DNA from: Mantamonas sphyraenae STR306
Taxonomy: Eukaryota; Protista; CRuMs
Length of the DNA stretch: 64,000 nt
Assembly (NCBI GenBank): GCA_026936335.1
Contig: JAPMXV010000030.1
Coordinates: 186,001-250,000 of the forward strand
Direction: 5' to 3'
In this document: positions 1-64,000 of the stretch, in pieces
Layout of the letters: every line of letters begins with the position of its first letter
How positions within the stretch are numbered: the first letter of the stretch is position 1
Notes under the pieces: model-generated
Seen by the model: only the letters and a program-made list of their open reading frames with translations
What the model was told of the DNA's origin: nothing
Database searches by the model: none
Made by a program: the position numbers and the translations under genes

Positions 1-1238
1 CCGACATGATAGTACAGCTCACAGTCGGAACACAGCACCACGTCGCGATCGTGTGCGCTGCCTTTGCCGCACGCTGCACATCGACACTGCTCACAAACCA
101 TCCCGACAAACCCGTCGTCGCCGTCGTCCTCCTCTCCCTCACTCACGGGCAACCCAGGCACGCGTGCACGCAGAGGCTCCGGATGCGACGCGTCAAAGCA
201 GTCGCGATGGTAGGCCACCTGGCATACGCGGCAGGTGTCCAGGGGGCGCTCGGATGTTGCTGGCTCGCCGCACTCGCGGCACAGACACTGGGGACACTTC
301 CAATCTGCACGAGAGCCTCCATGCAGGTCCATCGTAGCGGTGTGGAGGCAATCCTCGTGGTAAATGCCCAGGCAATGGCTGCAGGTGATGCAGCGGTCGA
401 GCTTGCTTCGTTTTCCGCACACATTGCACTCACACTTTTCGCAGAACCAGCGCTTGCCTGAGGCCAGTTTCACAGGTGTGGGCAGGCACGCAACGTGGAA
501 TTCGGTGGAACAGCTGCAACAGGTGACTGTGGACGGCCGGCTTCCTGATGACGAGTTCAGCGGCGATGTGTGGTCGCTGCATCGAGGACACGGCTGTCCT
601 TGCATGTCGATTCCTGAGGTTTTAAGTGGGGCCACCTCTGTGCCCCATGCTGGACTGGGAGGCCGGATGGAGACGGGCAGAAAGTCGTACATGTTGTACG
701 GGTTGCCGTCGACCGCAGGCAGCTGGCGAAGCTGCTTTGTCAGCTGCAGCGGCGACACGTCCATGTCAACATCGCGCTTTTCCAAATCCAGGCGCATGCT
801 GCGAGGTACAGACAGCCACACCCGCTCCATGTTCCCTCCTTCCGTGTTTGTTGGCACTTTGGTTGGGTTGATCTGCACCGACGGCACAGGCACGTCCGAG
901 TGCCCTCCCATTGCACCCGCAGGAATGGACTCCTTGTAATCCAGCGTCCTCCCCCTTGCTGGTTGATTCGACGATGCTTTCTTCCTGTTGTCCTGCCAGG
1001 TTGTGCTCGCCGAATCCACCGTCACACCACTGATGTCCGGCGTTTCGCCAAACATGGCCATCAGCGCATCGTCCATGATGGCTGGGTCGACACCCAGTCC
1101 GTCCTCGCCCAAGTCGAAGGAACTCGCTGCCTCGGAGAAATCCGCTTCGGACAGAGACGCCTCGTACGGGTTGCCTGAGTACGGAATCGAAGCGCTGGCG
1201 CTGCCGTTGCTGTTTGCGCGAGGAAACACCTGCGCTGC

Positions 1239-1288
<50 letters not shown>

Positions 1289-2523
1289 ACTGGTGTGATG
1301 GTGGCGATGCTTCTTTGGCGCATACCGCCATACGTGCTGGTTAGTCTTGGACACCACAGCATAGCGCACAGCAGCGAGGGTGTCCATGAGCGGATCGTCG
1401 CGGCGGTCTTCGAGATTGAGATCTTGCTGCAGCTGATACGTGTACCTGCGCAACCTGGGCACTGTGCGCGACTCGGTGCACCGCGGACAAAACCAGTTGC
1501 CCTCGGGGACATGGATGAGCTCGGGCACCAAACAGTCCGTGTGGTACGCCTGGTCGCAAAAGTCGCACAGCAGCAACTTTTCTGTGCGGTCGTCGGTGAG
1601 ACACACCTGGCAGTGCTGTGGCAAGGCAACGATGGTGAGTGTCCAATGCACTACAAAGTCAAGCCCCTTCTCTGGTGTGCGTCCAACTTACGTGCGGATG
1701 AAAGCGGTAGGAAAAGGGATAGAACCAGGGCACCAAACCAGTAGGCCCCTCGGCACTCATCCCTCCCACCCAGTGCACCTCGACATATTCTGACGTCACC
1801 TTTGTGTTGGATGGGATGCTTTCCAAGCTCAACAGGTTTGCAATCTCTGCTTGCTTCATCGTCACCGTCTCTTCGGTGACAATTGTGGATTTGTGTCCGT
1901 CAAGCGCGACTGCCACCCCTGCATCGAGAGGAGGTTTCCGTGTGACCTGTGTCCTTCTTTTTCCTCTGTTCTTTTGCTGTCGCCTGCGCTTGGCCGAGGC
2001 CTTGCGTTCGCTGCTTGTCTTGCCCTGGCCGTTCTTCACCCCAGGAGGCCGCCCGCGCCTCTTTGGTTTGGGCGATTCCTCCTCTTGCCGCGGCGTGTTG
2101 AGGCTGCTCCTCGTGCTGTACGTGTCTGCAATATGCGTGTGTGTGTCGCAAGCGTCCAGTGTGCGTGGGACACGTGCGTACGGCCGTTGTCCACCCCGGG
2201 AGGGGCTTTCGTGTCAGCAGATCAGGAAGAGCGAACGCCCAAATTTGCACAACCCGCCACACGCGTGTTTTCAGACCCGTTTCCCACAATTGGCGCTGTC
2301 CGTGTGTATGCCAAGCACCAAAGTGACACCTACCCGATGTGGAACTGGGTTTGGAGTCGTCGTCCGAGTCGGACCAGTCTCGTGTTGAATGCAGCTTTCT
2401 GCGTCGCTTTTCTCGGGGGGACAACTTCCTCGTCGGCTTCGTCGTCCAATCCTCCTCCTCAGATTCATCCGACACGAGTTCTTGTGCACGTCGCGACGCC
2501 GTCCTGCGCAGACGCTTGGTCAT
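1..2523 (-). CDS. Multi-PHD-finger chromatin protein (3' end runs off the left edge; introns ~2333-2127 and ~1691-1616; frame break in the CAG tract ~1240-1290)
   Basis: PHD motif CQVC..LLLCDFCDQAYHTDCL..WFCPRC at ~1610-1480. A stop-free frame from ~1240 to base 1 encodes four more tandem PHD-like fingers (e.g. CSCSTEFHVACL..WFCEKC, CSHCLGIYHEDCL..WKCPQC, CRVCQVAYHRDC, CSDCELYYH). GT-AG sites join the basic N-terminal exons. Confidence 0.8.
1234..1290. repeat. (CTG/CAG)n microsatellite inside the PHD gene
   Basis: Directly visible trinucleotide run; the coding frame changes across it. Confidence 0.95.
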
Positions 2524-2906
2524 AGGTGCGCGTTGGCCACGTTGTGTTTGGCAGCGGCGCGCCCTCGACTTTGCTCAACGACATGCAGCTGCATGCAGTG
2601 TCGCACATGTTCTAGGTGAGTCATTAACTGGGAATGGATGAGACATTCAACTGTGTGAGTGCTTCTGTGAGGCCTGCGCTCGAAAGGCAACGCGGCGGAA
2701 AGTCTGCACGCTACCGGTCGCAGGTCCGTGCCACACTGAGCTCAAGAAGATGTTGTGTCAAAAACCACAGAGTCCCTTCTATTTTGTATCCGAGCGAGGC
2801 AGCACTCGCCTTTGATTGATGGCGAAAATGGACCCAAATGAGCGCGGAAGGAGCTGGGACCTCCGTGGTCGATTGCACGGAACTCGCAGCACCCTGTCAA
2901 GGCGGT

Positions 2907-4035
2907 TCAATGTGAGGCACTGCTGCCGCCGGTACTGGTGCTGCTGCTGCTGCTTTCGCCCGATTCATTCGCCTGTGGGAGCAGGTTTGTGCCCTCTTTG
3001 TGTCCCAAGATGGCAAGGACGTCGCTGGCAGGGCTGGGCTGGCCTCCCTTTTCCAGGGCCAGTTGGAGCAAGTCAATGGAGCCGTACTTGCATCCAATGG
3101 TCACAGCACCTGTTTGCGAGTCGATGGCCAGCACGTCGCCTCGCTGACCCATCTTGCCGTACATTTCGCCTTTGCGGCACGCATGGATGTACACTGTGGT
3201 GCCTGCCATGTCCACGTAGGGCACCTGGAACGGAGGGAAGATGAGGGAGCGAAGACGCTGGCTGAGCGATGCTGCGACGTCGCAAAAGTCTGCCTCCAGT
3301 CTGTCATACGGAAACTGGCCCATGGGGTGGTACGTGGTGAGCTTGGGATCCTGTGGCACGGCCTGGATATCCCCATTGAGAATGGCCAAGAGGGAGTCCA
3401 TGAGCAGCTGTTCGCCTTGCACAATGGCCTCGTTGTACAGGTCAAACGCGGTTGTCTCGGGAGTGATCTCCCAGTACTTCTGTGCGTACACGGCGCCTGC
3501 GTCGATGCCTTCGTCGGGGACCTGGTGCAAGGAAATGCCCATCATCTGCAAACCGTCATGGATGGCCCAGGCAAATGGGTCGCAGCCGCGCAAGAGCGGC
3601 AGGGGCGCGTTGTGCAAGTTCACCACGCCCAGTTTGGGAATAGCAATCAGCTGCGATCGGATGATGGACCGGCACTGCAGACTCAGCACCATGTCCAGCT
3701 GCATCGATTGGTACACCTCCAACATGTCCTTGCTGTTTGGGTTTTTCGGTTGGAACAAACTGACGCCCTCTTCGAACGACAGCTCCAACGCCTTTTTCAC
3801 GAACGACTCACGCCACGTGTCCTCCCCAGAGTCGCCAGCGTCACCGACCACACACACAACCTCCACCCCTTCCATCGCATGCAGCACAGCAAGACCACGC
3901 GCAGCAATCGTCCCGTTGCCGATCAGACACACTCTGAGCACACTCGACCCTTTGTCAGCCGCCTGTGCTCGCACCTGACACCTCTGCGCCAACCACAACC
4001 GTGGTCATCCAACAGCCCACATACCGAAAAGTCAT
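2907..4035 (-). CDS. Formyltransferase, WlaRD/FdtF/ArnA-like sugar N-formyltransferase type; join(4035..4025,3933..2907)
   Basis: Formyl_trans motif NLHNAPLPLLRGCDP, plus GISLHQVPDEGIDAG and RLRSLIFPPFQVP. An 11-nt first exon and a GTATGT...GCTGAC...CAG intron give the N-terminus MTFRVCLIGNG. Confidence 0.85.
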
Positions 4036-4156
4036 TGTTGTCGTTGTGAGAGAAACCAAATGGATTTGTTGTGTGCACGCGGGGCGTGTGTTTTGGTGGC
4101 AGCAGCCCTCAGCCCTGTCAGCGACACGGGAGACAGCTGACTTTCGCAACCAAGGC

Positions 4157-7072
4157 TCAAAACGCTTTCCCGGACGTCTTGTTGCCCCGGAGCAGGTTGG
4201 TCATGCTCTTGTTCTTCTTGAGACGAGCAAACTGGGCACTGCTGATGGCCTCCATCTTCTCGCGCTTGAGACGCTGCTCTTCCAGCTCGCGTTCGCGTCG
4301 CAGCTCCTGCAGCTTCTGCTCCAACTCCAGCTTGGACTGCACGTGCAGTTCATCGTTGAGATGCACCAGATCCTCGGCCACAAGCTCGCGGCTCCAGCGA
4401 CGCTTGCGCGAGACGAGGATCTTGTGAAAGTCGACTTCGTCCGAGGGCGCCACCTCGACCTCGAAGGACTCCTGCTGGTGTTCGGGGTCCACACGGCGAG
4501 TGAAGGTCTCGATGACCATGGAGGAAAACAGTTCGAGGATGAGAAAGACGACCACAAAGAAGTAGGCGGCAAAGTAGATGCTGGCGTAGCCGCTGGTGCG
4601 GTAGATGCACGCATACAGGATGTCATTCCAATTGTTGATGATCATGAGTTGGAAGTTGGTCAGCATGGCCCGTCCGATGTTGTCAAACGTGGCCTCCGGG
4701 TTCTCGTAGTCCGGCAGGTTGTCCAGCTGGCCTGCAAACAACTCCATGCCCACGATGCTGAAGAAGTAAAAGGCAAAGATGAGCATGCCACCCACAGAGA
4801 GGAGCACAAACACGCTCTGGCGCAGCGTAAACAGAAACATGTCAAACACACTCTCGTCCAGGCTCAACAGTCGGCCCAGCAGCGACTGCGGCCGCGACCC
4901 TGTCTTTTCTGTGTACATGGACGTCTCGTGCTTGGTCCAGTGTTGCGAGGCAGATCTCTTGACACCGTGGCCGTCGTCGTTGACGCTGCCAGTGTGATCG
5001 GTGTGTTCGCCGTCGCTCTCTTTCGCCTCGTCGTCCTCAGAGCTTTCCTTGTCGCCGTCGCTTTCCGCCGCTGGCTCCTGGATGCTCACGTGGCGACCTT
5101 CGGCGTCGCCACCAGAGGTAGTTGAGGGAATGGGCCCTTCGCTGCTCTGGACATTAAACACAGTGGGGTCTGCCTGGGCGCTGAGGTTGCGCAGGACGTG
5201 GAAGCCGCGCAGGATGGTGAGGTTGAAAAACACGGGAACCGCCCCAGCGGCAAAGAGGATGAGGAACAAGATGCTGCCAAACAGGCACATTGTATCCAGC
5301 TTGTTCCATGCGCTGTTCCAAAAGTAGCGCGTGCCGAGAACGGCAACCTTGATGGCCAACTCGAGGGCGAGCAGGGCAAGGAAGACGTACTTGGTCACAA
5401 GGAGCTCGTGGCCGCCGACGTCGGTGTGCACCACAATCAAAATGACGTTGATGAGCGCCAGGGCGAGACTGACGTACTGAAAGGTGACGGAGCGGACGGC
5501 ACGGGCTGCAAGTTCACGACGCACGAGCATGGCACGGAAGAACGCGCTGAGAGTGTCCTGGATGCGGTCCGGTTCGTGGTTGCGGATGGGTCGGAGACGC
5601 CAACGCAGCATGTCGGCCAGCATGCAAAACTCGTCGGGGTCGATGCAGCCGTTGTTGTCCGAATCCAGGGTGTCAAAGAGGAGGCGGACCTCGGTCTCGC
5701 TGGCTTCCGGGTGGATGACCTTGAGGAGGTAGGACCACTCCTCATAGTCGATGGTGCCGTCGTTGTTCATGTCGATGACCTGAAAGGCGGCGAGGAAGTT
5801 GCGCTTCTCCTTGATGAGGCCACGCACCACAAAGTTTTTGTGTTGCTCCTTGTACGAGTCGTAGATGACGGCGAGGAGGATGCCCGAGAAGAGAAGGCTG
5901 ATGATGAGAAAGGTGGAAAAGAAGATGAAGGACCACTGGGACTTGTCAAAGGCCGGATAGAGGACGTCGGGGTAGTTTTCTGTGGTGAGGAGCACAAACA
6001 CGGCGAGCATGCTCTGGCCAATGTTGTCGAAGCGGTCTTGCGGGATGGTGTCGGGGTAGAGATAGATGCCGCGGAAGCAGAGGACACCGACGTAGGCCCA
6101 GATGAGGATGACAAAGGTGTAGACGAGCATGACACCCAACACGGGCGGGAGGGCCTTGCCAATGACCTGTGCAGTGCGGCGGAGGGTGCGCGACTGGGCA
6201 ATAAAGAGAAATGGACGCAGGGGACGGGAGAAGCGAAAGGTGGTGCCAAAGGTGATGGTGCAGAAGAGGTCGATGGCGTTGATGATGACGAGGATGAAGT
6301 TTGTGAGCTGCCACTTGTAGGAGAAGTAGACACGCCAGCCAAAGGGTCGCATGCGGATCCAACAGTCTGCGAACTGGACTATGACGCTGATGATGCCGAT
6401 GCCGAGTTCGGAACGGCGTTCGACCTCGCTGTCTTCTGCAGTGCGCCAGGAAGGCGGCTCAATGAGGACGAGGAGCATTTGCATGAGGATGTTGAGGCGC
6501 ACAAAGAGCTGATACCACCTGTTCTTGCGCAGGTAGTACATGTTGCGCTGGTGGTCGGTCATGGCCTCGAGTTTGAGGTGTTCGCCCGAAAGGCCGACGC
6601 GAATGTACTGGGCTGCACGCATGAATGCCTCGTCGCGGGTGCCCACGTTGAGGTTGAGGAGACCCGCCGATGCGTTGCTGAGGAGGGGTTGCTTCCTTTG
6701 ACGCTTGGAGGAGCGGGTGGCCTTGCGCAGCCAGTCGCGAGAGGCAAGTTTGTCGCGGAGCACTTTGCCCGTCATCTTGCCTGCGTTGCTGGAGGCCCGA
6801 TTGCGACTGCCCGAGGAGGAGGAGGAGGAGGCGACGTCGCCACTGGTGAGGCGTGCGCCAATGGTGCCTGCAGTGGCAAGCACGAGCGGGTCAGCCTCCC
6901 AGGACGGGCTGTCTGCACCGGGCTCTGAGCGGGCAGTGCTGGGCGGGCGGTGGGGCATGCCGCCGCGACCCTCTGCGCGCGAGGCCAGCAAGCGCTCGTC
7001 TTCGCTGTACTCGGACGCATTCTCGGCCTCTGCCACATAGTCGGTGTCGAGAGTGGGCGGCACGTAGCTCAT
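4157..7072 (-). CDS. TPC1: Two-pore calcium channel (TPC family) with EF-hand linker
   Basis: Two 6-TM ion-transport repeats; pore motifs FVLLTTENYPDVLYP and FQLMIINNWNDI; S4 FRFSRPLRPFL; EF-hands DMNNDGTIDYEE and DSDNNGCIDPDE. Likely start MSYVPP at 7072. Confidence 0.9.
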   Translation of the reverse strand: MSYVPPTLDTDYVAEAENASEYSEDERLLASRAEGRGGMPHRPPSTARSEPGADSPSWEADPLVLATAGTIGARLTSGDVASSSSSSGSRNRASSNAGKMTGKVLRDKLASRDWLRKATRSSKRQRKQPLLSNASAGLLNLNVGTRDEAFMRAAQYIRVGLSGEHLKLEAMTDHQRNMYYLRKNRWYQLFVRLNILMQMLLVLIEPPSWRTAEDSEVERRSELGIGIISVIVQFADCWIRMRPFGWRVYFSYKWQLTNFILVIINAIDLFCTITFGTTFRFSRPLRPFLFIAQSRTLRRTAQVIGKALPPVLGVMLVYTFVILIWAYVGVLCFRGIYLYPDTIPQDRFDNIGQSMLAVFVLLTTENYPDVLYPAFDKSQWSFIFFSTFLIISLLFSGILLAVIYDSYKEQHKNFVVRGLIKEKRNFLAAFQVIDMNNDGTIDYEEWSYLLKVIHPEASETEVRLLFDTLDSDNNGCIDPDEFCMLADMLRWRLRPIRNHEPDRIQDTLSAFFRAMLVRRELAARAVRSVTFQYVSLALALINVILIVVHTDVGGHELLVTKYVFLALLALELAIKVAVLGTRYFWNSAWNKLDTMCLFGSILFLILFAAGAVPVFFNLTILRGFHVLRNLSAQADPTVFNVQSSEGPIPSTTSGGDAEGRHVSIQEPAAESDGDKESSEDDEAKESDGEHTDHTGSVNDDGHGVKRSASQHWTKHETSMYTEKTGSRPQSLLGRLLSLDESVFDMFLFTLRQSVFVLLSVGGMLIFAFYFFSIVGMELFAGQLDNLPDYENPEATFDNIGRAMLTNFQLMIINNWNDILYACIYRTSGYASIYFAAYFFVVVFLILELFSSMVIETFTRRVDPEHQQESFEVEVAPSDEVDFHKILVSRKRRWSRELVAEDLVHLNDELHVQSKLELEQKLQELRRERELEEQRLKREKMEAISSAQFARLKKNKSMTNLLRGNKTSGKAF

Positions 7073-7170
7073 TCTGATCGAGTCGTCGTGTTCGCTGATG
7101 GTGACGAGTGAAGGAAAAGGGTACGGTGTTGTTGTTGGCTCCCGGCCGCGCGCAGCGTCGTGCAAGCCGA

Positions 7171-8154
7171 ATGCAATGCGCATCCAAAACAGCACGGAGC
7201 GAGAGTACGCATACGAACGTGCTGAGACGCAGGGCAGTGGGCGAGAGGAGGCGGGCAAGGGGAACAGGTGCTGTGACGGGCAGGGGCTGGTGACGGTGAC
7301 GCCGGGAGCACACATGACAGAGAGAGCCACTTTGTGAGCGCAAGGACGCTGATGTACATGCGATTTGCAATGGCCATTTGGTGCACGTGGGTGCTTGTGC
7401 TGGGCTTCATCCAGGGTCCGTACCTGCACTTTTTCGAGTACTTCACCAACGTGAGCTGGACGCTGAACACAACATACTTCTGGCTGGTCAGTCTGCTCTC
7501 CTATCGCGACAGGAAACGTCCCGAGATGGATCGTTTCTCGCAGCGCTTCGTGCCCAACGCGAGCGCAAACTTGTACACGAGCGCCGAATTGGTCCTGCAC
7601 GAGAACACGCCCTTTGAGACGGTGACGTGGATCCTGTTCCAAATGACCTTCCCTGTATCCATTGTCGTGTCTGCGGTGTTCTGGTCCATCCTTTACCCCG
7701 AGGTGGTGAAGGTGTTCAGCCCACTGGACTGGTAAGCCGGAGATATGTGTGACGAGCGCGAACGAATGGCCCATGCGCTGACACGGAACTGGGCACACAC
7801 ACACCCACGGACACACACGGGCTGTCCCATACGCGTGCACACCCACACTGCAGGGTGTACAATGGACAGGCCCACACTCTGAACTTTGCATTCTTGGCCA
7901 CAGACCTGTTTATGGGCAAGCTGTACTTTGTGCCGAAGCACTTTGTTTTTACCGTGCTCTACGCCTGCATGTACCTTGCTTTTGCGCTCATCTGGCACGA
8001 CGAGGAACATCAATGGGTGTATCCCTTCCTCAACACCGATGCACACTTCTGGTGGATGTACTACCTGGGCGTCGTCCTGTTGTTTTTCCTGGGCTTCGGC
8101 GTGGCCAAGCTCCTTGTGCAGCTTCGCAACAGGTGCGTGGTGCTTAATGAGTGA
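7171..8154 (+). CDS. Rolling-stone / FAR-17a-AIG1-like multi-pass membrane protein (start uncertain; intron ~7732-7852)
   Basis: Motifs YFTNVSW, VVSAVFWSIL, HTLN..DL and WVYPFLN across ORFs 7334-7735 and 7855-8154, joined by a GTAAGC...CAG intron. Confidence 0.7.
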
Positions 8155-8514
8155 GGGAATGAACGGTTGGGGGACGTGGTGTGCGACAACCCGTGGATTC
8201 CACAGGGGTTTTCAATCGAGCGACTCTTTTTCTTTGGAGACACCCGCTCGCAATGAAACGCTGTGTGTGCGTTGGAAACCACCGCATGCGCAGCTTTACC
8301 ACGTCAGTGTTCCATGGTGTGCTTGCACGAGCGATAGCTTCCTCATTCAGCTCTCTCCTCGCTTGGCTGGAAAAGGTTCCATGCTTTGCAACGGTGATGG
8401 ATCTCCGCTGTCTGTTCCATTCATGTCTACCTTTCACATCTGAGAGCAGGGTGCCCTTGTGGTGAGCAACAAAGCCTCCCTTCGCCATGGCCTGCGCTCG
8501 CTGAACCCCAGCCA

Positions 8515-11200
8515 ATGAAAACACGTGCACAAACAAGGCGGGAAGCCCAAGAAGCCAAGGTGGGCAGCAGCGATGACACCTTGGCTGACACTGCATACTA
8601 TGACCATGTGTACACCACTACAAAGGTCTTGGTTGAGCAGTATCGTGACAAGGCGCCGCCGCAGAAACCGCACCGGAAGATCGACGCGGCAGCCTGGGCC
8701 ATGGTCACACATTTCTGCAACAAGAGCCACCGCGCGCGAGTGCCATGTCCTATTGAGATGCATGTTGGCCTGGTGCTGAAGATACTACGCTACGGCATTC
8801 GGGACGGAGTCGTTTCAGAAGGCGAGCACCTTCTTTTTGCCCACGCCGTTCTGGCTCTCGTCGCCAATGTGGGCATCTACGACGTTGACAACGATGTCCT
8901 GTTCATGTACAAACTGCACTCCGAGGTGTTCACGTTGCGTCCATTGGTCATGCTGCCAGAGTATGCCAACCCCGACTTTGACACTGTTCATGCAGGGCCA
9001 AGTTTTTGCGATTCGCAATTGCGGGTAGACGCAGCCACTACAGGGGGGCTGTGCAGTGAGGGATGCAAGTGGGTTGAAGACTGCACTCCACTCTCGACGT
9101 CTGACCTGATTGAGATATGTGAGCGGCTGGCAAGTGCCGTGGAACAGCGCCTGCCCGACGCAGCAGGCAAAAACGTTTCGGTCCGTCCGCTTCATCCCCT
9201 GCCCCTATCCTTCACGTCCGTCTCCTTCAACGTGATGCGTACGCAAGACCCAAACTCGAGGCCCGTTGTTAATTCCGAGGGCAAACTCACATACAAGGAG
9301 CTCCGAGACTACTCGTGTGGCCATGGTCGCAATCCGCTTGCTGTGTCCGCACCGTCAAGCCCACTACCGTCTAGCACGGCACTCCACATTACACACGTGG
9401 AAGACATGATTCTTCGAGAGATGCGCTCTACATCGTCGTCTCCGTCGCCATCGACATCTTCGTCATTGTCCTCGGGTGCGTCTCCGGCGTCGGATGCGTC
9501 TACGGCGTCGCATGCGCCTGTGAAAGCTGCCATGCAGTCGATCATCAACAAGATCACACATATGGCTGATAAGCTGGGCGTAGAGCACACGGCAATCCAT
9601 CTGTATCTACAGCGGCCATTGCAAGACACCGATGTCGTCAACTCGAGCAACAGAAGGTACCTGAAGTGGTGCACAGACCTCATCAATAGGTCCAGGCTGT
9701 CACACAAGCAGTTCTTGGAGGCACTGCAGGCTCTGGTACCACATGGGGTGGTTTGGAGCATGAGCAACGAACCCACCGAGAGGGCCCTGTGTGCCTGTCC
9801 AGACGACGGTGTGCTATGGTGCGAATCCATGGGCGGCTCGTTGATGAGTCATGGGTACTGGTACACAGGGACAGGGGACACATGCTACGCGCTCGCGCGC
9901 ACTGATCATCCGTACCGTGTACTAGCAGGGCTGTGGTCCGGCTCGCTGAGCTCTGCGAGCTTTCCCATCTCCGTTGTTGGGGATACGAAGAAAACTATGG
10001 ATCAACTGCGGGACCACATGTCCACAGCAAGTGAACCGTTGGCACTGGCACCGCTGATCCGCGGTGTGTCCCGTTCAAAGAGTACTGTCAAGGAGAGGAA
10101 GACCCTGGTGGACGCCACCATTGCAAAGATCAAGGCAATATGTACTGATGAGCACCTGGAGCGGATGAAGCAGGTGGTTCTGTGGGACGATGCGGAAGCG
10201 AGCGAAGCCGTCGACGAAAACGATGATGGAAACGGCACGGACGGTGTTGATGATCACGATGGAGACGGTGACCCCCTGTTCACCCTCCTGCAGAAGCTAC
10301 CGAACAGGGCGAGGGGTGTACTGGCTGCAGAGGTACTTGCCGCTCAAGAAGGAACCGACCTCAACGCTCTTGTCGACACACTCTCTCTCGTGACCTCCAA
10401 ACTGCCCGACCCCCACTCGCGGGTCATGGATGGTGTCACCGTTGTCTGGGTACGCAGGAGGCCTGTCAAGGCCCGCCCTGTGGACCTGTTTCTGGACAAG
10501 ACCAGCTTTGAGGCATCAAGCCTTCTGCGTGCGCTGGGTGTGCCGCACATCACCAAGGTGCTGGAAAGCGAAGGGCTGAAGGACTGGATTGGGGTTGTGG
10601 AGCGGATGGTGGGCGCAGAGAGAAGCCTTGTGCGTCATGCAAAGCAGGAGAACAACCACAGTGTGTACATACACAAGGCAGCTTGGGACGAATGGCTGGA
10701 CAACGAAGCAACAAGGGAGTTTCTCAAGGCAAACGGCATCCAGCTCAAGACCAGCCAGACTGTTGTGCGCAAGGAGCTGGTGCAAACGCTCTTGCCCCTT
10801 CTGGAGCCGTTTGCGGTGACACGGGAGACCGTGCTGGTGCGCATCACGAAGGAACAGCTGCCGGCCACAATCCCATCGTATTCAAGGCCAGTACTGGTTG
10901 GACTGCCGCAGGAGGTCATCGACGAGCTGCGTGGACTCCTTGCCAAGGTTGTTAAAGCGAAATTTCGTGCTACCGACACGAGCAAACGCCTCACAACGAA
11001 GTACACACGATCTCTTGGGCTCGTACGTCAGCGGCGCTGGCCGGTACCGGAGGATGGCGACATGCGCAAGGTCGTGCAGGTGGTGAACCAAGGCAATGCG
11101 GAAGGGTACCTCGCACAACTTCAGCTACACCGAGCGTGGCTGGGCAAATTGCTCGCCAGCAACAAGAACGACAATGACAACGACAACAGCAACAGCACCC

Positions 11201-11235
<35 letters not shown>

Positions 11236-13191
11236 GTTGTCGGGGGATCATCCTCGTCGTCGTCATCAGCATCATCATCAGATTCACCGTCGCAAACACA
11301 CCATGTGCTGGCTTTCCCCCCTGCTGAGTCGTATGAAGCGTTGGTGAAGGGGTTGTGCACGCTGTTCGCCTGTGACCAGCAGCCTGATTCAACAGCAGCC
11401 AAGCCGGAGGGGACGCGTGACGACGCGTGGGCGGAATTTCAGGCGCTGGGATTCTCCGCGGGTGTGACACGCTTCCACAACGACATGGAACGCATGCGAG
11501 GGCAGATCAAGTATGCCCTGCGAGCACTCGTCCGTGCATACTGCGTGCAGGCACAGCTGGTGGCTGGCAACGGCAGGAGCGCCGACGTTTTGATGGAAGG
11601 CCTTTTCGGCGTGCGCATCCAAAACACGCGCAAACACCTGCGCACGGAGGTTACGCTTGCCACGGAAGAAGAAAACGCATGGGATGACAACGAGGAGTAT
11701 CTGTACGGCGACGACGAGGGCACGGAGGGAGAGGGCGAGCTGTACGGCGACGACGGGGGCACGGAGGGAGAGGACGGAGATGCGACCCGTGCCCCGTCGT
11801 TGCTCACCACAGAAACGCCAGGGCACTCTGCACCTGCAGTGACAAACGCGGGAAACGGTGTCACAGACGAGGCAGAACCCACTGCGCATGGAAGCGCTGG
11901 GGACTGCACGGAAAAGAAGGCGGCGTTCAAGGATCTCGTGAATGACCTCTTTTCCTCCGACGAAAGGCAGGTCCTCCGTGGGGAGTTTCGAAGCACACGC
12001 GGGCGGAGCGTCGACGAATCAAGCCTGGCGAAGCTGACGCAGTTGCCATCCGAAACGGATATGGGTGTGGGCGTGGAGGCAGAGAACCTCACAGCCAACC
12101 ACTTGCAGGAACGTGTTCGCTTCCTCTGCGTGTTTGTGTTCGTGGCCATCTACAAGAGCACTGGTGTGACCGACGGCACCGTCGACGCGGCAGCCCATGC
12201 CACGTGCACAGCCGCCGCGAGCCTCTGTGGTGCAACGGGTCGCTCATTCCTGCCACAATCGCGCGCCGGCGCCACTCCACAGACCATCGTGACAGCACAG
12301 GGAGGTCTGGACATTGCCCTGTTGCATACAATGGCCAACAAGAACACACCCCTTCATTCAATGTGGAAAGAAGTGCAAGCTCTGAAGCCGAGGGAGCGAA
12401 ACAACGAGCTGTGGAGCAAGAAGAAAACGTTGAAGGCAGACGCCGATGCTCCACAAGAGCTGAAGCGGACGTGGAGTGCTGCCGACCTCGTCGGCTACAA
12501 CATGCAACTGTTGCGCGACGGGTCGGCAATCGAATACCTCGACCCCATTCGAGACTACGCCATGAACGGACCCAACGCAAACCCCAAACAACCCAACAAG
12601 TTTCTCCACGTACAGCTGGCAAATGATCTGATCATCTGTGGGGATTCGGTGTACAGTACCAGATACAAACCACGACGATTCATGTGGCAGGATCTGTTCA
12701 CGATTTCAGCGGAAGACGGCAAACGCGTGTCGCTGGTAGGCTCGCACCAGGGACATATCCAACCGACTGTGCCTGTCCTAAACACCCTGAGGGGATGGGT
12801 GGACGACAAGGGGAAGCTGGCACCGACACTTCACCAGATGCAGGTTTTGGCACACGGCTTATGGAAAGCACTTGGTGTGGAGTGGCGTGACCGCTTGCAG
12901 ACAGAACTCGAGAGCACAATGTCACCAAGCGACCACGAGCTCGTGTGCAAGTTTGTCAGCGAGCTTGGAAAGCACGGGCCACCGACAGCCGAGAAGCTTG
13001 AAGATGTGATGGAAGAAAAGAACGTGCAGAAAGACGACCAGGATGAGCTCCTTCGCGACTGGAAAGGCATCCTTTGCTCGGCTGGCAATGGTATCCAACA
13101 GAATGGCACTGTGTTGTCGACGTCATGGTGGGCCAAAACCGAGGAGGAGGACTTGTGCTCGGGGGACTCCTCATCCTCCTCCTCCTCCTCC

Positions 13192-13267
<76 letters not shown>

Positions 13268-14180
13268 CTCCTCCTCCTCCTCCTCCTCATCATCATCCTC
13301 ATCCTCTGCTGCTTCTGATGCGTCGACGGCTCCGCAAGCAACGTCTCGCCTTGCGTCTGCAGAGCATGGCCTGTCGCTGGGTTATGACCCGGGGGTGTAC
13401 CAACACGTGGGTGCACTGCTGTACTACCTGGATGCTGTGCAGGTGGCAGAGCTGGACGCTGGCGTTCTTCGGATCCGCTATGCGTACTCCTTTGACGTAC
13501 CCGGAGCCAACATGCGCCATCTGGAGGCGCGGTCTGGACACAGTGAGCTTGTGAAGCAACTCACTGAACACGGCATCACAATGGCCAACACAGAGCATGG
13601 GTCCAAAGCATGGACGGCAGCACAGAAGGCAACGCAAAAGGTGGCCGAGGAACTGAAACCGATCAAGCACCACCTTGCGCGTATCAAGAAACACGGCAAT
13701 GCAGCTGTCGTGGCAGATCTGCAACGGCAGTGCGACCACCGAGTGCATGTGGCCTATGGTGCGGCACCGGTGATCGCCTCTGTGCCAGTGAAGGAAGATG
13801 CGAAACAGATCTCCACAGTGTCAAACCTGACGATGACACCCGAGCCTCAGACCTCCAAGCGCTCTGCGTACGACTGTAAAGTCGTTCACAAACACGCCTG
13901 GAGTCTGAATAAGGATGGATCGCACAATGATCGCTGGTGGATTCACGAGGTAGCAAGCAAGGCGCTGCCAGGGAACCTGGAATGGGTGGCACACAAAGAT
14001 CGTAGTGCTGCCATCAACATGGCCAACAAATGTCACGCAGCTCGGCGTGGCGTGGAACTGTGGGCATTCAGCTGGGTGTGGAGCGATCGGCGCGCGCATT
14101 TGCAAGAACGCGCGCGCCGGGCCATGCATGGTGGACAAGATGCAGGCAATGGGAGTCAAGATGTACAGGTAGACATGTAG
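8515..14180 (+). CDS. Giant Fanzor1/TnpB-like RNA-guided RuvC nuclease (~1,890 aa once the 1-nt indel at ~13268 is corrected)
   Basis: RuvC-I SLGYDPG (D at 13386-13388); VAYG (Gly at the canonical Glu position); downstream TPEPQTSKR (E at 13842-13844, cf. vdEyxTSkxC); RuvC-III HKDRSAAINMA (D at 13998-14000). Upstream Fanzor1-like motifs RSFLPQ..PQTIV and IICGDSVYS. ORF 8515-13554 and ORF 13074-14180 join in poly-Ser. Confidence 0.75.
11701..11778 (+). repeat. 39-bp tandem duplication (LYGDDEGTEGEGE / LYGDDGGTEGEDG)
   Basis: ctgtacggcgacgacg(a/g)gggcacggagggagagg occurs at 11701 and 11740. Confidence 0.9.
13168..13306. repeat. (TCC)n/(TCA)n microsatellite encoding poly-Ser; contains the frameshift
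   Basis: Directly visible; the register slips at tcc-tc-tcc (~13267-13269). Confidence 0.95.
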
Positions 14181-14270
14181 AGGACGGTGGCCAAGTGAGA
14201 TTCGATTGAACTAGCGCCTGTATGCGGCGCGAGGTGTTCTGAAAAATACAGTTTTGAGCAAACTCAAAGC
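14100..14270 (+). ncRNA. Candidate Fanzor omegaRNA region
   Basis: Position at the 3' end of the RuvC ORF; hairpins GCGCC-N7-GGCGC (14214-14230) and TTTGAG-CAAA-CTCAAA (14253-14268). Inferred only. Confidence 0.3.
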
Positions 14271-17200
14271 AGCTGCTGCACCAACAACCGGATGGTGTTC
14301 TTTGCACCGGCTTCGGTGTCGTCGCCAAACACCTTGGGCATGAAGGAAGGCTGGAATCCTTTTGTCTTGGAAAGTTTGATGTCACGAAAGAGGCGGATGG
14401 ACATGACAAGGGCGTCGAGAGAGGACGGGTCGTCCATCCAGAGGCGGTATGACTTGCGGCGGCCGACAGTGAGAAGGAAGTACATCTTGTGGCGCGTGTA
14501 CTCGTTGCGCAGGTATTCGATCTTTGTGCGCACGCCGATTTTGTGCTTGCCGAGCTCGATGCCGAAAATGTTGATCTGGATTTCGTCGCTGGTTATACAA
14601 AGGGTGCGTGCCATTTCGTCGTTGTCGCTGTAGGCTGTGAATTCGCCCTGCTTCTTGTAGACCACCTTGCGGAGGATAGAGGTGACCTGAGGGTCGACTT
14701 CGAGGCCGCTGTACTCGGCAACCTGTGTGCGGCCGTAGGCGCCATCGGAGCGCACGGGGGTGTACTCGCAGACGATGGTGCAGTCGAGATCGTCGACAGA
14801 AGGTTGGTAGGTGCGTCCACAGTGGTTGTCAAAGACCTCGTGGACGCCACGTTCGTGTTGGACGCGATGGAAAATAATGACCGAATCACCTTCCTCTCCG
14901 CCTGTGTAGGTGCCCATGACCATGAGGGGCACGCTGTGGTAACGACCACCGACAATCTGGACGTTTGTGACACAGGGGTCGCCGCGAGCGACGACGTTGC
15001 TGGTGACGACCTGGACGAGGGGTCCGCGGCCGTAGCTGTTGCGCGGGACGCAGGTGCACATGAGAGGGAAGCCAATGTCGTTTGCAGTGGGCACATAGAA
15101 GCTCTGGGAGTTTTCAGAGGCGTGGTCGATGAGCTCATGGTATGGTTCACCAAGGGCATCGATGCGCACGCGGAACCACTGGAAGATGCAGTCGTCGACA
15201 TGGCAGTTGACAAAGTCGCCCGTGACATGGAGTTCGAGGGCCTCCTGGGCCTCGATGGTGAATTGGAGGTTGTGGACGGCGGGCACGGGAGTGTCCTGCA
15301 ATTGCTGCTGCTCCTTGACGTCGACTGTGATCTGGCGCTGGTCGGTGAAGCGCAGTGGCACAAGGCCAGTGCGGCCGTTCATGAGCGACTGTGCATACAC
15401 CCAATTTGCATCGTGTTCGCGAAGGAAGATGAGGGCGTCGCCCGTGTCCATGGAGAGCTGTGAGGAGTCGCTTGCGCCAAAGGGATGGACGCAGAGGAGG
15501 ACGGTGAGCTGGGACAGCATGCGCTCGCCGGCGCCACGCACGTGTGAACTGCTGCCATTGTCGCCCACCACCTCTCCCTGTTTGTGGCGTACGCTAAGGC
15601 TGCTGGTGGAGGAGGAAGAGGCCGAGGAGGTGGCTGTGGTGGCCTTGGCGGACGGGACATGGGCGATGCTGGTAGAAGTGTCTGTCCTGTTCTTGCGTGC
15701 GGCAATGGTCTCTGCTTGTGCACGCTTGAAGCTGCTGGACTGTTGGATGCGAGCGACGACAGATTCGGTGGTGGAGCTGACCGAGGTGAAGGAGTTGACT
15801 GTGTCGTTGCGTTCTCTGCCGCTGGCTGTGCTGAGGACACGCATGGAGAGGGCGTTGTGCTGAGCGTCGAGTTCCTGCATTTGTTCGTTGATGGTGAGGT
15901 CAACCTTGTAGTCGATGGAGTCGCTGCTTGAGCTGAGCCTGCCTGAAGAGTCGTCGCTGCGTGCGGTGTCGCCTCTCTCACGCGCTCCTGCCCCGCCTCC
16001 GACTACCCTGCGCATGTCCTGTTCGGCACGCGCAAGCTGTTTGCCCACCGTGCGTGCGTCTGTGTTTGCAGTGATGCTCCCCATTTGCTTGCCAATCCAG
16101 GTGAGTCTACGTGCCGTGCGCGTGTCGACGTGGCCCGATGCGTCTGTGCTGCGTTGCTGCTGCTTCTGCCGAGATTGCCTGGCTGACTGTTCGATTTCGA
16201 TTTCCTGCTGGACGTCGTCGGGAAGCTGCGGAAGCTCGGGCAGATCGGGCAAATCGGGCAGATCGGGCAGGTCCGATTCGTCGAGGCTGACGCTGTCTGC
16301 ATTCTTCGCAGCCATGGCCTCAACGGCCGCCGAGACGCCGCGCAATGAGGCTGTGCCGACAATGCGGACGCTGTTGCGAACGGTTTGAAGGGAGATGGAG
16401 CAGCGATCCATGCGCTGCTCGGACTTTCCCAGGAGCCTGCGTGCAAGCTGCTGGGACTGATCGCCGATGATGACGGAGGAGCGCTCGCGTGCAGGCAGGT
16501 CGCGCAGACGTGTGGCTTGTCGGTTGCCCGAGCGAGCACGCTTGGGTGCAGAGCCATCTGCGGCGTCGACGTTGTCGTCCTGGGAGTCGGCAAACGGGCT
16601 GGAAGGAGGCGGGACATCGAGATCAAAGACGAGCCCCCTGCTGAGACGGATGGATTCGCGCCGCATTCCATCCAGGTCGATCTGGTTGCTGAGGACGTCT
16701 GCGTCCATGACCCACTCGTCTGCGCTGATGCTTGTCTCCAGGAAGCGGGTGAGGATGGATTGCATGCCCGTCTTCTCCTCCTGCCAGCGCGTACGGCATT
16801 CCTCGTCCTCCTCTTCGTTGAGACGGGACTTGAGGGTGACGCTTCGTCCCACCTGCAGACTGTTCTGCGGCGTGGTTTCTGCCCACACGTCGACATCGTC
16901 GACCTGTACGACGGCCAAGTCGCCCGTGGTCATCAGAAGCTGTTCCATTTGCTGTGCGTCCGGCACCACATGGATGCTGATGTCGTGTTGCGCTGCGCTG
17001 GGTGTTTGTCCAGACTCTTGTTGTTCACCTGTGTCCACCGAGGTCGAGCCTGCGCCTGTGGCGGCTGTGCTACTGGCGAGGGAAAGGGTGTCGCCCGAGT
17101 CGTTTGCTTGTTCATCCTCGACTACGACCTCTTGAGAGTCCTGTACACGTCCCTCATCCTGCTGATGCTGAGTGTGTGCTTCTTTGCTCTCATTGACTCC

Positions 17201-18543
17201 CATTGTGGTTTCCATGGCCGACTGGCTCCACGAGACGGCTTGTTTCGGGGCGGGCAGATCCTTCAGCTGCGCAAGCTGCTCCTGTGTGATCTGTTGCGAG
17301 AAGCGGCTGTACCTGCTGCGAATCTTCTTGGCGCGGTCGAGCTTCTGCACCAGTGGGTCCAATTTCAGACTCTCGCGGCGTGTTTCGTTTTTAGCGGCGT
17401 CCCTGCGGACAATCTCTTCAATGTCCTCGTCTTCGTCGTCGTCTTCGGCGTCGCCCTCGCCTGCACGGCTACGCAGACTCTCTGACAGTGAGCGAGCACG
17501 GGCCAGGATCTGTTGTTCGTCTTCTGCCGAGTCGAGCTTGGGTTCAGGTTCTTGTTCCTGTGTGTGGGCGGGTCCGGCGCTGCTGGACGCCTGAGTCGCC
17601 GTTTCTAGAGCCACCTTGACGCGGCCCAGCAGCACTGTGGTGACCATGTCCTCCAGGAAAGGGCTCTCTTGGATGGCATGTGCAGTGACACCCAGGTCCA
17701 GGCCCAGGTTATGTTTGAGCACGGTGAGGCTCTCCTCCCAGGCGAGCTGGTTTTCCACAAGCTGCGGGACGGGGGTGAGCGGGGCTGTGTGAGCGTACGT
17801 GGCTGTTGGCGATGGGCCAAGGGGTTGCGTGGCTGTGAAATGGGCGTGGGACCAAACGCAGGTTCCTGTTGCATGCACTCACGTTGTCTATGCTATCTGA
17901 CAGGCCCCAGTGCTGCTGTACAAGGCTCGCGACAAGGCGGCCATCGGAGAGGCTGCCCATTTTGTAAAAGGGAAGAGCCGGCGAGTGTCAGCGGTGGGAT
18001 CAAACGGGCACAAGCGAGCAGAGGAACGGCACCATGCCATATGTGTGCATCGGTTGGAGAGGGGGGCGGGACAAGATGAGGTTGGGAAAGGGTGCTCGGA
18101 AGCGAAAAAAGAAAGAAGAGAACGTACATCCTGCGCGGTTTGAGAGATGTGTCCATGGACATTTTACCCTCTGTGGCAAGCCAGGAGAGGAGCTCGTCGC
18201 GAACAGAGCGTTTGGTGCCGTGCATGCCGAGCTCGTGGTGGACAAAGAGGGTCCAGAGCATGTCAGCGAGCATGCGAGAGTCACCGGACCAGAGACGGCC
18301 GGCGTCGAGGCCGCGCACACTCAGGCCAAGATTCTCCATGGACGCGAGGGCGACGAGGCAGTTTTCACGTTCCTGGATCTCCATGCGTGGCTGGGCATTG
18401 TATGTACGAGTGGTGTAGCCCGTGAGGACGTCGAGGAGGTGGATGAGGCCCACGGAGAGGTTGGAGTCCAACAGCGGTTGGTTGTTGGCCTCCAAAAGGC
18501 CATTTGCCCAGGTACACAGCAGGCGAGTGGCGTCCAAGTCCAT
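14264..18543 (-). CDS. Tandem calponin-homology + SH3 + AIR9(A9)-like Ig repeat cytoskeletal protein (introns ~18126-17953, ~17882-17762)
   Basis: CH1 (LCTWANGLL..LIHLLDVLTG..RENCLVAL..MLWTLFVHH) and CH2 (ELLSWL..SLSDGRLVASLV); SH3 (HPFGASDSSQLSMDTGD..NWVYA..GRTGLVP); two A9-like repeats (FQWFR..YVPTANDIGFPLMCTCVP; YQPSVDDLDCTIVCEYTPVRSDG). Confidence 0.75.
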
Positions 18544-18632
18544 GGTTTGACTGCACGCACTGCGCTTGTGTGCTGTTGGGGTGAGTTTCTTTGCGTTGGC
18601 ATGCGCAGGCGGGGCCACGAGAGCAGCGAGCG

Positions 18633-20023
18633 ATGGAGGTTGCAGCAGGAGACCTGTATGACCGTCTGGTGGACATCCAGATCCCAGAGCTGAACGAACA
18701 GGGAGTGCTCGCCGCGTTGAAGGGCGGATTTGGCGATGCGTCGTTCGATGAGCTGGTGTATGCGCTGCTGGGGCAGCTGAACGACGCCGAGGAGATGTCT
18801 GTGGACGGAGGAGGGGCCAAAGAGGCGTTTGAGCAGCTTTGTACAGCACGAGGTGGGTGGAGGTGGCGAGAGGAGGGTGTGTGGTGAGTGTGGGTTTGGA
18901 GGGATGGCTGACGTGTGTGCGCGTGTGGGACAGGGTTGGCAACACAGCTGTATTCCCAGGAAATCGACGAAGCGGCGTTCTGGAACGCGTACTACGCAGT
19001 GGACCAGCTGGCGAACGAAGTGCAGTGCGAAAGGATGCTTGGAAGCAAGCAGAAGAGCGCCACAATGGCCAATATTGTAGAGACGGTGACACAGAGCGTA
19101 GGTGGAGGTGTTGAGCTGTGCGGGAGGACCCACACGTGGGGGGAGGCTCGTTCCACGCACACTCACACACATCCACACACATCCACACGCACACAGACGA
19201 GTTTGGCCACACGAAACCTGATCAAGACATGCAATGCCCTGGAAGTGAGCGTGGACAAGCAGAACGATGCGGCAGGACTGCTGAGGCAATGTGCAGCGCA
19301 GGTGGATCGGCTGCTGGAGAAGCTGCCCGAGGGCTACCTGGACGGATGCCTGTGCGGCGACGAGATGAGCATGGAGAGAGTCTGAGCGAGGCGCAACTGG
19401 AGAGGCTGGAGGAGATCAATGAGGCGTTTGAGGAGCACTACGCAACAAGAAAGGAGCTGCTGCGACGACGCATGGACGTGACGATCACGTCACTGAGCTA
19501 TTCGAAAAAGGTAAAGGGGAATGAGGAGCAGGTGGACGACATGGTGGCTCGCATGAAGGCTGCATTTGGCTTTGACGTGGACGAGGCGGTTGTGCTTTCG
19601 CACGCATTCCAAGCCAAGCACAGTGTGCTGGACTTGTCCAAAACCAACTCGCGACCCTCTGCAAAACGCTCTTTCGTGAAAACACTCATCATTGGCGATG
19701 TGCCGGACCGTGGTGGACGGCCGTTGGAGGGGCGTGGCAAGATCAACATGCCTGCGTTCCGACAGCGGTCGACGGGCGGCGATGGAGGAGGCGGAGGCCG
19801 AAGGCGAGGAGGTGGTGGCGGTGGTGGTGGGCGACGCAACAACAACAACAACAACAACAAGGGCAAGAAGAATGACCGCGTGGAGGCTGGCAAGGGCTGG
19901 CAGGGCGGGAAGCAAGGCGGCAACAACAACAACGAAGGAGGAGGCGGTGGCAAGGGACGCAGGCGCAAAGGCGGCAACAAACGCAAGAACAACAAGCGAG
20001 GCGGTGGAGGCGGGGGGGATTGA
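18633..20023 (+). CDS. FAM98: FAM98 family protein with RGG-rich tail (multi-exon; indel at the AG repeat ~19375-19380)
   Basis: INEAFEEHYATRKELLRRRMDVTITSL and IIGDVPDRGGRP signatures; G/R/N-rich C-terminus. Confidence 0.8.
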
Positions 20024-20056
20024 TTGCAAACAGGAATTCATTGGTGTTGCCTCTGC

Positions 20057-23000
20057 TCAGCCGAACAGGGCGCCATCACGTTTCTTGAGGACGGGCACCA
20101 GAGTGTTTTCGGGCGCGTCTTCAGCATAGGGGAAACTTTGCTCGTCGAGGCGGCCCATCAGGATTCCCGGGGTGGCGGGGGTCTTTGTGACCGGGAATGG
20201 GTCGCTGGGCTCGCGGCCGCAGTCCAGGTTGGTCTCGATGAGCGAGACGCCGTAGGTCTCGTCTGCCCACCGGATGCGGCCCTTGTTGCGCCTGTCCAGA
20301 GGCGGCACCTTTTTCGCAGAGGCGCCGAGGCCCTTGTTGAGGGTGTTCTTTGCACGTGCAGTCTTGTTCTTGTTGCGGTTGATGATGGCCAGCGCCTTGG
20401 CGCGGTTGTTGATCTTGGCCGCCGCCTCTCGGTTGTTGACCACGTACTTGCGCACTGTGGTGCGACCATTCATGGTTGTGTGCATTTCGGTCACGTCGGC
20501 CAGTTCCGGTGTGCTCAGCCCAGCCAGGGTCTCGGCAGCCTCGGAGCGTGCCGAGGAAGGAGTCGTGGTGCTGCTGCTGCTGCTGTTGTTGTTGGAGGGT
20601 GTGGACGACGACGACGATGACGACGCTTGAAGGGTGTCCTGGCTCAAGTGGTGTTTGAGCTTTCCCATGGCACGCTGTGCCTCCTGTTCGATGGTCTGCT
20701 GGCGTTCGCGTCGCTGCACCCTGCGGATGACGTGTGAGGTGGCTGACGGCGTGCCAGACACGGCCATGTCATCCTGTTTGGAGGATGAGTTGGCGTTGGG
20801 CGTGTTGGTGGAGCTGCTGCTTGGTGTCTTGGGTGTCTTGGGTGTCTTGGGCGTGGTGGGCGTGGTCGCTGTCGTGCTGCTTGTGTCCTCATCCTGTGGC
20901 TTCTTGCTGCTGTCACCCTTGCTCATTTGCATGCGCAGCAACTTTTCCTTTTCGGCCTTGAGATGCGCCAGGCGTGCACGCTTCTTCTCAATCACACTCT
21001 TGGCGTCGTTGACGATGGAGCCCGCGCGTCCGCGAGCCGCAGCCTCGGCGGCCTTGCGCGAGTTGACGGCCAGGGCGGCGGCGTTGGCTTCACGGTCAAA
21101 GCTGAGACGGGCCAAGGAGACGGCCACGACCTGGCTTTCGTCCTGGCCCTGTTTCGTGTTGCCGTCCATCCATTCGGGAAAGGCCTCGTCTGCGCTTTGC
21201 CACTCGTTTGCGTCTGCGCTGCCCGGTGGCGTGGCTGTGGTCGGTGTGGTGGCCGCCTTTGGCGTGCTTTTGACCTGTTTGGACAGCCTCTGCATGAGTT
21301 CACCCATGCGGTCGTCGCTGCCGATGTTCTTGCGGCTGGAGCTTCCCACGCCGCTTTCATTGGCGCGTGCCATGGCACGCCTGCGCTTGCTGGACTCGAG
21401 CAGCGCGTGCTTGCGGTCGCGCAAGCGCTGCTTGTGTGCAGCACGCAGGTCGGCCAGCTTCTGACGGGCACACTGCATGCGCCACCATGCCTGCAGGCGG
21501 ATGGTGGCACGGCGCAGCGCCACAAACGACGCACGCGCCTGCTTGGCACGCACACACTGCTGCATGCGACGTGTGTGTGTGCGCAGCGTGTCGAAGCGTC
21601 GCTTGGACACAAGCATGCGACGCCAGCTCTGCAGACGCACGGCTGCGTCGTGGCGACGTGCACGGCACGAGGCCCACACACGCACCTGACGCTGACAGAG
21701 CACAACAAGGTGGCGCTGGCGCATGAAATGGCACTCGCGTGAGCCACGGCGTACCAAATGGCCACGCAGCAGGCACTGGACCACAGTGGCGGCGGCATGA
21801 CGAGACTCGAGCACCGCCGCACGCCGCCTGCGAGCCAGAAACACACGCACACAGCGTTGGATGGCCGTGGCTGCGTGCACGCGCTGTGTGTGTGTCCTCC
21901 ACAGTGTCTGGATGCACACTGCCGCACGCTGCCTGCGAGCGAGCCAGCGACGCGCACAGCGCTGGACAATCAGGATGCCCTCGCGACGAGCGTGTGCCTC
22001 AAGCCTGCCCAGCAGACCGCGTGTCATGCGCTGAATGAGCATTGCCGCCAGTTCCTCGCGCAGCAACTCGTCGATGTCTTCTTCGGTGGAGAGCGAGCCG
22101 CCCTCGAAATCGGCCATGCTGAGACGGCCGCCGCCTGCGGTCCAACGACTGCTCATTGACAAAATGGTGTCGTTGATGCTGCTACCAAAGCTGTATCGGT
22201 TCAGTCTGCTCGACGTGCTCAGCAGCGAGCCCAGGCTGCGCCGCTGGTTGATGCGGCCCATGTTGATTTCCACCGTCTCGTCCAGACCCTCGGCCTGGCC
22301 AAACAGCCGGCTGCCCAGGGACAGACGTTCGCCCTGGCTTCCATCCATGCTGGGCATGCCCAGGCCGCTGTCGTCCTGCTCCTCGTCCTCCACGTCGTCT
22401 TCGTCATCCTCCTCGTCCTCGTCAACCAGATCCTCGTCGTCCTCGTCATACAGGGCGGAGCGCCGTGCTTCGGTGCTGAGCAGGAAGCCGACGTCCACGT
22501 GTTCTTCCTGGCGCACGCCGATGATTTCGGCCATGGCTGCGCTGCTGCTGCGCCTGGGAAAGCGGTGGTGGAAGCTGATTTCGATTTCCCCATCCTGATT
22601 GACCTCTGCGTCTGCGTCCAATGCACGCGCAAGGTCAAGGTAGTCGTCCTTGGTCACTTCCAGCTGCATCATGTCGTTTCCGTGCAGTACGCTCTCACGT
22701 CGGGCAATCGGAGATGCAGTGTGCGCAGGAACATCGTCCAATTCCATGGCGTCGTCGTCCACCTCGTCGTCCTCCTCGGACTCGGACTCGGACTCGGACT
22801 CGTCCCTGCCCTCCGCCACAGAGCTGTTGATGCTTCCCGGTGTGCGTGTGTACTGCGGCACATGGATGACAGAGTCGATGGAGGTGTGCGAGTTCAGCGA
22901 AGCTGGGGTCAGCAACTGAGAATCCGCCTCTGCGAAACTCAGCACCGTCGCATCGGCCACAGTGTCATCCAACGGGTCATGGGCCTCCGAGTGTGTGTTG

Positions 23001-23698
23001 TCCTGGTGCAGCTTGCGGTTGAACAGAATCACCGTTTCGTCTGCGTCGTCTGCGTCGTCTGCGGCGTCGGTGTCGGCAAAGAGCACGACGGGAGCGGCGT
23101 CGTCGCTCTCGTCGCTGCGCACAGAGCCAATAGAGACGTCGAGATGGACAATGGCGTCGGAATCATCAAGGATCGAGCCGGGGCTGGCGTGTGTGTGTTC
23201 ATGGCCGTGTGTGGAAAGCACGGTGTCGTCGAGTTGCTCGGTGCCCGCGCTTTTTAACGGAATTTGAAACACGACTTCGTCGTCGTCCTGCGTGGCATAG
23301 GAAACGCCTGAGGCGTCGAGAGCACTGTTGTTGCTGCTATCCAACAGGCTGGAGTCGCAGTCCGTGCTCCCCTGCGACAGGACGGTTTCGTCGAGATCCA
23401 TGTACGAGTTGTTGGCGTGTGACGGCCGTTCGTGTCGCACGTCGTCGTCGCCGTCGTCGGATACCTCGGTGCATGTGGACAACACAGTGGCGTCGAGATC
23501 TCCTGGAGAGGCCATGCGGCCGGTGTGCATGCGGTTTGTTGCATCGCGGAGCTGAAAGGTGACTTCGGCGTCCGGAGTGTGTGCAAATGTCAGGCCGCCA
23601 CGACTTTGAACAGGCGTGACGGGCGACACAGGCTCAGAGGTGCTTGATGATGAGGGTGGTGTCCCTGCAAACAATTGCTTGACCAGAGGGGACTGCAT
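20057..23698 (-). CDS. IQ-motif repeat protein with acidic N-terminal half
   Basis: About nine IQ motifs (AAMLIQRMTRG, AAVCIQTLWR, AATAIQRCVR, AAVRLQSWRR, ATIRLQAWWR); RIRW PP1-docking-like motif near the C-terminus. Likely start MQSPLVK. Confidence 0.7.
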   Translation of the reverse strand: MQSPLVKQLFAGTPPSSSSTSEPVSPVTPVQSRGGLTFAHTPDAEVTFQLRDATNRMHTGRMASPGDLDATVLSTCTEVSDDGDDDVRHERPSHANNSYMDLDETVLSQGSTDCDSSLLDSSNNSALDASGVSYATQDDDEVVFQIPLKSAGTEQLDDTVLSTHGHEHTHASPGSILDDSDAIVHLDVSIGSVRSDESDDAAPVVLFADTDAADDADDADETVILFNRKLHQDNTHSEAHDPLDDTVADATVLSFAEADSQLLTPASLNSHTSIDSVIHVPQYTRTPGSINSSVAEGRDESESESESEEDDEVDDDAMELDDVPAHTASPIARRESVLHGNDMMQLEVTKDDYLDLARALDADAEVNQDGEIEISFHHRFPRRSSSAAMAEIIGVRQEEHVDVGFLLSTEARRSALYDEDDEDLVDEDEEDDEDDVEDEEQDDSGLGMPSMDGSQGERLSLGSRLFGQAEGLDETVEINMGRINQRRSLGSLLSTSSRLNRYSFGSSINDTILSMSSRWTAGGGRLSMADFEGGSLSTEEDIDELLREELAAMLIQRMTRGLLGRLEAHARREGILIVQRCARRWLARRQRAAVCIQTLWRTHTQRVHAATAIQRCVRVFLARRRRAAVLESRHAAATVVQCLLRGHLVRRGSRECHFMRQRHLVVLCQRQVRVWASCRARRHDAAVRLQSWRRMLVSKRRFDTLRTHTRRMQQCVRAKQARASFVALRRATIRLQAWWRMQCARQKLADLRAAHKQRLRDRKHALLESSKRRRAMARANESGVGSSSRKNIGSDDRMGELMQRLSKQVKSTPKAATTPTTATPPGSADANEWQSADEAFPEWMDGNTKQGQDESQVVAVSLARLSFDREANAAALAVNSRKAAEAAARGRAGSIVNDAKSVIEKKRARLAHLKAEKEKLLRMQMSKGDSSKKPQDEDTSSTTATTPTTPKTPKTPKTPSSSSTNTPNANSSSKQDDMAVSGTPSATSHVIRRVQRRERQQTIEQEAQRAMGKLKHHLSQDTLQASSSSSSSTPSNNNSSSSSTTTPSSARSEAAETLAGLSTPELADVTEMHTTMNGRTTVRKYVVNNREAAAKINNRAKALAIINRNKNKTARAKNTLNKGLGASAKKVPPLDRRNKGRIRWADETYGVSLIETNLDCGREPSDPFPVTKTPATPGILMGRLDEQSFPYAEDAPENTLVPVLKKRDGALFG

Positions 23699-23778
23699 GC
23701 GATGCGGGGGGTTGTGTGTGTGTGGTGTGTATGTGTGTGTGTGGTGTGTTGTCTTGCGGGCGCAGGCGCAGCCAGCAA

Positions 23779-26318
23779 ATGGCAAGCATGGAGGTGGAAG
23801 CGAGTGCAAACGAGCAGACACAGCAAACAGAGCAGCAGCAAGAGCAGCAGCAGCAGCAGCAGGAAGTGGTGGCCAACAGCCAATCGAGCGCAGAGGAGAC
23901 GTCGCAGACGACAGCGGACAGCGTGGACGAGAACGCAGAAGACAAGGCGCAGGGCTCGCAGACGAGTTTGTCGGAAGCAGGTGGCAGTGACACAATGGAT
24001 GTGCAGGAGGGCAACGAGACGTCGGAGGAGGGAAGCGGAAAGGCGTCGTCTGCAAGTGACGATGAAGCGGAGGAGGAGGAGGGGGCACAAAACGAGATGG
24101 ACACGGAGGAAGCATCTGAGGAGAATGGATCACGGTCGCGTCGGCAACGCAAGGCGGCAAAGAAGAACACGGCTGTGGCAAAGGAGTCGGGGCGGTCGTC
24201 GTCCAAGTCGAGCACGCCGAGGCGTCAGAGCAAGTCCAAGGCGGTGTCGTTTGACAAGGAGCCTGAGTTTACGGCGGAGGAGGAACAGAACCAGCTTGTG
24301 GTGGGCGAGGTGTCGGATGAGATGTGGAACGAGACGCCCGACGAGGTGATCCCTGTGGAAGAATTCACGTACCCTGACGACGGGCCGTTTGAGGACTGGA
24401 TGCAACACGGAGCGATGGTGTTTCACTCGTACACGACGAATGCACCGTACTGGCCGGCCATGGTAAGTGTGTGGAGGGCGTGGCGGAGGAGTGGCGGGCG
24501 CAACAGGAGGGTGAAGAGGAGCAGGCCTCGAGAGATTTGGCGCGCAATTGGCGCGGCTGACACTTTGGGCTGACCTGGCGGGGCAACAGGTGGTGCGACC
24601 GAGTCCCAATGACATTGAAAAGTACAATGGATGCAAGCGCGTGCGTCGAGTGGCGTACCTGGGCTCGTTTGAGACGTACGTGAGGCGAGGGGCCAGTGAC
24701 GTTTGGGAGGGAGTGAGGCAAACGGAGCGGCGGGCTGACACGTGTGCACCTGCGTGGACACAGTGGAATGATCCGAGATGGGATGAAGAGTGTGGTGAAG
24801 TACACGCCGGAAAACGTGGAGAAGTTCATTGGGGACAAGCGCAAGCTCCCGCCAAAGATGGCGGAAGAGTGGCGCACGGCGATCTTGCAGATGCGAGTGG
24901 ACGCCAAGAACCCGGACTTTCGTGAGATCTTTTACGAGACGTACATCAACACGTGCAGCATGTACTGGTACCAGACGGAGCGGCCGGCGCAGCTGAAGAA
25001 GAAGAAGAAGCGCAAGGCGGAGCTGGAGGCCGGGGAGGACGAATCTGTGCTGGAGCAGGGCGGACGCCGGCGACGCGGAGGACGTGGAAGCAAAAAGGGA
25101 GGCGGACACAGGAAGCGGGTGCTGGACGACGAAGACGACGAGGACGACGACGCACTGGAGTTTGATGAGGAGGAAGAAGACGATCCGCTGGACGAAGACG
25201 ACGGCGACGACGACATGTTTGACGCCACAGAGGCGGCACGCAAGATCAAACGCAAGCAGCAAGCAAAGAAGAAGCGCAAGACAGAAGGGCAGGACGGGAG
25301 TGGGAGCAAGAGCAGCAAGAGCGGGAGCAGCGGAAGCGGAAGCCGTGGAGGGAAGGGCAAAAAGAAGGCGGTGGAGGAGATGAAGCTGCCTGTGGAGGTG
25401 CTGCAACAGCTGCGCAATGTGGGCGAGGCTGTGGTGCCACCAGCAAAGTATTCGGAGGAGATGCGCGGGAGTGCGCAGAAGATGTTGGAGCAGCTGCTGG
25501 TGTGCGAGACGCCGAGCGAAGGGGAGCTGAAGCAGACGCGTATGGGCACGGTGGTGAATGTGCTGACGAAACACCCGGACACACACGTCAAGGCGGCTGC
25601 GCTGCGGCTGATGGCCAAGTGGAAGCGAGTGTTGCAGGAGAGGAAGCTGGGCATCCAGACGACGCCCAAGGCTTCTCCCCAGGCGTCTCCCAAGGTGTCG
25701 CCGAAAAAGGTGGCCAAGAGCAAGCCGGCGCCAAAGAAGAAGAAGGAAGAAGAGGTGGAGAAGCCGAAGCCCGTGGTTGTGGAGACGACAAACGTGGCGT
25801 CTGCAGCGAAAGCGGCAGAGGAGAAGGCAGCGTCGCCCAAGGTGGAGAAGAAGAAGGGACCGCCGAAGGTGGTGCAAGCAAACAATGTGGTGCACGCATC
25901 GCCAGTGCTGGGCGGGAACAGCGTGGTGGGCGGCATGAGCAGCAGCGGAAGCGTAGGCAGCAGCGGGAGCAGCGGCCTGGGAGTCAAGAAGAGTCCAATG
26001 TTGGTGCTTGGGGGTGGCAAGGCGACCACGAGTGTGGTGAATGGGAACGGGGCAGGTGCCGGGGCTGGCGATGCAATGAGGAAGCTGGCGCTGGGGTTGA
26101 GCACACGCATGAAGGAAGGCATCGAGGACGCGCGGGAACGGCAGGCTGTGGCGGATCGTGTGGCCAAGATGATTCATGCGTATGCGGCGGAGAAGGGAGT
26201 GGACCGCAAGGCGGTGGTGCGTGCGGTGGCGACGAATCTGAAAGCGGAGCTGCAGACGCTGCGCAAGACGACGGAGAAGGAGGGACTGTTTGCGGTGTTT
26301 GGCAGGCTGTTGGGATGA
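23779..26318 (+). CDS. PWWP + TFIIS-N (TND) domain chromatin/elongation protein (introns ~24463-24589, ~24676-24763)
   Basis: APYWPAM|VV..VAYLG (PWWP-like); ELKQTRMGTVVNVLTKHPDTHVKAAALRLMAKWK (TFIIS N-terminal bundle). Confidence 0.7.
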
Positions 26319-26391
26319 ACGGCGTCGGGAGATGTGGGAGGGAGTGAGATGGATGGAGCGACAGGGGCGCCAGCGAAAGTGAGAGCGGACC

Positions 26392-27785
26392 ATGTCGTCG
26401 AGCAGCAGCAGCAGCAGCAGCAGCGAGAGCGTGGAAGCAATGAAGTCGCGGGTGCGGCTGACGGATATCAAGCCGGAGAACGTATGTTGCGTGTTGGGTG
26501 GAGAAGGAGAGAGGAAGGCGGACTTTTTGCGGGTGGGCAACGCTGACTCGGGAAAGGGGCCGTGGCGCAGGTCAAGACGATGCAGAACAAGCAGAGCATG
26601 GAGGAGTTTATGCAGGGGTTCACCATTGCCATCCAGGAGCTGACAGAGGACACGATTGTGTTTGATATGGCCGGGTGCGACGCGGCGTTTGCAAATGCGC
26701 TGCGGCGCATCTTGTTGGACGAGGTGCCGACGATGGCGATTGAGCACGTGCTGATGAACAACAACACATCTGTGATCCAGGACGAGGTGCTGGCACACCG
26801 ACTGGGACTGATTCCGATCCATGCCGACCCGAGCGTGTTTGAGTTTGAGAAGGACAGCTTCAGCGACCTGTCGTCGTTCGACCAGCCCAAGCCAGGTGAG
26901 GGGAAAAGGAGGGAGGGAATGAGAGGGAGGGGGAAGGGAGGGCGAGGCAGAAAGGCAGGCGGGGCGACTGCACGTGCGGGAGCGAAAGACAAGAGGGGAG
27001 TGCTGACACGCAGGCGTGGACGGCGCGAGGGAACGCAGACCAGACTCCAGGAGAGGACCCGCGAAAGACGATCAAGTTCCGGCTGAACGTGACGTGCACG
27101 CACAAGACGCAGCAGGAAAAGGTTGCCGAGGAGGAGAACGAGGACGGAGACGGGTCGCCGTACAAGAACCACAAGGTGTACTCTGGGGACCTGGAGTGGA
27201 TTCCGCTGGGAGACCAAGCCGAGGAGTTTGTTGGAGAGGAGGCGTTCCGGCCCGTGCACGACGACATCCTGCTGGCAGAGCTGCGTCCGGGCCAGTCACT
27301 GGAGATGGATCTGCTTGTGAAGAAGGGGGTGGGCAAGGAGCACGCAAAGTGGTCGCCCGTGGGCACCGCGTCGTACAGGCTGCAGCCGGAGATCCTTGTG
27401 GCTGAGGGTGTGGAGGACGAGCACGCGAGCCACCTGGCGGAACTGTGTCCGCGCAACGTGTTTGATATCGAAGATTTGGGCAACGGTCACCAGGGGATCA
27501 CGGTGGCCAGGCCTCGTGAGTGCACCATGTGTCGCGAATGTGTGCGCGACCCGAACGATGCACGCGTGGTGACCCTGCAGCGGGTCAAGGATCATTTCAT
27601 TTGTAAGTGTGCGAGGTCAGGAGGGGTGAGTGAGAGGTCTGCGGATGGCTGACACGGCATGTGGGAGTGCAGTTTCGGTCGAGTCGGTGGGTCAGATTCC
27701 TCCAGAGAAGCTTGTCAAGACGGCGCTGGAGATTCTGCAGGAGAAGTGTCAAGAGGTGACACGACAGCTGGTGAGCATTAGTTGA
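26392..27785 (+). CDS. POLR1C: RNA polymerase I/III shared subunit AC40 (3 introns)
   Basis: [83 protein letters not shown]. Confidence 0.95.
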
Positions 27786-27860
27786 TTGGGGAGTGAGAAG
27801 GTGATGATGAGAAGAGAAAGAGGAAAATGGAGAGATTCGTTGCCAAGGAATTGATTTGGA

Positions 27861-29217
27861 TCAGGCGGCGGCGGTGCGGCGGCTGCGTGCGGTGAGCTTG
27901 ACATCGGCCTGTGTCTTGAGGTCGAGCGTGCGGCAGGAGTCAAAGTTTGCGGTGGTGAGGTTTGCGAGGGTGTTGACAAAGGCGCGGACGGCCTTTGGGG
28001 AGAGGCGGACGACCTTTGTGGCAATGACCTTGTTGAGGCTGGTGCAGGATTCGGCGAGGGCGTTGATGGCCACGTCGGTGAGGGGCAGGACGCTGATGTT
28101 GAGGTCGAGGAGGTTGGAGGCGCAGGGGCTGTTTGCAAGGGCGAGGAGGCCGTCGTCGCTGATCTTTGTCTGGCTAATGTCGAGGCGCAGGAGGTTGGGA
28201 CAGGAGTCTGCAAGGACGGTCATGGAGTCGTTGGTGATGTTCTTGCAGAAGGCAATGTCGAGGGAGGTGAGCTTGGAGAGCTTGCTGAGGATGGCCGAGA
28301 GACCCGTGTCGGAGAGGGCGGCGCATGCACGGAGGCTGAGGGAGGTGAGGTTGGTAAAGTGGTTGGCAATGGAGGCGGCAGCGACGTCGTTGATGGCGTT
28401 GGAGCAATGCGAGAGGGAGAGCGAGGTCAGGTTGGGGCAGCCCTGGCCGAGAGCCTCGAGGGCCGTGCCGTCGATACGGACGCAAGAGGAGAGCTGGATC
28501 ACAGAGAGGTCGGAGCAGTCTGGGGATTGGAGGATGGTTGAGGAGGAGCAGGGGTGAGTGTGGAGGAGCGGGAGGAGCGGGAGGAGCGGAAGGGGGTGAT
28601 GGAATTCGAGAGGGTTTGTGCAGATGGGAAGTGAGGCTTTGGAACGCGAATGGAGGGAGGAGGCAGATAGAGACGGGTGGAGGCGGTGGAAGAGAGGAAA
28701 ACGGGGGAGTGGGAAGTGGGACGGAAGGCGTGGGATGGGACACGTACGCTGGGCAAGGGCGCCGATTCCTGTGGTGGTGGCGTAGCTTCGGTTGAGGTAG
28801 AGCTCGCGAAGGCCCGTGCAGGCGGCCGCGATGATCTCGAGCTCGTCGTCGCCGATGGATGTGTTTGTGGCGATGAGGACGCGGAGGTTGGGGAAGCGCT
28901 CGGCAAATGGCGGCGGCGGCAGCGGCGTCGTCGCCCCAGGAGATTGCGCTGAGGTTGATGACCTCTGTGTCGGCGGGGAGGGTGGTAAAGTCAAAGGGCT
29001 CGCGCTTGAGCTTGCGCTCGTGGAGGACGCTGTCGTATTTTGTGTCGTCGTCGTCGGAAGAGTCTTCTTCGTCGACAGAGGCGTTTGCGGCGGTGATCAT
29101 GGCCGCGGCGGTGATGTCGTCGTCTTCCTCGAGGGCGGCTGTGGTGGCGGTGGTGGTGGAGGAGTCCTCCGTGGTGGTGGGTTCCGTGGCGGTGGGTTCC
29201 TCAGTGGTGTTTGACAT
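27861..29217 (-). CDS. Cysteine-containing LRR protein (FBXL/AMN1-like; indel ~28909; intron ~28747-28555)
   Basis: Repeats such as CPNLTSLSLSHCSNAIND, NLTSLSLRACAALSDTGL and CPNLLRLDISQTKISDDGL. Confidence 0.8.
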
Positions 29218-29218
29218 T

Positions 29219-29321
29219 GGGGGGGTGGGGGTTGGGGTTGGGGGGTGGGATTTGGGTGGGTGGAATGGCGTGGGGGGTTGGGGGTGAGGTTGAGATTGGA
29301 GAAGGGGAGCTGAGGGGTGGG
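29219..29321 (+). repeat. G-run tract (G-quadruplex-capable) between the LRR and 7TM genes
   Basis: Many G4-G7 runs separated by 1-5 nt. Confidence 0.7.
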
Positions 29322-29341
29322 CATGAGGGATAGTATGCGAT

Positions 29342-30682
29342 TTATGAGAGTCGTGTTAAAAACACGTCTGCGTTGACGTTGTTCAGGACAAAGGTGGCGA
29401 GCACGAGAACAAGCGAGAAAACACTCCGCACCATTTGCGGTGTGATGGTGGTTCCAAGGAGCTTGAGGCCTGTGTTGCTGCCACGGATGTGGTTGATGGC
29501 TGCTGTGCAGGCCGGAGAACCGAGGTGATGCGTGTGGACCCAACGCTGGCAGAATCGCACACATTCTTGGTGCCGTGAAGTGATCCGACCATACCAGTAG
29601 AGAACGACGAAGATGTGAACAATGGACAAGGTGATTGCGATGTAGAGAGCGTGAATCCTGGTGTTCGTGTGGTCTCGAAATGAGACGAAAAGAACGAGCA
29701 CATACACCAAACCGAAGAACGAACTTAGGAGCTCTGGCACGGTGATCCACTGAAGCTCCACTGAGAGTCTCTCCATGACTTCATGCAGTCCTGCGTGCAT
29801 CGAATGGATGCGGCGGGCACAGGCTTGGTCGTCTTCGTCGACATTCTGTTCCATCTGCGCCACATTCCACTGCAGGAATGATGAGGCTGACTTCTTCGTT
29901 GCGTACAGAACAAAGATCGTTAGAGCAGTAGCCCCTGTTGACAGGAAAGAGGCCAAGACTCCCATAGACAGGTACGCGTACACTATCGGATTGGTTGCCT
30001 GATCCGGTCGCCTTGCGAGACCCTCAGACAGCCAAACGAAACTATCGACCATAGCGTAGCATTGAATGATGACAATGTACCAGAAGGCCAGTTTTGCTGG
30101 TTGCTCAAGGGTCTTCTTGTCGTAGAGAAGGCCGCCACCCCAGAACCGTGTCACGCGGTCCAGGACCTTGATCAACTGAGTTCGAGCAAAGATGTAGGTG
30201 CCAAACATAGTGAGTAGCGTAAAACTTGATGAGATCACAACGCTTGCGCTGCCAGCCATCACGCCAAGCGCGAGGAACACGACCAAAAGAAGGAACGTGG
30301 TTGTCAGCGCAAAAAGCCGCACGATTCCACCGATCGAGCACATGTCCGGAGGCACAAGGTCGCCCATTGAGAAGCCAAACTTGAAGTAGTCAAAGAGCCG
30401 GTACGGGCTCTGCTTGAGGGCTCGCTCGACGCCCGAAACCGGGTTGCGAGAGGATTCTTGGTGACGCGCGATCGCTTGGAGCAGCCCCTTGCGGTCGGCA
30501 GAGGTGATCCACACCATCGTGATGTTCAGAGCGATCATTAAGCGATTCAGCCACGTGTGATCGGTGTTTCCGGAAGCATCCTGTGCCTCGATGTCGTCAA
30601 AGGCCATGTAGTGTTGCGGCATGTTGTCTTGCTCGCCACGGCGCGAGCCCTCGCTCAAATCCGATAGACCGTGTGGAACCAA
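29342..30682 (-). CDS. Gustatory-receptor-like / DUF3537-like 7-TM ion channel (7TMIC superfamily)
   Basis: Seven hydrophobic segments; long amphipathic loop between TM4 and TM5; LYWYGRITSRHQ after TM6; split TM7 AINHIRGSNTGLKLLGTTITPQMVRSVFSLVLVLATFVL. Intronless. Confidence 0.65.
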   Translation of the reverse strand: MVPHGLSDLSEGSRRGEQDNMPQHYMAFDDIEAQDASGNTDHTWLNRLMIALNITMVWITSADRKGLLQAIARHQESSRNPVSGVERALKQSPYRLFDYFKFGFSMGDLVPPDMCSIGGIVRLFALTTTFLLLVVFLALGVMAGSASVVISSSFTLLTMFGTYIFARTQLIKVLDRVTRFWGGGLLYDKKTLEQPAKLAFWYIVIIQCYAMVDSFVWLSEGLARRPDQATNPIVYAYLSMGVLASFLSTGATALTIFVLYATKKSASSFLQWNVAQMEQNVDEDDQACARRIHSMHAGLHEVMERLSVELQWITVPELLSSFFGLVYVLVLFVSFRDHTNTRIHALYIAITLSIVHIFVVLYWYGRITSRHQECVRFCQRWVHTHHLGSPACTAAINHIRGSNTGLKLLGTTITPQMVRSVFSLVLVLATFVLNNVNADVFLTRLS

Positions 30683-30866
30683 CTGAGGGAATGCTGTTAG
30701 ACGGTGTTGATACGTTTGTATTGAGGTTCAGAGTGTGCCTGAGCCTGGAAGCGCGCATAGACGGCACGCAACCCGGCGACTCGACAATCGGCGCATCTCT
30801 TCACTGTCCAAGAGGACGCACACTTCCCAACAGAGTGTCATTGTGGTGCAACATGGACACCGCGGC

Positions 30867-30919
30867 ATGGCAGCCAAGATGAACCCACGCAGACCCGAGA
30901 CCTTTCCCCAATCCGATTC

Positions 30920-30950
<31 letters not shown>

Positions 30951-33900
30951 AAAGAAGAGAAAGAAGAAGGAGAAGAGGAAGCCTTGCCCTCGCCGCTGAT
31001 TGTGGCGGCGCGACGAGGCGACGTGAACGGGGTGAACGCGGCGCTGAGTGCTGGCGTGGATTCCGACCAACCGGACAAGTTTGGTTGGACGGCGTTGCTC
31101 CACGCAGCAGAGAAGAAGCACGTGTCCTGTGTGGTTGCGCTGCTTGACGCAGGTGCCAGTGTCGACGCCGGCCCTGGCAAACACGGCGCGGGCACAGCGC
31201 TGATCAGAGCAGCGATTCAAGGGGCGACGGCGTGCGTGGAGGCGCTCCTCACGGCAGGCGCAAGTGTGCATGCGCGAGACGATGATGATTGGACGGCGTT
31301 GCATGCAGCATCTGTGAGTGGCAGCGTGGACTGCGTCGAGGCGCTGGTGGCGGCGGGTGCGGATTTGGACGCCCAGTCCTGCAAGGGCATCACCCCGTTG
31401 ATGATGGCTGCACAGAGTGCGACAGACAAGAACGAGTATGAGTACGAGGAGGGTGAGCGTCCAGACGTGCCACTTGGTCATTTGCTGTGTGTGGACGCGT
31501 TGCTAGCTGCCGGAGCCGACGTGCGCGCGTGCTCCGACCAGTATGGGACGGTGCTGCACGTTGTGTCGACACATGGCCACGAAACGTGTTTGCGCAAGCT
31601 GTTGGCTGCTGGGGCAGACCCTGAGCAGCGGAACGCGCATGGTTGCACGGCGTTGCACCGTGCCGTAAAGTGCGAGGACACAGGCTGCCTACAGGCGCTG
31701 GTAGAGGCAGGTGCACAGTTGGAAGCAAAGGAGACGCGTCGCGGGTTTACACCGCTGGCGGTGGCAGCCAACCGGGGCAACGTGGCCGCTGTGAAGCTGT
31801 TGCTGCAGGCAGGAGCCGATGTGCACGCTGTGGGCGAGCATAAACACACAGTGCTGATGCTTGCGGCAGAAAAGGGTCACCGTGAATGTGTGCGTGTGCT
31901 TCTGGACGCTGGTGCAGCTGTCAATCAGGCCACCGACGCGGGCGGGACGCCGCTGCTCGTGGCCGCTCTCCATGGGTACTCGGACGTCATGGAGATGCTT
32001 CTGGCAGCAGGCGCCGACACGCAGGCACGCGACTCTGAACAGTGGACTGTGCTCCACTCGGCCGTGGTTGGCGGCAATGCAGCATGTGTGCGTGCGCTAG
32101 TGGACAGTGGCCGCGTCGACCTGGACGCAGTGACCGAAAAGAGCTGGACTGCGTTGCACAGCGCCGTACGCAACGGCCATGAGGACATGGTGTCCATGTT
32201 GCTGGATGCAGGCGCAGACGCGACGGTGAAAATGATCGAAGGGAACGACGCTCTCATGTTGGCCGCCAAATTCGGAAGAGTCGAGTGCATCCAGCTGCTG
32301 CTGCAAGCAGGCATGGACGTCGACGTACGCGGATTCCGCAACATGACCCCTCTGATTCGTGCGGTGCTGCACGGCCACGTAGAATGTGCACGCGTGCTGT
32401 TGGAGGCAGGCGCAGACGTAAACGCGGCAGACGAGTCGAAACGCACGCCACTGGTGCAGGCCGCGCATGAAGGACACGTCGAGTGCCTGCGTTTGATCCT
32501 ACAGGCAGGCGGTGAGGTGGACCAGCGGTTTGAACACGGTGGAACAGCGCTGCTGGTGGCTGGGCTCGCAGGCAACACCGAGTGTGTTCGCCTGCTCCTG
32601 GAGGCAGGCGCAGACGTGCACGTGCGCGACGACGACGGATGGACGCCGTTGCATTCGTCTGTGATCGGCGGCGATCCTGCGTGCATAGCGCTGCTCGCGG
32701 CCGCTGGCGCAGACGTCAATGCGCGTGACAATCGCCAAGCCACACCGGTGATGCTTGCTTCCGAAGCAGACAACGTCGCAGTGATGCACGCGTTGGTGGA
32801 TCTGGGTGGCGACATACACGCGCAGGACAGCACGGGGCGAACGGCGCTGGTGCAGGCCGCACAGCTCGAGAAACACGCAAATCTGGCCTTTCTGATCGAC
32901 GCAGGAGCAGGTGTGGACTGTTTGATGAGCAACCGCACGACGCCCGTGTTGATGGCCGCTCAAAACGGGCGCGTGGAGGTGTTGCGACTGCTGGTGGAAG
33001 CAGGCGCAAAACTGGACGAACGAACAACCAACGGACGCACAGCACTCATGCAGGCTGCCAAGAACGGACATTCCGCGTGTGTCAAACTCCTGTTGAGCGC
33101 GGGGGTGCAGGTGGACGCGGTGGAAGACATAGGAAGGTCGTCGCTGATGCAGGCGTCCTCGAAAGGCCACGCCGACGTGGTGGCGCTGCTGCTGGAGGCA
33201 GGCGCAGACAGAAATCTGGCAGGTTGCGACGGATGGACGCCGTTGATGCTGGCTGCCAACGGCGGATTTCGAGAGAGTGTGGAGCTGCTTCTGGCGGCGG
33301 GTGCGGATGTGCACGCAGCCAATGTGTTTGGCCGCACGGCGTTGATCCAAGCGGCACAAGGCGTTGGAGACAAGAGTTGCCTGCAGCTGCTTCTGGACGC
33401 TGGTGCCAGGGTGGACGTGGAGGCCGAGGGCGAGTGGCAACCGTTGATTGTGGCCGGCGACTGCGGCAATGCCCAAGGCATAGCGGCCCTTCTGGAAGCA
33501 GGGGCCAATGTGAATGTAGAGCCAGGCCACAGGAGTGCTCTGTTGCAGGCGGCGCACAACGGACACGCAGAGTGTGTAAAGGTTCTGCTGGAAGCTGGAG
33601 CCAGTCTGAAAGGCGCATTCAATGTCACGCCGCTGATGCAAGCGGCACAAGAGGGACATTTGGAGGTGGTCGAGCTGCTTCTGGATGCAGGGGACGATGC
33701 ACACGCCAAGAGCGACCTTGGACGAACGCCGCTGATCCAAGCGGCGCAGAACGGACACACCGACGTGGTGGCCAGGCTTCTCAAGGAAGGCGTGGACGTG
33801 AACGCAAGAACCAACTCGAATCTGACTGCGTTGGTGTCTGCGGCCGAGCGCGGCCACGAGGCGGTGTTGGATTTGCTGCTGGAGGCCGGCGCAGATGTGC

Positions 33901-36887
33901 AGGCTGCAGACGACATCGGATGGACAGCGGCCATGGTGGCGTCCCAAAACGGACACTTGGCTTGTTTGCACAAACTGATCCACGCGGGTGCAGATGTGCA
34001 CAGGGCAAACACGCGCGGGCGCACTGCGTTGATCCAGGCGTGTTCCAATGGCCGTGCTGATTGCTTGCGTGCATTGCTGGATGCTGGGGTGGATGCCACG
34101 CAGGTGGGTGCCGATATTGGCCCCGTGGCGCTTCTGGACGCGGCCAGGCAAGGGCATGAGGAATGTGTGCGTTTGCTGCTGGACGCAGGGGCGCCTGTGA
34201 ATGCGCCCGGGTTGATGAACCGTACGGCGCTGATGAACGCGGTGCACTCGGGAAAAGTCGCCTGCTTGCGAGCGTTGGTGGAGGCCGGAGCCGACGTGCA
34301 CGCAAAGGACAAGTTTGGACGGGACGGAATGAGCGTCGCGTGTGAACTCGGACTTGTGGAGTGCGCAGAGGTTTTGTTGGACGCAGGCGTAGAGGTGGAC
34401 ACAGAGCTCGTGGAAGGCCACACGGGGCTGATGATTGCGTCGCAGCATGGAAACGAGGCCTGTGTGAAGCTGTTTGTGGAGCGCGGGGCCGATGTGAACA
34501 GGCCCGGGCCGTTTGAGTTGACGGCGTTGATTCCAGCGGCGCAGAACGGCCACGGCGCATGTGTGCGTGTGTTGCTGGAGGCAGGGGCGAATGTGAACGC
34601 CATGTCGGACAGCAAGCGCAGTGCGCTGGTGCAAGCGTCGCAGAACGGACACGTGGAGTGTGTGCGCATGCTGCTGGACGCAGGTGCAGATGTGGAACGC
34701 GCAGACACGGTGGGGTGGACGTCGCTGATGCAGGCGGCCGTGCTCGGACACATAGAGTGTGTGCGCATGTTGCTGGACGCAGGGGCGGATCCAAACACAC
34801 GCGAGGACGTGGACAGGACGGCGCTGCTGATGGCGTCGGAACAGGGGTTTGAAGAGATCGTGGATGTTTTGCTGCGTGCAGGTGCGCAGGCGGATCTGAG
34901 CGACCGCAGCGGATGGTCGCCGTTGATGATGGCCGCAGACAAAGGCCACACCAGGTGCGTGGCACTGCTCTTGGGCGCAGAGGCATCGGTGCAGCAGAGC
35001 GACGAACACGGATGGACGGCACTGATGCAGGCGGCGCAAGAGGGACACGCAGAGTGTGTGCAGCTGCTGTTGGACGCAGGGGCACACGTAAACGTGGAGG
35101 CGAACGACGGACGCACGGCGCTGATCCAGGCGGCGCAGAACGGACACGATTCCTGCGTGCGTGCGCTGGCAAAGGGACATGCAGAGTTGGATCACCAGGG
35201 GCCGCACGGGCTGACGGCGTTGGCAGTGGCTGCACACAACGGGCATCCTGCGTGTGCGGCGGTGTTGATCGAGGCAGGAGCAGATGTGACACGCGAAGCG
35301 GAAGGCGGGTGGACGGCGCTGTCGATTGCAGCCAAGATGGGCCACACAGAGTGTGTGGAAGCGCTGGTGGCGGCCGGGGCGGACGTGAACCAGGAAGACG
35401 ACAGCGGGTGGACGTCGCTGATTCAAGCGTGCGGAAGCGGACATGACGCATGTGCGCGTGTGTTGCTGGACGCAGGCGCAGACGTGCATCACGTGACCCA
35501 TTCGGCACGAACGGCGCTGATGCAGGCGGCGCAGTGCGGCAGTGTGCCATGTGTGCACATGCTGCTGGACGCCGGCGCGGAGCTGGAGGTAGTGACAGAG
35601 AACGGGTGCACAGCTCTGTTGGTGGCGTCACGGATGGGCCAACACGAGTGTTTGAAAGCATTGGCGGACGCAGGCGCAAACGTGCACGTGGTGGACAGTG
35701 CAGGATGGACTGCGATTCAGCACGTGGCGCACAGCGGCAAGGTGGAGAGTGTGCAGGTGTTGCTGGACGCGGGCGTGGACGTGAACAACGCCAACGTGGC
35801 CGGGTGGACGGGACTGATGCTTGCCGCGCAGGAGGGCCATGCAGATTGTGTGGGGCTGCTCATTCAGGCAGGCGCAGAGGTGGATGTGATGTCGGACAAC
35901 CACCGCACGGCGTTGGTGCAGGCGGCACAGAACGGCCACACAGAGTGTGTGCAGCTGCTGTTGGGCGCAGGTGCAAAGGCGGATCTGGCCATGGGCGACG
36001 GGCGCTCTGCGCTGTCGATGGCCGCACACAACGGCGAGCTGGCGTGTGTGGAGCTGCTGTTGGGTGCAGGGGCAGATGCGAACCAAAAGACAAAACGAGG
36101 ACGCACGCCGCTGGCGCATGCGGCGTTGGGCGGCCATGAGAGCTGTGTGCGTGTGCTGTTGGACGCAGGGGCAGAGGTGGACAGCGCAGGCGAGGATCGC
36201 AAGACAGCGCTGGTCATGGCGTCGATGGGAGGGCACACAGAGGTTGTGAGGATGCTGTTGGAGGCAGGGGCGAATGTGAACACGGATTGCGGAGACGGGG
36301 GGCTCCCTGTGATGCTGGCGGCGATGAAGGGCCATGCAGAGTGTTTGCAGGTGCTGATCGATGCAGGCGGAGATGTGCACACGGCGGCGGTGGACGGGTG
36401 GACGCCGCTGACAATGGCGGCCGAGAACGGAGAGGTGGAGTGTGTGCGCAGACTGTTGGTGGCAGGGGCGTTTGTGGACGCAAGGACGAGCGGGCAGAGG
36501 ACGCCGTTGATCCAAGCCGCGCAGGAGGGCCATTTGTTGTGTGTGTTGCTGCTGTTGGAGGCAGGGGCGAATGTGGATGCGGCGGAGGAGGATGGGTGGA
36601 GCGCGCTGATGATGGCGGCGCAGAACGGGCATGCAGAGGTGGTGGCGGAGCTGGTGGAGGCCGGGGTGGATGTGGATGCACAGAATGAGCAGGGCTGGAC
36701 CGCGTTGATGATGGCCGCGCATGTGGGGGATATCGCGTGTGTGAGGGTGTTGTTGGGCGGAGGGGCGGATGTGCATGTGCAGGGGAGGGATGGGGAGGTT
36801 GCGGTGGGGGGTGCGGCGGGATTGGGGCATGCTGGGGTGGTGGAGGCGTTGGTGGAGGCGGGGGCGGATAGGAATGTGAGGGGTTGA
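30867..36887 (+). CDS. Giant ankyrin-repeat protein (~2,000 aa, roughly 58-60 repeats, no other domain)
   Basis: Continuous 33-aa repeats of the form GxTALxxAAxxGHxECVxxLLxAGAxV after an acidic N-terminus; intronless. Confidence 0.95.
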
Positions 36888-37035
36888 TGGGGATGGTGGT
36901 GATTAAGAGTGGTCAATGTAAACAGAGCACGTTCACGATGCGCTTGGTGATCCAGCGGCAATGTTTTCCAGGACACGCCCCTGCCTTGCGGGCCTGCCGA
37001 GGAATACACTGCAAGTCTTGCCTGGGCTACGGTCG

Positions 37036-38049
37036 ATGGCTGTTGAGGAGATGCAGGAGGCTGTCCAGGAACGCGAGCAGTTCCCCGCGTCCGTGGGCTT
37101 GTGGTCGGCTGGCGGCACCGCTACATTCAGCGGGATCGTCCTGTTGCACTCTTCTCTCTTTCAGGGGTTACAGGCCTTTGCCTCGTCGTATGTTCTATTG
37201 GGTGCCGTATCGAGCGTGCTTGTCACAAGAAAGGCTGAGGAAGTGGACAAGATCGTGCAGGGGTTGGCGGAGGTGATCAACACCGCCGACGCCATGTCTT
37301 TCAGCGCCTCCTTGGTGGCAAGCAGAGCTGCTCTGGGTCCACGGCATTCTTTATCAAGTGACAGTGAGCAGCTGATGAACGAGATGCACAAGAGGTTGCA
37401 TAAATCGCTGTCGAGTGTGGTGAGAGAACGCTTGTTGCGTCGCCAGCGAGCTGGAGGAGAGGATATAGGTGCTCTGTTGCCAAAGCCTGTGCTCGACACA
37501 TATGCAGGCAAGAGCAGCAAAGAGGCAACAGCTCGTGTTGAGGAACTCTGTTCAACGAGCACGACGAACGAAGGTGATGCGATCCGGGAGGTATGCGACG
37601 CTGCGGCGGAACACGTTCACAACTATGCTTGCCTGCATCTGGGGATGGCAGCAGCAGTACAAGCGCACTACCTTGCACATGCGCGACACCCTGAGCCCCC
37701 TACGCGCGTTCCTAAGCCGCTTCGGAACTTGTTGAACACGCTTTCCAGCAGCACGCGATCCAAGGACACGACACACCTGCCTTCGCTTGCGCGCAGCTTT
37801 GTTGACTTGTACGATACTTGCAGGGCACTCGAGGCGGACGTGAGGGAGAGTAAGGACTTGGGGAAACTGCACGAAGTCGGCGCTGCGTTGGTGCGTGTCC
37901 GCGATATCCACCACGATTTGTTGGTTGGACAACCAGCAAGGGTGCTCATTGAAGGAGCCACTGAGAGGAAAAAGCAGGCATTGCTGGACGCTGATCGCAT
38001 GCGCAGGAAATGTGCGATGGTGATCGCCACGGCGGAAGCAAACAAATGA
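37036..38049 (+). CDS. Hypothetical protein A: N-terminal 2-TM hairpin + helical domain
   Basis: Intronless ORF; two hydrophobic segments (VGLWSAGGTATFSGIVLL; AFASSYVLLGAVSSVLV); paralogous to the next ORF. Confidence 0.65.
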   Translation: MAVEEMQEAVQEREQFPASVGLWSAGGTATFSGIVLLHSSLFQGLQAFASSYVLLGAVSSVLVTRKAEEVDKIVQGLAEVINTADAMSFSASLVASRAALGPRHSLSSDSEQLMNEMHKRLHKSLSSVVRERLLRRQRAGGEDIGALLPKPVLDTYAGKSSKEATARVEELCSTSTTNEGDAIREVCDAAAEHVHNYACLHLGMAAAVQAHYLAHARHPEPPTRVPKPLRNLLNTLSSSTRSKDTTHLPSLARSFVDLYDTCRALEADVRESKDLGKLHEVGAALVRVRDIHHDLLVGQPARVLIEGATERKKQALLDADRMRRKCAMVIATAEANK

Positions 38050-39272
38050 CTTCTTCCTCCGAGGAAACGCAGTTGGAAGAAGATGATGCCATCCATATCA
38101 TCCCGTTGCAGATAGAGGTTGCCAAGGAGTTGAAGAGAAAGGTTTATGCACAGCACAGGCAGGTGCTGAAGGAGACACGCGAGTCAACACAGAAATGGGG
38201 AGGGCTGGCAGCTGCGGCGGCGTATGTGGCAACGCACAAGCAAAAGACTGTGGTCCAAGGGTTGGTGTCCGTAGCCACTGGGCTGGCTGTTTGGACAGGA
38301 CTGCGTGTGTGGAAAATGAGGGAGTTGGAACGGACGCGCAGGGAAGCGGAGGGCTGCCAGCGAATCCGCGCACATTCCATGGTGCTGATGGTGGATCTCA
38401 GTGTGTTGGCAAGCGATTGGACACCAGCTGCGGAGAGGAAGAAGGCTTTGGGGAACATTCGGGAGAGTTGGTGGGGAGATGATTCCCACGACTCTGCAGG
38501 GGTTGGAGAGAGTGGGAAACTCACGGCACAGTTTGCTCGATTCCGTGGCAGCAAGTGGTGGGTGGATGACACACCACACGGGAAACCAGGATTGGACCAA
38601 GTGAAGGCTGTTGAGGCGTCGATCATTGAACGCTGTAAGCTTTCCCCGGTTGAGCTGACAGAGGCAGAGCGGGAGGCAGTTCTGAAACACGCACAGTCTA
38701 GGACACTCGACTTGGTGGTGGCTGGTGACTGGATGGGCTCCGCACGACCCTTGTGCCACAAGGCAGCGGCCGTGATCAGGAAACAAGCTGGAAAACACTT
38801 GACCACCGCGCTCATGTACCAGCTGCAGGCTAAGGAGCTGGAGACGATGTACAGGACTTCCATGAACTCTCCGCTTATAGAAAGGGTGACGTCGTTCCAT
38901 TCGAAGGAGCTGCAGCCCGTGCAGGAGCTGCTGGAAGTGTCACTGCTCTTTGGCGAACACGCCACTCACAAACTCATTCAGCTCAGCTCGACGGCGTCCC
39001 AGGACTTTACCCTGCTCTATGACTTGTGCGTCAAGGTGGAGAGTCAGTTCAGCAAGGGCAGGAGTTGGGAGGACTTTTGGAAGGCTGAGAAGAAAGCGAG
39101 GGAGCTGGCGATCATTCATCGCGAGTTTTCGCACCGAGCTCCGGTCTCCACAGAGGACCCGCAGGAGGTGGCAAGCTCTGTGAGGAAGCTGGACAGGGAA
39201 CATGTCCGCTCCACGCTTACAGTGGCTGAATGGTGGAACGTCTCGGAGGACATGGACACGGAGGAAACGTGA
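38046..39272 (+). CDS. Hypothetical protein B: paralog of A, 2-TM + helical domain; ATG overlaps A's stop (ATGA)
   Basis: WGGLAAAAAYVA and VVQGLVSVATGLAVWTGL hydrophobic segments; shared motifs with A (FTLLYDLC vs FVDLYDTC; IIHREF vs DIHHDL). Confidence 0.65.
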   Translation: MTSSSEETQLEEDDAIHIIPLQIEVAKELKRKVYAQHRQVLKETRESTQKWGGLAAAAAYVATHKQKTVVQGLVSVATGLAVWTGLRVWKMRELERTRREAEGCQRIRAHSMVLMVDLSVLASDWTPAAERKKALGNIRESWWGDDSHDSAGVGESGKLTAQFARFRGSKWWVDDTPHGKPGLDQVKAVEASIIERCKLSPVELTEAEREAVLKHAQSRTLDLVVAGDWMGSARPLCHKAAAVIRKQAGKHLTTALMYQLQAKELETMYRTSMNSPLIERVTSFHSKELQPVQELLEVSLLFGEHATHKLIQLSSTASQDFTLLYDLCVKVESQFSKGRSWEDFWKAEKKARELAIIHREFSHRAPVSTEDPQEVASSVRKLDREHVRSTLTVAEWWNVSEDMDTEET

Positions 39273-39316
39273 ACTGAACGCGACGCGTGCGCCAACACAT
39301 CGACACGCACAGCCTC

Positions 39317-42067
39317 ATGAGCACATTGGACAGGAAGCGCGTGCGGAATGTGCGTGTGGGTCGTCAGGAGAATGAAGAGAATGAAATCGGTGGCAATGAC
39401 GAGTTGCAGGTGCCGGCGTTTGGGAGGGAAACGTCAAAGGCGGAGGTGGTGGAAAAGGTGCTCTCACTGGCCCGGGATGTCAGTGATGAGGTGCAACGTG
39501 GTCAGGATGAGGAGCGCGAGTTGGTGATGACACTGGTGAAGGAGTGTCTGGGCGATGGGGTGCGTTTTGGGGTGCACGGGAGCAAGGAACACGGAACACA
39601 CGTCCAGGGAGTGTCAGATGAGGACATATACGTGTACATGGGGGGGCAAGGACCTGCTGATGGTGCAGATACTGGGTTGGTGGAGGTGGTGGCTGTAGAC
39701 GGGCCACGGCTGGAAGGTGGCGGGCTGCCGAAGGAAACGCGATTGCTGAACACGGTGGACGGCGGCTGGTCGACGGCAGAGGAGGCAGTGCGACGCATGC
39801 GGGAGGATGTTTTGCCTTACTTGAAGGAGAAACTGCCGAACAAGAAAGTGCAGATGGGCCGGCGATGTCTGAAGGTTGAGGGAGTGGCACAAGACTACGA
39901 CTTGATCCCTGGAGCAGAGGTGGAGATCGAGATGGAGAGTGGAGAGAAAGAGAAGGCGGTGGTGCTACCGTATGGGAAGCCAGAAGTGCACGGATGGGAG
40001 CTGTACCGCCTGGACTACTATGAACGAGTGTTCACAGAGTTTGCGGATGCCCACGGTGAACGGGACGGGTTCATCGGAGTGCGTGGTGTGTGTCAGGTGG
40101 TGAAGTTTGTGGTGCGGATGTGGGAGAAGATGAAGCATCCGGGTGGGCTGGCAAACGGGGCGTTTATCGAGGCAGCTGTGCGGCATGTGGTGGCGGCAGC
40201 AGAGGCGAATGGTGAGAACGGTGTAGGGACAGTGGAGGTTGTGGAGCGGGTGGCTGGTCTGTTGGAGAAGGGATGGTTTGAGGATGAGGTGTCTGGAGAG
40301 GAGTGGAAGGTGAAGGTGAAGGATGGGGCGGTGTTGGAGGCGAGTCGGTTTTGGGAATGTGCGAAGATGACATACCAGGGGCTGGGAGCGCTGGGGGTGG
40401 ATTCCTTGCGGTACTGGCCTGATGACACAAGTGGAGTGCATGTGGCGGCGCGGTTTGGCAATGTGGGGCAGCTGGAAAGCTTGCTGGAAGCGTGTGGAAG
40501 CGACACGGAACGGCGGAAGCTTGTGAACGAAGCGGACAGGAATGGGTGGACACCGTTAGTACATGCGTCACAACACGGGAAGGTGGGTTGTGCTGAAGTG
40601 CTGATCAGCGCAGGTGCTGATGTGAACGGGTTGCAGTTGAATGATGAGCTAGCAGTGTCACCTCTCGCCGCGTCCCTGTACTGCGCCGGAAGGTGTTTGG
40701 ATGTGCTGCTGGCAGTGGGGGGAGTGGATGTGGATGCACAGTTGCCAATTGGGGCAACCCCACTGATGTTTGCATCTGTACTTGGAAACACAGACGCTGT
40801 GAAGAAGTTGATCGCTGCCGGGGCTTCAGTGGACAAGCACGGGAAGGATGAAGGGACTGCGTTGATTCAGGCAGCCACAAACGGACACGTGGGGTGCGTG
40901 ACGGCGCTGATTGAGGCAGGGGCGGATGTGGATGCTGCAGATGGGAAAGGGTGGTCTGCGTTGATCATGGCAGCACAGGGTGGACACGTGGAGTGCGTGG
41001 CAGCGCTGATTGACGCAGGGGCAGATGTGAATGCTGCGGCCGGGGAGGGATGGAAAGCGTTGATTGTTGCTTCACTCAACGGACACGTGAAGTGCGTAGC
41101 AGCGCTGATTGAGGCAGGGGCGGATGTAGAAACTGTGACTGAGGGAGGACTGACTGCATTGATCATTGCAGCACACACCGGGCACTTGGAGTGCGTGACA
41201 GCGCTGATTGAGGCCGGGGCGGAGGTAGAAACTGTGACTGAGGGAGGACGAACTGCGTTGATCATTGCAGCACACACCGGGCACTTGGAGTGCGTGACAG
41301 CGCTGATTGAGGCAGGAGCAGATGTGAATGCTGCGAGTGAGGGAGGAAGGACTGCGTTGATTCAGGCAGCACAGCAAGGACACGTGGAGTGCGTGGCTGC
41401 GCTGATTGAGGCAGGCGCGAATGTGAATGCTGCTACTGAGGATGGATTGACCGCGTTGATCATTGCAGCAGGGAACGGACACGTGGAGTGCGCGACAGCG
41501 CTGATTGAGACAGGGGCGGATGTGAGTGCTGCGATTGAGGGAGGACAGACTGCATTTATCATTGCAGCACAGCAAGGACACGTGGAGTGCGTGGCAGCGC
41601 TGATTGAGGCCGGGGCGGATGCAAACACTGCGACTGAGGATGGGTTGACCGTGTTGATCATGGCAGTACAGAAGGGACACGACGCCATTGTCTCTCTCCT
41701 CCTGTCCTCAGGTGCAGATCCAAAGATGCCTGGCCCAATGGGCTTCACCGCACTTCACTTTGCTGCCCTCGTTGGCCACGCGAGCACCATCAAACTTCTC
41801 CTCTCCAATGGCGCAGACCCAACAGCATCTGCCGCCGGTCTCACCCCCCTACACGTCGCAACCGCCTCCAACCACCCCGAATGTGCCGCCCTCCTCCGCC
41901 CCGACCCCACCAACCCCAACAACTGGTCCTCCATCAACCTCACCACCGCTGACCTCAAAGCCCTCCGTCGTGGCGGCATCGACGGCCTCCTCATGCACCT
42001 CGAGCTCTCCAACCAACACGCCAAGATCAAGCAAGTCAACACCCTCGTTACCCAAAACAACTGGTGA
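39317..42067 (+). CDS. cGAS/DncV-like (CD-NTase/SMODS-type) nucleotidyltransferase fused to ~15 ankyrin repeats
   Basis: Pol-beta fold motif VHGSKEHGTHVQGVSDEDIYV (GS at 39578-39583, DxD at 39617-39625); GRRCLKV..DYDLIPG (third Asp ~39899); helical lobe VCQVVKF..GAFIEAAV. Ankyrin repeats from ~40420. Confidence 0.8.
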   Translation: MSTLDRKRVRNVRVGRQENEENEIGGNDELQVPAFGRETSKAEVVEKVLSLARDVSDEVQRGQDEERELVMTLVKECLGDGVRFGVHGSKEHGTHVQGVSDEDIYVYMGGQGPADGADTGLVEVVAVDGPRLEGGGLPKETRLLNTVDGGWSTAEEAVRRMREDVLPYLKEKLPNKKVQMGRRCLKVEGVAQDYDLIPGAEVEIEMESGEKEKAVVLPYGKPEVHGWELYRLDYYERVFTEFADAHGERDGFIGVRGVCQVVKFVVRMWEKMKHPGGLANGAFIEAAVRHVVAAAEANGENGVGTVEVVERVAGLLEKGWFEDEVSGEEWKVKVKDGAVLEASRFWECAKMTYQGLGALGVDSLRYWPDDTSGVHVAARFGNVGQLESLLEACGSDTERRKLVNEADRNGWTPLVHASQHGKVGCAEVLISAGADVNGLQLNDELAVSPLAASLYCAGRCLDVLLAVGGVDVDAQLPIGATPLMFASVLGNTDAVKKLIAAGASVDKHGKDEGTALIQAATNGHVGCVTALIEAGADVDAADGKGWSALIMAAQGGHVECVAALIDAGADVNAAAGEGWKALIVASLNGHVKCVAALIEAGADVETVTEGGLTALIIAAHTGHLECVTALIEAGAEVETVTEGGRTALIIAAHTGHLECVTALIEAGADVNAASEGGRTALIQAAQQGHVECVAALIEAGANVNAATEDGLTALIIAAGNGHVECATALIETGADVSAAIEGGQTAFIIAAQQGHVECVAALIEAGADANTATEDGLTVLIMAVQKGHDAIVSLLLSSGADPKMPGPMGFTALHFAALVGHASTIKLLLSNGADPTASAAGLTPLHVATASNHPECAALLRPDPTNPNNWSSINLTTADLKALRRGGIDGLLMHLELSNQHAKIKQVNTLVTQNNW
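40850..41690 (+). repeat. Near-identical 99-bp tandem repeats encoding ankyrin units
   Basis: For example 41102-41200 vs 41201-41299 differ at only a handful of bases; about 8 units. Confidence 0.9.
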
Positions 42068-42100
42068 CCAATACACTCTTTTCACCCCCACCCACTCACC

Positions 42101-45100
42101 TCACCACCCCCACTGCCTCTCCTCACTCTTCCTCACCGCCGCCGACCCTGCCTGCGTCACACTCTCCGTAAACACCGCGTGCACCTTGATCCACGGCGTC
42201 ACCCTCGTCCTGTTCCTCGACGCCACCACCGCCATCACCACCACACTCACCGTCATCGCACACACAAACCCCAGCCCCAACGCCACCTCTGCCCCGCTCC
42301 CCTCCACCGTCCCATCCAGCAGCATCCACGACACCACCGACGACCACAACGCCACCCCGAGCAGCCCCAGCCGCAGCACATTCAACCACGCCAGCGCAGA
42401 CGGACGCCTCAGCGCAAGCACCACCATCGCCACACACACCGCCGTGTGTGCCGTCTGAAACACAACCACATACTGCCCTCCGCCAAAGTACTCCACCACC
42501 GCCGCAAGCACAAACTTCAGCATCCCTCCACCCACAATCGTCGACGTCCGGAACCGCATGTCCAGCTTCCAGCTCCGCTTCTCGCTCCACACAATCCCCG
42601 TCAGCACTGCCATCGGCATATACACCAGAATGGCCAAGAACGCCACGCTCGCCAGCGCCAGATGTGTCCCCTCCCAGCACACCATCGTCGGCTCTGCATC
42701 CAGCACCGCCACGCCATTCCCGCCCCACGTGCACACCACTCCGCGCAGCAGTCCACGCGACACGGGCAACAACAGCACCGCGTTCACTTCTGCCAGCCCA
42801 TTCCACGTGTCCACCTCCCGTCCACACACACGGTACCGCCCGTGCAGCTCCAGCAGCGCACGCAACACAAACGCCGCCGTCACTGCAATCCAAAACGTCG
42901 CCCCCAGCGGCACATGCACATCAAACGCCACCAAATCCAGCGCAAACACGCCCAGCGCCTGCCGCACCTCCACACTCCACCTCGGCGTCGTCTCCACCGT
43001 CAGCTGCATCAGCTGCGCCACCTCCACACACACCGCCCCCAGCGCAGCCCAATTCGACACCGACCGCCACTTCACACGCCGCACAGGCAGCCGTATCACA
43101 CGGTCCAGCTCGCAGAACCGCACCGCCACAAGCACCGCCGTGCCCAGCAGCAGAAAGAACAGCAGCGTGATCACAAACGACAGCATCGGCCCCTGCCCAC
43201 TCAACAACACAAGCGCAATCGCAAGCGCCACAAACACCACATCCATCCCCACCAGCGTCTGTCTGCTCGGCGTACGCCCCAGAAACCAAAACGGGATCAC
43301 CAGCGACCGCGGACGGTGGTCGTCTGTGTGCACCGTCAGCTGTGGCGGAAGCGTAGCCATCTCCACAGGCCGTTTCACCATGGCATTGTGCCGCAGATCC
43401 AGCTCCGTCAACGCAAGGTGCTCGTTGCTACGGATCCCAGCCACCAGTTCCCGCACAGCCTGCCCGTCCAGCGCATTGTGCGACAGATCCAACGACCGCA
43501 GACTGCGGTTGTGCTCCAGACTCTTGGCCAGCACACGCGCACCCGTTGCACGGATCTCGTTGTGAGCAAGCACAAGCTCTCGCAGACGCTGCGTCACCTT
43601 GAGCGCGTGCTGAAAGTGCTCCATCGCCTCGCACGTCAGCCTGTTGTGTGACAGATCCACCTGCGTCAGGCTTCCGCTGTCCGAAAAGATGTCCTTCAGC
43701 ACCGTTGCGCTTGCGTCCCCGAGCAGGTTTCCGCTCAGGTTCAGCGTACGCACGCTCTTGTTTGTACGCAGCACATCCGCAAGCAGCGACAGACGCACCA
43801 TGTTTGTGTGCTTCGTGTGCCGCAGCGCACCTCGCTCCGTCTCCATACGACGCATCCGCGCGCGTTCCAACGCATCCAACCCCGCCTGCATCGCCACTCC
43901 CTTCACTCCAGCCCCTTCCTCCGACCCATCCGTCGTCGTTTCCACCTCTCCGTCCTCCCCAGCCGTCCGATGCGCAGCCAGCCGCTCCTGCGCCTGCGAA
44001 ATGCTCGTCCGCCGCATGTCCAGCCCAGCCATCGCCGCTGCAAGCGACGAGTCCATCCGATCGCGCGTCCCCGTACGTGTGGCACGCGCTCGTGGACGCT
44101 CTCGATCGCGTCCACGCCGCCGCCCCGGTCTTCCTCTCGCCTCCACTTCCTCTCCTTTTCCCTCTTTCCCCTCCTCCCCGTCTTCTCCTACCTCCTCCTC
44201 TTCCTCCTCCTCCTCCCCTTCCTTCTCCTTCCCGCCCCGTACCTCCACGCTGTAGTCCAAATCGGTCACTTCGCCACGTCGCAGACTGCCCACATCGACA
44301 ATCTCCCCTGGACCCAACACCACCTTTTCCAGACACGTGTGCTCAGCCACCGCCTTGCCCAGTGCACGCAGCTCTGTGCATGCCTCCAACAGACGCAGGC
44401 CAACCATCCTCAGTTCCACCAGCGACTGGTTCGCCTCCAACGCCGTGGCCAGCACACCACACGCAAGCGGCCCAAAGTTGGTGTGCGACACATCCAAATG
44501 CGTCACTGCACACATCCCACTCGCCAGGAAGCCAAACAGTCCGTGTGCTTTGTCTCCGTGCAGACACTCGCCACGCACAGACACACGCGTCACCTGCGGA
44601 CTGTTTGCAAGCACCTCGGCCAGAAACGTCATCTCGTGCACCGTCATCACGCCCTCCTCGTCACGTATGTCGAATGCGTCTGTGTCCCTGCGCACCAACC
44701 CAAGCACATTCAGCCACACGCTGTCCACACGCACCTGCTCCAGCGTGTTGGACGCAAGCAGGCCACGCGCAAGCTCACATGCAATGTCTGCGCTCATGCC
44801 AGGGTTCCCGCCCACGTCCAAGCGCACCAGCGCCGTCTGCTCCGCCACCACCGCACACACCTGCCTGAGCTGCTTGTGTGTCAGCCCAAGCTGAGCCAAC
44901 CCAAGCTCACGCAAAGGCAGCGCAGACACAGCTGTGCACAGCTCCGACACATTCCGTGTGCTCAGTGCGTTGTAGCCCACGTCCAGCGTGTGCAGCGATT
45001 CGCACATCTCCACCCCGCTCACAAGCACCTCTCCAGACGCCTCGCCCAGCTCATTGTGGTCCACACGCAGGCTCTCCAGGCGGCCTCTGTGCAGCAGTTG

Positions 45101-48100
45101 CCGCAGATGCGTCACCAGTCCTCCGTCGCTGATGCTGTTCTTGCCCAGATCCACATGGGTGATGTGCGTCTGGTCCTGCAGCGATTCCAGCAGCACCAGC
45201 GCGCCCACGTCGCCCACGCCGTTCTCACGCAGACGCACTTGCTTCAAGTAGGCACACGCAGGCGCCAGGGCGGCCACAAAAACGCAGCCGCGGTCGCCCA
45301 GCTCCGCGCCGTCCAGCACAATCTCGTCCGACAGACTGTTGACAATCTGCGCCACAGGGATCGGCACGCGATCCGACGTCAGATACAGCGCATCCACCTT
45401 GCACTTGCGTGCAGCCAGCAGCTGGCCGGCCGTGTGTGCCGCGTCCAGCCCAAATGGGTTGTCGTGCACGTCCAACACACGCAACGCACGCACGCCCGCC
45501 ACACTCTGCGCCAGACGCACCATGCCCTTGTTTTCAATCTCGTTGCCTGCAAGATACACCTCGTGCAGTCTATCACACGTCTGCAACACGAGCGCAATCG
45601 CTTCGGCCCCCTTGTCTCGCAGCAGGTTGTTGCTCAGGTCCAACTTGGTCACCGTCTCGTTGTGGAACAGGGCGCCTGCAAGCAGCCTTGCGCTCTGGTA
45701 GTCCACAAAGTTGTCCTTCAGACGCACCGTGTGCACCTTTGTGCCTCCTTCCCCGCTCAGCACACGTGCGAGCATGGTCACCTCGGCCGCATTCACGTCC
45801 AGTGCCGTCCAGTCCAGCACACCACCCTTGACCTGTGTCGACGTGTGCAACGCCTGCAGGTTGATTTGCACCGACATGCGCAGCTGCAGCAGCGACCTGT
45901 TTTGCAGCAGCGATTGCGAAAGCGCAATCCCCGTCGCAAGGCCCAGGTCCATCCCGCTCAGGTCCAGAAGCTGCAACATGGCATTGTCGCCCATTGCCTG
46001 GCCAATCACCTGTCCGCCCGAATCGTTCAGTAGGTTGTTGCTCAGATCCAGCGCAACCAGCGTGCTGTTCTCTCTCAGCAGTTCCGCCACGTGCGCCGCA
46101 CCCACACTCGTGATTTGGTTGTTCGCCAGCACCAGCGTGTGTACAGACGCACACGTTTTTTCACACACCCACCACCACCGCAAGGTCTGCGTTGTGCACA
46201 CTCGTGCCGCTCAGGTCCACCACAGGCGACGCCCCCGAACGCCACGCCGCCGGCGTCACGTCGCAGTTCAGCGACACAAGCTCCAACGTACTGTTGCGTT
46301 CCACACACTGCTTCCACGCAAGGCCCACCTCGTCGCTGCGACACCGCGGGTTGTTGCGCAGAATCACCCTCCGTGTCACTGTGTTGGACTCCATCGCATG
46401 CGCCAATGCAACCAGCCCGCCCTCGTGGATGTCGTTGTGGCTCAGGTCCACAGACAACAGCGCCAGTTGGTTGTCCGCCAGCATCGTCGCAAGCACCTGT
46501 GCACCGCGGTCGTCCAGCCGGCATCCCGCCATCTTCAGACCGTTCACCGCGTGCAGATTCCCCATGCGCAGCAGACCACACAAGAACGCCACCTCGTTGG
46601 CACGTATCTTTTCGGGGCAAAACACATCCAGAGGCTGCGGCTTTGTCAGGCCACGCAGGAACGCAAGGTCGTAGTCTGCCTTCCACGAAACCAGCCGCAC
46701 CGACGTCTTCTGGCCCAGCTCACATCCCAGCAACCACGCAAGTCCTTCGCTCACCTTGTGGCACCCTCCCAGGTGCACTTCTGTCAGCGTGTAGTTGTTT
46801 GCCAGCGCACGCACCAGCTCGTGGCCCAGGTGGTCGTCCACCACCGCCTCGCTCCCGTCCGTATTGTACAATCCGGCCACCGCCTCGGCACCCAGGTCCA
46901 GCTCTGTGGTGCTGTTGCTGGCCACGTCTGCCACCGCTGCCTCCAAGTATCCGTCACTGTGCTCCTGCTTCGGCCCGCTCAGCGTAATCTCAAACAGTTT
47001 CGGCCGCAGTTCGCCAAACTGCCGCAACTGCCGCTGCAACTCATGCTCCAATTGCCGCTGCTTCTTTTCCAGCTCTTCCAGCGACCCGCTGCTCGCGTCC
47101 ATGTGACGCCCCAGCTTCCCATGCACGTGTCGCAGCAGTGCAGGGAACGAGTCGTGCGCATACTCGTTCTGCTTGAGCTCAATCACCAGCGGACGGCGCA
47201 CTACTTCGTCCGTGTCCCGTCGTTCTGCTGCCCCATGCGATCTCTGTACACTCGACGATCGCTTTGCGGCCACGCTCGCTCCTCGCCTCGGCGGCGACCG
47301 TTGTCCTCCCTCCCCGCTCACGTCACTCCGGTCGCTTCTGTCGCTCCGATCGCTTCCGTGAGACAACACCATGTCCAGCGTGGCCGACGGCGGCGGCGCC
47401 CCGGGACTCTTCAACCCGTGAGCACTCGGAGGCGGCGGTTTGCTGATCAGCGACGCTTTGCGACGTGCCTGCTGCTTCCGCATCGTCACCACCTTGGCCG
47501 ACGACACAGCCTGCAACGGTGACCGTGGCTCAGGCACACCCATTGCCTGTGCTTGCAGGTGGCTGCTGTTGCCTCCTCCTGCAGCCAGTGTCTTGCGGCG
47601 TCCTGGCGACTGCAGCCCATCCATCCCTGCCCCTGCGCCGCCCACATCCCTGTGCGACGCACTGCGTGTCAGGTTCTGCTTCCGCTGCATCATCATGTCC
47701 TTGATGTCCTTGGCCGTCTTGACATTGCGCAGCACAGACGGCAGGCTCGGCGGGGGCGGACGTGCAAGTCCTCCAGCAGACGCCACGCTGCTGCTGCCTG
47801 CGTTGCTGCTTGCATGCGACGAGGATGCACGTCGCAGACTTGTGCGTCCCTGAGGCAAAAGGTTCTCGTCCAGGCTCTGGGTGGGCATCAGCAGGTCTGG
47901 AATCGGCGTGCTTGCCTCCCGTTTGCTGCTGAACGGATTGTCCGCCTCGCTGCGACGTGTTGCAGGCGTGCTCTCGCCCGTCTCTCCACCTTCCCTGCTT
48001 CCCCGCGGACTGAACCGCTTGGGCGCCATCATCATGGGTGACACCGAACGCGCAGACGTCTCTGTGGGCGCCTGGTCGTCGTCGCTCGGCGCAGAGACCG

Positions 48101-48965
48101 TTGACGTGGACGGTTTCAACAGCGCCTGCTCCTCGCCATGGTCCTTGCCACCGCCCATCAGCCGCCTCGGCTGCTCCTCGGGCGATGAATGCTCCCCTTC
48201 CTCCGGTTGTTCTTCTTCGATCGAATCCTGTACATGGTTTTTACGTGGCGACGCAAACTTCAGCACGTTGCTCAGCCGCGTCAGCGACGAGTTGACCGCA
48301 TCGATCTTCATCGGGCCCTCGTCCGTCGACGATTCGTCGTCGCTCGACACCCTCCGCCTGCGTATCCGCCTTTGGTGGTCCCTCTCGCGAGACTTCGGCG
48401 TGTTTGGTCCTGCGGTGGGCGAAACCTGCTCCGTCGCCTCCTCCAGGCTCAGTGACGGCTTGGGCGGTTCCCATCCGCTGCCCAGGCCTTCCTGTGCCCC
48501 CTGTGAAATCGGCCTGCTTGACGGCGTCGTCGGCACCTCCACGGGAGACGCAGGCGCGCTGCTCTGAGATCGTGGCGACACAGCTCCCGCAGGCATCAAC
48601 GCTTGCACAGCCGCCACTTGCGTGCGCATCGACCGCGGCTTACGCGGCGGCTTCACGCTGCTGCGCCCACCCGATGGCTTGCTTCCCTTGTTGCCCTTGT
48701 TGTTGCTGCTGCCGTTGCTGTTGCTGTTGCTGTTGCTGCCCTTGTTTGTCCTCCCGTTGTCCAGCGCCGCCACCGCTTGCACTGCCCCAAACGCCCTGCT
48801 CAGTGCCGCCGTGTTGCCCTTCTTTTCCTTGGGCGGCTTTGCCCTCCGCCCTCGCCGGCTTCCGTTCCCTCGGCCCTCCTTTTTGTCCTTCTCCTTCTCC
48901 TTGTCCTTCTCCTTCGCCGTGCTGGAAGACAAAAAGTCGTCCAGAGACGGCGCAGGCAGACTCAT
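42101..48965 (-). CDS. Large ribonuclease-inhibitor-type LRR protein with C-terminal multi-TM domain (frame break ~46163)
   Basis: Many LxxLxLxxNxIxxxGAxxLAxxL repeats in ORFs 46161-49007 and 42101-46201; disordered N-terminus; ~9-10 hydrophobic helices with the LDAEPTMVCWEGTH motif typical of protist DUF7630-like TM modules. Confidence 0.75.
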
Positions 48966-49073
48966 TCGACACGCGCAGATTCCTTTGTCTCCCATCGTGC
49001 AACTCAAAACACACGCTGTGCTTCATTCATTCCGCAATCCACACGTGCCCCCCTGTGTCCTCCCCGTTCTCTC

Positions 49074-49665
49074 TCAGCTGCTCGCCTCCACCTCGACGGG
49101 CTCCACCTTTTGCCGCTTCTGATCCGGTTCTTGCCCGCCCTCCCCGTCCATACCCTCCACACTCACGCTTCCGTTCTTGCTCTCGTCCTCCTGCTTCCCA
49201 CCCTGCCTTGCTTCCTGCGCCGCTGCCTCCTCTGCTGGCGACTGTGTCCTCTGCGCGTCTGCGCCGCTCTTTGCCGCTGCAGGCTCGCCGCCTTTCTCCG
49301 CCCCACTCGTTGCCTCCTCCTGCTCCCGCTCCCTCTTTACCCTCTTTTCATGCTCCTCAGCCTGCAGCAGCAACCATGCCTGGTCCACAACCGCGGCCAG
49401 CTCTGCAGCCACGCGACATGTCGCCGTGTGTGGTGCACGCCCCTCCCGCGTGTCAGATCAACCCCTACCTCCCGCTCCCCCACACCATGCCCTCCTTTCC
49501 CACCCACTCACCTGTCGTGCGCACCCACTGGCGCACTCGAATATGTCCATTGTCCACCCATTTCCGCTCCCAGCGGTGCACCGGTGCGCGCTTCTCCCCT
49601 CCGTTCTCCTGCCGCGCACGCGCGTGCTTCTGTCGAATCTTGAGCCTCTTTGCACGTGTTGACAT
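49074..49665 (-). CDS. BCL7-like SWI/SNF subunit (intron ~49511-49403)
   Basis: MSTRAKR...APVHRWERKWVDNGHIRVRQWV resembles the BCL7 N-terminal motif VRKWEKKWV..LRIFKWV. A GTGAGT...CTGAC...CAG intron joins it in frame to ORF 49074-49412. Confidence 0.55.
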
Positions 49666-49777
49666 GTCGCTCGCCTCTGTCTTTCCCTCTCCGCTCCTGG
49701 ACGGCCCCTTGACCCTTGCGCTCTCGAGAAAAAACCCTGGCTTCCATTGCGCTGTGCCACACACACACACACACACG

Positions 49778-50641
49778 TCACCACACCATGCCCACCACGC
49801 TCGCCATCACACACGACGTCACCACAGCCGTCACCAGATTCACCTGGTGGTTGTCCAGCACGTTCCAGCCCGTGACTCGTGTCACGTTCTTGTGCGCTCC
49901 GCTCTCATCATACGTCACCCGGTTGGCCTTGGGATCCCATCCGGTGTACTGAAGCGTGGCACCCAACACAGAGTCCAGCACAGAGCCCAGCGTGCCAGCC
50001 ACCAGACCCACAAGCACCAGCTGCGCCTGCAACCCTGCTCCAGGACCACTCACCGTCCACATGCCACACACGGCAAACACAACGCCCACAAACAGCCCGC
50101 CGGCTGCAGATCCCAGCGTGCCCATCACCGTCACGCCTCCGTTTGTCCCGTGCGGCACCTCTGCCCACGTCAGGATGTGTCGCGGCTTGCTGCTGCTCAG
50201 AATCCCAATCTCGCTCGCCCACGTGTCGCCACACATGCACGCATAGTTTGCCAGAAAGCCCACCAGCAGCCAACTCGCCACGGGGTCCTCAGCATAGTCC
50301 ACGGCCACGTCGTCCGCGCCCACACGCCAAACAAACGCCACGCACAGCAGCGTGGCAAATCCGCCGTTGCTCAACACCTGCACCCAGTTGCGCTGCCCAC
50401 CCTCCTGAAACTCTGCCTCACGCTTCGCCTTTGTCTCCAACCCCATCTTGGTCAGCTTGGACGACGAAAAGAAAAACGCCAGCAGCGTGATCCCAAACCG
50501 CGCCCCGGCACAGAACGTCACAAAGCCCACCACCACAGCCGCCAACGCCCCACTCTTGTTCAAACTCCCGCGTTTGTACCCCCTCACAGCCACCCCGGCC
50601 GCCATCAGTGCTGCAACCACGCCGCGCAACACCGGTATCAT
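49778..50641 (-). CDS. TMEM19: TMEM19 / DUF92 membrane protein
   Basis: LAFFFSSSKLTK, EGGQRNWVQVLSNG, GDTWASEIG, GTNGGVT, GSVLDSVLGATLQ, LDNHQVN. Confidence 0.93.
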   Translation of the reverse strand: MIPVLRGVVAALMAAGVAVRGYKRGSLNKSGALAAVVVGFVTFCAGARFGITLLAFFFSSSKLTKMGLETKAKREAEFQEGGQRNWVQVLSNGGFATLLCVAFVWRVGADDVAVDYAEDPVASWLLVGFLANYACMCGDTWASEIGILSSSKPRHILTWAEVPHGTNGGVTVMGTLGSAAGGLFVGVVFAVCGMWTVSGPGAGLQAQLVLVGLVAGTLGSVLDSVLGATLQYTGWDPKANRVTYDESGAHKNVTRVTGWNVLDNHQVNLVTAVVTSCVMASVVGMVW

Positions 50642-50712
50642 TGGTCGATTTCTTTATGTTTTGCTTGGACAACGCCACGCGGTTGAACCCACTCCTTCAC
50701 CCACCCACCCAT

Positions 50713-51548
50713 TCACCCACTGCTGCTGCTGCTCTCTTGCTCCACTCCACGCACGGGCAGCCCGTACTGCTCCAGCAGCGCACTCGTGTCAAACAGCACT
50801 CCTTCCAGCGGTTCCCACTCTGGCAAGGGCACGGCTGCCTTTTCCTGCTGCTCATTCTTGCTGCTAAACAGGCTCCCAAACCCTTTAAACTTCTTCTTGA
50901 TCGTCCGCATCGAGTACGCACGCTCTGTCGACGCCACCCGGTCCTCCAGAGCCGTCACCGACCGCTGCACAGTCAGCACGATCTCCTATGCATCCACATC
51001 CACACACACACACACACACACAAACATTCCACATGGTCCATCCACACGCCCCACCCCCCGCGGTGTCAATGCCCAAGTCACACAGCCCGCAGCCCCACGT
51101 CCCTCCATTTCCCCCCACCCCTCTAAACACCTTCTCGTCCCCCCTCTCCCCCCTCTCTCCCCCCCCTCCCCCACAACTCACCTCCAGCTTGTCAATAACC
51201 ATATACGCCTGAGCCACCTCCGCGGCCTTCTCCTTCAACGCCACAAGATGCACCTCGCGCGTCTGCTTCTCATCGTCCCGAATCATCTCCACCAACGACT
51301 GCATCTCATCCATCCGCGTCAACAGATTGTTCATCACCTCGTCCAAATACCCTTGCTTCCCTGCGTGTCAGCCACAAACGCCGTCCTGAGCGCCCCGCTC
51401 CCCTCTCCCCCGTCTTCTCCCCGCCCACACCTACGTGCGTCGATACCAGCCGGTCCATGTTCAACAACACACTGTACTGCTCCGCCATCTCCTTCACCTG
51501 CGCCTCATCCGGCAGCGGAATCTTCCCGCCGCCCTCGTTCTCGTCCAT
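50713..51548 (-). CDS. BLOC1S4: BLOC-1 subunit 4 (cappuccino/BCAS4-like), 2 introns
   Basis: LDEVMNNLLTRMDEMQSLVEMIRDD...IDKLE|EIVLTVQRSVTALEDRV coiled-coil pattern. Confidence 0.6.
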
Positions 51549-51673
51549 TCTTCTGCTCCCACCCCGCACGGCCCACCTTCCCCCGCCCCTACACCGCACT
51601 CCGGCTCTCCTTCCCTTCCCCTCACCCATACGCCTACAAAACATTCAATCCCGTTCTTCATTCTCTGTTCATC

Positions 51674-52368
51674 TTAGAAGAAGCCCTTCTTCTCGGCCTT
51701 GTACTTAAAGTTCAGCCCGTAGTCCTTGGGCTTCTGCACAGCGTCCTTGGGCTCATCCACAAAGTAGTTGGTCCACCCTTGCCTCTCCAGGAACCGCGAC
51801 GCCTCCTCTGGCGAGTCAAACTTCAGCTGGAACAGCTGCTGGAACGGATCCGCACCGCTCGTCCAGCCCATCAACGGGTTCACCCACTTCTCCGTGTTGC
51901 CAAAGTCCAGCTTCCACTTCTGCATCACCCAACGCGTCGTGTGAGCTTGTGTCTCTCCCACACCCTCCTCCCTCCTCGTCCCACTCTCCCTGCCTCCATG
52001 CCCCACTCTCCCGCTCGCTGGCCTCCTTCCCTCCTGCGGAAATCACCCGCCGAGAGGGATTCTAGCATGCCGGCGGAAAAACCCACCTTGAACTTGCCAC
52101 GTCCACTCTGCATGGCCACCGGCGTCGGCCTGTAGATGCGCACGCGACGCTTCTCCATGTACTCTCGCGGGATGCCCGACACCCACGCCTCCTCCTTCGA
52201 CCCGTCCAGTGCAAGCGCGCTCGTCGACAGAGCCGACACCCGCTCCACCACGCCCGTCTGGCAAACGCCCACCAGGCCCGCAAGCACCGCGCTCACGCTG
52301 CTGCTGCTGCTACTGCTGCTGCTGCTGCTGACAATCCCGCTCTTGTTTCGCAGGGTACGCACAAACAT
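51674..52368 (-). CDS. NDUFS4: Complex I 18 kDa subunit (1 intron)
   Basis: SGIPREY..RRVRIYRP..AMQSG; WKLDF..KWVNPLMGWTSGADP; YGLNF; mitochondrial presequence-like N-terminus. Confidence 0.92.
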
Positions 52369-52436
52369 GCTCTCGTGCCACTTGGAACTGGCCGAGCACG
52401 CGCCGCGCCCCCCAACCCTTTCCACACTCGCCCCCC

Positions 52437-53098
52437 ATGCGCCTCACTCAGCAGGAGATCGACGCATGCCGCGACGCCTTTGAAAAGTTTGACAAAGATG
52501 GCTCCGGCTCCATCGACGTCTGGGAGCTTCGTGCCATCCTCCAGTGTACGTCGCAGCCACACAACAATCCCCACACGCCCTCTCGACCCGCTTCCCTGCC
52601 GCCCACACTTACCCCCTCCATTCACACAACCACCCCACACGCATCCCTCTCCCCGCCACGCAGCCATGGGCCAGAACCCATCTGAGGAGGAGCTCTTCCA
52701 GATGATCAGCGAGGTCGACGAAGATGGCAGCGGCATGATTGGTGCGTAACGGCTAACCTTTCTTTGCCTCCCATCCCTGCACACACACGCCAGCCGCTCT
52801 TGTCACTGACTCTGCGCCATCCCCGCGTGTCTGCACAGAGTTTTCCGAGTTTCTCCAAGTCATCGAAGCACAAAAAGCCCAGAGCGACGGCGTCGAAGAC
52901 GAGCTCGACACTGTTGCCGCCTTTGTCGCCATGGGCGGCCACGAGGACAAGTCCGGCACCATCAGCTCCCAGAAGCTCATCAAAGTCATCCACGACTTTG
53001 AGCTCACCATCGACATTGAGCAGCTTATCCAGGAAACAGACACAGACGGCTCCGGTTTCATCGACTACGACGAGTTCAAGGCCATGATGAGCGACTGA
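52437..53098 (+). CDS. Calmodulin-like flagellar outer-arm dynein 18 kDa light chain (LC4-type), 2 introns
   Basis: EF-hands DKDGSGSIDVWE, DEDGSGMIEFSE and DTDGSGFIDYDE; LC4-type DTVAAFVAMGGHEDKSG..FELTIDI. Confidence 0.85.
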
Positions 53099-53148
53099 TC
53101 ACGTGCATTCCCTCCCCATTCGCCACTCCACCTCCCCCGCTTTCGTCT

Positions 53149-54444
53149 TCACTTGAACTCGCGGTTTGTCAGCACCTTGTCGGCCACCAGACTCCAAATG
53201 TACAGCGCAAACGTCACCCACTGCGACACAATCTTCACCCACATCGACACTGCAGACTGCGAGTCCAGCTTCAGCGCCTCTGCAGACCCGTCCAGCTTCC
53301 AGCTTGTCATCAGCATCGCCATGTACATCGATGCAAGTGCAAACGTCAGGTGGAAGAAGCCCATCACGTAGAAAAAGTTTGGCGAGCTCCTTTCCCCGCC
53401 GTACATGTCGTCGCCGTCGTTCACAAGGTCAAACGACTCCCCCTTGCTCGCTGCGCTCACTGCAGAGTACGCAAGCACAAACAGCGCCACCAGGCAGCCC
53501 ACAACAAGCTGGAATGTAGCCGCTGACCCGTTCAGGTTGATCTTGGAGCAACCCCACGCAGACGGCTGCGACATGATGCCGTTGAAGCACTGGTACGTCG
53601 TGTATACACTCACCACAGCCGCCGTCAGCAGCGCCCCGCGCTCGATGCGCAGCGACAGGTACGTCACGAGCAGCACCAACAGCAGCGTCACCGTGATGAA
53701 CGTTGCGTTGGCTCCACATCCCTCGTGCGGCACAAACCAGTCGTACTGCAGACCAATCCACACAAACACTCCCACGTACATCAGCAGCGCCACAACCACA
53801 ATGGCTCGCTGCTTGCTTTCGGCCACCCACCGCTCGTTCCACTCGTACGCAAAGTCGATCAGCAGCACAATCTGGATCAGAATAAACAGCCCAGACACAA
53901 TCTGTGCTATCTGCGCCCACACCACAAACGTCTCGTTCTTCACCAGGAACATCAGAAAGATAAACAACACCAGGTACAGCTGCTTCCACCACCAGCCCTG
54001 CGTCTGCACGTAGTTCCGCACCCCTTCGGGCACCCACTTCAGCGACAGCACCGCAAACGTCAAAAAGAACCACTGCGACCCCACTCCCTCGCGTCAGTGC
54101 CTCCCCTTTCACTCCCCGCCGTGGGAAAACAAACTCACAAACATCGCAAAGCTGATGCGAAACACAGCCACTTTCCCAGCGCAGTCTTCCGTTTCACACT
54201 CCTTCAGCGCTGTTGCCGCACCCGTGTCAGCATGCGCACATACATCCTCCTTGCATCATCACCACCACCACCGCAACCCACCTGCCAGAACAGGCCGCAG
54301 CCCGCCAGCGTAGTCCCGCAGAATCAGCGCCAGCAAAGACCCTTCAAAGAACAGTGCCGTCCACGCCAGCTTCACCTTGTGCGAACGAAACATCGTAAGC
54401 GCCTGCTCCGTGCGCTGCGACCGTCCAGCCAAGTTGTCCATCAT
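53149..54444 (-). CDS. SERINC: Serine incorporator (SERINC/TMS) family, multi-exon
   Basis: FILIQIVLLIDFAYEWNERW; FFHLTFALASMYMAMLMTSW; WVKIVSQW..LYIWSLVA..NREF. Confidence 0.9.
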
Positions 54445-55108
54445 GGTTGCGCGGTTTCCTTGGGCTTGCGTACGCACCCGTCCCACCGCCTCCATCCGTT
54501 CGCCTCCCATCCTCCTACTCCTCATCCTCTCCCTCCTGTGCCTCATCCATCTCCCAACCCCATGCTCTGCCTCGTCCCCCGCCCCTGTCCCCGTCCAGTG
54601 GGAATCCTTTGTAAACATCACCGCTCCCGGCTCCCGCGACATCACCATCTACCTCCGATACGGCACACATGCCTACCGTTTCGAATCCTACGGCATTCCA
54701 GAGACCCACGACGAGCCTCCGCCTCTCTACGTCTTCATTTTCGACTACGCAGCACACACGCTCTTTTCCCTGTTTCCCTCGGGCAACGAGACCATCTGCA
54801 AGACCCAACCGCTTTCGGGGACCCTTGCCTCTCCCTTTCTTAACCTCACCCACAGCACACAGACAGCCGCCCATGCCTGGCACGTCCAGCAGACACCAAA
54901 CTACGCACACACCTTTCTCGACTCACACACCCTCTCCAGCTACACGTACACCCAATCTTCTTCCTCTGCCACTGCGACCACTCCGGTGCCCGTCTCTGTG
55001 GCCACCCCAGACATTGCCTACGTCTTTTCGTCCTTCCAGGCGGCGCCACAGGCGTCCCACTGGTTCATCCCACCCGCAGACGCACACTGCGGCCACACAC
55101 ATGCCTAA
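54443..55108 (+). CDS. Secreted protein, possibly ependymin-related (EPDR/LolA-like fold)
   Basis: Signal-peptide-like ILLLLILSLLCLI; PVQW, FIFDYA, CKTQPLSGTL and WFIPPADAHC patterns. Confidence 0.45.
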   Translation: MVARFPWACVRTRPTASIRSPPILLLLILSLLCLIHLPTPCSASSPAPVPVQWESFVNITAPGSRDITIYLRYGTHAYRFESYGIPETHDEPPPLYVFIFDYAAHTLFSLFPSGNETICKTQPLSGTLASPFLNLTHSTQTAAHAWHVQQTPNYAHTFLDSHTLSSYTYTQSSSSATATTPVPVSVATPDIAYVFSSFQAAPQASHWFIPPADAHCGHTHA

Positions 55109-55161
55109 CAAACACTCAGTGTCAAGAGTCCGCCCTTCATTTGTTGCTCTCTTTGTCCACG

Positions 55162-55884
55162 TCACTCGTCCACCTTGGCCCGCTTCTCATCGCCGCCCTC
55201 GGGGCCGGCTCCCTCGTCCAGACCAGCCTCCTGCGCGTCACGCTTGCCCAGGCCGCGGATGCTAATGTCGTACAGCACCTCTTCGATCTTGCGCACGTCG
55301 TACTTGATCCCGTCAAACTTCTTGCGCAGAGCGTCGTTCTTCAGGTTCAGCAGCCGGAAGCCGCTGTACAGCCGGTTCACAAATTCAGCCACCCGCTTCG
55401 GCGTCTCGTAGTCGCCTGCAGTCACCTTGTTCACGCAGTACCGCGCCAGCTCCTTCGGCACCTGTGTCAACCCAATCAGGAACTCGTCCAGGTCCATGCG
55501 GAACCCGCCCAGCCACTCCTGCGTCTCTGCATCCGTCACCAGCCGGCCCTCTTTCAGCCACACCAGCAGCGCATACTGAAACACAACCGTCGACATAGTG
55601 TTGCGCCAATGGTTCTGGTACCGGTAGTACTCCTTTGCCTCAAACTTGCTCTCCAGGTTTGCAAAGCCTGCCTGCACGCCGTTCAGCAACGTCAACGCCT
55701 CCTCCACAACCTCCGCCTCCACCGCCGTCTCGCTGTGCAGACCCGCAAGCGCAAGCGACACCTCACGCGTCACCGCCTCGATCTCTCCCACCGCGTCTCG
55801 GATCTCCGTCCGCTTCTCCGAGTCTGCATCCAGCACAGACTGCGCACGTGCAAACAAGCTCTTGTCCTCGGCGCTGCTCGACAT
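55162..55884 (-). CDS. TSN: Translin
   Basis: [53 protein letters not shown]. Confidence 0.95.
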
Positions 55885-55891
55885 TGTTCCA

Positions 55892-56855
55892 ATGTTCCGC
55901 CGTGCGCACGCCCCGCTCCGCGCAAACGCACACGCACACGCTCACTCCCAGCAAGTAGGAAACAAGCTTGCAATCCCGGGTGTCAAGCACATCGTCGCCG
56001 TCGCCTCGGGAAAGGGCGGCGTCGGCAAGTCCACAACAAGCGTCAACCTTGCCGCCGCCCTCAGCGCCACAGGCCGCGCCGTTGGCCTCCTGGACGGCGA
56101 CGTCTACGGCCCTTCTCTCCACCGCATGATGAACCTCAAATCCAAACCAGAGGCCGAAGGAGGTGCGTGTCCCACCCGCCGCCATCCCCACAACTCTCCG
56201 CGCCTCTCACACCCAACATCCCAACCCCCCCACACACACACCAACAGACAAGATGTTGCCCCTCGTCAACTACAACATCAAGGTCATGAGCATGGGCATG
56301 CTCGTAGACGAAGACCAGGGCATCGTGTGGCGCGGACCCATGCTCATGAACATGCTCGAACAGCTCCTCTTCAAGGTCCAATGGGACCCTCTCGACTACC
56401 TTATTATTGACCTCCCTCCCGGCACCGGTGACGCACAGCTCACTCTCTGCCAGCGTGCCTCTCTCGACGGCGCCCTCATCGTCTCCACTCCGCAAGACAT
56501 TGCCCTCATCGACGCCGTCCGCGCCACAGACATGTTTGCCAAGATGAGCGTGCCCGTCCTGGGCCTCGTCGAGAACATGAGCTTCTTCCACTGTCCCAAT
56601 TGCGACCACGAGTCCCACATCTTTGGCCATCACGGCGCCAAGAAGCGAGCCCACGACCTCGGCCTCGACTTTCTCGCTGAACTGCCCCTCAGCCAGGACA
56701 TCTGCACCACCTCTGACCAGGGACGTCCCATTGTCCTTTCCCAGCCAGACTCTCCCGCTGCCCACGCCTACCACGCACTTGCCGCAGGCGTCATTGCCAA
56801 AGTCGAGGACGAACCCGCACGCAAGCCTGCCCCACGCATTACCATCGAAGACTAG
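55892..56855 (+). CDS. NUBPL: Mrp/NBP35-family Fe-S carrier ATPase, Ind1/NUBPL type (intron ~56163-56247)
   Basis: [60 protein letters not shown]. Confidence 0.88.
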
Positions 56856-56961
56856 ACCCGCTTGGACTGCACCTTTCCCTTGTTGTGAATTGCTCACCAA
56901 ATGCAAAGTGCAACATTGCTGTGTCCTCTCCCCGCTCCGCTCCCCGTCCCAACCCAACACC

Positions 56962-57858
56962 ATGTCCACTCCACCCCAACGCAAGCGCAAACGCCCTCCT
57001 CCGTCTCCGTCTCCTTCCACATCCTCCACCTCCTTCACACCCGTCGTCGACACAAAACGCGCTCGTGTTTCCGAGGTGATCATCCCCAAGAGCATGACCG
57101 CCGCCTCCAGCTCCTCCTCCTCCTCCTCCTCCTCCTCAACATCTCCAACCAGCCCATCCCAGGAAGACCCTTCCTCCCAAGACTCTCTCTTCCGCTCCAT
57201 CAGCTCTCTCTCTGTGCGCTCGCAGCCTTCCCCAATGTCCGAGATCCTCCTTGATCTCACCCAGCACGCCGCACCCAGCACCGTCACCGCCCCGACCGCT
57301 TCCACAACCGCCGTTTCCTCCTCTTCCTCTTCTTCTTCCTCCTCCTCCTCCTCCTCGCCAAAGCCCTCCACCTCAAGCCCCACGCCACGCAAGCGCAGGT
57401 TCCGAAGACACACACTCTTTTTCCTCCGCACAGGCCCCAAGCACCTCCTCCCGGTCTCCCTGGTCCTGTCTGACGTCAAATGGTTCAGCAACACCCACTT
57501 CCACGAGCTCCTCGCCCTCCTCCACGACCTTCTCCTCCAGCAGAGCACCGCCGACCCAAAGTCTCGAGCAAAGTCCAAGCTTCCCACCTCGCCTCACGAC
57601 ACCCTGCCCACCATCAAGGGCCCAAACCTTCATTTCCAGTACCTCTACGCAGACTCTCCCAACATGCTCTGCGTCGAACCGCCCCTCCAGTCCACATCCT
57701 CCTACAACTCGCTCATTGTCACTCGCCGAACCCTCCACCTCTTTGTTCGGCCCATCTCCTCTCCGTTCCCCACACCTCGCGCTCCCTCTGTGCGCGCAAG
57801 CACCCCCATTCTAGCTGCCATCGCTTCCTCCTCATCATCATCATCCTCATCCTCCTAA
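56962..57858 (+). CDS. Ser-rich protein with an SLX4IP(UPF0492)-like globular domain
   Basis: KWFSNTHFHELLALLHD..IKGPNLHFQYLY..LHLFVRP resembles the SLX4IP N-terminal domain; NLS-like RKRKR. Confidence 0.4.
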   Translation: MSTPPQRKRKRPPPSPSPSTSSTSFTPVVDTKRARVSEVIIPKSMTAASSSSSSSSSSSTSPTSPSQEDPSSQDSLFRSISSLSVRSQPSPMSEILLDLTQHAAPSTVTAPTASTTAVSSSSSSSSSSSSSSPKPSTSSPTPRKRRFRRHTLFFLRTGPKHLLPVSLVLSDVKWFSNTHFHELLALLHDLLLQQSTADPKSRAKSKLPTSPHDTLPTIKGPNLHFQYLYADSPNMLCVEPPLQSTSSYNSLIVTRRTLHLFVRPISSPFPTPRAPSVRASTPILAAIASSSSSSSSSS

Positions 57859-57864
57859 TCCTCC

Positions 57865-60800
57865 TCACGCGTCCACATTCGCCGGTTCCTTCCCATCCAA
57901 CCACCGCTGCCACACCTTGGTCAGCCCACGCTCAAACGCACGCACATACCCTTCCGTGTCAAACAGTGGGTTGTCTGCGGTGCGCTTCGACAGCATCTCT
58001 CGACGCAACGCCTGCAACGCCTCCGTGTCCGTCGCCAGCTTCACTGCAAGCTCCTCGTACTCCTCCAGATTCGACACAATCGTCGACGTCACACCATAGC
58101 TCTTCAGCAAGCTCGTGGCCACTCGACTGCTCATGCTCTCCATCGGCACCGTGATCATCGGCGTTCCGGCCCACAGAATGTCCGTGCCTGTCGTGTGCGC
58201 ATTGTACAGTCGCGTGTCCAACACAAGGTCCGGCAGTGCGCTACGCTCGCAAAACTCCTCGTAATCCACCACGTCTGTAAACACCAGCCGCTCGCGCCCA
58301 ATCCCTCGCTTTTGCGCTTCCGCCACAATCCGCGGCGTGCTGTACGGTGGGAATCGCAGCAGCCACAGCACAGAGTTGGGCACTCTCTTCAGGATGTTCA
58401 TCCACACCGTAAACAGGCCCGGATCTGACTTGTACAGCTGGTTAAAGTTGCCAAAAATGAACTTGTCGGTTGGCAACCCCAGCGCGGCCCGCGCCGCACT
58501 CACCGCACTCCTGTTTCCTGCGTACCGTTCCACAACCTCGCTCACATGGCCGTGCGTCTCTGCGTGGCTGTTCACCTGGTAGCAATGCGGCATGTACAGC
58601 TGTTTCTCCGAATACCATCGTGAACTCGCCTCGGGCACAATCACGCGGTCGCTCACCATGTAGTCGATGAACGACGCACCCGTCGTCCCCGGGTACCCCA
58701 GCTTGCTCATCATCACAGGTGCAGGGCGCAAAGACAGCATCTCCAGCTTCCCGCCCTTGCTGTGCCCATTCATCTCAATCAGAATGTCCACTCCGTCGTC
58801 CACAATCTTCTTGGCAGCCTCGTAGTGAGCCAGCTGGCTAATGTCCACCCACGCGTCCACAGACTCTTCGATGCGCTTTTGTACAGAGCTTCCGTCTCGC
58901 GGAAACACAGCATACACATACACCTCGAATCGTGTCCGGTCGTGCTTCCCAAACATCGCCTGAACAAATCGTCCCACGGGGTGTGACCCCAGGTCGCTGC
59001 TCACGTACCCGATGCGGATGCGTCCTCCACGCGCGCCCTGTTGGGTCGCACGCTTGGTCCGGTCAAATGTGAACGAAGGAAACCCTGCACTCTCCATCAA
59101 ACGCGCACTCTGTTCCGCATACCGCTTGTGAATCAGCAGAATCTCGTCCATGCCCATCGGATATGCAAACGTGTGGAACGGACGCACAGACGGGCGCTCC
59201 CCGCGGCTCTCTTGCTCCGCAATCATCGTGTGCATCTCCTCAAACAGCTCTTCTCGCGCCGTCCAGTTGCATACCTGCTGCAGGCAATGCACATAATCTC
59301 CAAACGCCTCGGGAAACTTTGGACGCAGTCTCAACGCATTCTCGTACTCCACAATCGCCTCGTCCATCCGATTGGCCTTTTCCAGCAGCTCCGCAAGGTT
59401 CTTGTACACCTCTGGAAACTCCCGCAGCGAGATGGCACGCCGATACGCACGCACTGCCTCCTCCTCCATTCCCTTGTCCATCAACACCGTCCCATAGTTG
59501 GACCACGACTCGGGGCTGTTCACGTTGATCTTCAGCGCTGCCTCGTATGCAGCCGCCGCCCCGTCCAAATCTCCAATGTCCTTCAGCACCGTGCCCAGGT
59601 CGTTTTGAGCTGCGGCCAGCCCAGGCTTCAGCGCAACCGACTTGCGCAGCAGCTCCATCGCCTCTTTGTACCTGTTCATGTCTGCGTACAGACTGCCCAG
59701 CGAATGGTACGCCTCTGCCAATTGCGGATTGGCCTCCAATGCCTTCTTGAACCCTTCCTCCGCCTCAGCCACCTTTCCTATTTGCTTCAGCATCAACGCA
59801 CGGTTGTACTGTGCCTCGGGATACCGCGGATTCAGCTCCACGGCACGATCGTACGCCACCAACGCCTCCTTGTCCCTGCCCAGCGCACGTAGCTGCACTC
59901 CCAGCTCGCTATGCAACGCTGGGTTGTTCGGTTCCACCTGAATCCCCTTCCGTAACGTCCTCAGCGCTCCCTGCGGGTCGTACCGAGCCTGCGCCAGCGC
60001 CAGGTTGTAGTACCCGTTTGCAAACCGCGGATCCAACTCCAGCGCCATCCCATAGTACTGTGCGGCCTTGCGATACCGTCCTGTGTTGAAGTACACCGTC
60101 GCCAGATTGTTGCTAGCCTGCATGAACCCAGGCTGAAGTTGCACCGCCCGCAGCAGCACTCGTTCCGCCGTCTCCCACTCCCGGATGTGGTCCAGACACT
60201 GGCCCAGGTTCACAAGCATCTCTGCCATGTTTGGCGCCAGTCTGCTGCCTTCCTTCAACTGTGTTCGTGTGTGTGTGTGCGTGTCCTCGCCCCTGATCAG
60301 CATTCCCTCCGTTTTCCTTTCTCGTCACCCTCCCCTCAGCCCCAACCTACCGGCGCCACAGCAGCCTCCAGCTGCCCCATGCTCATCATGCAGTATCCGA
60401 TGTTAAACAGGTACATCCCATTCGTAGGCGACCGCCTGTACAGCAGCGCAAAGCAGTGCAGCGCTTCACCAAACTGCCGTCCGTCTCGAAGCCTCTCTGC
60501 GCGTCGTCTGAACTCCTCACACCTGTGTCAGCCCTCGCTCCCTCTGTCACACCAGCCTCTGCCACACGCCACCTCCCCCCTCCCCCTCCTCTCCACGTAC
60601 GCCAGCTCAGCTTCTTCCTTCACTTGCCACGCCGGACACAGTGTCGGCTTCGTATCTGCCTCAAACACGAGCTTCTGCGCCTCAAACAGGGGCTTTTGAT
60701 TGTCCATGGCCGCCTGCTGTGCCGCCAGCGCCTCTGCACGCTGGGCTTCCGCCGCATTCCGCTTTGCTCGTGCTTCTTCGCGCTTCGCTTTGGCCTTGGC

Positions 60801-60926
60801 AGCTCCCTTCCGCGTGCTAGGTTTGCTCTCCGCCACTTGCGCCACAAGCAGCAACACCACGGCCAGCAAAGCCATTCTACGCATCCATACACCTTGTGTT
60901 ACAATTCCCAACGCGTCCATTTTCAT
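57865..60926 (-). CDS. OGT: TPR + GT41 O-GlcNAc transferase (OGT/SEC-type) with N-terminal signal/anchor (introns ~60600-60523, ~60351-60260)
   Basis: About 11 TPRs; RIGYVSSDLGSHPVG, NGHSKGG, RPAP..LGYPGTTGA, FNQLYK, LWLLRFP, YNAHTTGTDILWAGTPM. Confidence 0.88.
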
Positions 60927-60940
60927 CGCTCAACTCTCTC

Positions 60941-63900
60941 TCAGCCGCGCCGCACTCCGTTGCCCGCGTTTGCGCCGCTGCGGCGGCTCTTGCGCCGTGC
61001 TGCGGCCGCATCCTCCTTCGTCATCGTCGCCAGCGCGTTTAGATTCAAGAACGGACGGAAACTCGTGAAATCCTGTTCCTCCTTGGAACCGCCCTTGCCT
61101 GATGACCGCAGCATCATGTAGCTCATGTCGTCGTCACTGAGCTCGTCGTCATCCGACGGTGCCTCAAACAGCACCCGGATCAGCTGCCTGTCGCTCGAGT
61201 CCATCTCGTGCGCCGCCATGCTCGTCGAATCCATCCCCACTGCGCTTCCCATCCCGGCCACGCTCGATCGCCGCCTCGATCGCACCGACGAAGCGGCTCG
61301 TCCCTCGTGTGCAGAGTCCTCCTCGTCGCTGTCCGACGGAAACTCGTCCCCAAACTCCCGCAGCGACACAAAGTTGCTTGTGTCCGTCTCGTGCTCCGTG
61401 CTCGGCACATACAGTGGTCGCTGCGTCAGCAGAGTGTCCCATTCGATGTCTGCAAAGAACGCATGCGCCATCACCTCCTCCGGCCCATTTGCCCCCAGCC
61501 GCGTGTTCACATCCGGATCCAGCAACCGCGAAATCAGATCATGTGCCTCTCGGCTCATCTCTTCCGGCACACGCGGGTAAATGATGTCGCCCTGAAGGAT
61601 GTTCTCAAACACAGCCTCGGGCGTCTCGTCGCAGAACGGCGGGATGCCCACAATCAGCTCGTACAGAATAATCCCCACAGACCACCAATCCACAATCTTT
61701 CCGTGGCCCGTGCCCATCAGAATCTCCGGTGCGAGGTAGTCCGGCGTGCCCACGCAGCTGTATGGACGCTCTCGCCGTTCCATCCACGGCTGCTCGCTCG
61801 GCGAACGCGACAGCAACACTGCTCCGCCGCCTGCCACGCTGCTCAGTGCTCCTTCAAGCAACTCCCCGTGTCCAGACGTGCCTATCGACGATACACTCGG
61901 CCCAGCTGTGCTCAACGTCGACTCGGACGCTTCCGTGCTGCTGTCCACGCTCGCCATGCTTATGCTCGCAGTCATCCCGGCGCCCACTTCGTTCGTGCCG
62001 TTCCCAGCAACGCCGCCGCCCACATCCACGCTCTTGGCTGCACGCAGAAACGCACCGCCGCCTCCCGTCGCAGGTGTCACCGCTCCCGTCGTCTTCATAC
62101 CGCTCAGTGGCGTGTTGCTGCTCTCACGCCCAGGCACAACCAGGTGCGACAGTCCCGTGCGTCCGCTCCTTTCAAATTCCAGCTTGTTGTGTTTGTCAAT
62201 GATACCCTTGCGCGAGAGCCCAAAGTCCGTCAGCTTCACGTGGCCGTCCGCCCCAATCAGGATGTTGTCCGGTTTCAAGTCACGGTGCACAATGCCCTTT
62301 CCGTGCAGATACTCCAGCGCAAGCACCAGCTCTGCCACATACCGCTTCGCCACGTGCTCCTGCAACCGCCGCACCATTTGCAGCAGCGAAAACAGGTCTC
62401 CGCCGGGCATGTACTCCATCACCATGTACAGGTACTTCTTCGACTGGAACGAAAAGAACAGCTTCACCACATAGTGGTTGTCCGTGCTGATCATGATCTT
62501 CCGCTCAGCCTTTACGTGGCCCACCTGGTTCTTGCGCACCATCTCCTCCTTGCTCAGCACCTTTACCGCGTACACGTCGTCTGTGCGCACCTTGCGGCAC
62601 AAAAACACACGCCCGTACGCTCCCCGGCTGATTGGCTTCAGCACTGTGAAATCACGCACTCGCGGAGGTTTGATCACATCCCTGCGTCGTGCTCTTCGAC
62701 GTGACCGCCTACCACTGCTGCTGCTGCTGCTGCTACTGCTGCTACTGCTGCCAGTGCCCCTGTCCTTCTTGTTGTCGCCCCCCACACGTCCGTCCAGATG
62801 GATGCTCGTCTGCACAAACTGCAACGTTGTGATCGCCTTGCGCTTGCGCCTGCAAAGCTTCTGCACACGCGCAGCCACAAACCGCTGCGCCTTGTTCAGC
62901 TCCTCGTCCGCTGCAATCAGCCGCAACGATCGGATGCATTTTGTCATCTGTTTCGGCGCCTGCTCTGTGTTGTGACGCACACGACGCGCACGGCGCACCT
63001 GCGCCACAAGCATACGCCACGTCTCCACAGTGCGGCTCAGCAGCTTCTGCTCCTCTGATTCCTCCGTGTCCCGTGGCGAGTCTCGCCCGTCCTCTCTTTC
63101 ACCACTCACAGACGACGTCGTAGACGATGACATCGACGAAGACCGTGACTCATCCCCTCCTTCCTCTGACTGTTCCTCCAGCACAATCAGAGGTGTCTTT
63201 TGGCTCGGATCCCCTGCCCCCGGTGCCTCTGGGAACAGCAGGCTGTTGCCCAGCTGCTGCCGCTCCAGCTCGTGTATCTTGCTCTCCAGCTTGCGTTCAA
63301 TTACTTGCAGCTGCTGGTTACATGCAACCACTGCCAGCTGCGTCTTTTGCTCCGGCAGACACACTTTCACGTGCTCCAACACCTTTTCCGCAACCACCTC
63401 TTGCTCACACACGCGACACACGACCATCGGCTCACGCTCAAGTGTTGTCCCCGACCCACGTCGGCTGCCGCCTCCCTTCAACGCCCCGCGCGGGCTGTTG
63501 CGAGGACTGCGAGGCGACAACGCTCCCAGTACGGGGCTCTCCGAAGCAAACACTTCCGATGTCCCGCGTGTGATGGCAAGGGCGCTCGATCGCCGGCTTG
63601 CTGCATCCCCATCGTCATCCGCATCCATGGACGGCGACCCACGCACCTCGTGGCTCAATTTGCGTCCCCATGCAGAAACGCGGCTCACATCAAAGTCCAC
63701 CTCCTCCTCCAAATCTTCGTCCACGCTGTTCAAGCGGTTGGTGTTTGCCGACGCCCTGCGCAGCCCTTGTTGTTGTGCGTGCTTGCTCCTTGTTTTTTCA
63801 GTGCTCGTCGACCGCCCTCGCGAGTTGTCATCCACCTCAAAGTGCTGTCTAAGCGGCGTCTGCGGTGTGGATGGAACTTGAGCAGCCACAATGTCGCTCG

Positions 63901-64000
63901 TTCGCCGCGACAGCTTGTCGCTCTGCGATCCCTTCCCGTTCCTCTCTCGAGGGCTGTCGTCATCGCTTCTGTCGTCGTCGTCGCCCCACGGATGCTGGCT
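60941..64000 (-). CDS. Greatwall/MASTL-RIM15-IRE family AGC kinase (5' end beyond the window)
   Basis: KPISRGAYGRV, HRDLKPDN, DFGLS, a long insert before GTPDYLAPE, C2HC finger CRVCEQ..HVKVC, AGC C-tail. Confidence 0.9.
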   Translation of the reverse strand, partial: SQHPWGDDDDRSDDDSPRERNGKGSQSDKLSRRTSDIVAAQVPSTPQTPLRQHFEVDDNSRGRSTSTEKTRSKHAQQQGLRRASANTNRLNSVDEDLEEEVDFDVSRVSAWGRKLSHEVRGSPSMDADDDGDAASRRSSALAITRGTSEVFASESPVLGALSPRSPRNSPRGALKGGGSRRGSGTTLEREPMVVCRVCEQEVVAEKVLEHVKVCLPEQKTQLAVVACNQQLQVIERKLESKIHELERQQLGNSLLFPEAPGAGDPSQKTPLIVLEEQSEEGGDESRSSSMSSSTTSSVSGEREDGRDSPRDTEESEEQKLLSRTVETWRMLVAQVRRARRVRHNTEQAPKQMTKCIRSLRLIAADEELNKAQRFVAARVQKLCRRKRKAITTLQFVQTSIHLDGRVGGDNKKDRGTGSSSSSSSSSSSSGRRSRRRARRRDVIKPPRVRDFTVLKPISRGAYGRVFLCRKVRTDDVYAVKVLSKEEMVRKNQVGHVKAERKIMISTDNHYVVKLFFSFQSKKYLYMVMEYMPGGDLFSLLQMVRRLQEHVAKRYVAELVLALEYLHGKGIVHRDLKPDNILIGADGHVKLTDFGLSRKGIIDKHNKLEFERSGRTGLSHLVVPGRESSNTPLSGMKTTGAVTPATGGGGAFLRAAKSVDVGGGVAGNGTNEVGAGMTASISMASVDSSTEASESTLSTAGPSVSSIGTSGHGELLEGALSSVAGGGAVLLSRSPSEQPWMERRERPYSCVGTPDYLAPEILMGTGHGKIVDWWSVGIILYELIVGIPPFCDETPEAVFENILQGDIIYPRVPEEMSREAHDLISRLLDPDVNTRLGANGPEEVMAHAFFADIEWDTLLTQRPLYVPSTEHETDTSNFVSLREFGDEFPSDSDEEDSAHEGRAASSVRSRRRSSVAGMGSAVGMDSTSMAAHEMDSSDRQLIRVLFEAPSDDDELSDDDMSYMMLRSSGKGGSKEEQDFTSFRPFLNLNALATMTKEDAAAARRKSRRSGANAGNGVRRG

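Follow-up and report, generated by a model that had tools for sequence, protein, structure and literature searches.

A candidate CdnE-like nucleotidyltransferase fused to ankyrin repeats in the genome of the protist Mantamonas sphyraenae

A run of four co-oriented genes

Here we describe a cluster of genes in a stretch of 64,000 nucleotides (hereafter, the window) of contig JAPMXV010000030.1 of the free-living protist Mantamonas sphyraenae. The published assembly of this species comprises 25.06 Mb in 78 contigs, with 59.19% GC (PMC10492846), and the genome searched in the present work counts 25,061,354 bases in 78 contigs. Four open reading frames, all of them on the plus strand, were found at the positions that an earlier note on this DNA had given, followed by the end of a convergent gene:

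30867..36887, plus strand: ORF1, 2006 aa; an acidic N-terminus, then about 60 ankyrin repeats
37036..38049, plus strand: ORF A, 337 aa, an orphan
38046..38049, plus strand: ATGA junction, the stop of A sharing bases with a possible start of B
38046..39272, plus strand: ORF B, 408 aa, an orphan
39317..42067, plus strand: ORF4, 916 aa; a predicted CD-NTase domain, then an ankyrin array, in one uninterrupted ORF
42068..42100, no strand: spacer of 33 nt from the stop of ORF4 to the stop of the convergent gene

Given these ATGs, the successive gaps are indeed of 148, -4 and 44 nt, as had been claimed. Earlier in-frame ATGs exist for both orphans: the one at 36961 would extend A to 362 aa and reduce its distance from ORF1 to 73 nt, and the one at 38010 would bring the gap between A and B to -40 nt. 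The convergent neighbour is an LRR gene (42101-45994, minus strand), and the spacer that separates it from ORF4 can be compared with a median stop-to-stop gap of 54 nt for convergent pairs in a 324-kb sample of the genome. The sign of the GC skew flips at this same spacer. The neighbourhood, which also includes an Ion_trans+EF-hand channel, AIR9, Med26, Serinc, OGT and a kinase, places ORF4 in the nucleus of a protist with a compact, GC-rich genome.

The cluster had previously been read as an operon-like, perhaps polycistronic, unit, with the caution that in so compact a genome close spacing is weak evidence, and it is with the caution that the gap statistics agree. They come from 324 kb of the genome, where genes modelled by codon usage gave 85 co-oriented neighbour pairs, and are rough, as introns counted as intergenic gaps may inflate them. 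Among these pairs, the gap is of at most 150 nt in 39% and at most 50 nt in 26%, and 11% overlap; two further co-oriented pairs carry exact ATGA junctions. Furthermore, an A precedes 27% of the TGA stops, which is the expectation from base composition. The ATGA junction was therefore rejected as a sign of translational coupling, since such stops occur at the base-composition rate and are present at other junctions. The three spacing frequencies multiplied give about 1% and, the genome being taken to encode about nine thousand proteins, dozens of such runs are predicted. The spacing of ORF1, A, B and ORF4 is thus not beyond chance, small gaps, overlaps and ATGA junctions being common genome-wide, and it gives the operon reading no support. 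Around starts and stops, no compositional signal was found besides a general excess of G.

The nucleotidyltransferase domain and the ankyrin array of ORF4

The following elements were located within ORF4:

39434..40396, plus strand: CdnE-like CD-NTase domain (aa 40-360), from profile, ESM Atlas and model matches
39578..39625, plus strand: catalytic motif G88-S89 ... T94 ... S100-D101-E102-D103, aligned to the invariant G, S, T, S, D and D columns of 75 cyclases
39899..39901, plus strand: third catalytic carboxylate, D195, in YDLIPG, aligned to a 99%-conserved Asp (ADVVPC)
40430..41896, plus strand: ankyrin array of about 15 repeats, from Pfam and a motif count
40854..41681, plus strand: 8.4 tandem units of 99 bp, near-identical ankyrin repeats (Tandem Repeats Finder, 79% matches)

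That ORF4 encodes a nucleotidyltransferase had been proposed from its motifs, and profile matches bear this out and sharpen it to a CdnE-like CD-NTase. PADLOC returned three weak, collinear Cyclase matches (E 4e-4, 6e-3 and 0.017), the best NCBIfam match of the domain, also weak, was CBASS_cyclase_b, and the top ten results of an ESM Atlas feature search were all SMODS/CBASS cyclases (0.94, with 174-182 shared features). In hhalign comparisons, ORF4 aligned with a 15-sequence cyclase profile at E 0.0034 over about 177 collinear columns and with a 75-sequence profile at E 8e-4 over about 180, the probabilities being of 9-24%. The score of 33.5 contrasts with 14.6±2.6 (maximum 24.3) for 100 shuffled sequences and 14.1±2.8 (maximum 25.3) for 65 natural proteins taken from this genome, i.e., a z of about 7 against both kinds of control.

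The identity to known cyclases is of 14-22%. The Pfam SMODS, NTP_transf_2 and Polbeta models gave no match to the domain even at E 10, and none of the curated Pfam CD-NTase models (SMODS PF18144, Mab-21, OAS1_C, DncV-like) matched it above threshold. An exhaustive phmmer search with the domain against 1.84 billion representative proteins yielded no match, the same program against PDB sequences only chance esterase matches, and tblastn against plasmids only a chance match. Across the genome, neither PF18144 nor HMMER with the cyclase profile found anything, and the search of the genome with the domain itself returned only the query, which is therefore single-copy.

Regarding structure, the fold looked for in a CD-NTase is bilobal, with a long spine helix connecting the NTase core to a helical lobe on the C-terminal side. 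The single-sequence AlphaFold model of the domain was unusable (pLDDT 37). An alignment-guided model (pLDDT 69, pTM 0.65) matched CdnE (Foldseek E 5e-7, TM 0.56-0.60, VIA Z 14.6), cGAS and DncV being the next fold matches, with Z of 13-14.6 across all three; as this model was built on the cyclase alignment, it does not constitute independent evidence.

The GS, DxD and D motifs pointed out in the earlier note correspond to G88-S89, D101-x-D103 and D195, which align with invariant catalytic residues of the cyclases and make up the Pol-beta-type signature (hG[GS], [DE]x[DE] in the strand that follows, and a third carboxylate on a later one). Altogether, 16 of the 41 family-conserved columns are kept, every catalytic one among them, and several further family-invariant residues (T94, H246, K263, R267 and E285) are also retained. 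From these matches, the N-terminal domain of ORF4 can be identified as a true, very diverged homologue of the CBASS-type, CdnE-like CD-NTases, its closest cyclase group appearing to be the CdnE-like PADLOC 00788/00789, of bacterial and archaeal origin.

The domain is followed by the ankyrin array, whose 99-bp units are most variable at positions 2, 4, 6, 11, 14 and 15 in a per-position analysis, that is, mainly at canonical binding-surface positions. ORF1 is, as had been described, an ankyrin protein of about 60 repeats, with motifs that recur at multiples of 33 between aa 73 and 1943 and with Pfam Ank families as its only domains; the genome has more than 174 ankyrin loci, of which ORF1 is one. 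The nearest genomic relative of the ORF4 array is an ORF on another contig, C70 (52-55% identity, versus 43-53% for ORF1), and since the repeats of ORF4 are closer to that ORF, ORF1 was rejected as a dedicated partner sensor. Judging by sequence similarity, the ankyrins of ORF4 were drawn from a hugely expanded host ankyrin family.

The neighbouring proteins and the possible readings of the locus

Each of the two orphans carries a pair of segments that deserve attention:

37090..37224, plus strand: segment pair of A (aa 19-37 and 45-63), Gly/Ala/Ser-rich and moderately hydrophobic; a putative hairpin
38196..38309, plus strand: segment pair of B (aa 51-63 and 68-88), weakly hydrophobic

Of the label of 2-TM proteins given previously to A and B, what stands is the N-proximal hydrophobic pair, followed in both by a long soluble part. 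The segments themselves are marginal. Those of A reach Kyte-Doolittle values of 1.28 and 1.67, with summed insertion energies of about +3.8 and +3.7 kcal/mol, and the best window of B reaches 1.45 and +4.3 kcal/mol, its first segment staying below 1.2 (energies on the Hessa scale). At least two windows at or above 1.2 are found in 35 of the 112 predicted genes here (31%), and the first transmembrane segment of the bacterial 2TM effectors has values of 1.7-3.0.

The codon score of A is positive but low. No match to A or B was obtained with Pfam, PADLOC or NCBIfam, nor any homologue in word-indexed searches; the ESM Atlas search with B gave no usable match, and paralogue searches of the genome returned only the queries. 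Neither protein contains a recognisable nucleotide-sensing domain or shows similarity by hhalign to the 2TM effector profile (E 0.7 and 0.75). A and B share an F..LYD.C motif and a similar layout; their similarity is not significant by BLASTP (E 0.26) or local alignment (z -0.5), the global alignment giving a z of 2.55 (8 of 500 shuffles). As the resemblance is limited to motif and layout, the proposal of tandem paralogues is unproven and was set aside. The prediction of an A+B complex scored 0.00, with the fold of the partners uncertain, and speaks neither for nor against an interaction. Both proteins are lineage-specific, and the hydrophobicity of their putative N-terminal hairpins is only marginal.

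The explanation that we favour, and regard as probable, is that ORF4 encodes a diverged, ankyrin-fused CD-NTase, most likely active, to which ORF1, A and B need not belong. Its retained motifs suggest that ORF4 would be an active synthase of a nucleotide second messenger and, by analogy with the ligand-gated cGAS, cGLR and OAS, this activity would probably be controlled by a ligand of the ankyrin groove. The adjacency and orientation of ORF1, A and B, and the ATGA, would be ordinary for this genome.

A functional link of ORF4 to its neighbours has a small but appreciable probability. The earlier note had gone further, in proposing a module made of sensor, synthase and pore effector, and for this no support was found, A and B being orphans unlike the CBASS 2TM effectors and ORF1 one among many ankyrin loci. 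In its more developed form, which we consider unlikely, the four genes would constitute a eukaryotic type-I-CBASS-like module where an ankyrin-gated cyclase makes the nucleotide signal that switches on the hairpin proteins next to it; A and B may be non-homologous replacements of Cap15-type 2TM effectors, the genes may be co-expressed, perhaps as one transcript, and ORF1 may be an extra sensor. The cyclase is genuine and closest to a subfamily in which an N-terminal 2TM effector of about 200 aa lies directly downstream in 11 of the 15 loci of the nearest bacterial relatives, so the architectural resemblance is not far-fetched. Moreover, A, B and ORF4 overlap or abut in series, so that the only CD-NTase of the genome lies directly downstream of two proteins with an N-terminal hydrophobic hairpin and a long soluble part; the genome has one copy each of A, B and the NTase domain, all three being specific to this lineage. 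Consistent with this reading, no unlinked receptor was detected in the genome, either Cap15-like, with the 2TM-effector profile, or with the STING_LBD and SAVED profiles, these last searches being run without a positive control.

However, A and B are located upstream of the cyclase and not downstream, and their hydrophobic segments are of a kind common among the genes of this region. In type I CBASS the cyclase stands beside a recognised effector, and here the adjoining proteins gave nothing with PADLOC, no similarity to the effector profile and no domain able to sense nucleotides; their mutual paralogy is not significant, no homologue was found for either, and the spacing and ATGA are those of the genome at large. 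That a eukaryote kept or rebuilt a type-I-CBASS-like unit, with an ankyrin-gated CdnE-like cyclase signalling to two adjacent membrane-hairpin proteins of unrelated sequence in an abortive-infection-like response, and with co-expression from overlapping or shared transcripts, is unlikely. Should A and B prove to be effectors, a CBASS-like module would for the first time be seen as a gene cluster in a eukaryote; were the module reading true as a whole, a deep-branching protist would carry the sensor, synthase and effector of an immune module side by side in its genome.

A rather improbable reading takes the NTase domain for a relic, repurposed or inactive, such as a MiD51-like pseudoenzyme or a scaffold, ORF4 being then an ankyrin adaptor that produces no second messenger. 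Such a fate would fit the extreme divergence from the cyclases (14-22% identity), the change of 25 of the 41 family-conserved columns, including Y90K, N92H and K270E, an insertion after the DxD strand, about 40 residues long and of low complexity, and the presence of MiD51 among the fold matches of the model. Nevertheless, the three metal-binding carboxylates, the G-S loop, T94, H246, K263, R267 and E285 are all conserved, and the retention of catalytic and family-invariant residues is not expected once catalysis has been lost.

We give very little credit to the idea that a domain that is not an NTase resembles the cyclases through a motif matched by chance: the silence of Pfam and phmmer and an hhalign probability of only 9-24% speak for it, but PADLOC, ESM Atlas, NCBIfam and hhalign are four independent lines leading to one family, the score lies about 7 SD above shuffled and natural controls, and the collinear alignment of 180 columns places every catalytic residue. 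Equally hard to sustain is a recent foreign island, whether a giant-virus insertion or an entire defence locus transferred from bacteria, since, although the ORFs lack introns, run closely packed in one direction and include ankyrin genes and orphans, and the relatives of the cyclase are bacterial and archaeal only, no viral hallmark or mobile-element gene occurs within the window, the divergence of the cyclase is far too great for a recent transfer, the GC content (59-64%) and coding-strand G excess equal those of the flanking host genes, the same-strand block extends past the cluster, and the repeats of ORF4 and ORF1 are part of a host-wide family.

Relation to known CD-NTase systems

CD-NTases connect bacterial CBASS with the cGAS/cGLR and OAS immunity of animals. 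The known eukaryotic lineages of these enzymes are cGLR, OAS and the small eSMODS group, and the CRuMs, to which M. sphyraenae belongs, branch near the base of Amorphea.

The system to which ORF4 can best be related is type I CBASS of bacteria and archaea (CdnE-like oligonucleotide cyclase; PADLOC PDLC00788/00789/00794; Pfam PF26305+PF18144; Cap15-like “2TM” effector), whose NTase domain is homologous to its own. The GS-x4-T-x5-SDxD spacing is the same, the third Asp and the H, K..R and FxE motifs are shared, the nearest solved folds of the alignment-guided ORF4 model are CdnE enzymes, and in both cases a protein with an N-terminal hydrophobic hairpin adjoins the cyclase. ORF4 differs in its low identity and the absence of any HMMER-level match, in its fused ankyrin repeats, about 15 in number, and in being housed in a eukaryotic nucleus. 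In turn, A and B differ from the Cap15-like effectors in being upstream, 1.7-2 times larger and much less hydrophobic, with no detectable relation to them.

Among eukaryotic proteins, eSMODS are CD-NTases with SMODS (PF18144) as top Pfam match together with PF01909, nested in the bacterial clade D and present in Amoebozoa, choanoflagellates, Ancyromonadida and a sponge (Culbertson and Levin 2023, PMC10732462); neither ankyrin nor CRuMs appears in that paper (PMC10732462). Like them, ORF4 would be a eukaryotic CD-NTase nearer to bacterial cyclases than to cGAS or OAS, probably acquired by transfer from bacteria. Unlike them, it matches neither of the two Pfam models, its nearest profiles and folds being CdnE-like, and it combines a CRuMs host with an ankyrin array. 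A literature search found no paper linking Mantamonas or ankyrin fusions with CD-NTases. ORF4 would represent a fourth kind of eukaryotic CD-NTase, CdnE-like and with a CRuMs host, and joins a cyclase to a variable ankyrin array in a new architecture. The standard domain models fail to see so diverged a sequence, which indicates that surveys based on Pfam or HMMER undercount the CD-NTases of eukaryotes.

With animal cGAS/cGLR and OAS, ORF4 shares the predicted CD-NTase fold (cGAS Z 13-14, with the alignment-guided model) and, by analogy, the logic of a ligand-gated synthase of nucleotide signals, although it carries no Mab21 or OAS1_C signature. Whereas cGAS and OAS sense the ligand by the surface of the NTase itself, ORF4 bears a fused repeat array. 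RNase L senses the product of OAS with ankyrin repeats, so that ankyrins can be receptors of nucleotide signals; those of ORF4 may serve for trigger sensing, for product binding or as a mere scaffold, and the re-wiring that may have brought a bacterial cyclase under a repeat-type sensor of eukaryotes can be tested on this protein.

A nucleotidyltransferase domain in ORF4

Four ORFs on the plus strand, read in an earlier note from the sequence alone as an operon-like, CBASS-resembling cluster, lie where that note had placed them and with the gaps it had reported, i.e., 148, -4 (ATGA) and 44 nt for ORF1/A, A/B and B/ORF4:

30867-36887, plus strand: ORF1, pure ankyrin, about 60 repeats
37036-38049, plus strand: A, orphan, alternative in-frame ATG upstream at 36961
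38046-39272, plus strand: B, orphan, alternative in-frame ATG upstream at 38010
39317-42067, plus strand: ORF4, ankyrins from near residue 372

With the earlier ATGs of A and B, the first two gaps become 73 and -40 nt.

Before residue ~372, ORF4 carries no Pfam domain. Its N-terminal domain matched nothing in Pfam even at E 10, in PDB sequences, or in 1.84 billion representative proteins searched with phmmer, and Pfam SMODS had no match across the whole genome; a single-sequence fold prediction was unusable (pLDDT 37). Three weaker sources agree, albeit weakly, on a cyclase: PADLOC (three collinear "Cyclase" matches, E 4e-4, 6e-3 and 0.017), NCBIfam (CBASS_cyclase_b ranking first, E 0.015) and the ESM Atlas, where the best ten feature matches are all SMODS/CBASS cyclase clusters (0.94, 174-182 shared features).

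Candidate cyclases were gathered from GTDB genomes (20 loci) with a degenerate DNA pattern of G-S-Y-x3-T-x5-S-D-V-D-I-V, which we take to be the cyclase motif and whose spacing is identical in ORF4. PADLOC confirmed an oligonucleotide cyclase in nine of ten motif proteins tested, mostly with PDLC00788/00789/00794, the same models weakly matched by ORF4. Against a 15-sequence cyclase profile the ORF4 domain gave an hhalign E of 0.0034; when homologues were added and filtered to 75 diverse sequences, E fell to 8e-4 and the score was 33.5, with 180 columns aligned collinearly. Shuffling the domain 100 times gave scores of 14.6±2.6 (maximum 24.3); its reversed sequence scored 9.1, and 65 natural proteins of the same genome 14.1±2.8 (maximum 25.3). 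Sixteen of the 41 columns conserved at 90% or more in the cyclase family are kept: G88, S89, T94, S100, D101, D103, L169, D195, G226, H246, G251, K263, R267, F283, E285 and W330. The top natural control, an ORF of this genome (L012:7753-8814; 57 columns, E 0.012), is probably noise.

An AlphaFold model computed with the cyclase alignment (pLDDT 69, pTM 0.65) has CdnE enzymes as its nearest solved structures (Foldseek best 7x4a, E 5e-7; TM 0.56-0.60 for 7x4a, 6wt9 and 7x4f; VIA Z 14.6 and 14.3), followed by cGAS, CdnC and DncV (Z 13-14 for cGAS and DncV); since it was built on that alignment and is hence not independent, it indicates consistency rather than proof. Altogether, the N-terminal domain is very probably a CdnE-like CD-NTase that has diverged but kept its active site intact, and the nucleotidyltransferase call of the earlier note is upheld by the profile score and by the retention of G88 and S89, D101/D103 and D195. 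The domain is single-copy in the genome, the searches covering 78 contigs with 25,061,354 bases in all; for Mantamonas sphyraenae, a FALCON assembly of 25.06 Mb in 78 contigs at 59.19% GC has been published (PMC10492846).

The ankyrin fusion and its possible role

As read from its sequence, ORF4 is a nuclear gene that joins a conserved CD-NTase active site to a variable array of ankyrins. The genome contains at least 174 matches to this array, many of them in tandem groups of ORFs that mostly consist of ankyrins alone (loci L024-L027 among them):

contig C70, ~145-167 kb: tandem ankyrin cluster
contig C67, ~249-260 kb: tandem ankyrin cluster
contig C51, ~207-223 kb: tandem ankyrin cluster

The nearest relative of the ORF4 repeats is an ORF on C70 (52-55% identity, against 43-53% for ORF1), and because ankyrins are so abundant and the C70 ORF is nearer, the presence of ORF1 beside ORF4 is unremarkable. 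ORF4 contains seven near-identical repeats of 33 residues (72-89% nucleotide identity), and the differences between them fall mainly on unit positions 2, 4, 6, 11, 14 and 15. Four of these positions (4, 6, 14 and 15) belong to the canonical binding surface of ankyrins; such variation would be compatible with a binding module, yet is typical of ankyrins generally.

The product of the enzyme would be a nucleotide second messenger, and synthesis may be gated by a protein or another ligand that binds in the ankyrin groove. By analogy with RNase L, whose ankyrins bind nucleotide product, those of ORF4 might instead bind the product itself.

The eukaryotic CD-NTase superfamilies distinguished by Culbertson and Levin are cGLR, OAS and eSMODS, the last of which is identified through the Pfam models SMODS and PF01909 and nests in bacterial clade D (PMC10732462). 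Unlike eSMODS, ORF4 matches neither Pfam model and looks CdnE-like. Neither CRuMs nor ankyrins are mentioned in that paper, and our literature searches found none tying CD-NTases to ankyrin fusions or to Mantamonas.

Bacterial CBASS and the orphans A and B

In 11 of 15 complete loci with the cyclase motif, a ~200-aa protein with an N-terminal 2TM region comes next after the cyclase, at a distance of -1 to +7 nt; the eleven form one family, and all four members tested were labelled "2TM" CBASS effectors by PADLOC. The nearest relatives of ORF4 are thus cyclases of type I CBASS that have Cap15-like effectors as partners, and this made the module proposed in the earlier note a reasonable idea. 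The same pair, a PDLC00788 cyclase and a 2TM effector, occurs in Actinomycetota, Bacillota, Spirochaetota, Saccharimonadales and, as a type I CBASS pair, in the haloarchaea Halorubrum trueperi (L031) and Halobium salinum (L042). Two proteins of Candidatus Poribacteria (L037:955-1962 and L045:7266-8000) carry a GSY..T.....SDVDIV motif and may constitute a separate nucleotidyltransferase family; the former matched no PADLOC cyclase model.

The likeness of A and B to such effectors does not hold: comparison with the effector profile revealed no similarity (E 0.7 and 0.75), they lie upstream of ORF4 whereas the effectors of those eleven loci lie downstream of the cyclase, and they are much larger and far less hydrophobic. 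The effector profile found nothing in the rest of the genome, nor did the STING_LBD and SAVED profiles, both searched without a positive control. A and B had no family match in Pfam, PADLOC or NCBIfam, no match in homologue searches, no ESM Atlas neighbour and no paralogue in their own genome. Their mutual similarity is not significant (BLASTP E 0.26; z -0.5 for the local and 2.55 for the global alignment), and they have no more in common than a layout and the motif F..LYD.C. As for their "2-TM" label, the putative hydrophobic hairpins are marginal: Kyte-Doolittle values are 1.28/1.67 in A and 1.45 in B at its best window, and insertion energies sum to around +4 kcal/mol. Of 112 genes sampled, 35 reach at least 1.2 in two or more windows. 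That A and B are effectors of ORF4, as adjacency and a weak architectural echo, and these alone, would suggest, seems unlikely.

Gene packing

The window (~60% GC) contains eukaryotic genes for an Ion_trans+EF-hand channel, AIR9/SH3, an IQ protein, a Med26/TFIIS-domain protein, Serinc, an OGT-type GT41 and a protein kinase. Because a first greedy ORF call chose several antisense artefacts, a codon log-odds model was trained on 324 kb of this genome. One such artefact is a 799-aa ORF at 24426-26822 (minus), which overlies the real Med26/TFIIS-domain gene at 24768-26318 (plus). Spurious long antisense ORFs are frequent at this GC content.

Among 85 co-oriented neighbour pairs called with this model the median gap is 243 nt, and gaps are ≤150 nt in 39%, ≤50 nt in 26% and overlaps in 11%, a short-gap class that introns may inflate; two further pairs share the exact ATGA junction. 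TGA makes up 83% of stops in the window and loci L004-L029 of this genome, where AATGAA overlaps 9 of 127 stops (~3 expected) and is, over all positions, ~2.5x over-represented; an adenine precedes 27% of TGA stops, as base composition predicts. Gaps of ≤150, ≤0 and ≤50 nt would jointly occur at ~1%, and therefore, with some nine thousand proteins, in dozens of runs. Given these statistics, the junction, orientation and spacing that had been taken as operon-like are common in this genome and carry little weight as evidence.

The codon model splits the window into two convergent blocks of same-strand genes, ~24.7-42.07 kb (plus, ending at 42067) and 42.1-64 kb (minus, beginning at 42101), which include:

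29342-30622, minus strand: sole minus-strand call within the plus block, low codon score (35 for 426 aa), no Pfam match
42101-48995, minus strand: giant RI-type LRR protein (1297+ aa) and a 944-aa ORF without Pfam match, convergent to ORF4

ORF4 and the LRR gene lie 33 nt apart, stop to stop, the median for convergent genes being 54 nt. The blocks look like long directional gene clusters; coding-strand G excess is strong in both (skew 0.2-0.4) and continues through intergenic DNA.

Follow-up and report, generated by a model that had tools for sequence, protein, structure and literature searches.

A putative, highly diverged CD-NTase-like nucleotidyltransferase fused to an ankyrin-repeat array in the protist Mantamonas sphyraenae

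The window analysed here is a 64,000-nucleotide stretch of the Mantamonas sphyraenae STR306 assembly (GCA_026936335.1, contig JAPMXV010000030.1, positions 186,001 to 250,000 of the forward strand), a protist of the CRuMs. On the forward strand of the window, an uninterrupted ORF runs from its first ATG at 39,317 to 42,067 (916 aa, stop codon included in the coordinates). The frame is open from 39,278 and the first listed start is a GTG at 39,287; residues are counted from this GTG throughout, and subtracting 10 gives the numbering from the ATG. The ORF passes directly from a candidate CD-NTase-like nucleotidyltransferase domain (residues about 48-370, 39,428-40,396, forward strand) into an array of ankyrin repeats (residues about 380-870, 40,424-41,896, forward strand), and ends in a 56-aa C-terminal tail without a recognised domain (41,897-42,064, forward strand).

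The array comprises about 14-15 repeats, 13 of which are scored by Pfam (Ank_2, E 2.2e-94; Ank, E 4.1e-88), and the repeats have the tandem 33-residue organization that defines ANK repeats. Tandem Repeats Finder places its core at 40,854-41,681 on the forward strand, where a 99-bp (33-aa) unit recurs 8.4 times in tandem with 79% matching. Eight ankyrin repeats are recent, near-identical copies.

The ORF is present as a single copy in the genome and its sequence is reproduced by short-read contigs from three public DNA runs. These data also contain a second allele, 6-9% divergent, that keeps the N-terminal domain and the repeats in one frame; one 1,415-nt contig of this allele spans the boundary between the two. 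The initial annotation had described a CD-NTase domain fused to ankyrin repeats, and the fusion is borne out by this single ORF, in frame in both alleles, and by the Pfam Ank_2 match. The indels of the second allele are 3, 6 and 3 nt long, all multiples of three, and codon position 3 accounts for 15 of the 24 listed allelic differences, so the frame is under purifying selection. The codon of D113, a predicted catalytic residue, is changed in the second allele and the change is synonymous. The GC content by codon position (0.70/0.39/0.67) is close to that of the host gene OGT (0.61/0.41/0.74); the sequence is nuclear and host-like.

Immediately upstream on the same strand is an ORF of 408 aa (ORF2, 38,046-39,272) whose N-terminal segment is hydrophobic; it belongs to no known family, and 44 nt separate its stop from the ATG of the nucleotidyltransferase-ankyrin ORF. 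Neither of the two upstream ORFs matches a Pfam or PADLOC family, and no operon partner carries a known effector domain. The idea that these two ORFs are paralogues is unsupported (BLASTP E 0.26). Short GT..AG introns joining the four adjacent ORFs were also considered, as in-frame bridges of 44-53 nt occur at all three junctions. However, a window-wide scan with arbitrary dinucleotide pairs showed such bridges to be equally common (700-1,000 control matches), and the GT..AG bridges are therefore uninformative. Downstream, the stop of the ORF lies 33 nt from the stop of a convergent LRR gene. An operon-like reading of the locus is weakened by the great compactness of the genome as a whole.

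The N-terminal domain is predicted to consist of N-terminal helices, a catalytic N-lobe and a four-helix C-lobe (based on hhalign, our own SMODS HMM and AlphaFold2 secondary structure). Both motifs quoted in the initial annotation are present in one frame of this ORF (39,287-42,067): HGSKEHGTHVQGVSDEDI at 39,575-39,628 and GRRCLKV-EGVAQ-DYDLIPGAE at 39,857-39,919. A GSxxxGT..DxD motif followed by DhhP appeared once in 200,000 composition-preserving shuffles and is absent from all other six-frame ORFs of the window (577 ORFs, 96,638 residues). The sequence conforms to the motif of the Pol-beta-like superfamily, hG[GS]x9-13[DE]h[DE]h with a third carboxylate on a later strand. G98-S99 of the hG[GS] motif (39,578-39,583) are followed, after 11 residues, by D111-E112-D113 and then Ile; by alignment, D111 and D113 are the first two metal-binding carboxylates of [DE]x[DE] (39,617-39,625). 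D205 in D205-L-I-P208 (39,899-39,910) matches the third catalytic Asp, which is carried by the 'DhhP' strand, and this segment is aligned with SMODS D[IV]VP by both MAFFT and hhalign. In the MAFFT alignment, G98, S99, D111 and D113 occupy the four invariant SMODS columns, and T104 and P208 fall in the two columns where at least 90% of the sequences agree. The pattern GSxxx.T..DxD occurs in 33 of 36 SMODS, 9 of 28 NTP_transf_2, 0 of 30 AbiEii and 0 of 4 TUTase sequences. As judged from these alignments, the N-terminal domain is a Pol-beta-type nucleotidyltransferase in which all predicted catalytic residues (G98-S99, D111, D113 and D205) are intact.

The domain carries a Gly/Asp-rich insertion of about 39 aa (residues 121-159, 39,647-39,763) that separates the DxD strand from the helix after it; the insertion is a gap in all other rows of the MAFFT alignment and was found in none of the 40 aligned bacterial SMODS proteins. 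Of the 15 amino-acid differences listed for the alleles, 8 lie in this insertion, and its pLDDT is below 50 in the alignment-driven AlphaFold2 model.

The Pfam SMODS model (PF18144) matches neither the protein nor four sub-segments of it, even at E up to 10, and matches nothing in the genome in six frames. NTP_transf_2 (PF01909) has no match to the protein, and Mab-21 (PF03281) and OAS1_C (PF10421) match neither the protein nor the genome, control genomes being likewise silent for both. The TUTase/non-canonical poly(A) polymerase models for the MTPAP-like central domain (PF22600) and the PAP-associated domain (PF03828) do not match the ORF, and the four PF22600 loci of the genome all lie elsewhere. 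No family was found in NCBIfam, which returned only a chance match to GrpE (E 0.078), and no relative among PDB sequences (best match an esterase, E 0.58).

Three independent kinds of comparison, each of them weak, nonetheless point to the oligonucleotide cyclases. Among the 5,027 PADLOC models, the N-terminal domain matches three only, all of them oligonucleotide-cyclase models and collinear (E 4.8e-4, 6.2e-3 and 0.019). A feature search of the ESM Atlas gave CBASS/SMODS cyclases as all ten of the best neighbours that carry a family assignment, with a score of 0.94, 182 features in common and a recognition value of 2620; the neighbouring ORF2, an internal negative control, has no match at all. 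When aligned by hhalign with a self-built alignment of 36 SMODS proteins, the domain scores 43.9 (P 1.8e-5) over 195 collinear columns covering residues 81-336, with every motif in register. Sixty shuffles of the sequence give a mean of 14.7 (sd 2.8, maximum 25) and the reversed sequence 15.6, corresponding to a z-score of about 10. The same query scores 12.4 with NTP_transf_2, 16.0 with AbiEii and 16.3 with the organism's own four TUTase-like (PF22600) proteins, all at noise level; the domain is thus closer to CD-NTases than to the other nucleotidyltransferase families of this contest, which comprised SMODS, NTP_transf_2, AbiEii and the organism's own TUTases. The score of 43.9 against 16.3, together with the absence of GSxxx.T..DxD from all four TUTases, upholds the earlier view that the motifs fit a CD-NTase better than a TUTase. 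With our own SMODS HMM the ORF ranks first of the 577 ORFs in the window (E 0.0057, residues 87-339; next E 1.1). The best single match is to a Streptomyces-type SMODS family (33% identity over 91 columns), and a deep alignment of that subfamily scores 32.2 by hhalign, lower than the broad alignment. In sequence, the resemblance to bacterial cGAS/DncV-type synthases is real and only remote.

AlphaFold2 without an alignment gave an unusable model (pLDDT 37); with the SMODS alignment, the pLDDT rose to 73, and to 85-97 in the catalytic core. The two models have the same order of helices and strands, and both predict four helices after the core. Among PDB structures, the alignment-driven model best matches CdnE, DncV, CdnD, cGLR and cGAS, which is a sign of consistency and not independent evidence, since the model is biased by the SMODS alignment that drove it.

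Taken together, these observations lead us to regard as probable, with due reserve, a cytosolic protein of two parts, in which a diverged, putative CD-NTase-like nucleotidyltransferase is gated by ankyrin repeats. The N-terminal ~320 residues would form a Pol-beta-fold nucleotidyltransferase that has diverged beyond recognition by family models. As all catalytic residues are kept, the domain most likely still joins NTPs using two metal ions, and by analogy with CD-NTases, OAS and cGLRs the signal it makes may be an oligonucleotide, cyclic or linear. For the ~14 C-terminal ankyrin repeats, the most likely function would be to bind a protein or some other ligand and to gate the enzyme, as has been proposed for the repeat modules of the animal cGLR-ANK and cGLR-TPR fusions; a sensor or autoinhibitory role for them, as suggested in the initial annotation, is plausible. 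We infer the enzymatic activity, the product, the regulation by the repeats and any immune role. The protein is probably, by sequence comparison, a very divergent new CD-NTase-like enzyme with a repeat sensor.

The strongest competing explanation, which we consider unlikely, is a Pol-beta superfamily enzyme that is not a signal synthase, such as a lineage-specific RNA-tailing enzyme or a protein or small-molecule nucleotidyltransferase recruited to a partner by its ankyrins, the SMODS likeness reflecting a shared core. It draws on the calibration of the hhalign score. In a leave-one-out test with the same alignment, the 36 true SMODS members score 80.9-339 (median 229), and single sequences of other nucleotidyltransferase families reach 43.0 (NTP_transf_2) and 50.3 (TUTase) against it. 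At 43.9, the query is far under the members' scores of at least 81 and within reach of other families, and its similarity is therefore at the level of the superfamily and does not prove the family. The SMODS signal, moreover, comes from the N-lobe; on its own, the C-lobe reaches 15.0, not significantly above its shuffles (12.4 +/- 1.9), and both hhalign and MAFFT align an R/KxW...hE pattern there. The silence of the SMODS, OAS and Mab-21 Pfam models points the same way, as does the lack of a known cyclic-nucleotide receptor in genome searches with STING_LBD and SAVED (control genomes likewise silent). Set against this, SMODS is the sole signal among the families tested (TUTases 16.3, NTP_transf_2 12.4), the PADLOC matches are to cyclases only, the best ESM neighbours are all CBASS cyclases, and GSxxxGT and DhhP of the SMODS/OAS type are present. 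The CD-NTase/SMODS identity given in the initial annotation thus holds in part: CD-NTases are the nearest detectable relatives by PADLOC, ESM, hhalign and MAFFT, whereas membership in the SMODS family is not borne out, given the silent Pfam model and a superfamily-level score.

The reading of a CD-NTase-like synthase gated by ankyrins could be carried further, to a previously unseen eukaryotic lineage of such synthases, old or fast-evolving, that was missed by HMM-based censuses and uses its ankyrin array as a pattern-recognition module. We hold this to be quite unlikely. The hyper-polymorphic locus (alleles 6-9% apart), the recent repeats and the adjacent orphan membrane-type ORFs would then make up a self-contained innate-immune module near the base of Amorphea.

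The domain had further been described as bacterial-style and horizontally derived. The idea of a bacterial CD-NTase recently gained by horizontal transfer and then fused to eukaryotic repeats appears very unlikely. Its nearest detectable relatives are bacterial CBASS cyclases and its best single match is a Streptomyces-type SMODS, as transfer would have it, but a bacterial nearest match is expected in any case because the libraries are dominated by bacterial sequences. A HMMER search with the 404-aa domain against 1.84 billion protein representatives found no relative at E up to 0.001, nor did two word-index protein searches (one with the whole protein, one with the domain), an exact-product look-up, or tblastn against plasmids, metagenome contigs and viral contigs. 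In sequence terms, the N-terminal domain is an orphan. With no homologue among these representatives, no match to the Pfam SMODS model, a superfamily-level score and a host-like codon-position GC, there is no phylogeny that would position it, nor any trace of recent transfer, and neither description is supported. Eukaryotes are known to have acquired bacterial CD-NTases, among them the eSMODS and cGLR proteins (PMC10732462). The eSMODS owe their name to PF18144 being the top hmmscan domain of each sequence, with PF01909 present in all of them as well; they fall within bacterial clade D and are reported from Amoebozoa, choanoflagellates, ancyromonads and a sponge (Culbertson and Levin 2023, PMC10732462). 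The Mantamonas protein resembles them as a protist protein whose nearest matches are bacterial SMODS-type CD-NTases. It differs in matching neither PF18144 nor PF01909 and in having no tree placement, and it thus falls outside the eSMODS definition.

Hardly credible is the view that the N-terminal region is no enzyme at all and that chance motifs lie in an orphan linker of helices and strands before the ankyrins: it would account for the lack of homologues and of Pfam, NCBIfam or PDB sequence matches and for the low confidence of the alignment-free AlphaFold model, but not for a motif pair seen once in 200,000 shuffles, the hhalign z-score of about 10, the agreement of three independent kinds of method on the family, or the purifying selection on the frame.

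For the favoured CD-NTase-like enzyme, the bacterial CBASS CD-NTases (PF18144; CdnE, CdnD and DncV) offer the closest comparison. They carry GSxxxGT...DxD and DhhP in the same order and spacing, and they also share with the Mantamonas domain a helix that separates the second strand from the third, a conserved Trp following the strand of the third Asp, and a helical C-lobe (predicted here) with the R/KxW...hE pattern. Unlike the bacterial enzymes, the Mantamonas protein falls below every family threshold, contains the 39-aa insertion downstream of the DxD strand, and is encoded in a eukaryotic nucleus as a fusion to ankyrins, with no operon partner carrying a known effector domain.

The architecture is not new. 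Fusions of cGLRs with ankyrin or TPR repeats have been described in animals, for example the coral Stylophora pistillata, and the repeats were interpreted by the authors as protein or ligand interaction modules (Li et al., bioRxiv 10.1101/2023.02.22.529553). The animal cGLR-ankyrin fusions follow the same logic of a cGAS-like nucleotidyltransferase core joined to ankyrins, but they belong to the Mab-21/cGLR family. Since the protein described here lacks a Mab-21 match and comes from the CRuMs, its ankyrin fusion most likely arose independently of the animal cGLRs.

Another parallel is OAS, which belongs to the same enzyme superfamily and has GSxxxGT and DhhP-type motifs, and whose product is read by RNase L through an ankyrin-repeat domain. 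RNase L thus sets a precedent for nucleotide sensing by an ankyrin array. By analogy, and more speculatively, the Mantamonas array might read the product of its own enzyme. Here, in contrast, synthase and ankyrins lie on one polypeptide, and neither an OAS1_C match nor a kinase or RNase domain was found.

Surveys of eukaryotic cGAS-like enzymes depend on family HMMs and, to our knowledge, report these enzymes in few protist groups only. The Mantamonas protein escapes family HMMs even though its catalytic signature is intact and its closest detectable relatives are CBASS cyclases. If it is another kind of nucleotidyltransferase, it would represent an ordinary lineage-specific fusion. If it is active as a synthase, it would provide a tractable, intron-free construct for the study of ligand sensing by an ankyrin-gated CD-NTase. 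In that event, the "synthase plus repeat sensor" design known from animal cGLRs would also have arisen independently in the CRuMs, close to the inferred root of Amorphea, and second-messenger signalling by nucleotides would be broader and more diverged among protists than the censuses indicate.

The NTase-Ank ORF is an uninterrupted plus-strand frame, open from 39278, with its first ATG at 39317 and its stop at 42065-42067 (916 aa from the first ATG). Residues are numbered here from a GTG at 39287; the ATG-based number is the residue number minus 10. Both strings on which the initial annotation had drawn, HGSKEHGTHVQGVSDEDI (residues 97-114) and GRRCLKV-x5-DYDLIPGAE (residues 191-211), exist within this frame. 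Ankyrin repeats at residues about 380-870 are its sole Pfam match (Ank_2 E 2.2e-94, 13 Ank stretches) and include a tandem array with 8.4 copies of a 99-bp unit. No Pfam family matches the first 404 residues, even as separate pieces at E up to 10. The nucleotidyltransferase-like part ahead of the array (residues about 48-370), hereafter the N-domain, is single copy in the M. sphyraenae genome. The proposed fusion of such a domain to an ankyrin array holds, as both parts lie in one ORF in both alleles of the locus.

By ordinary sequence search the N-domain is an orphan. HMMER detected no homologue among 1.84 billion cluster representatives, two indexed protein searches returned no relative, and none was found in PDB, NCBIfam, plasmids, metagenome contigs or viral contigs. 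The Pfam models of the OAS, cGLR, canonical PAP, class I CCA and SMODS (PF18144) families do not match the NTase-Ank protein.

Four kinds of evidence, namely PADLOC, language-model features, profile comparison and motifs, agree with one another in pointing to a likeness of the N-domain to CD-NTase/SMODS cyclases. Of the 5,027 PADLOC models, just three match it, all of them for oligonucleotide cyclases (E 4.8e-4, 6.2e-3, and 0.019); their matches span the GS-DxD region and then the helix-to-third-Asp region, in the correct order. The ESM Atlas groups it with CBASS/SMODS cyclases (score 0.94, 182 shared features; recognition 2620, with the mark at 2300), and its best ten neighbours with a family are all CBASS/SMODS; ORF2, an orphan ORF 5' of the NTase-Ank ORF, has no match at all in the same test.

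For the profile tests, we aligned 36 SMODS genes, drawn from Actinomycetota, Pseudomonadota, and two further bacterial genomes. Compared with this SMODS alignment by hhalign, the N-domain scores 43.9 (P 1.8e-5) over 195 columns (residues 81-336), with all motifs in register; 60 shuffles score 14.7 +/- 2.8 (maximum 25.0) and the reversed sequence 15.6. The competitors of SMODS in this contest were minimal NTP_transf_2 enzymes, AbiEii toxins and four TUTase-like proteins of the organism itself, against which the N-domain scores 12.4, 16.0, and 16.3, respectively, all at noise level. The four TUTase-like comparators, used in both the hhalign and the motif tests, represent the only MTPAP-like/TUTase central-domain loci of the M. 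sphyraenae genome, on four contigs (E 3.9e-26 to 2.9e-3; three exceed the Pfam cut-off). When an HMM of the SMODS alignment was run on the window, the NTase-Ank ORF ranked first of 577 six-frame ORFs (E 0.0057 vs 1.1 for the next).

In a MAFFT alignment, G98, S99, D111 and D113 occupy the SMODS alignment's four invariant columns, T104 and P208 fill the two columns with at least 90% conservation, and D205 is aligned to the third catalytic Asp of SMODS. Of the sequences compared, 33 of 36 SMODS and 9 of 28 NTP_transf_2 carry the GSxxx.T..DxD form, against none of the 30 AbiEii or four TUTase sequences; one of 200,000 shuffles produced the motif pair of the N-domain. The earlier reading of these motifs as CD-NTase-like rather than TUTase-like is supported, against the TUTases compared, by both the profile scores and the motif form.

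True SMODS members left out one at a time score 80.9-339 against the remaining alignment (median 229), and single sequences of other nucleotidyltransferase families reach 43.0 (NTP_transf_2) and 50.3 (a TUTase), so the score of the N-domain places its likeness, as judged from sequence, at the level of the superfamily and not of the family. The signal sits in the catalytic N-lobe, which alone scores 38.9 (shuffles 13.5 +/- 2.9); taken by itself, the C-lobe does not score significantly above its shuffles (15.0 vs 12.4 +/- 1.9). AlphaFold2 modelled the N-domain at an unusable pLDDT of 37 without an alignment and at pLDDT 73.4 (pTM 0.72, core 85-97) with the SMODS alignment, a 39-residue insertion being disordered, and Foldseek matched the latter model to CdnE, DncV, CdnD, a cGLR, and cGAS at TM 0.5-0.6. 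Because this model leans on borrowed SMODS sequences, we count it as fold compatibility only: the sequence appears compatible with a CD-NTase-type fold. A small independent point is that helices and strands come in the same order in the unbiased, alignment-free run.

The NTase-Ank sequence is reproduced by short-read contigs from three public DNA runs. These contigs also contain a second version, about half as deep and 6-9% divergent in nucleotides, which extends over ~38.0-41.9 kb (38038-41900) and takes in both ORF2 and the NTase-Ank ORF; 0-1 differences are seen in the flanks (36848-38067 and 41876-42400). It is most simply explained as a second, very divergent allele in a diploid. Its indels (3, 6, and 3 nt) are all multiples of three, and 15 of the 24 listed N-domain differences affect the third codon position. 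The D113 codon differs synonymously. Of the 15 amino-acid replacements, most are conservative, and eight lie in a loop predicted at residues 121-159. In the divergent allele, a single contig of 1,415 nt crosses from the N-domain into the repeats with the frame unbroken. The allele comparison thus shows a coding N-domain that is joined to the repeats in both alleles and evolves under purifying constraint that is not strong. In run X3, one contig lacks 500 nt at 40865-41366 and has five other letters there; the net 495 nt correspond to exactly five 99-bp ankyrin units, and reflect either repeat-number variation or short-read assembly collapse of the repeat.

Upstream on the plus strand are a giant ORF (30735-36887) with about 60 ankyrin repeats and the orphans ORF1 (36961-38049) and ORF2 (38046-39272), each with a hydrophobic N-terminal segment. 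Neither orphan has a Pfam or PADLOC family, they share no significant similarity by BLASTP (E 0.26), and ORF2 is single copy in the genome. The ORF1 stop (TGA) overlaps the ORF2 ATG as ATGA (38046-38049), and 44 nt separate the ORF2 stop (39272) from the NTase-Ank ATG; this spacing may reflect dense packing, a polycistron, or a single gene split into exons. Short GT..AG bridges that keep the frame exist between the ORFs but were set aside as evidence either way, a control scan finding them common by chance in the GC-rich window. On the minus strand, the RI-type LRR gene at 42101-46201 converges on NTase-Ank and the two stops lie 33 nt apart (42065-42103), so the 3' ends of the two genes must overlap or nearly touch, an example of the general compactness of this genome. 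This compactness weakens a reading of the upstream ORFs and NTase-Ank as a CBASS-like operon. Genome searches for the cyclic-nucleotide receptor domains STING and SAVED, run without a positive control, gave no match.

Mantamonas belongs to CRuMs, a group branching near the base of Amorphea. The G+C content of the window is about 60%, and the published assembly has 59.19% GC (25.06 Mb, 78 primary contigs; PMC10492846). Codon-position GC of the N-domain (0.70/0.39/0.67) resembles that of ordinary nuclear genes of the window, e.g. O-GlcNAc transferase. The latter is intact, a single 812-aa ORF (57865-60303, minus strand) with TPR repeats and Glyco_transf_41 (GT41, E 2.2e-125). Horizontal derivation, as initially proposed, was not upheld: no bacterial homologue is detectable, composition is host-like, and a single sequence gives no tree. 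Nothing supports a recent bacterial origin of the NTase-Ank ORF.

Culbertson and Levin named their eSMODS clade for PF18144 as top hmmscan domain per sequence, and every member also has PF01909 (PMC10732462); the NTase-Ank protein matches neither. A cGAS-like core with ankyrin or TPR repeats is found in a minority of animal cGLRs (bioRxiv 10.1101/2023.02.22.529553), and the NTase-Ank architecture is therefore of a known kind; it comes from a distant lineage, and its N-domain is unrecognised by family models. We think it rather probable that the N-domain works as a very divergent enzyme of CD-NTase/OAS type that makes an oligonucleotide signal and is switched by the ankyrin array, and less likely that it is another sort of Pol-beta-fold transferase, the main rival explanation, in which case the likeness to SMODS would reflect the shared core only. 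D111, D113 and D205 would hold two metal ions, the domain would join NTPs into a small oligonucleotide signal, and binding of a protein or other ligand by the array would activate or shut down the enzyme. Both the near identity of the 33-residue repeats and the unusual divergence of the alleles would fit a fast-evolving recognition module.
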